Source: Lingula anatina
Lineage: Eukaryota; Animalia; Brachiopoda
Direction: 5' to 3'
DNA: 64,000 nucleotides
Assembly (NCBI GenBank): GCA_051362555.1
Contig: CM120644.1
Coordinates: forward strand, 7,944,954 to 8,008,953
Shown: piece after piece, positions 1-64,000 of the stretch
How the letters are laid out: each line of letters starts with the position of its first letter
How positions within the stretch are numbered: the stretch's first letter is position 1
Notes under the pieces: generated by a model
Seen by the model: only the letters and a program-made list of their open reading frames with translations
Database searches by the model: none
Told to the model about the DNA's origin: nothing
Program-made: the position numbers and the translations under genes

Positions 1-318
1 TTTGCATATTAATAACTGCCTGTACATATACTTTTTCATCATTTCCACTTTTCAAAACTAACTTCCTTATAAACAACATAATGTCTGTATATATTTACAT
101 GCTTAGCTGCATATGCTTTCAGAAAAAAACAAATTACAGCTGTGTGATGCACTAAAACAAACTACAATGATAGTAATTTCTGTTTTGAATCAACAGCTAC
201 AGTTACAGCATAAAAATTGTTCATCTCCAATATTTCTGTATAAGACTGATTGTATCTAGAGCATCTTCAACAGGAAACAATGCTATTCATGTACTTATAT
301 TTTGTCCTCTCATTCAAG

Positions 319-3300
319 TCCAGCGTGTTATGCAGACATAAAGCCACCCACACATCTGCCAGGCCATACGTTTGTGCCACATGTAACAAAGCTTTCTCCA
401 GGGTCTCCACCCTGAACGCCCATAAGCTGATCCACTCGGGTCAAAAACAATTCAAGTGTGAACAGTGTGGCAAGCAGTTCCATCAGAAGGGTAACTTGAA
501 GAACCACATGTACACTCATACAGGTAAGAGTGGGGGATAAGTGGAACACCCTTTGTTTGTAGGACTGATCTAGACATGGTGCACCGGCTGCAGAAAAAAA
601 AAAGCAATCAGTCATGTATTTTGGCACTTTAAAAATGAAATGTAGTGAACTGTGAAGAATACTAACAGGGTTCTTGATAATTGTTACTGCAGACTTGACA
701 AAAGAAAAATGAACAATGCATTGTAATTTGTAGGCAAGATATACACATCATTTTTATTACAAATGACAGAATCCTTTGCTGTCTAGCTGCTGATCCTGCC
801 CACCATTACCATTCACCTGTCATCACCAGGTTTGAAGTGGCAGCTCTTGTTTCACATTATCATTGTGCCATTGATTTATTTCTCTAATTGTCTTTAAACA
901 TATGAAACACAACGGAATCCTTAAAAAATTCTGTTTTGCATTCAGTTTAGTTCTATAAAGATAAACTTTGGTATATAACCTTCATGTACATATATAGGAT
1001 ATGGTGTAATTTCTGTCACTGGTTTCAAGATGATTATAGGTATGTTTCTCAGTTAACAGGATGCAGATTTTTAATTTGTCAAGTTTGGCATTGAAATGAA
1101 AGCCTTAAGTCACATTTATAGAAAGAATATACATTTGTAAGTGAGATTATAAAAATGCTCTGGGGAGAGAGCCTCGGGGGTGGGGGTGGGGGTGGGGGGG
1201 TGGGGGAGGTTGTAGAAATGCTCTAATATTGGCCAGTTGGTGAGTGTTGAATCTGCATCCAGAGTTGGAGAGTGTCATAATTTGGTTCAAATTAATTGAT
1301 CTTAGCATTGTGAAGAAGTTGGTTTTAAAATTTTTAAAAATGAGTCACAAAGTTTACTTACTAAGTTTAGCCAATTGTATTACATTTTATAACCATTTTT
1401 ATTTAATTTATTTATTTTTCACAATATTTTGAACTTTGTTTTGTTCTTTCTTTGAGATGTTCAGCTGATACAATTTTTTAGGCTTTGAAGCCAGTAAGTT
1501 AACTCTTTTAAAATGCAGTTTAATTGCTTGACATGTTTAGTATATTACACTGGATTACAGTATCTGTTCTATTCACAAGTTTCAAATTCTTTTTCAACTT
1601 GACTTGGCCTATAAATTTTTTTACCAATTATTTGCAAGCACTTTTATTCATTAAAATGTTATGGACTTACTTGAAAGTTTTAAATTTAAATTTTGTCGAA
1701 TAGTTATATATTTCCTGTGTTTACTGTTTATTAAAATGTTTTCTAAAACTAAATGCATATATACCAGCATATGAAAGTAAACATTTTGGTTTGTCACAAG
1801 TTTCTGCTTGCCAAGGTAACAAACTTTAAAGTTACCATTAGACAACTAACATTCAATAGTGTTCAAGTTGGAAAAACACAGTGGACTCATGAAGATAATT
1901 TTACATACTGTAGTTGGATATCAGTGTTAAACAGTCTAGACTGAACCCAAAAAATCTAACACTGTTAATTAAATAGACTCTTGTGTAAATTTTGTAAGTG
2001 AAGCAATTAAAAAATAAGTATCCTGTATAAATAGAGTATTAAACGGTAAAATTTATTTCAGTTGCAATTAATTTGTGATTTTTGTTTTAGGTGAAAGACC
2101 ATTTGCCTGTCCCTTGTGCTCCAGAAGCTTCAACCAGCGCTCCAATCTCACCTATCACATTTCACAGTGCCATAGCAAGCGTAACTCCATCTACAATTGT
2201 CAGCTGTGTGGAGAGGGGTTCCGCACCAAGAGCAGTCTTATGACCCACGAGGCTGTTAAACACACCCAGCAGACCCTGAAGCCTGATATTCAGACTCTCA
2301 TCTTTGTTCCTACAACCCCTGCAACCAAGGGCCGGATAGGTCAGATGACATGCAAACTTGACGATGGCACAATGACTATTAATCACCAGGAATACCTCAG
2401 CCGAACAAAGAAAAGAGCAGAAAAAGCTAACGCTCAGGCTGGGGAAGAGGCAGGAGAGGCTGATATGGACATTTCTGCCAGCAGTTATCATGGAGAAATT
2501 GCTACTGAGATATTGAAACTGCTTAATAAGAACTCCAGTAATGTCCAGCCTCAAAATCAACAGGAAGTGGCGGAAACGGTGTCGTCTGCTGAAAAGGACA
2601 CATCAGAGGAAGACCCAGAAGATGTAACTGGTCAGGTTGAGGTTGATGGAGAGAAAAAGGAAGGGGAAGCCAGTAAGAGCTCTGTGTCATCAGACGTGAA
2701 AGTCTTCTCCTATAAAGGCGAAAAATTCAAAGTTTTGGCATCCATGGTTCCACCAGAGCAGAGTGTTGAACAGATCAGATCCCCCTCCAGAACAACCAAT
2801 CAAAATGCAGCACTGTTATCCAGTCATGAGTCCACATTATCTCCATTTTCCCAAACGTCAGTGACCACTGCCCAAATTTCACAGAATAATGCAGATGAGA
2901 GGGTGCAGAAATTACCTTCTGTTCCCATGATAAAACCAGTAGCTTTTGACCAAACAGGCACTGCCATAGTACAGCTGACGGTCAGTGAAGGGGATGCTCC
3001 GACATATGGCCGCATGCTCGCACTGGATAGAAATGCCACTGGAAAGGGATCTAGCTCAGGTGGCATGGCGTTCAGAATTGAGCCTCTTGTCCAAGAGGAA
3101 CTAACTCACATTCAACAGCTCCTGTCTTCAAAGCCAGTGCCAAGTTCCAAGCCAGTGACAGTTTCAAATATTGCACTTTCATCTTCTGCTTTGACCTCTG
3201 TAACAGTTCCATCAGTGGTGACAACAACAACAACCTCTCAAACAACAGTGCCAGTGCCATCTTTAACAGTAACATCACTAATGCAACCAACAGCAGCAAT

Positions 3301-6300
3301 GGGCACACTGCCAGCAGTTACTGTAACATCAACAGTAGCAGCACATCAAGCCTCAGGTGGAAGCACTGCACAGTCTCCTAACAAAACTTTACCATGCAAT
3401 ATCTCCACCTCTGTAAGAAATGAAACCCAGTCTACCCATTTGAATGATGGTAAGAAAAATGAATCTTTACCAGTAATAGCTAATCCACCAGGGGGCGCAG
3501 CTTCTCTTCTGCTGTCTATGGCGAATATTGCAGCTAAACAACAAGAGAAACAACCCAGTGTGCTGAAAGAATTGCTAGGAATAATGAGAAGCAGTGGGAC
3601 ACTCACTTCTGCTTCCCTAACACAATCTGTGGCAAGAACAACTAACACAGTGACTGAGGGAGCCAACAGGGTTAGCAAGAGCTCAACTAACACAGTGACT
3701 TCAAACACAGAGGATGCAGCAATTGTGTCCATGCCTAATCCACCTATTCTTAACCCTACTAGCTCAGAGAATGTGGGTTTCATTAGAACAGCAAAAAAGA
3801 CAGACGCAGTCATCAGTGCTGGAATACCTTCTAGCCTTCCCATTAGTACTTGGTGTGATCACAGCTCCTCCAACACAATCACTGCTGTCACATCTAACAC
3901 AATGAGTCGGCCACAAATTGCCACTGCTCCTCCTAAACAGTATGAGATCACTCATCATAAGCTGAAGTCTGGTGGTAAAGTTGAACGCATTCTCCTCAAG
4001 CATGGTGCCAGTTCTGCAGGATCTGGGATATCTGCACCTACGTCTGCTGGTGTGAGAATTGTAACTAGGGGGCAGCAGGGGTCTGTCTCTTTGGCCATGG
4101 CAGCCCAGATAGAAAAATTCAGGAAGATTGCCCCTAAACCTAAAACTGAGAATGAAATGGAGAAAATGGCCAGTCTACAGCAAAAACCAACCAACCAAAT
4201 GACAGTGGCAGGACAGCAACTGGCTTCTCTTAGTCAATCTCAGCTCACTCACCTGATGAATGCAGTGACCCCTGAAAGCACCTACCACCAGAATCAACCT
4301 GTCATGATGCCATCATCCCTACCAACTGGACAGGCTGGTTTGACCAGTGTGCAGAGCAATACTGGACAGACATTTCCAACTGGTCTCCTGATTAATACAC
4401 CCAATGGGCCCACCTTGATTCCACTGTCAGCCTCACAAGTCTTACCACTTGTGATGCAGAGTGGGCTTCCCCCTGGCGTTCCTCTTCTAGGTCAAGGTGA
4501 AGGCCAAATTGGCATTACTCAGCAAGAAAAGGAGCAGCTATTGTTATCAGATTCTGGGAGCTCTGTTGATAATATCATGATGACACCACCAGGTAAGTTG
4601 AATGGCATTCTTATTCAATGAAAAATGTTCCTAACAGAATTATTTAAACTGGGAAAAATGTAATTATCCATGCCCAGTCTCCGAGAAAGATGTTCTTTTG
4701 TAGATTTTTTCAAAAATTTATTTGTTTTTTAACACAAAAATGGCTGATATCAGAGTATGGATGATTCTGCCATCCTCCAGATTTGATTTAGAAAAATAAA
4801 AAAGAATACAAACATTAACTGAACTGAGTAAAATATTTAATTGCTGAATAGAATTTTGTGTGCACGTACCTCATCCTAATGAACTGGGGCGACAAAATTA
4901 ATGTTTCACAGAAGTTTTAACATGTCTGCAAGTCCCCTATCAATTCAGTCCTGAAACTTTTAAATTAATGCTCTGTTTTTACAGTCTCGTCAGATGACAG
5001 CCAAACTCAGTCAGGTAGCAGCAATGTAACTGGTTACAACAAGATCAAAGAGGTGCTGAATGTGGCTGATACCACAGGTGGTGGCTCCTCTGCTGGGCAG
5101 GATGCTGATGGAGTACCAAAGGTATGGGCAGTCTTTCTTTCTGTCTGTCTGTCCCTTAGTCTGTGTGGGTGGGTGGCTGAGTGGATGTGTACATGCTTGT
5201 ACTTGTGTGTCTTAGCTCATGGGAGAAGGCATGAATAATACACTTGTGACAAGTTGTTTGTATGGTTTTATTCATTTGGATGCTTTTCTGAGTGTGTGTT
5301 TGTGTGTGTTCAAATGTGTGGCAGCTCTTGATTTAAAACTGGTTCCTTAAATATTTCCATCTGTGCCTTAAATTGATTAAATTTGATGACACTATGTATA
5401 GGTTAGCAATCCTGTTTTATTTTCATTAACTATTTAAATCTTTTACTGGGCTTACAAATTTGTGTAGTTAACAGTGTTTTATCTCTATCTCAAAGCCTTT
5501 GGCTGGTCTACTGAGAGTACAGGTGAACTATTCCCTGTCCTGCTGCCTTATCTGTGTTGAAGACATGGGGTAGGGTGAACAGTTATCTTCCGTGCAGATT
5601 ATGCAACGGGACGTAGAATAGTTCACCTGTGCTCTCAGTTGGCCAACAGAATGCCCCCTCCCACCAAATCTATAGCCCTGTGAACTCTGTCACCTGTAGG
5701 CAAGTTGTTATCACCATGAAAAGAGCAGGTGAGGTTATCTGTCACCATTCCACTATTGGAGGCAAAATTTATTATGAATTAATTGATTTTTAAAAACTTT
5801 TTGTCATTATTTTGGTGTCTGGAGGAAATGTCTTTTAAATGAGCAAAGTCACTGTATAAATGGGTGACATAATCTTAAATTACTTTGTCTAGTAAATAGT
5901 TTGAAAAGTACCTCAAACATAGCCATTAAAAAAGTATTATACCATTGTTTCCACCCGTGTGTTTTTGCATATAACCTATTTATTACCTGAATTAAGTCAT
6001 TGTTTCCATCCCTAGATCTATCTAACAGGATCGGTTCATCTCCACGAGGTCCCTAGCTAAATTGCTTTCAGCCCAAGTCGCATAGACATCTGGGACACCC
6101 ACTAAAGCTGCTAAAGGATAGTAAATTACCTCTATCAGCCTCAGCGGGAGTGACAGACATCAAAGCTGCCCAAGTTAATTGTAATTAAAAGAGAATCCCC
6201 TCAGAGATGGTTTGATCCAAAGTTAGTTCGCTAGTCTCTGGGAATGGTCTCATAGATTAAGCCACCTCCTCTTGTTTCCAAAATATATAATCACTACCCC

Positions 6301-9048
6301 TTTTTGTATTCTACTCAAAGTCGGGGAATTAGCCCTGTGTGTACAGTATTTTTTAAGTACCACTAATGTAAAGAAAGACTGTTTGTGTGTAAACTAAGTT
6401 CATGTACTGTATACATAAAGAGTTGATTTCTTTTTGTTTACACAGGATGTGAGATTATGCGAAAGGCAGTAAGTTTTATGCCAAGGCATTGACACCCCTG
6501 TCTGAGCTTATCTTTAAGATAGGTTTGAACTGGCAAGTTGTGTGCCTGTTAGGCTGAATTACGATATACACTTAACACTTGGTCAAAGTCACTGGGAAGA
6601 CTTTGTCAGTGAGAAGATGGGGTTTATAGTTTCAGTACCACTGTTCCTAGCCATGAGCTTGTTACTAGGGCTCTCTGGCTATAGTGCTGGAGAGAAAATC
6701 CTGTTATTTCCTTTTACTCAATTCTTTAACTCTAGAACTATGAATGTAGAGAAGATAGCTGTCCTGTTACGGGATCATGGTCACTCTGTCAGCATGCTGG
6801 TTGGGGATCGTTACAAGCCTAGGATGAACATTTCTGGAATAGAGTTGATTGCATACAAGATGCCAGAGTCTTGGGTCAACAAAGGAGGAAACTTAGACTT
6901 AAATGCTACCATGAATTACATTGGAAAGGATCCACTGCCGGTTATTTTAGAAACTGAACAGCTGGACTACAGATTGGTTGAACATTTGTTTAGTGACAAG
7001 GAAATGGTGCAAAGTTTAAGAAGTGCAGGATTTTCTCTGTTCTTCTTTGACTTTGTCAATGTTGCTATTGGTTATTTTTTAAATGAATATCTAAACATTC
7101 CCAGTATAGCATACAACAACTTCGGATTTTTTGAAAGTTGGTTTTTCTTCCACCAACCTACGTTTCCCTCCTATATGCCATATACATTTGCAGATTTGTC
7201 GGACAAAATGACATTCTGGGAACGGCTTCAAAATACAGACATTTTGATGGAATATGAACAGTGGACTAATAATAAGATTGAGCACATGGACAAGATGAGG
7301 CAGAAATATCTTCCCAATGTAAACTGGCCATCTTCGAGACATGCTTACCAACGAGTGTCTCTCATCATTTCAGCAAATGTCAATTTTGCCTTTGATTACC
7401 CCAGACCAGTCATGCCCCATGTCAAACCCATCTCTGGACTCCTCTGGACGCCACCCAAACCTCTCCCCAAGTTTTATAATGACTTAATGGCATCTGCAAC
7501 CCATGGAGTTATTTTGATGAGTTTTGGGACCTTGGTTCCTACCTTGCCAGAAGACAAGGCTGAAGTTTTTGCCAAAGTATTTGCAAAGCTTCCACAGAAG
7601 GTGATTTGGCGCTACCAAGGCATTGCCCCAAAGTCTCTTGGAAGTAACACCCACCTCGTAGAGTGGTTTCCTCAGAACGATCTTCTTGCCCACCCTGCCA
7701 CGAAATTGTTCATCACTCACTGTGGAGTGAGCAGCACGTGGGAGACGCTGTACCATGCTGTACCTGTGGTGGCAATTCCGCTGCTTTGGGATCAACAACA
7801 CCAAGCTAGAAAGTTGAAGGAACGCGCCAAAATTGGTGAAATTGTGGGGTTTAGTTCATTTTCTGAGGCAACATTAGAGAATGCCATAAACAAAGTTCTT
7901 AATGACGGGTCTTACAAGGAAAATGCAATACGGATGTCCAAACTTATGCAAGACACACCTATGTCTGGACAAGACGAATTGTTGTTTTGGGTTAACTATG
8001 TTATTCGGCACAATGGAACACTTCATTTTCACTCCCAAGCTGCTTACCGCCTGAACTGGTACCAGTACTTTTTGATAGATGTTATTGCCTATAAAATAGT
8101 AGTGAACTGTGTATTTTATCTTCTTTATCTTTTCCTGGGGATTTCATTAGTGAAAATGCTGAAATTTATGTTCTTCTCCAAAGGGAAGAAAACTAAAACA
8201 CAATGACAATTAAGATTCAATTTTTTGTCAACATCGCCAGTATGAAATATCCCAGAAGTAAAGTTTCAAAAATGAGATGGGTCAATAAAATATTTTAAAA
8301 AATTGGATTCCAACTTTTTGATTCTTCATAAGAGTGTATATGTGTATTTCGTGTGGATTATAACTGCAACTAGTACTAAGGCATTTTACTGTGACATGGT
8401 AAAACAAACGACAATTTGTACAGCTAATTAAGTTTTCATTTTATGATTTTTTCAGATTATTTCTCTTATTGGATATTGTTGTCCCTTTTATCTCATCGGT
8501 TACTCGTATCCAGAAACAGAAATTGAAAAAAAAAATAATTGTAGCAATAATAATAATAAATCGCTTTATTACAGCTGGACAGCTCCAATATCAACAACCT
8601 GTTACATTTCCTGCGCCTGTTAGATACGGACACCCCTTCTGTGCCGGCGCCTGATAGTTCAATCTCCTCAACAGTAGGTGGAGCCACTGTATCATCCCAA
8701 TCTATTACAAATAACACGGGGCCATCAACACACAGGAGCACGACACAACAGTCGCCGAAAAAAGACTCATTGCTGGTCCACTATTTGACACATCTCCCTA
8801 GCGGTGAGTTGTGTATGTTGGCCACGAAGACTTGGGTGTTCCAGTTTATTAATTCATTTTATTTTATTTTATTTCTTTTATTTTATTTTATTTTATTTTA
8901 TTTTATTTTTGAGGAGGAGGGGTAGGGGGCTTTAGATAAACTTCTTTGGTAACGTAAACATTATTGTTATTGAAACGTTCATAATAGATGTTTAATAAAG
9001 GGGAAAATGAGTGAAGGGAAAATGTACTCAACCTTAACACCACACTCA

Positions 9049-9088
<40 letters not shown>

Positions 9089-9421
9089 TAAAATAATAAT
9101 AGAAAGAATGAATGAATGAAGAGAAAGATAAATTAAGGATTTTTAAGGAAAGTCTCGGTCAAAGCACCTGGAATTTGTGTACTTTCAGGTCGTATTAAAG
9201 GTAGCAACAGCGACCACCAGCATGGCGATCCCTTATTACAAGGCGTTAGTCACGTTCCTAGTCACGTGCCAAGGTCAACGGGTTATGGAACAGAAGACGA
9301 ATCATCAGAGAGTTTGATACCCCGAAGTTTGATATCCGAATCTCCTGAAGACAGTAGTAAAAGTGAAGACTTTCAAACTGTACTTGAGAAGATGTTTTCT
9401 ATTTTGAACTCTCAAGAGTAA
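319..9421 (+). CDS. C2H2 zinc-finger protein with Fez/Fezf-like fingers and a long low-complexity C-terminus; 5' end lies outside the window
   Basis: Exons 319-523, 2091-4592, 4985-5121, 8575-8803, 9189-9421 (TAA 9419-9421). All introns GT-AG with matching phases 1,1,0,1. The first junction rebuilds the HTG|ERPF linker. One partial plus four complete C2H2 fingers, then an S/T/Q/P-rich region. The two last exons are supported by phase and open frame only. Confidence 0.85.
1176..1209 (+). repeat. (GGGGGT)n G-rich tract, potential G-quadruplex, intronic
   Basis: Five runs of at least 5 G separated by single T, flanked by the short direct repeat aaatgctct. Confidence 0.6.
5510..5639. mobile_element. 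Small MITE-like inverted-repeat element
   Basis: actgagagtacaggtgaactattc (5510-5533) and gaatagttcacctgtgctctcagt (5616-5639) form a 24-bp inverted repeat with one mismatch. Confidence 0.55.
6004..6251. mobile_element. Degenerate copy of a ~220-250 bp palindromic MITE family (other copies at 43866, 45217, ~47040, 54990)
   Basis: Shares gatctatct...ctaaattgct...gtgacagacat...gatccaaag...tctctgggaatgg with the other copies. Confidence 0.55.
6446..6468 (+). other. Candidate 23-nt microexon upstream of the UGT ORF
   Basis: Strong acceptor ttctttttgtttacacag| at 6445 and donor CA|gtaagt at 6469. Reads DVRLCER+CA in phase 0. Confidence 0.5.
6617..8206 (+). CDS. UDP-glycosyltransferase (GT1, UGT1/2-like ER membrane enzyme), intronless CDS, 529 aa, nested in the zinc-finger gene intron
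   Basis: Signal peptide [28 protein letters not shown] signature [55 protein letters not shown] followed by a TM helix, KKTKTQ dilysine ER-retrieval tail, AATAAA at 8284-8289. ATG 6617 preferred over the GTG at 6542. Confidence 0.95.
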   Translation: MGFIVSVPLFLAMSLLLGLSGYSAGEKILLFPFTQFFNSRTMNVEKIAVLLRDHGHSVSMLVGDRYKPRMNISGIELIAYKMPESWVNKGGNLDLNATMNYIGKDPLPVILETEQLDYRLVEHLFSDKEMVQSLRSAGFSLFFFDFVNVAIGYFLNEYLNIPSIAYNNFGFFESWFFFHQPTFPSYMPYTFADLSDKMTFWERLQNTDILMEYEQWTNNKIEHMDKMRQKYLPNVNWPSSRHAYQRVSLIISANVNFAFDYPRPVMPHVKPISGLLWTPPKPLPKFYNDLMASATHGVILMSFGTLVPTLPEDKAEVFAKVFAKLPQKVIWRYQGIAPKSLGSNTHLVEWFPQNDLLAHPATKLFITHCGVSSTWETLYHAVPVVAIPLLWDQQHQARKLKERAKIGEIVGFSSFSEATLENAINKVLNDGSYKENAIRMSKLMQDTPMSGQDELLFWVNYVIRHNGTLHFHSQAAYRLNWYQYFLIDVIAYKIVVNCVFYLLYLFLGISLVKMLKFMFFSKGKKTKTQ

Positions 9422-9548
9422 AGAAGTGGTTAAGTCTGTAAAAATAACTTATAATATTAGTGGATTGTCTATATTTTGTAAATAATGCATAGTGTAAATT
9501 GCATGCTGTCTTTTATTATGCTTTTGTAACATATAATATAAGACCAGT

Positions 9549-9583
<35 letters not shown>

Positions 9584-10126
9584 TGTAGATTTAAATGCTG
9601 AGATTTTTACCACAAACTTCCTTTTTGCAAAACTGCTGGTTAATCTCCTGTTACTCATTAGTCAATTGCAAATCTTCATTCGAGAAAATTGCTCTTTTTG
9701 AACTGTGATTTGCAAATAGACGCATATGATAATTTGTTGAGGCCATTATGATGCTTGTGAAGGAGGTGTCATTTGTGGCGGTTTGTTGGCCATCGATGAA
9801 GTAGGGTCTGTATTGTGTCATTCCATTAAAATGTCACATGAGAAAATCACACATTTGTAGTTTTGGTATGAAGGCTTTGTATCACAATCGCCGTTGATTT
9901 CTGTCAAAGTTGAAGTGCATTTTGGTATAATGCAGACAAAATTATTGGGCACGTCAGAATTATGCAAATGTTACATGAAATGTGCCAAACTGACGGGTCT
10001 CAAATGTTCAATTCTTTTTTAATGAGGCTAAATACTAAGATATTAGTGTGTACTGTTCACCTGGATGGAATAAAAAAAAGTCTGAGTGACTGGTCTCTTT
10101 GGTAACTGTAATCACTTTGTATGAGA

Positions 10127-13099
10127 CTAAGTCTCAGTAATGTAGTCTAAATTATTCATTAGTTCATAATAAACGTAATTGCCTCCAAGATCCGCAATGG
10201 CATATGTTCCGTTAAACTTCGTGTGGTACGATGTGATCTCACAGACGCTGGATTGGCGCGCAAAGTTGAAAGAGAGGCAGTTAATCTCTCTGTTGCAGAA
10301 TTCAGTGCAGCGCAGCAGTGAGGAGGTCGTTTTAGTGGACAAAGCGAGGAACCCGGGCAATCCACGCCCCGGTGCCACTGGACTCTTAAAGTACTGCGCT
10401 GATTTTTCTGGAAAGAAAAAAAGACGTAGGTACTCATCAGGCGTTGTCTGAGAAACATGTTCGAGAAGTGTGTTGTCACAGCGTTCAAAGTACATTATAT
10501 GTGACGAAACGTATTTTGGATTTAGAGGCGTGATAGGAAAATTGCCAAATCCATGGGGAATTTGTCTGAAATTGAGCTTTTTCATTTCAAAGAAAAGCGT
10601 ACCCTTTGAACCGCAAATATTCATGGATTTCTTGACTTCAGTACTATTAAGTGCCCTGTCGTAAAGCTGCATGCATTTCAGCCTCCCTGTGAAAGAGCGG
10701 GAATCCCCGGCAGTTTTTCCCATACGTAGCGCTCCCATTGTGCTGTGCTCTACTGATCCAAAATACGAACTGGCGACCTGTGAAACAAGAAGACGCGTTT
10801 ATGCCACATTTCTACAATCATTAAAGTAATAAGGCCAGTAAAATTGTTGTCTGAATACTAACAGCTTCAAAAGACTTCGCAGAAATAAATACCTCCATAC
10901 AAACTCGATATAAAAATAACCTTTCTAAACATGTAAAGATGAAAGTTATGCATATCAACAATTTTATGTTCATGGAATCTGTTTGGGCCCTTGTATTTTA
11001 AAACTACCAGATGGAAGCTCGCTTTCTATAATAGACTAGTATCCCATGCAATAACAGCTTGATCAGTCGTGGGTCATAAAGACGTTGCCATAATTACAAA
11101 TTGTGATAAAAATTGTATCCTTTTTTGCGATAAGATCATTGAACAATTTCTCCATATAAATTACTATAGGGTGTATGAACAGTGTGTTTATCCTATTCAT
11201 ACATATAGCATAACCGCAAAACATAACTGTTGCAGCAAGACACAATCTTGTCACAGCTAACACAATCACAAAGCATCTTTTACCTCGTAACCATTCTTAT
11301 AGATCACGGCCATTCCTGAACCAAAACTGTACGTCCATCCTATATATGTCCAAGTATCCACTTCCAGAACACCACTGGCGTTATACCATGGTCCCAAGGT
11401 ACCATCCCTGTACCCAAGTCTCACCAGAATATCGGTGTTGCCAATCTGCATAACGTGGGTCCCAAACCCGCCTAAAACAATTTCCATTGAATAAATGGTC
11501 ATGGGTAGTAAATGTCGGATTGTTGGAAAGATGAGAAAGAAGTTACAAAGATTGAGAATACCATTCACATACATACAATGGAAGGCATAATCAAACAATT
11601 TTAATGGTCAGGTGTCCGGTCATTTTGATGTCAGCCAAAAAATTACTTCAGTGCAAAAATGTAATAAAAAGGTCGTTCAACCAATTTAGGCAATAGGCAT
11701 TACTTCACAAATGGAATTACAAGTATATAAGTGCATAACAAAGCAACCAGAGATTTATTCTTACCAGAGGAGGCATTTTCATGTTCGAAGTTGAAGATCG
11801 GTCCTTCTGTAGATGACGAGAAGCTGTATACATAGCCAAGGAATGTGAAAGAATAACGGACATCCAACGATCCATTATTTGAAACTTCTATGTAAGAATC
11901 TGTTGGGAACCCAACACTCCCATCGTCTTCTTCTTTGAGACCTGAATGGAATTTAGGTACAAAAATATACAGTATAAAAATTTTTAATATATATCTATAT
12001 ATAAAATATTTCTTATGATAGTCACACAAATCCAAATGCATGTAAAACAGGTTATCAGAGGTAGTGTGTTGTTGGTAGGCCTACACAGTGGCTAAATCTA
12101 CCTGTTTTGCATTTTCTCTCCACTTCTGAATTCAAGATTAGTTTTTGTATGTATTAGGCTATGGGATTCTACTTGGCCATTATTTGGTTTCAAGGAAAGA
12201 TAATACTTTAAAATGTCACGTAGATCATCAAAGCTGGAATCACCTTTGGCGGGGGTAACACCGTATTTCATGATGTTGTTTCCATTACCGCTCAAATCGA
12301 GCTCGTGGTATCGCGTCTCAAGAGGCCAAAACGCAACTGGGTTCGGAAATCCTAAAAAAGAAAAACAAAAAAAGCTCAGCTACTGACCCTTTAACTATTT
12401 TTGAAATCCCCATGTGAATAACGAATAATAACCTATTATCCGTAATGTTCTTGCACGTCTTGTTTACTCGATTTCGTGTCCTAGTGTTATTGAAGGCAGC
12501 TGCAATTTAAATACCGTATCATAGTCCCAATAATAAACCCGCGTCCTTTGATTTTTTTTTTTAATCAATAATATTATCATTATTTTTTCGACATTGCTTT
12601 TTATATAAATAACAAGAGAAGTATTTTTATATTATATCACATCTTCATCCATTTCTTCATTTGCGGCTGGGTAAGTGGAGTTACTAGGTACAATTTGGAC
12701 ATGTCATGTCATGTCATGTCATGTACGTCATGCGGGACAGGAGCACTCAGATTAATGAAAATGTGATTGAAAGCAACGATCTTTTATTGTATATATTACC
12801 TTGCAGTAGCTGGCACAGTTGTCTTCCGGTGATTATTTGGCTTTTAGAAAGCGCCACATCGTAGAGCTGTAAACAGGACATACGTCCAATAAATCTGTGC
12901 GAAGCACTCGTGCCAGTACCAATAAGGAGGTCATACTGAGTACCGAGGTCCCACTGCCCGAAATCTGCGCTAAATTTCACCTCGCCGTCCATCCACAACG
13001 TGCCGATACCTGACAAAATACCATATATCCATATATCATTACAATAAAGCATTTTGATTGAATAATAATTATAATTAAAATCAAACTATCACGATCAAA

Positions 13100-13146
<47 letters not shown>

Positions 13147-16100
13147 CAAATGAATATATAAATAAGTTAGAAGGTGAACCGTTAAACTTCTGTGTTCGCA
13201 TACTTAAGCTTTAAACGATCTCATACCCTAGACCCGCCACCCCCATGTCCCGAAAACAATCACAGGTGTAAGTTCGAGTATTACCTGTGTCTTGGTCATA
13301 AGTGAACGCGAGGGAAACCCACTTGTGCCTCTCAAAAAGCACAGAAGGACTTGTGGCGGAAGATCCTTGGGTACTTCCAGCCGAGTCTATTCTCTTATGT
13401 AAAAGGGCGCCAAATTTATTGTCCTGTTGGACATAAAAATGTGGGCCATGGGCGGTGTTGCCGCCAACCATTTTCCACGAAAGAAATAACATATTCGTCG
13501 AGCTATCTTCAGGATACATGTCCACACTCCAAGTCATGGAGCGCCGAACATCCAAAGCAAGGTTTTGTGGGATCGTGACATTACAGTCAGCGGTATTGCA
13601 AAAGACAAATGCTCCGTTCGGTTCGTTTTTCGGCCCAGGTGCATACGTGACGTCAGAGCCAAGAATTCCATGGTTCTCATTGCCAGAAACGTCGTTGGCG
13701 CCGTATTGCTGGTTGAGGTGCCACATGCCCACGGGACGGGGCTGAACTTCACCTAGCGATGATATTCAAGAGAGTCATACATATATATCTTAAACACTGT
13801 TTTTGATATAAATTGAGTTGAAATAATGATTATAAAACACAAAACTAGCATGTCTAATCATAAAAATGGCATTATTAAGGCCGCACTTGTATATTACAAG
13901 AAACGATTTGTTTTTCCAGGGGAAGGCATCGAAATGCTGTCACACGAAGAAACCTGTCCTCTCGAAATAACTATCTGATGTATTTTATCAAACCACAATC
14001 TACTTTAAAAGAGAGCGTTTTTGCACAGTCCTTTACCTATGAGCAGCAGTTGTTTTCCAATATTAAATAGAAATTTAAATTGAATTGCTTTCCTAGAAAA
14101 TCTCCTACCTTCCCGCAAAAATAAAAATAAAAATAAATAAATAAATAAAATAAAATAAAATATAATATAATAAATTAAAACAAAATAAAATAAATAAAAG
14201 ATTTTGCAACTTAACGCTACCTGTAGCCCAGCCAGATACCGCGAGCGTGCGCAGGGCAATACGTACCTTCAGTGAACCCTAGAATGTTCTCAGGCGAGCA
14301 GATATCCATGGCCTTCTTAATCTGGTATTCACTCAGAGCCACGTCGTACAACTTAACACAGCTTATATCGGCCTTTAAAAATCTATGGTCATTATAGGTA
14401 GCATTTTTAGCACCTAAAAAGAAAAGAAAAGGAGACATAAGGTGGTTAAAGAAAGCACTGGAAAAGTGAAACGAACCTGAGATACTTTGCTTTAATAGAA
14501 ATCGGAGTGCAGAAAGTATGTGTGTTGAAGTAAATGAAGTGAAAAAATGTGGAAGTTTAAAAAATATAATCATAACAAGAGAAGGACATTACGACGGAGC
14601 AGAGAAAAGGAAAATATGATAATGATGTTGAGGTACAAATGGTCGCAAAAAAACACGTTTTACATTTACCCATAGATATTGCATGCAGTCTGGCGTCTTC
14701 ATGGTCTTACTTCACGACAGAATAAGAATACCGGTGTGCAAGAGGATGATGAATAAATGTATAAAAACAAATCTTTTTGAAAAGAAAAACCAAACTTACC
14801 TATTCGAACAAAGTATTGTGTAGACAATTCATACTGTCCCACACTGTTTGTTCCAAATAGTTCGCCATCTCGGTACACGGTATGAACGCCAGCGGTATAG
14901 TCATATGTGACTGCCACATGGATCCACTGATCATGAAGGAAGTAGCTTCCGTGGGTAGCTGATGCCTCGTTTCCCCAGCCATCGGTACGACGACGAAAGG
15001 CGACATAATAAGAATTGGTGTCTGGGTGGAGCCACATTGCCAAAAAGCCCCACCCGTCCGCTTGTGTTGGGAAATCGAATTGAAATACTGGGGCGGTAGT
15101 TGTGGTTGAGTCTGTATTATAAAAGTATAGGAAAAGAAATGAGTAGTTATTGCACACAGGTAGGAAGAAATGTTTGCATTAATAACGTGCAATTTGAACT
15201 TGTTCCTTTATTGACGGACATTTTGGAAGAAAATGACCATTAAATAATCAAAGCTGATATGTGAGACAATTAGGCAATTAACCAAAACGTGCTCGAAAAA
15301 TTGTACATGCTCCTCTGGTTATGAGACACCCCTCACCAAATTATACTTCCTACGTGATTTGGATTGACAATATATTATGAAGCTAGATGGTAACGCCCGC
15401 ATTCTCAATAATGTTGGGTGATGTTGGGGGGGGGGGGGGGGAGAGGAGGGGTAGGCGAATGCAGATGCACAACATCCTATGCCAGAGAAAGTTCCTAGGG
15501 AAGTTTAATGATTGTAAGGTAGAACCAGGGGAAAGTTTGACCATATTAAACAACATCAACTAGGAGTATTAAAACTAAAGGTGAAGGCAAGGAAGATGGT
15601 GAAGGTGGAGGTTAAAGGAGGGTCTTAACACTAAGATAAAAGGAGGAAATTCAATAAGTGGACTTTGTAGGGAGAAAACAGCTGGGAGACAGAAGAAGGG
15701 GTGTTACGAAGCACAGAGGGGTCTTTCGACAAAAAGACCAAGCTTACCTATATTAATCCATGCCATAAAGGTTTGAGAGAACCTAGTATCCAGGTAACCA
15801 TTGTTAGGCAATTCGATATACGAGTCCATACTTCCAGCGAGACGAACAGCTCCGTTGTTGTCGCCATGGGGACCCGTGACATACGTCAGACCACTCATAG
15901 TAGCTTCATTTCCATGGCCTGTGACGTCATGGGAGCCATGAGCTGCGTCCAATGGCCACCAGCCAACAGGGAGTGGATGTGCTGAAACAAACAAAAGGGG
16001 GAAAAAAGATGAATGAATTTTTTAACATAATCATTTATTGACATGAGCGTTTTCAAGGGAGGGGTGGGACTGCAAGTGAACTGTATTATCAAAATCGTTC

Positions 16101-17061
16101 ATATTGTTATTTATCGGGAAGTGCTAGTAATATGTAATACGCATATGTTTATAGGCGGATATCTTAACGCGCTGGAGTAACATGCCAGTTCAATCGAAGA
16201 TGTACTGTCAGCAGATGCATAGCGTATAGATGATAGGTTGCCCATCGCAAGTTCACAACAGCTGAATATGGTTCCCATTAAACGCGTTTCCTCGACGCTT
16301 CTTTAAAGACAATATTGTACATTCTTAAGAACCACAGACTGTGGTCTCAATCATTGAATATACTCACTGTCCAACTCTGTGCTGCCCTCTGGTGTACACC
16401 TCCGCATGGTTCGCTTGATGTCATGCTGAGACAGGGCCACATTATACAACTTGATGCAACTTATTCTCCCCTTTGTCAGGTAGTTTGCCCCATTGTCATA
16501 AGGCTTGTAACCAATGCGGATTTTACTACCTGCGGTCGCAAGTTCTTGCTGTGTAGGGTTCCAAGAATGCACGAGTACTCCGTTCCGGTAGTAGAACACT
16601 TGGTTGGATGCGTAGTCGTATGTAATGGCAAGATGGCTCCATACACTGTCTGCGAAGAAACTAACGCTTGTGGAGCCTCGGTTTACAAAGGAGCGGTCAA
16701 AGTGGTAGACCCCGAGATTGTTTGGGTCCGCGTGGTTCCAGATATGAAAACCCCAAGTGTGGCTTGGATCGTCTGTATCGTAATCAAATAATGGACCATT
16801 TCCCCCTTTTGGCATGAAATATGCTGTAAAGGTGTAGGAATAACGGACGTCTAGCTTGCCATTGTTAGGTATGACGATGTGAGAGTTAATAGTGCCCGCT
16901 AAGGCGTAGGCGTCGTTTTTCCCGCCAAAAGGGCCCTGGGTTGGATATAACTCTGATGAGAGGGTTGCATGGTTTCCGTTTCCGGTTACGTCAGTTCCTT
17001 TGTAGCTGGACTCAAGAGGCCACCATCCAACAGGATACGGGAGTTCTGAAATGATATCCCA

Positions 17062-17110
<49 letters not shown>

Positions 17111-18764
17111 CTTGACATTTAATATGGAATATTTTTTTCGAAATAATTTTTTATCAGTTTTTTCCTATTTTGCGGACTGATAAATGAAAATAAGGATTAA
17201 AATCGTGTTTTAATAACTTTAAATTATCTATTTGATGTCATTGTGACATCAGTTCATTAATGGAATTCGCCAGAGAAACAAACAAAAACACATTGCCTAT
17301 TCTATGTCATACGACTCCCATTAAAAGAGATATTTTGGATCTCCATAGTTTCCAAATTATCGTATGTAAAAGGGTAATACGCTCCACAAAAGACCCTCAT
17401 GTCAGTTGCTAGTCACAGTAATGGTCGTTGTTACGCCTGGCCTCTTCGTGGCTGTTGTCAGCGCTCTCAAGCGGCAAGGCATTTCTTGAGGGTAGGTTTT
17501 TAGAGTTCAATCTGGAATAGCATTCTAGGCATCGGTCTGAAATTGTCCAATCTGGTCCAGTTTTGTTGTAGGACATGTAGGCAGTTGATTGGTGAGTAAT
17601 GGTCTACCGAAATATTGTCTATGTGGTTCAAATGTGGCGATTTTGATGACCAGGGTAGTTGCTCATCCCCTTGGTTCTGTAAGTTATCTGCTATTAAAAG
17701 TGCTCTGTGTGAACCTGCAACCTCCTCGTGCAACCTAGAATTGTTCCTAAGGTGCCCCCTATCAAATGATAGTCAAGTGGTTCCGAGATTATCCCTTTAT
17801 TTGATCTGGTTCAGGTTTTCGTCGATGACTACCATTGGTGTTTTGGCACCAATGTGGAATCTACTCCAAATACTGACGCTGTCAATCACCCTTGTCACTT
17901 TAGACCCGGCATATGCTTCGTCGTAGGCCTCTTCTGGATATCTGTAAACTCTGTTTTGACTAATTGGGCGTTACAGGTGAAATCTGACCTCAATAAAGAA
18001 AGCCACGCAGTTTCAGTGTTCTACCCAGAATCGTTCATGGCCCCCAATTCATTAGAGAAACAGACCACGATGTTTTGCTGTATACAGTGGGTACCTCGGA
18101 GGTCATTAGGTGTTCTTACCTGCTAAAACCAGTTTGGTGTTCGCTAAGGGCTTTGAAAAACGCATTTTAGTGGCAATTTACCCCTCGTTCTGAACGGACT
18201 AAGTGTTTTTTGTTTAGTTGCAGCAGCGTATCCCGAAAGACAGTGGGTCCTGTACCCTGTAGGTAAAATTTTGATACATTGGGGGTCACCTCTGTGTAGG
18301 TACATCAGTCTGGGCATTACTCTATAAAACTGTGGGGACCGTTCCGTTTGGCGCTATGATCTGTCTGGTGATGTCTGTCTTTTTCGCGCCATTCTGCCTT
18401 AGATTAACAAATTTGTAATGCACTTCTTGACTCATCTTACGCACTGCACAACTGGCCGCTTGCATGCAAAATTTCAAATTTTTCTATGCAGTAGTTGCTG
18501 AAATATGGATACTTTTTTGACAGAACCAAGCTTTGCCTAAGCCAAGCTTTGATCAGCCCAAAGGAACACTATCCAATTAAATCACTGCAAATTACATAGT
18601 GTAGCAGCGCAACATGCATGAAAGTCAGTTAATTGGTAGTGACACACATGACTGCATACTTTTACATTCACAAATCTTATATGAAATCGGAGTTATTTTA
18701 AAAAAGAACGTATTTTTACCTAGGTATACCTTCGAAACTGAAATATTCCATATTAAATGTCAAG

Positions 18765-18829
<65 letters not shown>

Positions 18830-19172
18830 TTTTTATGCTTTATTCATTGTAACGTATGCATCTACATGGATAGATGAAAATGTACAAAGGAATGCAAATA
18901 TATATAAATATGAATTATGATCAATAGTGATATTGTATGACTCCTCGTATGAAAAAAATACAAAACATATTTGGCAGAGCCCAAATGGCTCTACCTACCC
19001 AACTGGTTATGGGTGCAGCACAGTCCCTTTTTTGGAAGGCTAACCATAAATACTTGGCAAGAGCTATAATATGTTCGTTCTTCTTACCAGTCATTAGTGT
19101 TTTAAATTTATCCATTCTGGTAAGATGCTCAAAGTGACTATGTTGTTTTTTGTATATTGAATAAAGATCATC

Positions 19173-19238
<66 letters not shown>

Positions 19239-19366
19239 AAAGACAACTTGAGTGTTCTTATTTGCCAAATATTTGCCAAATATATATACTACAAAATAAA
19301 GGGGCAAGCTTAGACATCAATACGACCGGAATGCAATAATGTACATTTGTAAATTGTACATAATTC

Positions 19367-19416
<50 letters not shown>

Positions 19417-22400
19417 CCAATTAGATGACTCTTAATTGCATCCCCAACCACAAAAATTATTTTCAGTGGTGGCACCATTGGAAATATTGATCCATAATCT
19501 GAATTGCACATAGAGCTTTCGACGTCCCAATCAGAGCAAACAATTCATAATTGCCATCATATAAGATGCCACGAGGCAAAAGTACCATCAGAGTCCAAGA
19601 GAATGCAAACATAGACAAGGCCCTGCATGTTTACCTTCTGGGACACACAGCTGGCGAGCATTCCTGATATGGGCTTGGGGTAAAGCCACGTCGTACCACT
19701 GAATACAAGACACGCTACCGGCAAACGACCTAGTATCCGAGTTATATGAGGCATACCGGGACCCTACGTATACATCATACTGGGTGGCGTGTTCCACCTG
19801 GCCTATGTTTGACTGAGTGTTTATCTGAAATGAAGTTATACTTTACTAATAAGAATGAAGAGATTAATAAATGACAGAGGAAATAATAATAATAAAAAAC
19901 ATACCATAGATTTTGAAATTAAGGTGAAAAATAACTAAGATTCACCCCCATTTTTTGAACAAACTGTTATCCGATGACGTTTCTGGCCAAGAACTGCATA
20001 GAGATTTTATTGAAGGAACAACGCTATTGCCTCACCTCGACCAGACGCACTGCTTGTGCTGGCAGTGTCCGCGAATCATATTTCTTAACCTACCTCAGCA
20101 TCTTTCCAAATGGTCATATCCCCAGTCGTATAGTCGTATGTCACACTCACGAAGACCCACGTGTTTGACGTCAGCACACCGCTGCCGTAGAGCGCTGCCA
20201 CAGAGACTGCTCCATCACTCCTGCTTCGAGGGGCAACAACAAGCGTGGTTGTATCAGGATACTGCCAGATTAGCAACCCAAAATCATCGTAAACGGAGTT
20301 TGGGAAATGAAAACTAAACAACGGGCCTTGCGTTGATCCGCCATTGTAAACCCAAGCCGAGAACGTCCACGAGTAACGGGCGTCCAGCTGTCCGTTGTTC
20401 GGGATGTGTATGTAGCTAGATACAGACCCGCCGAAGTTGTAGGCAGTATTACCTACTCCTTCATGTCCAGTCGTCAAGGAAACAGAAAACCCGCTACCAT
20501 GGTTTCCACCGCCACTGATGTCACTATATGTATAGTCTGCGTTCAGAGGCCAAAAGCCTATCGGGCGTCTCCAAGTACCTGGTTTAAAAGAGAAACTGTT
20601 TGTGGAAAATACTTCATGTAAATTAATTAATTGATCGAGTTTTTTTTTGTTCTTCCCAAAAGTGCCCCGATTTTAGTGTGCATCGAACGGCTCACCAAAA
20701 TTTTAGAATTATTAACCTACTCAATGAAGCTCCGTCTTGGGAGTTCCAATCCCTTGCTTCACTAACGCATCCCCTAAAGCACATTATGCGGTCTTTCGTC
20801 ATGGTTATAAATCATTGCATGTGACCCGAAATCTTTGGACTTGTGCGCAGTAGTTAGTGTATTTTTAAAACTTTAAATTCGTATGGTGATGCTCAATATC
20901 AAAGGACGTAATTTTTTTAAATTTAAAATCAATCCACCTCGCCTTTAAATAACAAAACCTCTTTTGAGCACGCTGTCATCTCTTTGTGGCTAATTAAGAA
21001 TTGCAAATGACACGAACAATAGTCATAAAAATTGAGACAAAAAGCAACCTGCCACATAGTAGCCAACAATGCTGCATAGAATCGATATCGATATTCTGTT
21101 TTAATCTCTATATTTAACAATGTCCACATCATGCCATTTCATTGGGGAAATATTGTCAATACAGGGAATAATGACGATCGATTAGTGACTTTCTGGTGGC
21201 GTTTTTGTGTTTAGTTAAAGCGGAAGCTTACGCTCAATAAGGAGACACTTGTGCACGTAAAATAAGACATCGGTCTAACCACATTCGCTTGTCCTTGTTG
21301 AAAATAGTTTTATGTAATATGTTTATAGATAAAGGTTCATTCACGGTGACGGAAGGATTTAAACAAACGTGGCAAATTCGTGTATGTCCCCATTTGTTTG
21401 TTGTAAGAAGTTATGTGTTGATTGCAAGTAAAACGGCATTTGAAGAAATTTCAATAATTTCAATAATTGTAATTTGTTTCAGATGCGGAGAATGAGCATG
21501 ATATCCCCTTGCATAAGTTTTGACAAAGTTAACTGCATTATCCAATAGATTATCTATCAGCAAGCCAGTAGATCATACAATTAAAGCAATAATAACTCTT
21601 CGTTTCGGCCAAAAAATGAATTTTCCTGGAGTAAACAACAATTTTCCCATACTTACCAATGGTTAATGAATCCATTTTTACATTCAAAGTTAGTCCCTGG
21701 TTTTTTTCTTAAAAGTTTGGTTTTTTGTTAAAATCTCTTAAGAGATTTTAACAGAGTATAGACATCAATGGAGGTCACGTGGTCTAAAGACAAGTTCAAA
21801 TATCAGAATAAAAGCTATAACTGCTGTTTGTGTGGTAAAACAGAATATATTATATTTCTATGAGTTATTCACAAGGTTTTTATTATGAAATGTAGATCTC
21901 ATACGAAGAGTTATTATCCCTTTAAGTTTAAATACATCACGAAGAGTTGAAAAATTCCTCAAACTCTAACAAGGGTGTATATGCGTTCCGATACCATTTA
22001 AAAGCCTGATGACGCCGGCCTTACACGGAAGACCAGCTGCGTTTCATATATATCTACTCATTTAAACCCGGAAAAACTAAACTAAAATATCCAAATTTTA
22101 CACAATGACCAAAGCTGCAGCTGAAGTGAGAACTGTGTATACTTTCACGAACGTTGTTCCCTAAGGCTGCCCCCGTGCGCTCCGTTGACTCTCTGTAATT
22201 CCAAACGCTCTACTTTTAAATTAAAACCTTTCATGTTATAAGATCATTTAAATGAAAAATGATAATTCTAATAGCAAAGATAGTGAGAAAATTCTTTTCC
22301 AAGATAAACGGGTTGTGTGCAGTAAATAGTGTGGAAAACGATGTGAATTATTGCATATGTAATTATATAATTACGTTATTGTGAAAAACCAAACTAAAAA

Positions 22401-22559
22401 TCCACTTGTACATCTATATCACCATATAAACCCCGATTTTTTGCATAAATCCATAATGTATACATTATCTGGTACTTCGTTTGCTGCATTATCCATTAAC
22501 CCACCTTCAACGCTGCAGATGCAGACACAGCCAAAAATCCAGACTAGTGCAGACCACAT
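10127..22559 (-). CDS. Secreted protein: signal peptide + five LamG/pentraxin-like (concanavalin A-like) domains + C-terminal PAN/apple domain, copy A, ~1235 aa
   Basis: 14 exons: 22559-22505, 20578-20094, 19824-19635, 17045-16368, 15981-15748, 15111-14800, 14413-14267, 13752-13285, 13009-12800, 12351-12244, 11941-11765, 11471-11284, 10777-10603, 10407-10127; total 3708 nt with all phases consistent. Repeated motif P(V/I)GxWPL..D.SGNGN.....NNG.LD.RYS.T...W...TYD..TG....C..LYD.AL. Last exon C..FC.....CLSFNF......CE is PAN-like. Confidence 0.9.
17400..18130 (-). mobile_element. Decayed Tc1/mariner transposase relic in intron 3 of copy A
   Basis: ORF 17500-17733 contains LPWSSKSPHLNHIDNI, resembling the Tc1 WPSQSPDLNPIEN motif. 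This intron is 2.6 kb versus 239 bp in copy B. Boundaries approximate. Confidence 0.65.
18830..19175 (-). mobile_element. 3' end of a non-LTR retrotransposon (ORF2 C-terminus + 3' UTR) embedded in (TA)n
   Basis: Encodes DLYSIYKKQH...DKFKTLM...IIALAKYLWLAFQKR followed by an AATAAA tail. Near-identical copy at 35015-35392. Confidence 0.7.
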
Positions 22560-23498
22560 GCTGAAGTTTCAAGAGCAGTTGGAAAACTGTTGTCCACAAT
22601 CATTCGTGTAGACTTCTAATTGCTGTTGCCCCCGTTGATTCCACAACTCAGTCTCGCCTACCTTGGGTTTAAAATCTAAGTTTACAAGACGCAGTAGGCT
22701 TACGGTCAATATAAATCAATTCAGAAACAATTAAATTGACGGTGGTTATACACAGCACAGACGGATATCACATGCGGGCCATGTATTAAATTTATTAGTG
22801 AATTTGGGTTGAAAGTTCGCCCGCAGCCTAGAACAGCCTACTTTGTAATTTTTTCTTTTAAAAAATCGAACTTGGTGAAGTATTGATGTCCAATATTCAT
22901 CCGCCTTGACTGGATTTGTCATTTTTTTTATCGACATGCAGTTTTTGTCTCAGTTTCAGGGTACGATATCATTAATTAAACCCGATGGGGAACATAACCA
23001 TAATCAATTTCCCAAATAAAAAGGTCTTTTTACATTGAGTAAATTATCTAAGCGATACTAGTGTGTTTAAGTGGTCCTACCATGTAATTTGCCCGGTAAG
23101 CTTCAGCAGGAATTTATTCTAAATTACATGTTCGACACAAGTTCGTTATCTGCTGTTTATTTAAAAGTATCTCATCTAAGATTTTCCCGACAAGTCACAT
23201 AAAAAAATAAGAAGCAAATTTATCCTACTCTCGAACCATCCACTCGGGCTCGATATTTTATACTATTTTTTTTTTTTTGATAAGCCACTTAAAAATGAGA
23301 AGTCCAACCTTTTGACCGCCATGTCTTCCAGTACAGAAATATTTCACAATTTTCAGAGGGAAATTTCGACATCGAGTACTTTTATGTGAGGGCTTTTATC
23401 GTTTTAAACGTTTGTATTGGAAAATGTAAGAAGCTTTGGAGGATGTGTAAACATATAAAATGCAACTTATAGCGCATTTAGAACAAGTTGATCTGCAG

Positions 23499-23645
23499 GC
23501 TGACAGATCCACGGATCAAAAGTGGCCGACCAACGTGAAAGCTTGCCGCATAATCCCCTTATACACACCAAATAGATTCCCTGCTCAGCTTACGCAGTAC
23601 GCTTTCAAGTGGGTCGGCCATATTTGATCCGCGGATTTGTTAGTC
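23499..23645. mobile_element. MITE with ~30-bp imperfect terminal inverted repeats
   Basis: gctgacagatccacggatcaaaagtggccgacc ... ggtcggccatatttgatccgcggatttgttagt. Related copy at 42226-42376. Confidence 0.6.
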
Positions 23646-24499
23646 TGCGGATACACTTTATCTTCACATGTCTACTACCCGTAGCACAAAAGTGTCACTC
23701 CTAACGCAATGCATAAAATGACACAGAAAATGTCACAAACCAATGCTCTTTATTCAACTTCTAAAAAGATTTTTCACAACAATTTACTGATTGTTCAACC
23801 AATGAATAAATTAAACAAATTAAAAAATCCAAATCACATTTAAATATTTTGTGCAGTATCTTCTGGATGGAACGGTCTACAATAAGCAAATACAATAACT
23901 ATGCCATTGACCATTCGGTCTCTGTCAAAGAGTAGGTTAATTTAATCCCACTCAGGTAGCTCTAGCTTGAAAGAATTACAATGTACAGAGGGGGTAACAC
24001 GGAATAAATTGTAGGGTTAGTGAAAGAAAGCTTCACATTCAATCAAATGCTACTACTGTCAGAAAACATAAACACCGACTCAATATAGGCGTTTGTTATA
24101 GTAAGACAGCAAAAATATTCTAGGGGTACGAAAAATTGAAAGAGCTGCATTTTAGACAATTTGTGAAATGCAACAGTCTTTGCCGGGACTTAGGAGGCCG
24201 AATATTGAATTATAGCCTTTTTGAAGCTTACACGTGAGGTGAACATGACGTTAATTGTCTGCTGCATTGCACTCTAGTAAGTTGGGAGTAGACAATTTAG
24301 AGTAAAGAGCAGAAGGTCGTCCTGGTGTAACGTGACAGTGAGTCCCCCATAATAGAGTCTGCTTCACATTCATTTGTACAGGTAAGTTTCGCCCTATATT
24401 TTGACCCACTAAGGTCAGGCTATCCCTAACCATTATATGTAAATGGAGGGCGGAATTTCTGTTATACGGACTCTCGGTTTCGTTACACCCGGTTGAAAT

Positions 24500-24672
24500 G
24501 GGGCCGTAGCAATAGTCCGAAAGTTCAATAGTCCGAAGGTTCATTGGTCCGAATGTTCACTAGAGAACCTTCGGACCAATGAACCTTTGATTAAAAAATC
24601 GATGAAAATGTTACCACTTTTCGGACCAATGAACCTTCGGACCAATGAACCTTCGGACTATCGAGACGCCCC
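24500..24672. mobile_element. MITE whose arms are inverted arrays of a 16-bp repeat, possibly inserted in a tRNA-SINE relic (~24440-24870)
   Basis: ggggccgtagcaatagtccgaa(ggttcattggtccgaa)n ... (cttcggaccaatgaac)n ttcggactatcgagacgcccc, flanked by gttgaaat / gttcaaaat (possible TSD). Confidence 0.6.
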
Positions 24673-25032
24673 CGTTCAAAATCCCTGGTCTGAGATGGCC
24701 TGCCTCTGGGCAATAACCTGTGGTCTCAGATACTGTCGTGTATAGGGCTGAAATAGTCACGATTGGACCGTCACCCTCGGTTCTCGTGTCATCACGGCTT
24801 TAGATCAACGTTATGCTAAGACCGTCATAAAAATCATATTGTCGTTAAACGTCATATTTAATATAATCATCATTTTTAATCTAAATAGCTGGCTGTATTG
24901 ATAATAAATTAATTCTGTGTTTACGTGAACCGAGCAAAATTGAGTTTTGAATAAAATAATATTTTTGCAGCCTACTGCACTAACCGTGCCTGAACGGCTG
25001 TCTCAGTCTGACTTTAATCACTTGCAATAAGA

Positions 25033-26901
25033 CTAAGACTCAGTAATATAGACCAAATTACTCATCAGTTCATAATAAACGTATTCATCTCTAAGGTCTA
25101 CAATGCCGTGTGTCCCGTTAAACCTCGTGTGGTATGACGAGAGCTCACAGACTTTTGATTGGCGCGCAAAGTTGAAAGAGAGGCAGTTAACCTCTCTGTT
25201 GCACAATTCAGTGCAGCGCAGCAGTGAACAGGTCGTCTTATTGGACAAAGTGAGAAAACCTGGCAATCCACGCCCCAGTGCCACTGGACTCTTAAAGAAC
25301 TCCGCTGATTTTTCTAGAAAGAAAAAAAAGACGTAGGTAATCAACAGGCGTTGTCTAAGTAACATGTTTGACGATGGTGTTGGTGCAGCGTTCAAAGTAC
25401 ATTATGTGTGACGAAACGTATTTTGGATTGAAAGGCGTGAAAGCAAATTGCCAAATCCATGCCTGAAATTTCGCTTCTTAATTAAAAAAAAAAAAATAAT
25501 AAAAAATAAATAAATAAAACAAACGTGCCCTTTGAACCGCAAATATTCATGGATTTCTTGACTTCAGTACAGTTAAGTGCCCTGTCGTAAAGCTGCATGC
25601 ATTTCAACCTCCCTGTGAACGAGCGGGAATCCCCGGCAGTTTTTCCCATACGTAGCGCTCCCATTGTGCTGTGCTCCACCGATCCAAAATACGTACTGGC
25701 GACCTGAGAAACAAGAAGACGTGTTTATAGCACATTTCTACACTAATAAAAGTTACCTGAAACGTGTAATACTACTCTCGTCGCAACTAGCACAATCACT
25801 GAGCAGGGGCAGATCCAGGATTATTTGAAGGGGGTGGTGTAGGTCCAGTAGTTGATTGATTTTAGGAAGGGGGTCCTGGATTGCCAAACCATGAACGTGG
25901 AGTTGGGTCGGAAGGCTAATGGAGAATACATTCAGGCGCTAACGGTACGTTGTATACATTTATAGTTAATGTGTGCCTAACATGACAAAAATCAAACATA
26001 ACAATTGACCGCCAACATCAACATCACCAGAAGAGTCGAAAGGTCGCTGGAAAGGCTTTTTTTCTGTATATTCTTTACCTCGTATCCGTTCTTATAGATC
26101 ACGGCCATTCCTGAGCCAAAACTGTACGTCCATCCTATATATGTCCAAGTATCCATGTCCAGAACACCACTGGCGTTATACCATGGTCCCAAGGTACCAT
26201 CCCTGTACCCAAGTCTCACGAGAATATCGGAGTTGCCAATCTGCATAACGTGGGTTCCAAAACCGCCTTAAACATAAAATCGATAGTGGAATATAAATAT
26301 TGTGGTAATGTGAAATTATTTGAAAGATGAGATTGAAAAAAGTTCTATCCAGAGCACAGGTTACTTACTGACAAGCGCACAAAGGATCTATAGAAGACAT
26401 AATCAAACAGCTTAAATTGCCGTTTCCCCTGTCATTTTCATATCAGAGAACAAATTAGTGCTGTGCAAAAAGTATAACAAAAATGGTCATTCAATAACAC
26501 CAATTTTGAACAGACATGTAACAAAGCAAATGCAATTACAGTTATACAAGTGCATTACATAGCAATGAGCGATTTATTCTTACCGGAAGAAGCGTTTTCA
26601 TGCTCGAAGTTGCAGATCGGTCCTTTTGTAGATGATGAGGAGGTGTATACATAGCCAAGGAATGTGAAGGAATAACGGACATCCAACGATCCATTATTAG
26701 AAACTTCTATGTAAGAATTTATTGGGAACCCTATACTCCCACCTTTTTCGTCCTTGAGACCTGAACGGAATTTAGGAAATAATTTAAATACGTATTTAAA
26801 TGTAATATGTATTTGTATGATAGTTACACCACTTTATAGGAAAAAGGTTACCACACTTTGTGTGCCGCCGGTAGGCCTACATAGTGGTAAAATCTACTTC
26901 T

Positions 26902-26949
<48 letters not shown>

Positions 26950-27907
26950 TTCTGTTCAGTGCTGAATTCTAGATTTGTTTTTGATTGTACCTTAGCCAAT
27001 ACATTGTTTCAGTGAAAGCTGATAATTTTAATATCTGTTAAATGTCATACTAATTGTAGATATCAAAGCGGCAATCACCTTTGGCGGGGATAACTCCGTA
27101 TTTCATGATGTTGTTTCCATTACCGCTTAAATCGAGCTCGTGGTATCGCGTCTCAAGAGGCCAAAACGCAACTGGGTTCGGAAATCCTGAAAAAACAAAA
27201 AATTAATGCTCATCTACTGACCCCTTGACTATTTTCAGAATCCCCCCGTGACTAAAAAAAGCTAAAAAACATATGACTCCACAATTTTCAACTTGTTTAC
27301 ACGAGTTCGTGTCCTAGATGGCATTGAAATACCCAACCATGGTTCCAGTGATAAACCTGTGTCCCTTTAAATTTGTCTTTAACAATGTTATTGTTTCTAT
27401 TTTATCATTTCATTTCATTTTGGTATAAATACCAATAGAATTATTTATTTGATTAATTCATATCTACATTCATTTCTTCATTTTCGGCCAGATGCTACTG
27501 GTAGGATTTTGACATATGCCACACTAAAAATCGATCAGATTAATGAAAATGTGATAGGAAGTAAAAAAACTTTTATTATATATCTCACCCTGCAGCGGTT
27601 GGCACAGTTGTCTTCCGGTGATTATCTGTGATTTAGAAAGCGCCACATCGTAGAGCTGTAGACAGGACATACGTCCAATAAATCTGTGCGAAGCACTCAC
27701 GCCTGTACCAATAAGGAGGTCATACTGAGTACCGAGGTCCCACTGCCCGAAATCTGCGCTAAATTTCACCTCACCGTCCATCCACAACGTGCCGATACCT
27801 GACAAAATACCATATACGAGTTAGTTCCAACAACATTTATTTCATTAAAATAAAGTATTTTGATTTAATAATAATTGTAATTATAATCAAACTATCACGA
27901 GCAAAAT

Positions 27908-27957
<50 letters not shown>

Positions 27958-30900
27958 ACAAATGTATATAGAAATATAGGTTAGAAGGTGAATAGTAACA
28001 TTTTTGTATTCGCATGCTTAGGCTTTGAACGGTCTCATACCCTAGACCCGCCACCCCACGTATCCCGAAAACAATGACAGGTGTAAGTTCGAGCATTATA
28101 TACCTGTGTCTTGGTCATAAGCGAAGGCGAGGGAGACCCACTTGTGCCTCTCAAAAAGCTCAGAAGTACTTGTGGCAGAAGATCCTTGGGTACTTCCAGC
28201 CGAGTCTACTCTCTTATGCAAAAGGGTGTGAAATTTGTTGTCCAGTTTGACATAAAAATGTGGGCCATGGCCGGTGTTGCCGCCAACCATTTTCCACGCA
28301 AGAAATAACATATTTGCCGAGCTGTCTTCAGGATACATGTCCACACTCCAAGTCATGGAGCGCCGAACATCTAAAGCAAGGTTTTGTGGGATCATGACAT
28401 TACAGTCAGTGGTATTGCAGAAGACAAAAGCTCCGTTCGGTTCGTTTTTAGGCCCGGTTGCGTACGTGACGTCAGAACCCACAATTCCATGGTTCTCATT
28501 GCCAGACACGTCTTTGGCTCCGTATTGCTGGTTGAGGTGCCACATACCCACAGGACGTGGTTGAACTTCACCTAGTGATGATATTCAGGAGGTTTATTCT
28601 TTAATATCATTACCGCTTTCTATAATTGAATTAATTATCACAATTAATTGAATTGAAATTCTGATTAACACAAAGTGTGTCTTATCAATAAAATAGCTGG
28701 TGCCGCCATTGCCTTAGGCCGCCTTGTAAAGTACAAGAAATGTATTTCCAGGACAACGGACAGCTTAAAACCACACCCTCTTCTCCAGGCGACTATTTGA
28801 TTTATTTTATCAAACCATAATTTACTTTGAAAGAGAAATAATTACTCTTCTACAGTTGTTAACCCAAGAGTAACCGTCGTTTCCAAATATATAAGATTAT
28901 TAGAAATACATTTTAATTGTATCGATTTTCTAGAAAATGTCCCCAAAAACTAGGAGAAAATGCAAACTAATGCCACCGGTAGCTCAGCCTATATACCGTG
29001 AGCGTGCGCAGGGCTCTATGTACCTTCAGTGAATCCTTGGATGTTCTCAGGCGAGCAGATATCCATGGCCTTCTTAATCTGGTATTCACTCAGAGCCACG
29101 TCGTATAACTTAACACAACTTATATCGGCCTTTAAATATCTGTGGTCATTATAGGTAGCATTTTTAGCACCTAAAAAGAAAGGGAGACATTAAGAACAGG
29201 AAAAATGATATGATCCTTTGAGACACATTGCTCTAATTGAAACTGGACTGCAGAAAGTATGTGTTGAATGAAATGAAATAAATATTAAAAATAACTATGA
29301 GGAGGAGAATACGATAATGAAGTTGAGGAAATTGTGATCATGATGATGAGGGGGAGGGAGAAGGGGTCCCAAACAATTAACACATTTCAAATTGCATTCA
29401 GTGGGGAGATTAATAGCATCTTCATAGTCTTACGGATGTGGAAGAGGATGTTGAATAAAGTCACAAAAACAATTCTTGTAAAAGGAAAAACCAAACTTAC
29501 CTATTCGAACAGCGTATTGTGTGGACAATTCATACTGCCCCAAGGTATTTATTGCAAATTGTTCGCCATCTCGGTACACAGTATGAACACCAGTGGAATA
29601 GTCATATGTGGCTGCCACATGGATCCATTGATCGTGAAGGAAGTAACTTCCGTGAGTAGCTGATGTTTCATTTCCCCAGCCATCGGTACGACGACGAAAG
29701 GCGACATGATAAGAATTGGTGTCAGCGAAGACCCACATTGCCAAAAAACCCCACCCGTCTGCTTGTGTCGGGAAGTCGTATTGAAACACAGGGCCTATAC
29801 CCGTGGTTGAGTCTGTGTGATTAAAATATAGGAAAAGATACGAGAGATTATTGCACGTGGTTACGGAAATATTCGTGTATAAATAACGTGAGTTCTGTAA
29901 TGGCCTCTTACGATAAATGACAAACGTTTTGGAAGAAAAGGGTCATTGAATAATCAAATCTGACATGTGAGACAATTAGTCACATAAGCAAAATCTGCTC
30001 AAAACGGATTTATATATGATCCTCCTTTATCAGAAAGGTCGTGGACAGGTTTAACAAGGACCACCATTTTGGCGGCAAATCAGCACGGTCAAGGTGGTAA
30101 AAGGGACTCCTTGTCAACCAAAGAGGAGGAAAAGGGGGAGTAGAGCAAAGAATAGATCTAGAAGCAGAAGGGAGTGGAAAGAGGTGGAAGTGAGAGTGGG
30201 AATTTGGGAACATATTGGACATATTGGAGTAGGAAACTAAGTGGATGATAAAGTGATGGGGAAATGGTTTTGGAATAAGGAAAGCTGAAGGCCAGTCAGT
30301 TGTGGATTTGGACAGGGCACACTTCAACAAGAGAGAGGAGCACTAGACAACATCATTTTCCAGAGAAAGTACCTAGGGAAGTTTTGGGATCGTAAGGTTG
30401 TAGCTGACGAAAGTGTGACCAAACAGCACCAACTAACAGTAAGGGTGTTATAGTTAAAGGTAAAGGCAAGGAGGATAGTGAAGGTGGAACCAAGGATAAA
30501 AAGGTGGAGGTTAAAGGAGAAGTTTAACACTAAGTTCAAGGAAGAAAATTTAAAAAGTGGACTTTGGAGGGAGACGACAGTTGGGAGACAGTAGTGGAGG
30601 TGAAGGTCTTTATTGTATCGACAGAGAAGAAGAAAAAGGACATAGAAACATGGTGATGAAACAAAGAGGTGCACTGAGCAATAACAGACAAGAATAAGGT
30701 GGGAAAAGAACTTCATCAGGGCAAGAATGGCAGAAGGAAGGATAGCAACACACCGTACCTATATTAAGCCATGTCATAAAGGTTTGAGAGAACCTAGTAT
30801 CCAGGTAACCATTGTTAGGCAATTCGATATACGAGTCCATACTTCCAGCGAGACGAACAGCTCCGTTGTTGTCGCCATAAGGACCCGTGACATACGTCAG

Positions 30901-33900
30901 ACCACTCATAGTAGCTTCATTTCCATGGCCTGTGACGTCACGGGTGCCATGAGCAATGTCCAATGGCCACCAGCCAACAGGGGGTGGATGTGCTGAAACA
31001 AACAAACAAACAATTGAATTTTAACATAATCATTTATTGAGATGAGTGTTTTCAAGGAAGGGGTGGAACTGCAAGTGGACTGTATTATCAAAATCGTTCA
31101 TATTGTAATTCATAGGGAAGTACTAGTAAAATGTAATATAGATATGCTTGTGGGAGGTTAACCTCAACGGCTTGCTGGTGATATGCCATTGCATTTGAAG
31201 ATGTGGTATTAGCCGGAGTCGTGCAGTAGGTAACCTGAATGTGTTTAGCAGGTGCGTAAGTGTACAGGTGTTAGGTTGGCAACCGCCTTTTCATAACAGC
31301 TTAACATTGTTGCCATTTAACGCGTTTCTCAACGCTTCTTTTCAACAACATAGGCATTCTCAAAAAACATGGAATATTGGTCTCTATCATTAGAATGTAC
31401 TCACTGTCTAACTCTGTGCTGCCCTCTGGTGTACACCTCCGCATGGTTCGCTTGATGTCATGCTGGGACAGGGCCACATTATACAACTTGATGCAACTTA
31501 TTCTCCCCTTCGTCAGGTAGCCTGCCCCATGCGCCCAAGGCTTATAACCAATGCGGATTTTACTACCTGCAGTGGCAAGTTCTTGCTGTGTAGGGTTCCA
31601 AGAATGCACCAGTACTCCGTTCCGGAAGTAGAACCCTTGATTGGATGTATAGTCGTATGTAATGGCAAGATGGCTCCATACACTGTCTGCAAAGAAACTT
31701 CTGGTTGTTAATCCTCGATATACAAAGGAGCGGTCATAGTGGTAAACTGCGAGACCACTTTGGGGCCCGTAGTTCCAGATATGAAACCCCCAGATGTGGT
31801 TTGGATCGTCTGTATCGTAATCAAATAATGGACCATTTCCCCCTTTTGGCATGAAGTATGCTGTAAAGGTGTAGGAATAACGGACGTCTAGCTTGCCATT
31901 GTTAGGTATGACGATGTGAGAGTTAATAGTGCCCGCTAAGGCGTAGGCGTCGTTTTTCCCGCCAAAAGGGCCCTGGGTTGGATATAGCTCGGATGAGAGG
32001 GTTGCATGGTTTCCGTTTCCGGTTACGTCAGTTCCTTTGTAGCTGGACTCAAGAGGCCACCATCCAACAGGATACGGGAGTTCTGAAATGATATCACAAG
32101 ATATTCTACAAAAAAGGAAAAAAACATCAAAAGAGCGTGGGTGTTCGTATTTGCAAATTATTAATTTTAAGCTAACTACTGGTATGTCCAGTTGGATGAC
32201 TTCCCACAGCGGTTGGGCCTAATAACTCAAATGTCTCACCAGAAATGTACTAAAAAAACACTTGTTCCCCTAGAGTTTCCCAAACAAAGTCATTATTTAC
32301 CCCACCCTACTGTATACTCACCTTCTGGGACACACATCAGGCGAGCATTCCTGATGTATGCTTGAGGTAAAGCTACGTCGTACCATTGCATACACGCCAC
32401 GCTGCCGGCAAATGACCTATTGTCCGAATTATAGGCGGCATACCTGGACCCTACGTATACATCATACTGGGTGGCGTGTTCCACCTGGCCTATGTTTGAC
32501 TGAGTGTTTATCTGAAATGAAGTCATATTTTACCAATAAGGATGAACTGACCGTTAAGACAAAGGATATCAAATAGAGAATACGTGAGAAATAAACTAAG
32601 ATTCACCCACATAATTGATGAATAAAAACTTATCTGATGACGTTTCTGGCCAAAATCCGCATAGGGATTTTATTGAAGGGACAACGCTACTGGTTGGCTT
32701 GTCACTGGCAACAAATCGTATCTCTATACTTACCTCAGCATCTTTCCAAATGATCAAATCCCCAGTCGTATAGTCGTAGGTCACACTCACGAAGATCCAC
32801 GTGTTTAACGTCAGCACACCACTGCCGTAGAGAGCTGGCACTTTAATAGTCTCGTTACTCCTGCTTGGAGAGGCAACAACAAGCGTGGTTGTATTAGGAA
32901 ACTGCCAGATTAGCAACCCAAAATCATCGAAAACGGAATTTGGGAAATGGAAACTGAACAGTGGACTTGCCGTTGCCCCACCATTGTAGACCCAAGCAGA
33001 GAACGTGAAGGAGTATCGGGCGTCCAGCAGTCCGTTATTCGGGATGTGTATGTAGCTAGATACCAACCCGCCGAAATTGTAGGCAGTATCATTGACTCCG
33101 TCATGTCCGGTCGTCAAGGAAACAGAAAATCCGTTACCATGGTTTCCCCCGCCACTGATGTCACTTTGTGCATAATCTGCGTTCAGAGGCCAAAAGCCTA
33201 CCGGGCGTCTCCAAGTACCTGGTTTAAACGAGAAACTGTTTATAGAAAATACTAAAATAATTTTGATCGAGTTTCGTTGTTCTTCACTTGGCGTCCAATG
33301 GTACTTTCCAAGTGGGTTGAACTCCCAAGGCCGAAGTACGTTCGGTAGATGGATAGTTCTGGCATTTTGTCTTTTTTACACAAAGTACACTTGAAATGGT
33401 ATGTGCAAAGAGTAACGACATATTTTGGCTTTCTGCGTCCCAATAATGCCCTGATTTTGGTGTGCATCGAAGGCTTACTAATATAAACGAATTATTAACC
33501 TACTCAGCGTAGCTCCGTCTTAGAGTTCAACCCCCTTGCCTTTGCCCTCTCAGGAATGCGTCCCCTAAATTACACGGAATTTGACATGGTTATAAACCAT
33601 CGTGTGTAACCTCAAATAATGTTTTCTTTTCAAGCTAAGGTGCAATTTTTTAATTTACTTTTCAAACTTAAAAAAAACATTTGGTGACGTATTCAATTAC
33701 AAAGATATAGGTTTTGATGTTAAATTCGCTCACTGTCTTTATATAACAAAACATGTTTTACGCATTATTTCCATGTGGCTAATTAAGAATTGCAATTGAG
33801 ACATTTTATTTGTAATAAGTATCACAAGAGCAAAATACGGCACCTTGTAAGAAGATCCTTTCATAATATATTCGAAGGACAAATAAAACAACCTGCCTCA

Positions 33901-36517
33901 TTGTACATGTAGTCAACCGAACAATGATGTATAGAATCGATATCGATGTTTTGTTTTATTCTTCAAAGATACATTTAAAGTCAAGTTTTTGTCACAAAAC
34001 CTACCAAAGGCCACTATATAGTTTCAAATATTAAAACCAAGAGATGTTCCAAAAGATTTCGTGTCGTATTTTCCGACATATGATATATGAAAGGATTTTT
34101 CGGCACGTCCCTCAGCAGTTCTACATCCATATAAGGAGTAACAGTGATGATAATGCAATGCACGTGTATTAACGGACTGGTTGGCCAGATAATTGGGTCG
34201 ATATACGACCCAAAACTTTGAATGAAGTGCAGTTTTCAAGCTATTTTTTGGTTGAATGAGGGATTAATTGCTTCATGGCTCGGCATGTCGACTTTATTTA
34301 ATCGTGTAAATAAGAAGTGGTTAATGCGCGTTACTTGAAATCCACCCTCTATTTACGTGTGCCCTTAAATCTACATTATTCTACAATCCACATTATTTCT
34401 TTTAATTGGGATAAAGTATTTTCAGAAAGAAATAATCGACTAATGGCCTTACTCTTAATGAAGGAGACAATCGTCATGAATGCACATTAAATGACATATC
34501 GATGTAACCACAGGCACTAATCACTGTTTTAAATCCTTCACCTTAGTAATTCCATGGATTAATGCATCATTCATGGTGATGAAAGGCTTTAAACAAACAT
34601 GTGGCAAATACCTTCTCATACGTTTGTTGCAAGAAGCAACGTGTTTGTGAAAAAAAAAGTCAAAAGTGAACTTCAGTTCTCGTATATCGCATTCCACAGT
34701 GCCGTATCCATCAGAATCTTGGTCATTTTTTGGCCGTGATATCACCGAGTGGGTGTTAATGCTTTTGCCTTCCCGGAGAGGACTCACCCCAGCTGCCTTA
34801 AAAGGCTCCGAAAGCTAGCAAACCAGCAATTTTTTTCGCTGTCCATCTTTTCACGTTTGCATACAAGGAAATGTTTTTTATTGTTCTTGTTAAATGTTTC
34901 TGGTATAGAGAATGACCACAACAGTCGCTTGATACACGTATATAAAGTATTGACTGATTAACTGCACACATAATATTTATGATCTACCAATAGAAGATGA
35001 AATCCATTTCCTAGTGTCATGCCCCCTTTATACAGACCTTCGATATGATCTTTATTCAATATACAAAAAAACAACATAGTCACTTTGAACGTCTTACCAG
35101 AATGGATAAATTTAAAACCCTAATGACTGGTAAGAATAAAGAACATATTATTGCTCTTGCCAAGTATTTATGGTTAGCCTTCCAAAAAAGGGACTGTGCT
35201 GCACCCATAACCAGTTGAGTAGGTAGAGCTATTTGGGCTCTGCCAAATATGTTTTGTATTTTTTTTCATACAAGGAGTCATACAATATCACTATTGATCA
35301 ATATCACTATTCATATTTATATATATTTGCATTCCTTTGTACATTTTCATCTATCCATGTAGATGCATACGTTACAATGAATAAAGCATATAAGAATTTA
35401 AGGTGCCCTGAGGATGAAAACCGTTTGAGAAATTACTTTCATCGTGACTGTGCAACAAACCCTTATGTTGGCATTGGTATTGTGTCTGTGAAAGCATTTG
35501 AAAGAGGGAGAGATTAATATGCGATTTTTGATTAATCTGGTATTTCGAAAAGCAAATCAACAATATTTGTAAATCAACATCTTTTTTTTTACTAAGGAGG
35601 ATAGGCAAGATTCGTAAGTTACTTGAAGTAGCAACAACCGCAAAATTAGGAGATGCTTTTGTTACCACTAATCCTGACTATTTATATACTATTCTCTTTG
35701 GATTGAGTACGAGTAAACTTTTAAAAATTCACACTTATACAAAATGCAGCAGCTACATTAGTTAAAAAGACTTTTGATAAATCCAAAGTTTAGAACATAA
35801 AGTATAACTCCATTCTTAAAAAAGATACAGTACATGATTGTTTTTCCGATCCGACAAAAATCGTTTAAACTTATTAATCAGTTTGAACGACATAGGCAAA
35901 CTACAAGTCCTTTGTGTAACAATTCTACACTTGGCCACTGTGAATTAGGGGGACAGTGTAACAAATATTATACTGACAGGGCTTAATTGTTTCTCCCCCA
36001 AAATTGTGAAACGAATTTCTTTTTATATAAGAATTGAAAGTAACTATGCCAGTTTTGAAGTTGACCTTAAAACTCATATTTAAACGTCTTCTGTTAAATA
36101 TTTTTTCACATTTTAAAGTAAGTCTTTTTGGATATTTTCAGCAAATCATTCTAATAATTCAAATAGCTTTACAATAACTTAACATAAGAAAAGATGGCGC
36201 AAAACTACTTTAAGATACGCTTTGTGCACAGCGAAGTTATTGGTTTTTCCGTTTCCAGTCAGAGTGGAAAGCGATGTCAATTACTACACATGTGTTTATA
36301 TTCACCTCTTTGTTAAAAACCATACCAAAATTCGCCAACGCACCGCAAGATACTTCCTCAAGTTGTATTTCTAAATAACCATACAAACACCCATTTTTAC
36401 CATGGTACAATGTATAAACAATTATCTGTTACGTCATTTACTGTATAATCCTTTACACCCACCTTCAATCCTGCAGATACAGAGGCAGCTGACGATACAT
36501 ACAAGTACAGACCACAT
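25033..36517 (-). CDS. Secreted 5x LamG/pentraxin-like + PAN protein, copy B (tandem paralogue), ~1235 aa
   Basis: 14 exons with the same lengths as copy A: 36517-36463, 33218-32734, 32511-32322, 32082-31405, 30992-30759, 29812-29501, 29170-29024, 28571-28104, 27798-27589, 27186-27079, 26760-26584, 26266-26079, 25703-25529, 25313-25033. No stops seen. The last intron has a GC donor. Confidence 0.88.
33965..34370. mobile_element. Non-autonomous DNA-transposon-like repeat, related to 51229-51618
   Basis: Shared aagtcaa.tttttgtcacaaaa.c.accaaa...tatagtttcaa...ggcatgtcga.tttattt...gaagtggtt...gaaatccac between the two loci. Confidence 0.5.
35015..35392 (+). mobile_element. 3' end of a non-LTR retrotransposon, same family as 18830-19175
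   Basis: Begins with the CPLYTDLRYDLY motif typical of LINE ORF2 ends and finishes aataaagcata. Confidence 0.7.
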
Positions 36518-37316
36518 CTTGAATTTGAAGTATTGTTGGCAAACTGTCGCCCGCAATTAACCGTCAAGGCTTTTGGTGGCCTTTGAATTTCACCAGCCTA
36601 TTGTTCAAATTTAAGTTTCTAGGATACATTAAGTTGACTGACAATACAAATCAATTCACAAACAATTAAAATGAAGTAAGTTACACAGTATAAACGGAGA
36701 TCACATTGCAGGCCATATATTTAAATTATAAGGGTCAACAGGTCTCGTTATCCGCAAACGTGTACAGCCTATACCCTGTCATTTTCTATCCAAAAGAATC
36801 GAACTGGGGAAGTGTTGATGTCAAATATTCATCCACCTAGACTGGATTCTTTTTTATTGACATACAGTGGCAGTTTCAGGGTACCCTATCCTGTAATCGT
36901 TACACGCACTTATCGTTAATGGACGAACATATATTGTAATCAATTTTCACTTTCGGGTCTTTTTACATCGAGCGTATTATCTTAACAATACCGGTGTGAT
37001 TTGAGTGGTTTTACCATGTAATTATCCCGTTACGCTACAGTGGCGCTTTATTCTCAATTACAAGTTCGACACAAGTTAACCACCTGCTGTTTAGACAAAG
37101 GTACATGTATCGGGTCCGAGATTTTGCCAAGCAAAAATTTTCTGCTGGACTATTATAAAAATTAAAAAAATGCAAAAATAAAAATAAAAAAGTAAAATTC
37201 TCCAACTCTCAAATCATTGCTGAACCTGTCCATGAAGTTGTATTTGATCTTCTTTACCATTTCCATTCGCTTCTACGCGTCTAGCCAAGCATTCAGACGG
37301 CCATGTCTTCCAGTGC

Positions 37317-37554
37317 CAGTAGCAGATTTGGGGGGTTGGGGGGGGGGGTCCTGACCCCCTCTCTTCAATTTCTGAAAAAATCACACCAATAGTCCCCTCT
37401 TAAAATCAGAATTTTGACTAGTTCTAAACCGTACCAAATGACACCGTTCACCCTCTAAATTAGCAAAATTATCTAGGCCCTTCAGCAAGGGGGGGGGGGG
37501 GGTAAGGTCGACTTCGTTGGACCCCCCCTTCAAATAATCCTGGATCCGCCCCTG
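37317..37554. mobile_element. MITE with CAG...GGATCCGCCCCTG-type ends; partial relative at ~25803-25885
   Basis: Absent from the paralogous site upstream of copy A (gccatgtcttccagt at ~23318). End cccccttcaaataatcctggatccgcccctg is the reverse complement of ~25803-25833. Confidence 0.6.
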
Positions 37555-38597
37555 AATACATATATATATATTTCAGAAGTTTCAGATGGAAATATGGTCA
37601 TCTAGTTCTTTTTGTGAGGGGGTTTACAGTTTTTAAGGTTTGAATTGAAAACGAGAAGGCAAAAGCTTTTCTGGATGTGTAGACATCGAAAATCGAAAAT
37701 ATTACATCCAGACATTTTCAAACGCGAGTAGTATACTTTTAAGTCCCTGTTTAAGTGTCCCCGTTTTCATCTCTATCTACACATCAAAGTAATTGTATTA
37801 CTGAGCACCAGGAATATTCCCAAAAGGTTCTGTGGGTGCACTTTCTGATATCAAGAGTTAAAATTCAGTTCAATTAGTCTTTTATTCAATTTTGTAACAT
37901 ATTATACCGGTATATTGCCCTTTGTTTAGAGGATACTGTTAACACGTAACACCGCTGGAAACTAATCTGGGAAGTGGACGTTTGGATTGCCTTCATTCCG
38001 TTAATATGATTTACACCACAATCCCGACAACCCATTGTGTAAGATTCTGTTTCATTAGCACAGGTGGGAAGAGTGACAAAACAGATCAATTTACAAACAA
38101 TTAAGATGACGAGAATGACTCAGTAAGATCGATATGTTATTTTGAAATGCAACATTGTTCAAAATATATTTCTAAATCTACCTCTGTTTGAAGCGCTTCA
38201 CAAATATTGCTTTGGTAATTTATAAGATTGATCATTGCACTATCCACTTGATTGCACTATCCACTTTTAGTATGATTATTTAGACAGCAAAATATTTGTC
38301 TCTCTTAAATAAAGGGTCTTTTCGGAGAACGGAGAAATCACTGACGAATTTCAAATCACGGTTCAAGCAAAGAACAATCCATCACATATTTCGTTGAAGG
38401 AACAAAACTGGGCTCCAACATTTGTTAAATCTTAAAACAAAGTCGATAACATACGCGCGTTTTTCAAGATAAAAGAAGAATCTTTATTAAGAAAGAAAAC
38501 TCAAGCTTGATTAAGCTCAGTTGCGTTTTTCGATGGTGGGATTTTCCGGACGTGCTGAAAGTCAATTCGTAGAGATGCGGACAGCTTGTGTCACCCC

Positions 38598-38668
<71 letters not shown>

Positions 38669-39257
38669 CTCATTTGTGCCAGATGGAAATGTTTTAAAAT
38701 TATCATCATGAGATTTAAGTTCGGACTCCTCGAATCTTCAAAAACAAATGTAATTAATTAATTTCACTTCATTAAACAGTCAGCTTCAAAAGAAGTAGAT
38801 TGTTTGACATGTAACAATCATAAACATTGTTACGTGGCAGTGTATCTATATGTCTAACATTGTTTATAATTGTTACATGTCAACAGCAGTTCATGAATGT
38901 TTCAATCACTTGCAGGCAATTTATTCTGCATTTAGTATATCTGTTCCGTTGAAAAATTCTTAATGCAAAATGTTTTTAGTCTAAACTAAATAATTAGACA
39001 GAAACAGAAACTTAACAGCTCAAAGACATTCTATACGAAACAGACAATTCCTGTTGGAGTGTACAGTTCGGAGATGGTAAATCAATGATCAGCTGCTGGG
39101 AACGAGACTACGAAATATCTAGGTGATTTTTGCCTCGTGGCTTGACTTGTGTCTAAAAGAAGTAAATGCTGGATACTGTAGCTGTAAATAAAGCTGTAAG
39201 CATGCCTCTTTCATTGCCACTTGTTACACACCTCGTGCGCTCTTGCAAAGAAAACTG

Positions 39258-41050
39258 TCATTCGCAAACGAACCCCGCAGTGAAGGCTGTAGATGTACAC
39301 GACAGGTCCTCGTAGTGGACACTCCCTCGCCATTTCATGAGAAGACACGTCTCTCGCCCGTTTGTGCCATCAGTGTTATGCCCCGCTCTGCCAGGATTAT
39401 AGAACACTGAGGTTGGGCTGTTTTTCCAAATGCATCTGTTGTTAATACACTCTGCGTCACACCAATAACCGGAATCTGAAATAAAATTTACCAGAGCAAA
39501 TGTCTTTAGAAGATAATATTTGAGAGAAGTTTAAGTTCCCTAGTTCAGACTGTAGTGAACAAGTCAGTGTTTGTGCTCTATCATTTGTTAGAGTTGTTAT
39601 CTCGTGTCAGTTTGAAAATATGCTACTATGCATTACCTATACTCTCTGACCACAGGGGGCGCTAGTCTGTCACAAAAATGTTGCAAGCGTGATTTTGTGT
39701 AGTATACTAGTCTGCCCCTAATATCAGAGGGTATAATGTTTCAGTAGGCAGAAAATCAACAAAATTTCCGTCGGGTAACACATTCAAAGTATTTCATGGA
39801 CTTTTTTACTTAACTGTCTTAAAACATCGAATTGTCTTTCAACAGGCAGTTCTGTTATTCACAATTCAGTACGCACGTATCGCTTGATAACTGTCAAATT
39901 AAAAGTACCACGGTTTCAAATTATTGCGTTTTGACAGACTGCTGGTACACAGAAGAAGCCATGCGTTTTCTTATTTCAGAGTATAATTTCATGCATAAGG
40001 TGACCATAAGTATTGTCCTTACATACCGTATGTCTTAGCTCAGCTAGAACTACTAGTACGCATGCTCTAGGTACATGTAAGAAAGTGGTGCAAGAATAAG
40101 ATGCGTCAGACATGCTAGACGGACAAGGATCTCTTTGACGCATTTTTAATTATTCATAGATAGTTTGCGAAAGTACTATCACAAAAAATAAACAACATTG
40201 CACCTACATTCAACTTGAGGTATGTTAGCCTCTATGAAGTTAAACTCCTCAGCGCTGTTCACCGCCACCAGGTTTTTCCCCATAAGTTGACAGCATGCCT
40301 GCGCCATCACCTGATTTCTACCCGTCATTAGGTCACCAAAATAGTACTCTTTGTCTTGGTGCTTAGTATAGCGGCCCGTACATCCTGGTAATGGATTGAT
40401 CAGGAACATAAAATATATAACTGGTAATTTTGAAAATGTAAAAGCCTTCTCAACATCAAATTAAATCATAAATCATAAATCATAAATTAAAATCATAGAA
40501 ATAATTATGCTTTCCTCAACACTCTCTTAATGATCAAATTCTACCATAAAATTATTTATCACTCAAAAGACACGGTGATTAAAATAATGACGATAATTAT
40601 TTCAAGCATACCTTTAAGAATGCCTTTTAGTTTATCCACATCCGTCACAGTTTTTGCAAATTGTTGTAACGATGTTTGAAGTTGCTGAACCTGGCGTTGA
40701 AGCTCTGTCACCTGGTCAGAAAGTGCCACCTTGTCCGCTTGGAGAGAAGAAACAGATTGGATTCCATTCTTAACGTTTTGTTTTACGTCCTGAATAATCA
40801 AATCAAAGTTGTCGTCTGAGCGATGTAAATCTTGTACTTCAGCTGTTAAATTCTCGTCCTTCATTCTGGCAGTGTTCACCTCGCGGCTTAAGACGCCGAG
40901 CCAAGCTTTGACCCACGCTGCTATACCGTCGGCACTGATGTAATTCTTAACGCTTTGCGTTGGAAGAGGGTAGCTTGAATTCGTCACTGCACCCTGTGTT
41001 TTTAAAGCACTCAAAATTACGTAAAATGAAACAAAAGATATAGTCTTCAT
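39258..41050 (-). CDS. Secreted coiled-coil + C-type lectin-like domain protein, copy 1 (277 aa)
   Basis: Exons 41050-40612, 40384-40208, 39475-39258 (phase 1,1; 834 nt). Signal peptide, heptad coiled coil, CTLD motifs EYYF...AQACC.....LVAVNSAEEFNFI...YW.D...C......C......GFVCE. Confidence 0.88.
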
Positions 41051-42225
41051 CGTTCATTAAAATACGCTTGCGAGCGAACACAAAACGATCTTGTTTTTTA
41101 GCAATGAGTTGGACAGAAGTGAGAACTGATGATAGTTATGAGGGTACGTTATATCATGGTCCCACGATCCCTGTATGCCCTGTTTGGCCTTTGATCATAT
41201 TTAATCAAACTCTAGATATGGTTCTTGAAAATGTAAATATGTAAGTGAAATAAAGTCAAATAATGCAGTGTGATAAAAAGTACAGTATATTTTTACAGCA
41301 TAGGGCTACATTTAAAAATTGCTGTAGAAGGCATAAATTTGCAAAGTACACTTAAAATTGTCCGCCATTATAATGTCATTTTTGTCATTACATGTAAAAC
41401 CAACTTTAAAACACTCAAGATACGCTCAAGATACATGTAGCCCAAATCTCGCGTTTTATGGTAAAATCGGGCGAGATTCCGCTGAATTTGGTGGAGAATC
41501 GTGTCAGACATAATGCCAGACTGGCGTATGCGTTACGGTAGTAAATAAAAGCTGATAGAGTAGTTTAGGTTATACCCCCCTCCTCCTGGCGTTGAGTAGA
41601 ATAGAAAAAAGCAGGTGATATTACGAGTACGTTGGAAACAATAGGAAGCTTGTTAAACTGTTGAACTGATTGCATTCAGCGAGAATCCCCGCGGAGTTGG
41701 ACTGATCCATGTAGAACGATATTTTCATAGGGAATGAGCCCAGTTTTGTGAAAGACTATAGAGGAATCTGGGTTGAGAGGGCACTGTGGGTTGAAATGTT
41801 AATTAATCTCCAATGGTAACTTATCTCGGAAGTTGACATTTGGATTGTCTTCCTCCCCTGTATAAGTTCAACCGCAATCCCGTCAACTCATTGTTAATAT
41901 TTTATAAGTACAAGGGCTATGAATGACAAAACAGATCAATGCACAAACAACTAAGACGATATGAATGATTCAGTTACATCGATATATAATTTTAAAGATG
42001 TAAAATTGTATGAGATCAACACTGGTCAACACATATTTCTACATCGAGCGCCGTTTCATGCTTTCCACAATACTGTTGCACCTGTGTAATTAATCACATT
42101 GTCCGTTGCACTAACCAATTGATTCATATTCTATAATGATTATTTGGATATCCAAAATATGTATTCCTACAACAAAGGGTCGTTTCAGATAACAGAGGAA
42201 TGGCTTGCGGATTCAGAACAGCGAA

Positions 42226-42376
42226 CTAAGAGATCCGCGGATAAAATAAGGCCAACCCACTTAAATGCTTGTTGCGCAATTCCTGTACATGTATGGAATC
42301 TTTTCAGTGTCTAATCGGGAATTAAGCAGCATACTCTTTAGTGGGTCACCATATTTGATCCGTGGATCTGTTAGTC
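42226..42376. mobile_element. MITE, same family as 23499-23645
   Basis: actaagagatccgcggat...ccatatttgatccgtggatctgttagt inverted ends. Confidence 0.55.
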
Positions 42377-42542
42377 CCCTGTTCTGAATGCGCTCTTAGA
42401 CCACATTTGAGCAGAAAAAAAAAAACTTGCCGCGCCGTGCGCTAATCCGTGTGGAGTCACGAAGCGTAGAAACCGTTTTACGCTGCCTTTTAGATTCTTT
42501 GTAAAAGGCAGCATAGTCTTCCCAGCCTCTGAGAAGACGGGC

Positions 42543-42580
<38 letters not shown>

Positions 42581-43477
42581 GCATATATGCACCTGGGATG
42601 AACTTAGTGTTTAATGTCTGCCGCATTTCATTATAAAAATGCAGTATGACCCTTTCGCAGCTAGCAAAATGATACGCTATTTTTGGTAAAGTTAATCTCA
42701 TTGAATTTCAGCAGCATGTTCAATATTGAAATTAAATATTGAAATTTAAAAGTTTTTATGTTCTTTAGTAAGCAAGTCTGTCCAGGTGAATCTGAAAGTT
42801 GCATTTTAGAGATAAAAGGAAGATTAAGGTAAATTTTAACATCAACGCGCATGAATGAAATAAATTTTATTTTTCGCGTTTATATTTCACCAGGTGTTCA
42901 CTTGTAACTACATTCAAAAACATAAACATATTTTAAATTTGTTATTTTTTCACATTCCTTAGTGACATCGATATCTTCATTTCATCTTTATTTTCATATC
43001 CCATTTTTTATATATAGCAGTGTATATTTCAAAAACAAAGCCTGAATCGTGGCAAAATTGGGCAAACGCTGGCGTTTCGTGGTATCTAAAATCAGTCAAA
43101 TAAAACCGCTCTGTATTTGCAGGGTTCAACAGCTCACCGCCCTCCTCACCTCTCCATAATGTTCGGGGGTTTATTTCAACTTTTCGAAAGCATTTAATCT
43201 ATGTCCGTTATACAAAATCAAACATTAATACCAAGTAAGAAAATGACAGGAAAAAACACAAATAATGTGATATGAAAATATTTTTCAATGGATATATCCT
43301 TAAGTCATTCTAGCACATGTGGCCATAAACACTATTATAAGTTGTTACATGCAATGTGCAATGTCGTGCAATGTCGTGCACAGGGAGGGACGCAAAGTCA
43401 CGCGCATCCCTGCCCCTAAGCTTTGGAAGCACAGTTGCCCCATTGTCCCATTCTTCCTCCCTCTCCCCCCCCCCCCC

Positions 43478-43537
<60 letters not shown>

Positions 43538-43553
43538 GGAATAAAAAGTCTGC

Positions 43554-46500
43554 TTATTCACAAACACATCCCGCGGGATACCCGGTCTTCCGCGGCAGGT
43601 ACTGGTACTTCACCTGCCCTTTGGAGAAAAACGCGGCAGAAAAGGCAACGCACCCATCGCCCACGTTACCTCCATTACTGGCAGGGGTGTAAAACACGGT
43701 CGTAGGTCTGTGTGTCCAATAACACCTTTTCCTGTAACAATACCCGTCAGTCCAGTACATGATGTGAACTGAAATATAGTGAAAGATATTGTTTAGCAGA
43801 TAATTATCTGAAATGATTCTACCTTCATTTATCTTCTTTACAGATCATATCGCAAACCGTAATTAGGGGCGTATTCCCAGACATTTAGATCGACCTATCC
43901 CCGTGGGGAGTCTCACTAGATTAGGCCACACTTTTTTATTTTTATGGATGACATCCTCTGGAGACCCCAAAATCGGTGCGAGCGGGCGAAAAAAACAAAA
44001 AAGGCCAAAAAAAATTGCTTTAGAGAAGTTATGTTTTCAGTACACAGCTGGAAACACTTATTTACCACAGAAACACGTATCAAACTAACAACATGTCTTT
44101 ATCCATGCTCTCAAAATATGGGGGGGGGAATTTTTTTTTTTTTTTTTTTTTGGAGAACGGACGAAAATCGGTGCGCGCGCAGGATGTCATCCATAAAAAT
44201 AAAAAAGTGTGGCCTTACTGTCAGATAATCCGGCTTAAATGTCCGTCCCTCCTACTACAAGCTGTAAGGGGGTAATTAACTTTCGTGCCCGCTCGGCTGA
44301 CAGCTATTTAGCGTGAACCCCCAGGGAGTTAGGTCGATCTAAAGTAGATCGATCTAATCTCTGGGAATGGGGTCTAGGAGTGCTTATGTATGAAATTTCA
44401 TGCAAGGATTATACGTGTATGTACATGTATTTTCTGTTTGGGTTCAGTTTATTTGTAAGGGTCTGCTAGTTTGAAAATACATACTATTAATAATATATTT
44501 CAATAGTAAAAAGCTGAAATTATGGCATACAAATCAATGGCAAATGGGAGCTGTACATGAGTACTGTGGGGTGGTGCGACAAGTTTTCTTAAACAGATAC
44601 GGATATGGCGAAAACTCTGGGGCTTTACTGGGTGCTTTATTGCCATAAAATAAAAAAAGAACTCATTTCCAGTGTTCAACAATAACAATATTCGCTATAA
44701 ATAATTCATATAAGTTTTATTTCTCTTGATTTTATTATACCTTCACAATCCTTTTTGTGCGGTGTACGCTTTTGAATACAAATTATTCTTTTTATTCGAT
44801 TTTGATGCAATACACATCAGTAATTGTAGTCCAAATGGGAGAGTTTGGCATGAAGCATGCTGACCGCTTCACTTTATCAGACTCTTCAGCATGTAAACGG
44901 CTTCCTGGCCAAGGATCAGCGATATTATAGTCTAAAAAATCATGATATCCCTGTATGAATATTTAAGAAAATGTTACGTTCAGAAACCACGGTAAGTGGA
45001 ATCGCCCTTCGAACTGTTCAGTTACCTACCTAGTATCCTAGTTAAGAAAGACGGCGATTTGCAACGCGTTTAAAAATTTTACCGCGGAAAGTTGTCACTG
45101 TCTTCGCTATTCGGATTTTTTTTTCACTTGAGAAAGGCGTCAGTCGTCATAATTTAGCACTAAATTTGCCGATGATTTCTTCCACGTGTTAGGCTGTGAA
45201 ACAAGTTCAATCATGAGGGACCATTCCCACGGATATTTGGATCGATCTATCTCCCTGAGGAGTCTCACTAAATTGCTATCAACTTAACAGGTTTAAATGT
45301 CTTTCACGCATAGTAAAACTGTTAAGGGGTAAGTATCTTTACCCCCTAGATGATTCGGTAGGCGTGACAGACATTTAAGCCGGTTAGGTTGATAACAATT
45401 TAGTGAGACACCCCAGGGAGTTAGACCGATCCAAATGGATCGATCTAGGCATGGGAACCCAGTCTAAAAAGCCCTCGTGACATGTGTAACACAATGAATA
45501 AACAGTGACTGCGCCTAATAACGGAACCAGGGATTCCACAAACGAAAAGCATTAAAATGGGAGAAAAGGGAGATTTTCTTACGATTCGTCGGTGAGAATT
45601 AATGTTACATGATACTTTCAAGTCAGAATAACTCGGAATTAGTGTCATACTTTTCAGAAAAATTTTGCCGGTTCAAAGGACCGATAGCTCACCATTTTCA
45701 TCGGTCCTACCGTATTTAATCGGTCACGACCGCACGGGCGTCAAAGAAATATTATCTGAACCGAGGCCAGTAAAATTTGGAGCTCCACAAGGATCAGTTT
45801 TAGGGCCACTTCTCTTTCTAATCATTTTTGGATATATAAACAGAGACGTGCACGGCTCTTTCACTGTCTTGCTTGGCAGATGATACCCGAGTAGAACATT
45901 CCATCAAAACAGCAGACGTCATAAATCATGCAGTTATAGAAAAGTCTAAATGAAATATGCTCTTGGGCTCAGAGCAATAACATATTCAAATAGGAGATCA
46001 TGAGACAATGGCGAAAGGGACACCATATACTGGTACCTTTCACAGGAATTGTTAAAACTGAAAAACTTAGTTACAGGTCTTGGGGGATCACTAAGAGTAT
46101 TGACTGTACATTGAACATTCAGTCTACATACACTGTACATGTATATCTAAAAAAAAAGTCAAATCAATGAAAGATAAAATAGCTTGTATACTTCGTACCT
46201 TTCAAACACGTGACCAAATACGCTATGGAAATGTTTGGAAATCTTTGGAAATGGTATTACCATAACAACTGAAGCCAGCTTTGGTCTCCGGACAAGGCAG
46301 GAAATGTGCAAATATTACACATTCTACAGAAGTCATACATTAGGAACACCTAAGGTTTAGCTGGTCTCAGCTATTGGCGACAGCTTGAAAAATGTCAGCT
46401 TTACTTTCTAGAGCGAAGAGGGAACGTTTCTTGAACGTGGATGCCGCAAATGTAAGATTGTTACAATTATTCACGCAAAACCATCAATACATAAAATAAG

Positions 46501-48542
46501 GAGGTTCTTTTGCTGTTAAAGCATCCAGTCTTTACAGTGTCTTACCGCTCAAATTAAGAAACACAATCTTGTGTACAGTGGAGCATTTCAAAGATACATT
46601 AAACTAGGTAGCTTCCTTGATAGTACACCAGACCGACGACTGATCTCAGGATACACTAAATACCAGTACAGACAGTGTGAGACAAACAGTCTATTAGATT
46701 GGCTAAGCTCACCCATTAACCCAGCCACTAGGCCTATTGCCTATGCTGGTGGCCACCATTAAGTGGAAAAAAACTTAATGGAAGTTACAAGTGAGAAAGA
46801 AACCTCATTATCGATCATTGCCGTTTTCTGACACGAACCCTATGTTTGAGACCACAAATGCCCAAATTAAAGACTCCAGTCACGGGTTAACTTACCACAA
46901 GCTAATTAACATTTCATTAACATTTCATTTCTTTCTGGAAGGAGTTGTACTGGCCAAATCGTCTCCAGCTTGCAGTTATCTATTCTTCGATTTCTACGGT
47001 CTACGGTACCTTTTCCGTTGTCAAGAGTCCTGTCAAATACTTCCGCGACTTCCACAACCTGATTCTCGCTAAACTGCTATCAACTTAAGCGGCTTACATG
47101 TCTGTCACGCCTACTGAAGCTGCTAAGGGGTAATTAATTATAGTTTAGCAGCTTCTGCAAGCGTGAAACACACCTAACCCGCTTAAGCTAAAAGCGATTT
47201 AGCGAGAAACCCCTTGGATCGATCAAGGCTTGGGAACTCAGTCTTAGAAAACCTTTAATTTCATCTAACATAAGGCAGTCCTCGAGACGCTGAAAAGAGC
47301 ATGGCGTCGAGGAAAAACACATCAGCATCCTAAAAGAGAGACACGGAGGAGGCACAGCGCAAATAGGAACTGGCATTTTTAGCAGGGAATTTAAGATCAT
47401 AATGGGTCCGGAAGGATTACCTAGTTTCTCCAGTAATGTTTACAGCGGCACTGGAAGAGATTTTCATGAGAGTGAACTTCGAAACAGGCATCGAAATCGA
47501 TGGAGAACGACTGAACAGCCCGAGATTCGCAGACGATACCAGTACGTTTGCTGAAAAGGTGAGCAACAACTCAAGAATTTATTCGAGGACCAGAAAAAGG
47601 AAAGATAGAGGTGGAATGATATGCATATATCTCAGGTAAAATAGCCTTGATCAAAATTGTGGAGTATTTTAAAAAACATTCACCCAACCATTCTTCACAT
47701 ACATGTATCTCAGGTTAAAAAATCTTGTTCAAAATTGTGGAGTACTTTCAAAAACATTCACCTACCATTTTTCAAATTAGTCTTTATAAAGTTAAACTCC
47801 TCTGCACTGTTCACCGCCACCAGCTTTTTCCCCATGAGATGACAGCATATCTCCGCTATATCCTGGGTTTTATTCTTGAAGGAGTCGACAAAATAGTACT
47901 CTTTGTTTTGGAATTTAACAAAACGTACGTCGCCGCATCCATATATATCTATTGGGTACAAAATGAAATCAAAGAAACATCAGATTTAACGAAGATACGG
48001 AGATAATTACGCTTTTTTAAACATTCTACAATAAAATAGTCATCGAAAAGAAATAAAAATAATAATTATAATAAAATAATAATAATTATTATTTGATTCA
48101 TACCTTTAAGGGTGTATTTTAGTCTAGTAATATCCGTCACATATTTTGCAAATTGTTGTAACGATGTTTGAAGTTGCCGAACCTGGCTTTTAAGCACTGT
48201 CACTTGGTCAGAAAGTGCAACCTTGTCCGCTTGGAGAGAAGTAACAGTTTGAATATTTTTGTTTACTTTTTGCTGCACGCTGTTAAGATTATTTTTGAAG
48301 TTTTCGTCTGAACGACGTAGATCTTGTACTTCAACTGTTAAATTCTCGTCTTTCAATCTGACAGTGTTCGCTTCGCGACTTAGGACGCCGACCCAAGCTT
48401 TGACCCACGCTGCTAAACCGTCGGTACCGATGTAATTCTTAACGCTTTGAGTTGGAAGGGGGTAGCTGGTACTTGTTACCGCTCCATGTGTGTTTAAAAC
48501 ACTCAAAACTACGTAAAATGAAACAAAAGCTATGAACTTCAT
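43554..48542 (-). CDS. Secreted coiled-coil + C-type lectin-like domain protein, copy 2 (278 aa)
   Basis: Exons 48542-48104, 47948-47766, 43768-43554, phases consistent. Intron 2 is expanded to ~4 kb by transposon relics. Confidence 0.85.
43866..44374. mobile_element. Palindromic MITE (host) interrupted by a second MITE
   Basis: ggggcgtattcccaga...tctgggaatggggtc; matches 54990-55204 once 43924-44217 is removed. Confidence 0.8.
43924..44214. mobile_element. PIF/Harbinger-type MITE, 291 bp
   Basis: Perfect 34-bp TIR ggccacacttttttatttttatggatgacatcct, TTA target-site duplication, empty site ctagaTTActgtcag at ~55040. Confidence 0.9.
45217..45464. mobile_element. Palindromic MITE family copy
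   Basis: gggaccattcccacggatatttggatcgatctatctccctgaggagtctcactaaattg ... caatttagtgagacaccccagggagttagaccgatccaaat. Confidence 0.7.
45680..46760 (+). mobile_element. Decayed LINE (CR1/L2-like) reverse-transcriptase region
   Basis: GAPQGSVLGPLLFLI motif (ORF 45665-45883) followed by a frameshifted ADDT (gcagatgatacc). Multiple stops. Confidence 0.75.
47250..47580 (+). mobile_element. RTE-like LINE reverse-transcriptase fragment
   Basis: SPVMFTAALEEIF...GIEIDGERLNSPRFADD resembles RTE-clade RT motifs. Confidence 0.7.
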
Positions 48543-50504
48543 TGTGAAAAACATTTCGCTGGCGAGAGGACACAAAACGATCTTGCTTCCAGCAAAGACT
48601 ATGACACAAGTGAACACTGCTGTTAGTAATGATGGTGAGATTTTTCATGGTCCCACGACCCCTGTCTGACCTGTCTGGTCTTTGATCTTCTTTAATCAGT
48701 CTCTGGATAAAACTCTTTAAAATGTGGATAAGTTAAAGAAAGTCAAATAATACAGTGTGATAAAAATACAGTACACATTATGCAGTTTACAGCAGGAGAA
48801 AAAGTACAAGTTTTAAAAGTACATTTGTTGGAGAAATCGACTTTAATTGGTAGTAGGCTTTCATTTGTATAACACAATTAAAATTGTTGGTTATACTTAA
48901 GTCATCTTTGTTATTACATGTGAAAACAGCATTAAAACATTGTTATGGGAATACATTTATACGCGTCTTAGGAGGAGAATGGGGTCAGAAATAATAGCAC
49001 ACTAGCGTGGGGGTGCGGCAATGAACAATAGTTGACAGAATTGACAGAATACATCCACGAATATATCTGGTTGTTTTCTGTAAGTTTTGTAGAAATGGTC
49101 ATTTGCACAACTGTACGTATTCACCATGTTTTGCACTTGACTTCTGTATTGCTTACTAAGACGACATTCCCAGCGTTATGGAGATAAGATAGACCAGCTT
49201 AGTCACGATACTCAATCAAATGTGCTCCTCCGAAAAAAAAAAAGTCAATTAAAGGACCTTGTTTTGAAATTATTTGTACAATTCCAGTGTATACAGTTTG
49301 TTATCTTCTCACTGATAGCACCGTTGTCACTAGATTTGACGGTGGGAACGAGGGATACACAAGAGTCCAGGGCAAACATGGAAACATTTGTTAAGCGCAA
49401 TAAGATTTCGACGAAGTTAAAACCCCTTTCTAAACTACGAGTATATAGAAACTAAGAACAGGATTCTTCCAACAAATTGTAGCGATTCAGAAAACGATGA
49501 CACTCCGAGGAGAGGCATCCTTTAAAAGTTGTCTGCTGTAGCGTAGGTTGATTTTTCTGCACAGTGTATACCGACAGAGCATAACAAAAATCTCGAAGTG
49601 GCTTTTTGGACGCAGTGTGCGCTCGATTACAGAATGTGCCTGCCCAGTGTAGCACGCGCACTTAACTGTGGCGGGCGCAGCTCAATCTCTTATGGTGAAG
49701 CTTTGACCTTGTCAGATAGGCTTACTTTAGATGAACTAAAAGATCTGTGCAAAACTGATTCATATTTTTATTGGCCAATCTAATCGTCTTTTAATGAGAA
49801 GGCCGTTTATGAGTGGATTTTTCAAATCCCGCCATTCTTTCTACCCCAGTTCTCTCACTGCATTCCATGTTGCGCAAAAGCACGTCAACATGGTTGACAA
49901 GAAGTGAGGTCTGTCAGAAAATATAAATTTTGGGGTGAATTTATTTCATAGCATTTATCCGATAAGAAATTATTTTCATTGATTCTAAAATATAGAAAAT
50001 ACTGACAGGTGAGTGCAAGGAACTCAAAAGTATTTCCGGAGTATTCTTTTATGATAAATTAGTAAATCAATTTATTTATTCATAGCGGAAAACATGTATA
50101 CAAAGACAATTTCATGACACGAACGTATAATAATAGTAAAGTAATGCAAATCGTGCAAGGTTAATCCGCTACCCGTTTGATGCATTCTCTACATTCTACC
50201 AGTGAGAGATTGTATAGGGAAAAATGGAAAAAGTCGTAGATTGAAGAGAGCGTATTAGAATTGTAAAACACTTTGATTTTGAGAAAAAGAATTCCTATTT
50301 AACAGCAAAAGACCCGGAAGAAAGCTTGCTAAATAATTCGTGCTCTTTTATGTAATGCCCTCGACCATTATCATTATGTTTGAGCCATGAAATCGCGGTT
50401 TGAGTCCTTAATTTAGGGTTCGCCATCCCAAATCCGTGGCTCGAGATCACAAACAGCAGTTATCGTTAATGAGGCCTGCATGTGCAGTTTTGCAGAAAAG
50501 ACAG

Positions 50505-51666
50505 TCATTCACAAATAAACCCCGTATACTCAGTGGTCGTTGTACAGTCCAGCCCCACGTACCCTTGATTCGGCTTATACTGGTATGGTAGGACTAGGCA
50601 CCTCTTTCCCCAGTTATCATTAAGGCTTCCTCCCACTTGAAACGTCACAGGATTATAAAATGAAGATCCTGGACTGTTTTTCCAAGTGCAACTGCTGTTA
50701 ATACACTCTGCGTCCAACCAATAACCACGATCTGAAATATATTTTTCCAGAGTAGATATTTTTGAAAGATGTTTGAAAGAAGGCGTCTTTCTCCAGTACA
50801 AATTTTACTAGAAAGTAAAGTTTTTGCGTACGATAAATTGTTAGAAATGTCATCTTGAAATTATGCCTTAATGAATCAATGGGATAATGTCTGCACAGGT
50901 CAAATATCCCCAGATGAGGATCCAGTAAATCCGTAAGGCGACGAATAATTGTTTTGTTACATGATCACGAACTTTGAAAGCAAGACAAATTTTATGATCA
51001 AGAGTGTGGTGAGTTTAAAATCTGAACCTGTACCGCATCAAACTCTTGATCATGAAATGTGTCTTGCTTTCAAAATATTGTATATTGCCAATAAAAGCTA
51101 AAATTTGCCTGATTTATGGTATTAAATATTTTATGCTCATTATACCCCATCATTCTACAAGTGATCGCCCTCAGAGAAACTGTATAAAGTGTAAATTATC
51201 GCCGCTGCATCAGTTTTAATTAACTTAAAGATGCAAACAAAGTCAATTTTTGTCACAAAAACCAACCAAATGTCAGCATATAGTTTCAAGTAGTATAACT
51301 AAGAGAATTACCAAAAGGCATTGTTTAATTTTACCCGAAAATGATGTTTGAACGGATTTTTCTGCTGGCATTCTAAGCTGTATGTCAATGGGGCAGGAAA
51401 GTAGGTCACGAAAGTATGTTAAATTTACAACCAAAAAATGTAAAGAAAGGGGCAGTCTAAAGGTCTTTTATGGCTGATCGAGTGATCTATTCAGTTTATC
51501 CCTTGGCATGTCGAATTTATTTGAGACATACATGTATAAGAATCTAGTAGAAGTGAGAAGTGGTTTACATGTGTTATTGGAAATCCACGCTACACCGATG
51601 CTCGGTTCGTATGTACCTTTAAGTAAATCTCATGAAGTGAATCTTTAATTGGACGGGTGTGTGTGT

Positions 51667-51697
<31 letters not shown>

Positions 51698-54593
51698 GGG
51701 GGCACAGTTACATCAAGATAGTACAATACAGTGATTAGTGCCGTTCGTTATTGGTTTGTTGATAATGATCTCGCCGCATGATGGCAATACGCACCATCGT
51801 ATTTGTTATCTATTCCACCCGTTTTTTAAGGATTGAGATGTAACAATTTTTCTAATCCTGGATTTAAATATTAGAAATAAAATGTTAAAGAAAGAACAAT
51901 AATTACAGCGTATTTAACTTCTTTAGTTATTCCTAAAATCGTCCAAAGACAGCGCAAACGATAAAATCTCATATTTCCAGGAGACAAAACGCAAAACATA
52001 GATTCTTTTTATTTTTAAATAATTCAACACATTGCGAGGTGCCTAAAGAAAAACCACGGTGCTTTATTTATCTTAGGTTAAAACAAACTTTGAGTAAAAT
52101 AAATAAATTAATAAATAATTAAAAGGGTGTATAATCTGTATACTGTAACCAGTGTTGAAGAACATAGTGAAACGTGTCATTTTTCAATAATCAAAAAGTC
52201 GAGCTGCAAACAACGTCTAGCGTGAAAGATCGACAATTTTTTAAGTTACAAAGCAGATCAATTAAAGTATTTGTCTCCTTATTTTCCCATAATGTGTCCA
52301 ATAAATTGTACTTGTCATTTTTGGGTCTCAAGAGGATGGTGCACTGTAAGAAAATGGTATTACTCTAGGTAGAATAAAGAAAACCTTTGTACACATTATG
52401 GCTAGTGATACGATTTACTTGTTGACACGAACCATGGAATTTATGTATTGCTTTTTGATCTAAGGAAGTTGAAAAACGTTATGCCCTGTTGAAGCTCAAG
52501 TTTAAAATAAGCTTTTAACTAAATTTATAGATTGATTTAATATGTAAAAGGTTCATTACATAGTAAAGCGTGGTGAGGTCGTGGGGGGGGGGGGGGATGG
52601 GGGAAGGTCTGTAGCGTGAGGTTGTGGGTTCGATCCCCAGATCTTTCTGTGGTAAAAATTATACCTCCTAATTTCTGTTCAGCCGTCCTGTTTGACCTGT
52701 GCGCGACTGCTCTCGAGAAATAGGTGAGACAGCCAGAAATACGAACAGCATGTGCGCTGCACTTAGTCGAGTTGCCAAAACGCTAACGCTGCAATGTTAT
52801 TTTCTGTTAACTTTTTTTACAGAACTGCATATTTCACCAGTGTTTTTCTTTACCTTTTATATACCGCTTTGGCCAACATACTATTTTTAATTCATATGGC
52901 TTGTGAGATGTAAAATCAATCGCAATATGCACCTCTGTTTTCATAATAAACAAAATAACAAAATAAACCTGTAGTGGGATTTGAAATGTTTGAAGTTTAC
53001 GTAACAAATTGGCGGCCATCTTGAATCATGGAGTGAAGTGCTCAACGTACAAACAGGTGCAATTGGCAAGAAATGCCAAGCTAAGCTGACTTTCTTACCC
53101 AAACAAATACAATTCTTTCAAAGAATGCATTGGTTCGACTATGGGGCTCTTGTATTGGAAATGTCATCTAAACTACTTTGGGGTTATGTTCTCACAAAGC
53201 ATATAGTTGAATGTCAAATAAGATGATAATGATATTTTAGTTAAGGGTCGTGGCTAACAAAAGAACAGAAAAATCAAAGGCGGAGATGGTTTTAATTTAA
53301 TTAATAATAGAAGAAATATATTATTTTTGCGGCTCTACTTTACCCTCTACTGCATGCTTTGCCGCCATTTTGATTTCTTGAATAGCAGCATCTTGTTGTG
53401 ATGTAGTCTATTATCCTGCTGTGTTCTTCCGACAGTCTATACATTCAACACAGCCACAAATTAAGCTATATCTGGCGACTTTTGATCGTTTTTCTATTTT
53501 TCCTTAACAATTTGCAGGCATTTTGAAAAATGTCCAACGTCTCAGAAGTAGCAACCAAGCTCATTTTACATCTCTAGCCCTAAATAATGCATTTATGTAA
53601 AGACAATAGGAAAGAACATTGCAGGATTTGACTATTGGACCTATGGGAGTGGCAACACGACTTATAGAGGGCAAGAAAGCGATGCAAGAATTACTTGTAG
53701 ATACTTAAGACAGACAAGCATCTCTTTTACAGAACGGTTAATAACCATACACTGATAATTGTTAAAATACTACAGTCAACAATATTGTACTTACAAGCTC
53801 CTCTAGGAATATTTGCCACAATAAAGTTAAACTCCTCAGCGCTGTTCACGGCCAACAGGTTTTTCCGCATAACATGACAGCACGCTCGCGCCGTAGCATG
53901 GGTTGTACCTTTCACAGGGTTGACAAAATGGTACTCTTTGTTTTGGAACGTAACAGACCAGCCCGTGCATTCTGGGTGGAAATCTGTTGGATACAGCATA
54001 AATTAATTAACTGGTCTGTTTCAAAACATACAACCATTTTTAAGATAAAATAAATGTAAGTTACAGATTTACGCTTTCTTCAAAACGTCCTAAATATTGA
54101 ATTCGGCCTATAGAATTATTTACCATTTAATGGAAATAATGGTTTGATTCATACCTCTAAGGATGTTTTGATGTCTATCGACATCCGCCACTGCATTTGC
54201 AAATTGCTGTAACGATGTTTGAAGTTGCTGAACCTGGCGTTCAAGTGCTGTCATCTTGCCAGAAAGTGCCATATTGTCTGCTTGGAGTGAAGTATGAGTT
54301 TGAATTCCATTGTTTACTTTTTGTTTTACGTCCTGAAGAACTATTTCAAAGTTGTTGTCTGAGCTATGTAAGTCTTGTACTTCGGCTGTAAAATTCTCGT
54401 CCTTCATTCTAGCCTTGATCGCCTCGCGGCTTACGACATCGATCCAAGCTTTTGCCCACGCTGCTAAACGGTCAACACTGCTGTCATTCATAACACTTTG
54501 CGTCGAAAGAGGGTAGTCTGAATTTGTAACTGCACCTTGTGTGTATAAAACACTCAAAACCAAGCATAATGAGAAAAAAGATATGGACTTCAT
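50505..54593 (-). CDS. Secreted coiled-coil + C-type lectin-like domain protein, copy 3 (~280-284 aa)
   Basis: Exons 54593-54155, 53983 (or in-frame alternative 53971)-53795, 50731-50505. Phases consistent; ends GFICE-stop. Confidence 0.88.
51229..51618. mobile_element. TTAA-flanked non-autonomous DNA transposon relic (Kolobok-like)
   Basis: TTAA|AGATGCAAAC ... GTATGTACCT|TTAA with imperfect short TIR. Homologous to 33965-34370. Confidence 0.45.
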
Positions 54594-54989
54594 TGTGACA
54601 AAAATTACGCTTGCGAGTGTGAGACAAGTGAGCATTGGTGTTAGTAATGATGGTGAGATTTTTCATGGTCCCACGATCCCTGTCTGACATGTGTGGCTTT
54701 TAATCTTATTTAATCAATCTCTGGATAAAACTCTTCAAAATGTAGATAAGTTAGATAAAGTCAAATAATACAGTGTGATAAAAAATCCAGTATAAATTAT
54801 ATGTTTACAGCAGGGGACTTGCATTTTAAAACTAAGTTATGCTGGGAAAATCGACTTAAATTGGTAGTAAACCTACATTTGTATAACACAATTAAAATTG
54901 TTGGTTATCATTAAGTCATTTTTATTATTACATGCAAAAACAGCATTAAAACACTGTAATAGGAATCGTTCCAGATACATGTATTCCAA

Positions 54990-55204
54990 GGCTGTATTCC
55001 CAGAGCTTTTAGATCGATCTATCCCCGCGGGGAGTCTCACTAGATTACTGTCAGATAATCCGGCTTAAATGTCCGTCCTGCCTACTACAAGCTGCAAGGG
55101 GGTAATATTCTTTCGTGTCCGCTCGGCTGACAGCTATTTAGCGTGAACCCCCAGGGAGTAAGGTCGATCTAAAGTAGATCGATCTAATCTCTGGAAATGG
55201 GGTC
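54990..55204. mobile_element. Palindromic MITE family copy with 3-bp TSD
   Basis: CAA|ggctgtattcccaga...tctggaaatggggtc|CAA. Absent from the paralogous positions upstream of lectin copies 1 and 2. Confidence 0.8.
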
Positions 55205-56508
55205 CAATTTGTCGCGTCTTAGTCTCTTAATCTCTTATGATGAAGCTTCGACCTTGTCAGATAGGCTTACTTTAGATAAACTAAAGGAAGATCTGTGCAA
55301 AACTAAATCATATATTTATGGAGCAATCCAATTGTCTTTTAACATCAAACAGTATATGTGATTTGACAAAACTGAAGACTAAAATAATCTGATGCTCCTT
55401 TATTCAATATGCACTTTTTAATTTTCAATAGAATGAACAGTTTTATTGCAGTAGTTTTAAATCTCCAGAAGCAGTCCTTTAACTAAGTTTCATTCAAACA
55501 TGAAGTGTTTTATTATAGTTGCTCTTAACATTAACCACTGGGTTTCACTTTTATCAATAAATTATGTTAATCAAAAATATTATCACTATTTCACTACCGG
55601 TATAAGATATTCAGAGTAGCCCAGTGTAAAATTTTAACTCGAAAATCTCATAATTTTGTTCAAACTAATTAACTTTTGATCTTCCTTCCCTGATACTCGT
55701 CATAACTCTCTGGGTAACGAAAGGTCGTTAGCCCATGTTTATGTGTGGCTTTTTCAAATCCCGCCATTCTTTCTACCTCAATTCTCTCACTGCATTCCAT
55801 GCTGCGCACGATTCAAAAGCACGTCAACATGGTTGCTAGAGGTGAGGTGTGTCTGAAAATGATAATATAAATTTTGGGGTGAAATTACTTCATCGCATTA
55901 ATCTGTTAAGAAATTATTTTCATTGATTCTAAAATATAGAAAATACTGACAGGTGAGTGCAAGAAACTCAGAAAGTATTTCCGGAGTATTCTTTTATGAT
56001 AAATTAGTAAATCAATTGATTTAATCATAGCGGAAAACATTTATTCAAGGACAATTTCTTTTATCTTCGCTTGTCAACTTGCATACTTGTAAGATGCGTT
56101 TATGGTCTCTCTTACAACGTCGTGCTATTGATTATCGAACAGTGGTAAATAATTAACTACGCTTGATGTCATTGGTCCTTCCGTCACCTCCTCACCTCTG
56201 TAGATAGGACAACCAAATGAGGGCTAGTTAAGAGATAGGCATTAACTGGCAGCAGGTGTGGTGAAATAATCAGCTATTAGAGCGTAAACTAACAATCTTG
56301 ACACAATTTGATACCAGAATACCTTGTTGTCATCATCATTTGTTTCTCAGTTACTGTAACACCTATTGCTACATGTATGAGCTTTGGACTATTGTTTCCA
56401 TCCACCTTTTACCGTACTTAGCGCAGTGCTTTTCTTAACGAAATTTGAAAGTTTACGCAGCGCAGTGAACGGTGTCCCCTGTTAAGTTATAGCGTTAAAT
56501 TAACGACG

Positions 56509-59460
56509 ATGGGTCGACTCGTGCAAGTAAATTTGATACTGCACATCAGTTTAATACTCTTATGCGGCTTGCTATCGCAGGCCGATAGCAGATACAATAC
56601 GCCTAAGGATGTACGCATTTTTAACTCGAGCGTCGAAATCAGCTCTTTAACCAGTCCGATACACCAGACAAGAGTTGGGTCGCGAGAAATTGCTGCAATC
56701 GGGACCGGCGTATCAGATGGAAACGACACGGCGTCTCAGTGTACCCTGGCTATGTTTGGCGGGGACGAGGCGGCCTACTGGGCCTGCAGGACAGAATACG
56801 CCTTTCAACAGAACTGGTGGCCATCTCCCATCGCGGGTTTGTTCAGCTACCAGGTACGTTCTGGGTCCTTTTTTCTTCTTAAAAAAATAATTCATTTAAA
56901 TCTTAAAATTACCAAGGTCATTTAACAAAATTCAACAATGTGGGTCAGGGCAGTGGCGAACCAATTGGAAGCAATGTTGGCATATTCCTGACATTGTGTA
57001 TTTATATACATTACACAATATGTGCAACACTGACGGGACTCAGAGGGTCACTTTTCTGTGGAAAAACCCAGACTTTCGTCAACTAATCACATACATTTAC
57101 TAAGATTTTATTTGTATTTTTCTAGAATTAAGTAACAATCGGCCTAAAACTATAATACCTCCAATTGTTTGTAAAGAGTTCTTAATGGAATGACACACTT
57201 TTAATCTAAAGCATAAAAATAGACTACAATTTCCTGTCTCCTACTACATAAAACCGCCCCTTAATTCTCTTTCGCGATTTATCTTAAGGTCTTAAAGCAC
57301 AACGCGATATATTATTGTTGGTATCCTGTTAAGAATAGCTCTATTAAATAAGGGGTTTGTAGCACCATTAGAGCCTCAAAATCCGGAAATCAAATATGGA
57401 TGTCAAATGCTAGTAAACATACAATTGGAAATGTTACATTAATTTTGCTTTCTATTCTTTACTTCATATTTTCTTATTCGCTTTCACATGTTTACATCCA
57501 TCTATCTGTCAATATCAAATTTCCGTTTCGCTTCACGGTATGGAACGGCTTCGACGGATTTTGGCAAAATGGAGCGGTTCTGGAGGTTCTGACTAATTTC
57601 ATGGTGTACGGTAACAACACTCGCTACATCTCAGTGGTTCGCAGTTCCCTTAGGTACCTGTATAGTCTACTGGAGGCCTACGCCCCACAGCCTTCCTATG
57701 ACGATATGGCTTGGTATGGGCTGAGCTTTGCAAGAATTTCCGAGGTGAGCGCCCTGAGTTTTAGAGTTTATTGGAAACCAACTACTGTACAAGCTTCTTT
57801 CAACGACTCGAAGCAATTCAATAAAAGTTGAAACTCACAGTGGAGGAGAGGCAACCTTGGAAAATGTCTACGTTTGGAATGTTTATTTATTCGAGTTCTG
57901 TGTCCATTTGTCTTCTTAAAATTTTTTTTTGTCAAGGAATAAATCTTAAACTGTTTTTTTTTTTTTAAATTTATTCAAGACTACAGGTCTTTATATTAGA
58001 TAAGAATTAAGAAATGTAGACATAGACTTCTCGGTATTCGAGAGTCTGCAATGCAGCCATTAACTGCCCTATAGTTCCCTTCATGGACAACTAAAATATT
58101 CCAGGTCCTTGGAGACTCGACTTTCCTGTCGTCTGCTCAGCAGATCTACGATTGGAACTGGAAAAACGGCTGGGATACAAATATGAACAACTGTCATGGA
58201 GGCATGTGGTTCGACCAACAGGTCAACGCCAAGCAGACGATTACCAATGTCCAGGTAAACACCGCAAGTTTGAGACGTTCTTAAATAGCCCTTCACAAAA
58301 CTGTTTGTCGTCCTTTATGAGCAATACGTGATATGCAGATAAGTGGGATTTAAGGTTTACACAGTAGTCTAAAGCAAAATGCTTCCAATTAAAATTTTGC
58401 GACATAAATAGTGAAAAGAATTGCTCTTAAGGAACTTTGAAATAAGCAAGGCGAAGGTGACCTCTACCAGGGTGGCAGATTATATAGGGAAAATGGGGAA
58501 AAAACAGAGAGCCTAATGACTGTCTATTTATCTAGAGGCATATCTGTGAATACCTATGAAAATTCAATCTGTCACCCTGGTAGAGGGTAAAGCGAAATAT
58601 GATCATTTTTTGTAACTCATTTCCATTTCCAGATGATGCAGCTGGGAGCCCGACTTTACCGCCTGACGTCATCTAAAAGCAGACGACAAGAGTTGATGTC
58701 ACAACTGAACCTCACCATCAATTTTTTGGTGAACAACCACGTGATCGACCCGGACACATTTCAGGTGGCAGACGGCATATATTTGAACAACTGCACGTCG
58801 AACAGAGTTTATGGAAGAACTTACAACAGTGGTGTTTTTATCGGTAGCTTGGTCGAACTTTACAAAGCAACAAATCAGACCAATTTTCTGAACACTGCTC
58901 ACAAGATTGCCAATGCAACAATGACCTTGTCGTCCCGACACGGCGTTTTGATGGAATATTGCGACGCGGGGAACGAAACATGTAACGACGACGCAAAAAT
59001 GTTCAAAGGGATATTTGCGCGCAATCTACGTTATCTCGCAGACGTCTCTGATCAGGCTCACGCTAAACTTTACAGGGATTACTTAGCAATGAACATGCGT
59101 TCTCTATTGTCCAGTTCGATATGTGAGCCAACACTGAAGAAACCGTGTAACATATCGTACCGAGACGGCCGGCCCTACCATAATTCCACCGGGCCTGTGT
59201 TTGGTACACGTTGGTTTGGGCCCTTCAATTTCACTTCCCCCATGCAGGACACGTCAGCGTTGGAGTTGTTAGTCGCCAATATCGCCCAGGACACCCGATG
59301 CCATGGCGACGGATGCACCTACGACCCTCCAACCCCTCCTCCCCGTCCGTTAACTTGTCAAGATCACCCCTGTCCCTCGGACGAGGCGTGCTGCGCTTAC
59401 AGCGACTACTACACTTGCTGTACACCAGATCAGAAGTGTGTTAACGGCGTCTGTGAATAA
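56509..59460 (+). CDS. Secreted glycoside hydrolase family 76 (endo-alpha-1,6-mannanase/Dfg5-Dcw1-like) with Pro linker and Cys-rich C-terminal module, ~509 aa
   Basis: Exons 56509-56853, 57538-57744, 58105-58254, 58633-59460, all phase 0. Signal peptide; GH76 motifs FWQNG, SYDDMAW (catalytic DD), CHGGMWF....KQTITN, TYNSGVFIG.LVELY, DAKMFKGIFARNL. Intron 1 acceptor reads cacg| rather than AG. Confidence 0.85.
58461..58586. mobile_element. Small MITE in GH76 intron 3
   Basis: cctctaccagggtggcagatt / aatctgtcaccctggtagagg, a 21-bp inverted repeat with one mismatch. Confidence 0.65.
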
Positions 59461-59632
59461 TGTCTCTTCCAACTGTTGGCTGAAACATGAAGTTGTTGCT
59501 CAATGGACTAATAATAATAATAATAATAATAAATCGACAATTATTTTTTTAAATTCTATCTAATGGTACACAACACAGGAAATAAGGAAGATCATTCATT
59601 ATTTATGTTTCTTATGGAACCTCTCCCACTCA

Positions 59633-59673
<41 letters not shown>

Positions 59674-60912
59674 TGGCGTTGCTTATCAAGACTGTACATA
59701 TGACCATACAGTACCCGGGGAAACTCCGGGATAAAATACATGTGTACGGCTCAAGGGCTATCTACTGTTATGATTGGCATATACACATGCATGTACATCC
59801 AAACTGACCCTCTCTGTGATAGGGAAGAAAGTTTCCATTTGATCCGCAGACTACCAACGAAGCTTGAATGTCTCCGTGGTAACTCCGCCGTCTTGGACGT
59901 ACAGATAGGCACTAAACTCGGGTTCGAAACCCAAGATGGTCAAGATAATATATTTTTGCACGAAAACAATTTCTAAAAATTGCGTTTGGTTACTATAAGA
60001 GGAAACTCGTACGTACGGAGGGTGGGCGGGTCTCTTACGGCGCAGTCGATAGCGTGCTTGGTTGCAAAAAACATACCAAGCCATCAGCAAACCATGGTAA
60101 CGACAGGTCACGAGCTCGAATCCCAGGTGACGCATGTCACTCGTGGGTCCAGGCATGCAAAAAAAAAAAAAAAAAATGCCGGTATAGTTCAGAGTTAGTG
60201 ATGTCATTATCATAAAGTCTGCGTCGTTAATTATACTTCTTTTCTCTTCACTTTGGTCTTTAACGTCACATCACGTGCTCTACAACGTCACAGGTGAAAT
60301 CGAACGTAAACTCCTTAAATAAAAAAGATTAAAAGAACAGCATCTTAATTAATCTAACTAGGAACGTTCCCGGCAATCTTCTCATCTAAAGAGACCTAAC
60401 TTGAGTGATTCAGTAGCTTTCATGGCATAGCAACACGTCATACCACCTGTAAACTGCGTTCAGAAGAATTATTTGCCAATCTTATGTTTCTCTCGAAATT
60501 GGCATGGTCGCAATATTGCTTAAATGGAAAGCGAACCTGCTTGTACATATTTGCTTCTTTTTTAATGATACCCTCCTCTAATGGGGTTGCTAAAACTAAA
60601 ATCGCCCCATTGTGCTCTCTAGGTAACGTCATAGGTGAAGGCAAAGTTTAATCTAAGCATAAAACAAAGTCATAGTAAAAAAGTAATCTATGTAGGAACG
60701 GTCCGTGTCGGATTCTCAAATAAGTCCTCTTGAACATGAGAAACTATAACAACGTTGATGATAATACCATGTTCGTGGACTGACGTTGCGCGGGATGAAA
60801 TACGTACGGCTCACGGGCAATCGATATTTATGGCAGATATACACATGTACATCCAAACTGGCCCTCTCTGTGAGAAGGTAGAACGTATCCATTTGATCCA
60901 TGGTCTACCAAC

Positions 60913-61011
60913 GGAGCTTGTATGGCTCAGTGGTAACTCCGCCGTCTTGGACGTACAGCTAGACACCCCACGCTGGTTCGAATCCCAAGATGGTTAAAAT
61001 AATATTTTTTT
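60913..61011 (+). ncRNA. Candidate ~95-nt Pol III type-2 transcript (tRNA-derived or vault-RNA-like); copies at ~59861-59957 and ~62466-62563
   Basis: Box A TGGCTCAGTGG 60923-60933, box B GGTTCGAATCC 60975-60985, stem GCCGTCTTGG/CCAAGATGGT, T7 terminator 61005-61011. Confidence 0.4.
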
Positions 61012-61084
61012 GCTCCAAAAGCCATTTCTAAAAATTGCGTTTGGTTACTATAAGAGGAAACTGGTACGTACGGAGGGTGGGCGG

Positions 61085-61187
61085 GTCTCTCACGGCGCAG
61101 TCGGTAGCGTGCTTGGTTGCAAAAAACATACCAAGCCATCAGCAAACCATGGTAACGACAGCTCACGAGTTCGAATCCCAGGTGACG
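61085..61187 (+). pseudogene. tRNA-like element (tRNA-Asn-like body with insertions); copies at ~60030-60132 and ~62638-62740
   Basis: GTCTCT..GGCGCAGTCGGTAGCGTG-CTTGG...CCAAG...GAGTTCGAATCCCAGGTGACG. D-arm and anticodon stem are recognisable; T and acceptor stems are broken. Confidence 0.5.
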
Positions 61188-61592
61188 CATGTCAGTTCAC
61201 CACGGCAACAAGATAGCCCCACAGTCAAAAACGAATGCAGGCTCTCGTGGTTCCGGGCAAATTACCTTTTGCAAAAAAATGCCGGTATAGTTCAGAGTTA
61301 GTGATGTCATTATCATAAAGTCTGCGTAGTTAATATACTTCTTTTCTCTTCACTTTGGTCTTTAAAATGATACTTAGGCAGGGATGGTCATTGATCTTTT
61401 TTCTTCATCTACTACGTACGCAACAGATCACACTCGAAGTGGGTCAAAACCTTACACGGCATGGCGACGTGCATGCCATATTGCCCTTTGATCATAAATA
61501 AAAGATCTGCTCGTTTTGATATCAGCAAGAAGAGTTTTTCAGTATTTTTCTTAAGTCATTTCGCCGCTATTGCTTTACTTATTTCATAAATT

Positions 61593-61682
<90 letters not shown>

Positions 61683-64000
61683 CCCGCCCCCATTTGGCCT
61701 TGCTTATCAAGACTGAACATATGGTCATACAATACCCAGGGCAACTCCATAGTCGACATCTGAATTGGTAGAGACTACTCACAACTCTAACCGTCAAATT
61801 GTGAACCGCTTTGGCTCACATCGTGCTCTACAACGTCACAGGTGAAATCAAACGTAAACTCCTTAAAAAAAAAAAAAAGATTAAAAGAACAGCATCTTAT
61901 CATCATAGGAACGTTCCCGGCAATCTTATCATCTAAAAAGACCTAACTTGAGTGATTCAGTAGCTTTCATGGCATAGCAACACGTCATACCACCTGTAAA
62001 CTGCGTTCAGAAGAATTACATGTATTTGCCAATCTTATGTTTCTCTCGAAATTGGCATGGTCGCAATATTGCTTAAATGGAAAGCGAACCTGCTTGTACA
62101 CATTTGCTTCTTTTTTAATGATACCCTCCTCTAATGGGGTTGCTAAAACTAAAATCGCCCCATTGTGCTCTCTAGGTAACGTCATAGGTGAAGGCAAAGT
62201 TTAATCTAAGCATAAAATAAAGTCATAGTAAAAAAGTAATCTTTGTAGGAACGGTCCGTGTCGGATTCTCAAATAAGTCCTCTTGAACATGAGAAACTAT
62301 AACAACGTTGATGATAATACCATGTTCGTGGACTGACGTTGCGCGGGATGAAATACGTACGGCTCACGGGCAATCGATATTTATGGCAGATATACACATG
62401 TACATCAAAACTGGCCCTCTCTGTGAGAAGGTAGAACGTATCCATTTGATCCATGGTCTACCAACGAAGATTGTATGGCTCCGTGGTAACTCCGCCGTCT
62501 TGGACGTGCAGCTAGACACCCCACGCTGGTTCGAATCCCAAGATGGTCAAAATAATATTTTTTTGCTCCAAAAACAATTTCTAAAAATTGCGTTTGGTTA
62601 CTATAAGAGGAAACTCGTACGTACGGAGGATGGGCGGGTCTCTCACGGCGCAGTCGGTAGCGTGCTTGGTTGCAAAAAACATACCAAGCCATCAGCAAAC
62701 CATGGTAACGACAGGTAACGAGTTCGAATCCCAGGTGACACATATCAGTTCACCACGGCAACAAGATAGCCCCACTGTCGAAAACGAATGCAGGCTCTCG
62801 TGGGTTCGGGCAAATTACCTTTTGCAAAAAAATGCCGGTATAGTTCAGAGTTAGTGATGTCATTATCATAAAGTCTGCGTCGTTAATTATACTTCTTTTC
62901 TCTTCACTTTAGTCTTTAAAATGATACTTAGGCGGGGATGGTCATTGATCTTTTTTCTTCATCTACTACGTACGCAACAGATCACACTTGAAGTGGGTCA
63001 AAACCTTACACGGCATGGCGACGTGCATGCCATATTGCCCTTTGATCATAAATAAAAGATCTGCTCGTTTTGATATCAGCAAGAAGAGTTTTTCAGTATT
63101 TTTCCAAAGTCATTTCGCCGCTTTTGCTTTACTTATTTCATAAATTTTGTTGTTGTTGTTGTTGTTGTTGTTGTTTTGTTTTTTTTTTTGTTTTTTTTTT
63201 TTTTTGCCCCGCCCCCATTTGGCCTTGGTTATCAAGACTGAACATATGGTCATACAATACCCAGGGCAACTCCATAGTCGACATCTGAATTGGTAGAGAC
63301 TACTCACAACTCTAACCGTCAAATTGTGAACCGCTTTGGCTCACATCGTGCTCTACAACGTCACAGGTGAAATCAAACGTAAACTCCTTAAAAAAAAAAA
63401 GATTAAAAGAACAGCATCTTATCATCATAGGAACGTTCCCGGCAATCTTATCATCTAAAGAGACCTAACTTGAGTGATTCAGTAGCTTTCATGGCATAGC
63501 AACACGTCATTCCACCTGTAAACTGCGTTCAGAAGAATTATTTGCCAATCTTATGTTTCTCTCGAAATTGGCATGGTCGCAATATTGCTTAAATGGAAAG
63601 CGAACCTGCTTGTACACATTTGCTTCTTTTTTAATGATACCCTCCTCTAATGGGGTTGCTAAAACTAAAATCGCCCCATTGTGCTCTCTAGGTAACGTCA
63701 TAGGTGAAGGCAAAGTTTAATCTAAGCATAAAACAAAGTCATAGTAAAAAAGTAATCTATGTAGGAACGGTCCGTGTCGGATTCTCAAATAAGTCCTCTT
63801 GAACATGAGAAACTATAACAACGTTGATGATAATACCATGTTCGTGGACTGACGTTGCGCGGGATGAAATACGTACGGCTCACGGGCAATCGATATTTAT
63901 GGCAGATATACACATGTACATCCAAACTGGCCCTCTCTGTGAGAAGGTAGAACGTATCCATTTGATCCATGGTCTACCAACGAAGCTTGTATGGCTCCGT

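Follow-up and report, generated by a model that had tools for sequence, protein, structure and literature searches.

Can a UGT gene lying in an intron of a zinc-finger gene, on the same strand, be spliced into its host, or are the two independent genes that happen to share a stretch of chromosome? This question is raised by a locus in a 64,000-nucleotide stretch of Lingula anatina DNA (the window, to which all positions refer). A preliminary description had proposed a three-way switch, by which the locus would yield a full zinc-finger protein, a dicistronic mRNA, or a zinc-finger-UGT fusion reached through a microexon. The host gene, the nested gene, the splice-like sites between them and the available RNA reads were examined in turn.

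RNA evidence was taken from four of the nine runs listed for the species (X1, X4, X5 and X7), with 6-25% of each run's reads, while X2, X3, X6, X8 and X9 lay outside the analysis; splice joints were listed only when supported by at least three reads. The host gene encodes C2H2 zinc fingers and matches the L. anatina protein XP_013404160.1 (P0121) at 98% identity; the first 250 residues of this protein are encoded upstream of the window. On the forward strand, a coding exon with C2H2 fingers at 316..523 was matched by tblastn to residues 251-321 of this protein (97%), with an approximate 5' edge and a donor after 523. It is followed by a large exon at 2091..4592, which carries the last two fingers (Pfam zf-C2H2) and a long Ser/Thr-rich region (98% to residues 320-1152), and by a 137-nt exon at 4985..5121, in which 44 of 45 residues agree. 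The latter begins in phase 1, closes in phase 0 at the donor AAG|GTATGG, and is supported by RNA depth and by joints on both sides, 4592>4985 with 8 reads and 5121>8575 with 12 reads in two of the four runs. The enclosing intron (5122..8574, forward strand, 3453 nt) is removed in one piece by a GT..AG joint, for which X1 gives 9 reads and X7 gives 3. Beyond it, also on the forward strand, the host frame is carried on through 8575..8803 (74/76 residues, with RNA joints) and the last coding exon with the stop, 9189..9421 (76/76), the joint 8803>9189 having 20 reads in all four runs. RefSeq holds a single protein in the host's cluster, XP_013404160.1, with the identical 5121>8575 joint. The phase-0 end of exon 4985-5121, its clean joint to 8575 and the connection of the exons from 8575 to 9421, all claimed earlier from the letters, are therefore borne out by reads and by the reference protein.

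The automatic name of XP_013404160.1, mucin-17, is wrong for a zinc-finger host. The host fingers matched only generic C2H2 clusters in the ESM Atlas, and a protein search with the 417 C-terminal residues returned XP_013404160.1 and one weak match, with no zinc-finger-UGT protein. The weak match (P0155) carries DUF4397 and was rejected as an unrelated protein.

Inside the intron, a forward-strand coding sequence of 529 amino acids without a coding intron extends over 6617..8206, from an ATG at 6617 with A at -3 and G at +4 to a stop codon at 8204-8206, and matches PF00201 with 313.5 bits against a cut-off of 19.5. Its same-strand nesting, as first described, is upheld by these coordinates and by the 12 reads that splice over it. 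Residues 1-19 are hydrophobic (Kyte-Doolittle 2.26), and the hydropathy peak at 1-23 is a predicted signal peptide; a C-terminal membrane helix at 484-521, predicted from hydropathy only, is followed by a KxKxx end, a dilysine ER tail. The N-terminal layout is that of the paralogues, and the C-terminal domain aligns to UGT2B7, UGT2B10 and UGT2B15 structures at E 1e-40 or better. The protein has GT-B domains, and the nucleotide-sugar-binding signature pattern matches residues 350-393. By domain, signature and membrane features, the predicted protein is an animal membrane-bound UGT (GT1, PF00201).

The nearest sampled relative is XP_013412569.1 (P0001) of L. anatina, at 73-74% identity and with SH-aLRT 99 in a quick tree in which the nested UGT groups with Lingula UGTs; fish Ugt5-type matches are about 33-37% identical. 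No protein closer than 74% was present among the 120 of 351 matches listed, and an exact look-up of the protein from either ATG returned no record in the protein collection. The alignment to XP_013412569.1 is unbroken in frame, with 185 of 210 positions identical in the C-terminal domain and 169 of 245 in the N-terminal one; an intact frame combined with identity concentrated in the C-terminal domain indicates long purifying selection. The records place XP_013412569.1 on a contig of 490,344 bases and the host protein on another, of 385,308 bases, which makes the former a paralogue elsewhere in the genome. As a mark of retrocopying, no convincing flanking direct repeat was found among the repeat families listed, 20 out of 25.

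A catalytic His in the N-terminal domain, with a partner Asp, is typical of UGTs though not universal. In the nested UGT, Arg40 occupies the His column of vertebrate UGTs. Across 116 aligned matches (4 of 120, each longer than 630 aa, having been dropped), this column holds 80 His, 19 Arg, 15 gaps, 1 Pro and 1 Leu, and Asp145 is kept in 114. Arg occurs at this position in a UGT clade of Lingula and Owenia. Judged from sequence, Arg40 puts the canonical UGT mechanism in question, not the family membership given by the domain. The set of open-access papers searched yielded no report of Arg in place of the catalytic His in UGTs, no relevant paper on a Lingula UDP-glucuronosyltransferase, and none on a nested gene in the L. 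anatina genome; nor was the role of the His spelled out in the available text of PMC8781437.

The case for a fusion depends on the region 5' of the UGT, and all of the splice-like sites proposed there are present. A 23-nt microexon was proposed at 6446..6468 (forward strand), with a good acceptor and a modest donor, GCA|GTAAGT, at 6469. It is followed by a candidate UGT 5' UTR intron at 6469..6609 (forward strand), for which three possible acceptors lie between 6480 and the ATG, before 6523, 6553 and 6610, each of them in frame with the microexon. At the level of the letters, the path 5121>6446-6468>6610 is stop-free and in frame with the UGT ATG, as had been stated. None of the three acceptors is in frame when reached directly from 5121, so the microexon is required. 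When the 6469 donor is ignored, a TAA at 6470 ends the host frame after 8 codons, again as described. The sites differ in quality: the 6446 acceptor has 10/12 pyrimidines, equal to the best real host acceptor, together with a branch-like site, whereas the microexon donor scores 4/7 against 5-7/7 in the host's four donors, and the 6610 acceptor, with 4/12 pyrimidines, falls short of the 8-10/12 found in host acceptors. A branch-like TTAAC lies at 6572, inside the candidate intron.

How readily such a pattern arises by chance was gauged on 1154 overlapping control tiles of 1495 nt each. A microexon-like pair of the observed strength occurred in 112 tiles, and an in-frame, stop-free microexon path of that strength in 18; any in-frame route, direct or through a microexon, was found in 414. 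Among tiles with a pair, the in-frame share was 18/112 at the observed strength and 106/475 at a looser score, so the frame match is rarer than the one-in-three chance first assigned to it. A second microexon-like pattern, of 29 nt, lies at 5700..5728 (forward strand), with an acceptor of 9/12, a donor of 6/7 and zero RNA depth in all four runs; its donor may mark where an upstream 5' UTR exon of the UGT ends. In zebrafish Ugt5, as far as the available text of that study goes, UGTs with a single coding exon ordinarily have small noncoding exons on their 5' side (PMC2819257), and by analogy 6446..6468 likely belongs to the UGT 5' UTR. Such an exon, which the preliminary description had itself allowed for, would be a likelier reading of the microexon than the three-way switch.

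Additional elements populate the intron. An imperfect inverted repeat at 5495..5654 has 69-nt arms that are 74% complementary and may be MITE-like. A dispersed repeat at 6002..6256, with a related copy at 47061-47214 (blastn identities 68-76%), attracts, on both strands, reads that stem from other loci, and the RNA reads there show loose ends and many mismatched letters. The heptamer at 6284..6290 (forward strand) is the sole TATATAA in 5122-9900 and a candidate core promoter for the UGT, with a chance expectation of 0.34 per 1.5 kb; a first exon starting from it would contain at least three upstream ATGs (6366, 6402 and 6447). An AATAAA at 8284..8289 (forward strand), 78 nt 3' of the UGT stop, is a candidate polyA signal, with a chance occurrence of about 0.13 per 100 nt.

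RNA reads bear on whether host and UGT are joined. Of the three junctions proposed for inspection, 5121-8575 was found, while neither 5121>6446 nor 6468>6610 (nor the direct 5121>6610) appears among the joints listed at three or more reads in the four runs; no listed joint other than 5121>8575 leaves the 5121 donor. Depth over 6391-6571, the bin covering the microexon, is zero in all four runs, and no loose read end falls at 6446 or 6610 among the 19 of 38 loose-end rows listed. Production of the full zinc-finger mRNA, one arm of the proposed switch, is thus supported by its 12 reads, but the switch itself is unsupported, no microexon joint being listed. The UGT has a sense-strand depth of about 4-9% of that of the host, and in the stranded runs X1, X4 and X5 the first-mate direction of its reads is that of the host exons. 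In X1, reads occur in 7 of 9 UGT bins and in none of the 9 intron bins outside repeats (Fisher p 0.002, the bins not being independent); their confinement to the UGT, on the host strand, argues against general intron retention. Host exon depth is about 16 after the UGT intron and about 12 before it, and so is not lower downstream. A single bin, 7296-7476, accounts for about half of the UGT depth in X1; because paralogues are conserved there, some of these reads may be cross-mapped. Contrary to what cross-mapping would give, the highly conserved stretch 7477-7838 has no X1 reads, and X1 and X5 also have reads over the N-terminal part, in which protein identity to the nearest paralogue is only 69%. 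The nested UGT is likely expressed weakly. At its depth less than one fusion read would be expected, and the 95% upper bound on the fusion share of the host is 22% if there are zero reads and 39% if two lie below the listing threshold; a fusion as a major product is therefore disfavoured, and a minor one is beyond the reach of these data. In the four runs, no reads mark a UGT 5' end, promoter or 5' exon, no start cluster is seen, and no 3' end reads occur at the polyA candidate.

Taken with the nesting, the 5121>8575 reads, the intact ORF and the low sense-strand RNA, which make a nested gene likelier than a fusion switch, we consider the locus, with a probability of about 0.7, to be an ordinary same-strand nested gene, in which a separate, weakly expressed UGT is likely driven by its own intronic promoter. 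The zinc-finger gene splices out the whole 3453-nt intron together with the UGT, which would be transcribed from the candidate TATA at 6284 or from a start farther upstream. The sites at 6446, 6469 and 6553 or 6610 may be explained by one or several short noncoding exons at its 5' end, the transcript would be cleaved at the polyA signal at 8284, and translation from the UGT's own ATG is predicted to give an ordinary ER-membrane glycosyltransferase. The gene may have arisen through dispersed duplication as the UGT family expanded in Lingula. On this reading, the 23-nt piece would fit the frame by coincidence, or at most give rise to rare mis-spliced transcripts. Several points speak against the nested-gene reading: no read marks a UGT 5' end, and depth is zero in all four runs over bin 6391-6571, part of which an intronic first exon would occupy; the TATA match is near chance level (0.34 per 1.5 kb), and an exon starting there would contain at least three upstream ATGs; a path as strong as the one observed arises in just 18 of 1154 tiles, all three acceptors before the ATG fit its frame, and the 6446 acceptor equals real ones; and half of the X1 depth over the UGT may owe something to cross-mapping.

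A rival idea is that the UGT serves as a minor alternative terminal exon, with 5121 spliced to the microexon and onward to yield an in-frame zinc-finger-UGT protein of about 1740 aa, in which the signal sequence, now internal, would anchor the zinc-finger part at the ER. The frame is stop-free with any of the three acceptors, such a path at the observed site strengths is found in 18 of 1154 tiles, the 6446 acceptor is strong, a polyA-like signal lies 3' of the UGT, the RNA data are blind to an isoform at 4-9% of host level, and a precedent exists in the portion of the CSB-PGBD3 report available (PMC2268245). Nevertheless, this arrangement appears unlikely: no such joint is listed against 12 host joints, which sets it apart from CSB-PGBD3 in abundance (at most 22-39%), the microexon donor (4/7) and the 6610 acceptor (4/12) are weaker than real host sites, and in-frame routes are common (414 of 1154 tiles), with another microexon-like pair at 5700-5728. 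Neither the host C-terminal search nor the search for UGT relatives produced a fused protein, which is weak evidence; out of 4478 candidates the latter search gave 23 long relatives (927-2645 aa), with identities of at most 39%, none named Lingula and none with a zinc-finger Pfam domain. The signal peptide also looks cleavable, as in the paralogues, and so would probably be lost as an anchor. That the microexon fusion is made in some particular tissue or stage, with the fingers cytosolic and the UGT in the ER lumen, as the fit of all three acceptors would allow, seems quite unlikely.

Other routes to UGT-containing RNA fare no better. The UGT might share the host promoter: a noncoding or short first exon of the host, lying upstream of the window, would be spliced directly either to 6446 or to one of the acceptors preceding the ATG, and a normal UGT would be made from the shared start. 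The 6446 acceptor does need an upstream donor, evidence for an intronic promoter is weak, and zebrafish Ugt5a1-5a4 have one upstream noncoding exon in common, according to the available part of PMC2819257. Against this stand the several host exons that would be skipped over more than 6 kb and the lack of loose ends at 6446 or 6610 among the 19 of 38 rows listed, and with the host 5' end lying outside the window this option is hardly likely. In the form earlier called dicistronic, host transcripts would sometimes be joined 5121>6446 and read on through the 6469 donor, so that translation stops at the TAA at 6470 while the RNA runs to the UGT polyA site; the product would be a zinc-finger protein with a shortened C-terminus, and the UGT frame would stay mostly untranslated in a 3' UTR. 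Such transcripts would account for the few sense-strand reads over the UGT with no need of a second promoter, and they suit a strong acceptor, a modest donor and a stop after 8 codons. However, 6446-6609 would then be exonic, and depth over 6391-6571 is zero in all four runs (weak evidence, about 1 read being expected). A second ORF after some 1200 codons is rarely translated, and purifying selection on the UGT protein would go unexplained if no other mRNA served for its translation. That hosts of same-strand nested genes may be mis-spliced is proposed in the available part of PMC3814207; here a shortened host of this kind is very unlikely. Least credible of all is a silent or nearly silent UGT whose reads derive from paralogous genes. 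Although the absence of an exact protein record, the lack of any match above 74% among 120 of 351 listed and the one conserved bin with half of the X1 depth fit this explanation, the N-terminal reads of X1 and X5 (nearest paralogue 69%), the conserved 7477-7838 without X1 reads and the intact frame make it highly improbable.

Read as an ordinary nested gene, the locus resembles the same-strand single-exon nested genes of Drosophila melanogaster, as portrayed in the available text of PMC3814207 and PMC5174743: a short gene without coding introns lies in a long intron of an unrelated host, the host is spliced normally and the nested gene is expressed at a lower level. It differs in belonging to a brachiopod and in that the Lingula UGT probably has one or more 5' UTR introns, and so is not strictly single-exon. 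Compared with zebrafish Ugt5, the nested UGT is not an orthologue and has Arg in the His column, and the accessible portion of PMC2819257 does not describe host-intron nesting for the family. With CSB-PGBD3, an exon-trap fusion in intron 5 of ERCC6 and the kind of model that the preliminary description had put forward, the locus shares an intact ORF in a same-strand intron, an upstream acceptor and a downstream polyA signal; in that system, however, the acceptor is directly in frame and the fusion matches the host product in abundance (PMC2268245, in part), while the Lingula locus needs a microexon and shows no listed fusion read beside 12 host joints.

If the fusion were true and regulated, it would represent an unusual ER tethering of a transcription factor through a detoxification enzyme, in which signal cleavage could release or retain the transcription factor. 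TRIMCyp is said to be a fusion similar to CSB-PGBD3, and a true Lingula fusion would be comparable to either. As most likely read, the locus is one more same-strand nested gene, which is of use for annotation, the UGT seeming to be missing from the Lingula protein set and its host being mis-named, while the Arg at the His column in the Lingula and Owenia UGT clade may interest enzymologists.

The 5' edge of the window falls within a plus-strand C2H2 zinc-finger gene whose Lingula anatina record, XP_013404160.1 (P0121, 1351 aa), is 98% identical over 833 residues to the translated large exon. The DNA thus matches this brachiopod but, being short of full identity, probably comes from another assembly or individual than the record. 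By tblastn, residues 251-1351 of P0121 are carried by five plus-strand exons, at about 316-523, 2091-4592 (the large exon), 4985-5121, 8575-8803 and 9189-9421. P0121 has been automatically named mucin-17, yet six C2H2 fingers are present, for which the ESM Atlas gave generic clusters only. Its N-terminus may be similar to the SNAG repressor motif, and its fingers may resemble those of Fez/Fezf proteins. Between 5121 and 8575 lies an unbroken 529-codon ORF (6617-8206), the sugar-transferase gene UGT, which matches PF00201 at 313.5 bits against a cut-off of 19.5.

Four of nine Lingula-labelled RNA runs were examined over 4400-9800, using about 6, 6, 25 and 6% of the reads of X1, X4, X7 and X5, of which 165, 47, 102 and 32 were placed. 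Three GT..AG joints (donor>acceptor) were seen in these runs, every one belonging to the host: 4592>4985 (X1 7 reads, X7 1), 5121>8575 (X1 9, X7 3, X4 and X5 0) and 8803>9189 (12, 4, 1 and 3 reads across the four runs). Because these joints are the host's, 5121>8575 among them, nesting is directly shown, and the 12 reads across 5121>8575 bear out the preliminary description, which had placed UGT inside a host intron. At several sites in host exons (5060-5083, 4447-4483), X7 departs from the window sequence and X1, X4 and X5 agree with it; given these differences, one species label may cover divergent populations.

UGT itself is sparsely covered, with reads in 7/9 of its bins in X1, 2/9 in each of X4 and X5, and 1/9 in X7, and in the stranded runs these reads share the host's direction. 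The nine non-repeat intron bins, two of which overlap repeats skipped in read placement, were empty in X1, X4 and X5, with one at depth 0.18 in X7. Depth in X1 was about 12 and 16 over the flanking host exons and 1.1 over UGT, or 0.6 without bin 7296-7476, which may include paralogue reads. The dispersed repeat at 6002-6256 attracts abundant RNA reads of other loci on both strands; it recurs at 47061-47214, has internal palindromic similarity, and lies a short way 5' of the candidate UGT TATA box. An imperfect, MITE-like inverted repeat with 69-nt arms occupies 5495-5654.

The locus had been proposed to switch among a full zinc-finger protein, a dicistronic message and a zinc-finger-UGT fusion through a 23-nt microexon at 6446-6468. 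Every site cited for this model is present, the path 5121>6446-6468>6610 keeps frame free of stops, and reading through the 6469 donor leads to TAA at 6470. Rated by simple consensus (donors out of 7, acceptors by pyrimidines out of 12), the four host donors range from 5 to 7 and the four host acceptors from 8 to 10, while the microexon has an acceptor of 10/12 and a donor of 4/7, and the 6610 acceptor scores 4/12. A second microexon-like pair, at 5700-5728 (acceptor 9/12), has the better donor (6/7) and no reads in the four runs; 12 such pairs, this one included, occur over both strands of the window. In a control of 1154 overlapping 1495-nt tiles of the window, which are not independent and include real exons, 112 held a pair as strong as 6446-6468 and 18 an in-frame, stop-free path to an ATG further on; at an ordinary host-acceptor score these numbers rose to 475 and 106, and 414 to 449 tiles offered any in-frame route, direct or through a microexon. 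Of the tiles that hold a microexon-like pair, only 16-22% also have a fitting frame, so the match is rarer than the 1-in-3 chance first assigned to it, a result in favour of the original proposal. Also in its favour, each of the acceptors that lie between 6480 and the ATG (6523, 6553 and 6610) keeps the microexon frame; spliced directly from 5121, none of the three is in frame. Since branch-like sites precede 6446 and 6610, both may be real splice sites, as would be expected if UGT had noncoding 5' exons there.

The original interpretation is partly supported: UGT is nested and the joint for the full zinc-finger protein is made, but the three-form switch is not supported. A major fusion is disfavoured in these samples, because the share of joints from 5121 to acceptors other than 8575 has a 95% upper limit of 22% if no joint is hidden, rising to 39% if two are. 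The reading we prefer, at a probability of roughly 0.7, is a separate, weakly expressed nested UGT with an intronic start, the host being spliced across the intron. The host removes the whole intron, UGT included. UGT is transcribed at a low level, subject to cross-mapping, from a start that probably lies within the intron; one or more small noncoding 5' exons ending at 6468 may come before a small intron with its acceptor at 6553 or 6610, and translation from the ATG at 6617 (A at -3, G at +4) would yield a type I ER membrane glycosyltransferase. Candidate signals are a TATATAA 333 nt 5' of the ATG (chance 0.34 per 1.5 kb) and an AATAAA 78 nt 3' of the stop (0.13 per 100 nt), each weak alone.

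An in-frame fusion made as a minor form would suit the frame results, and if host splicing produced all UGT RNA, it would draw off 4-9% of host transcripts, equivalent to less than one read against X1's nine. No joint into 6446 or 6610 was among those listed for the four runs, where joints and loose ends were reported from at least three reads and so short an exon (23 nt) may go unplaced; bin 6391-6571 had zero depth in all four. Weak evidence against a fusion comes from 23 UGT relatives of 927-2645 aa, none named Lingula or bearing a zinc-finger family, from the host's single-member cluster, and from its C-terminal 417 residues, which as a query returned only P0121 and an unrelated weak match. 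Such a fusion is considered unlikely, and slightly more so are transcription of UGT from a shared upstream promoter and read-through of the 6469 donor into a truncated host form; a silent UGT copy is rated lowest.

In Drosophila melanogaster, 71.27% of nested genes are oriented against their host, and of those that share its strand 72.53% have a single exon (PMC3814207); PMC5174743 gives similar figures. Same-strand nesting is therefore a minority class, but a common one. The proposed fusion resembles CSB-PGBD3, in which an ORF within an intron is used as an alternative terminal exon and the resulting fusion equals the host product in abundance (PMC2268245); comparable abundance was not found at the Lingula locus in the four runs. 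No paper on the locus itself was found in the open-access literature searched.

Other features of the window include a minus-strand array of LamG/concanavalin-like exons at 10127-33375 (PF13385 in three ORFs tested), within which a block at about 13211-20672 recurs at about 28096-33375. Three paralogous minus-strand exons (40559-41053, 48066-48644 and 54120-54662) begin like a signal sequence and include a coiled-coil-like stretch; the one tested had no Pfam match. A multi-exon plus-strand gene at 56449-59460 encodes glycoside hydrolase family 76 (PF03663, E 3.6e-23), and its origin in an animal may merit a look, since the family is found chiefly in bacteria and fungi.

Among the best 120 of 351 matches, the closest relative of UGT is its Lingula paralogue XP_013412569.1 (P0001), at 73-74% identity and recorded on another contig than the host; a quick tree of 27 rows groups the two with SH-aLRT 99. 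Of the two domains, the sugar-donor one is the more similar, with identity at 185/210 positions against 169/245 in the N-terminal one. The frame being unbroken at this distance, the copy is probably functional and fairly old. Residues 1-19 are hydrophobic, a second hydrophobic stretch spans 484-521, and the C-terminus ends in KxKxx, a layout shared with paralogues and vertebrate UGTs. No database protein among those 120 exceeds 74% identity, compared with 98% for the host, and none is recorded on a contig of the host's length; that assembly therefore appears either to lack UGT or to leave it unannotated, and the same seems true of the reference Lingula protein set. Since no close parent is among these matches, an annotation gap is favoured over recent insertion; no convincing target-site duplication was found flanking UGT among 20 of 25 repeat families.

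Residue 40 of UGT (6734-6736) is Arg in a column that holds His in 80/116 aligned relatives, a residue we take to be the catalytic base; its partner Asp is retained in 114/116. Arg occupies the column in 19/116 matches, among them 11 named Lingula and one from Owenia fusiformis (P0022), and the open-access literature searched yielded nothing on Arg replacing the catalytic His. The substitution belongs to the whole clade rather than to this locus, and may point to another mode of catalysis or another type of acceptor.
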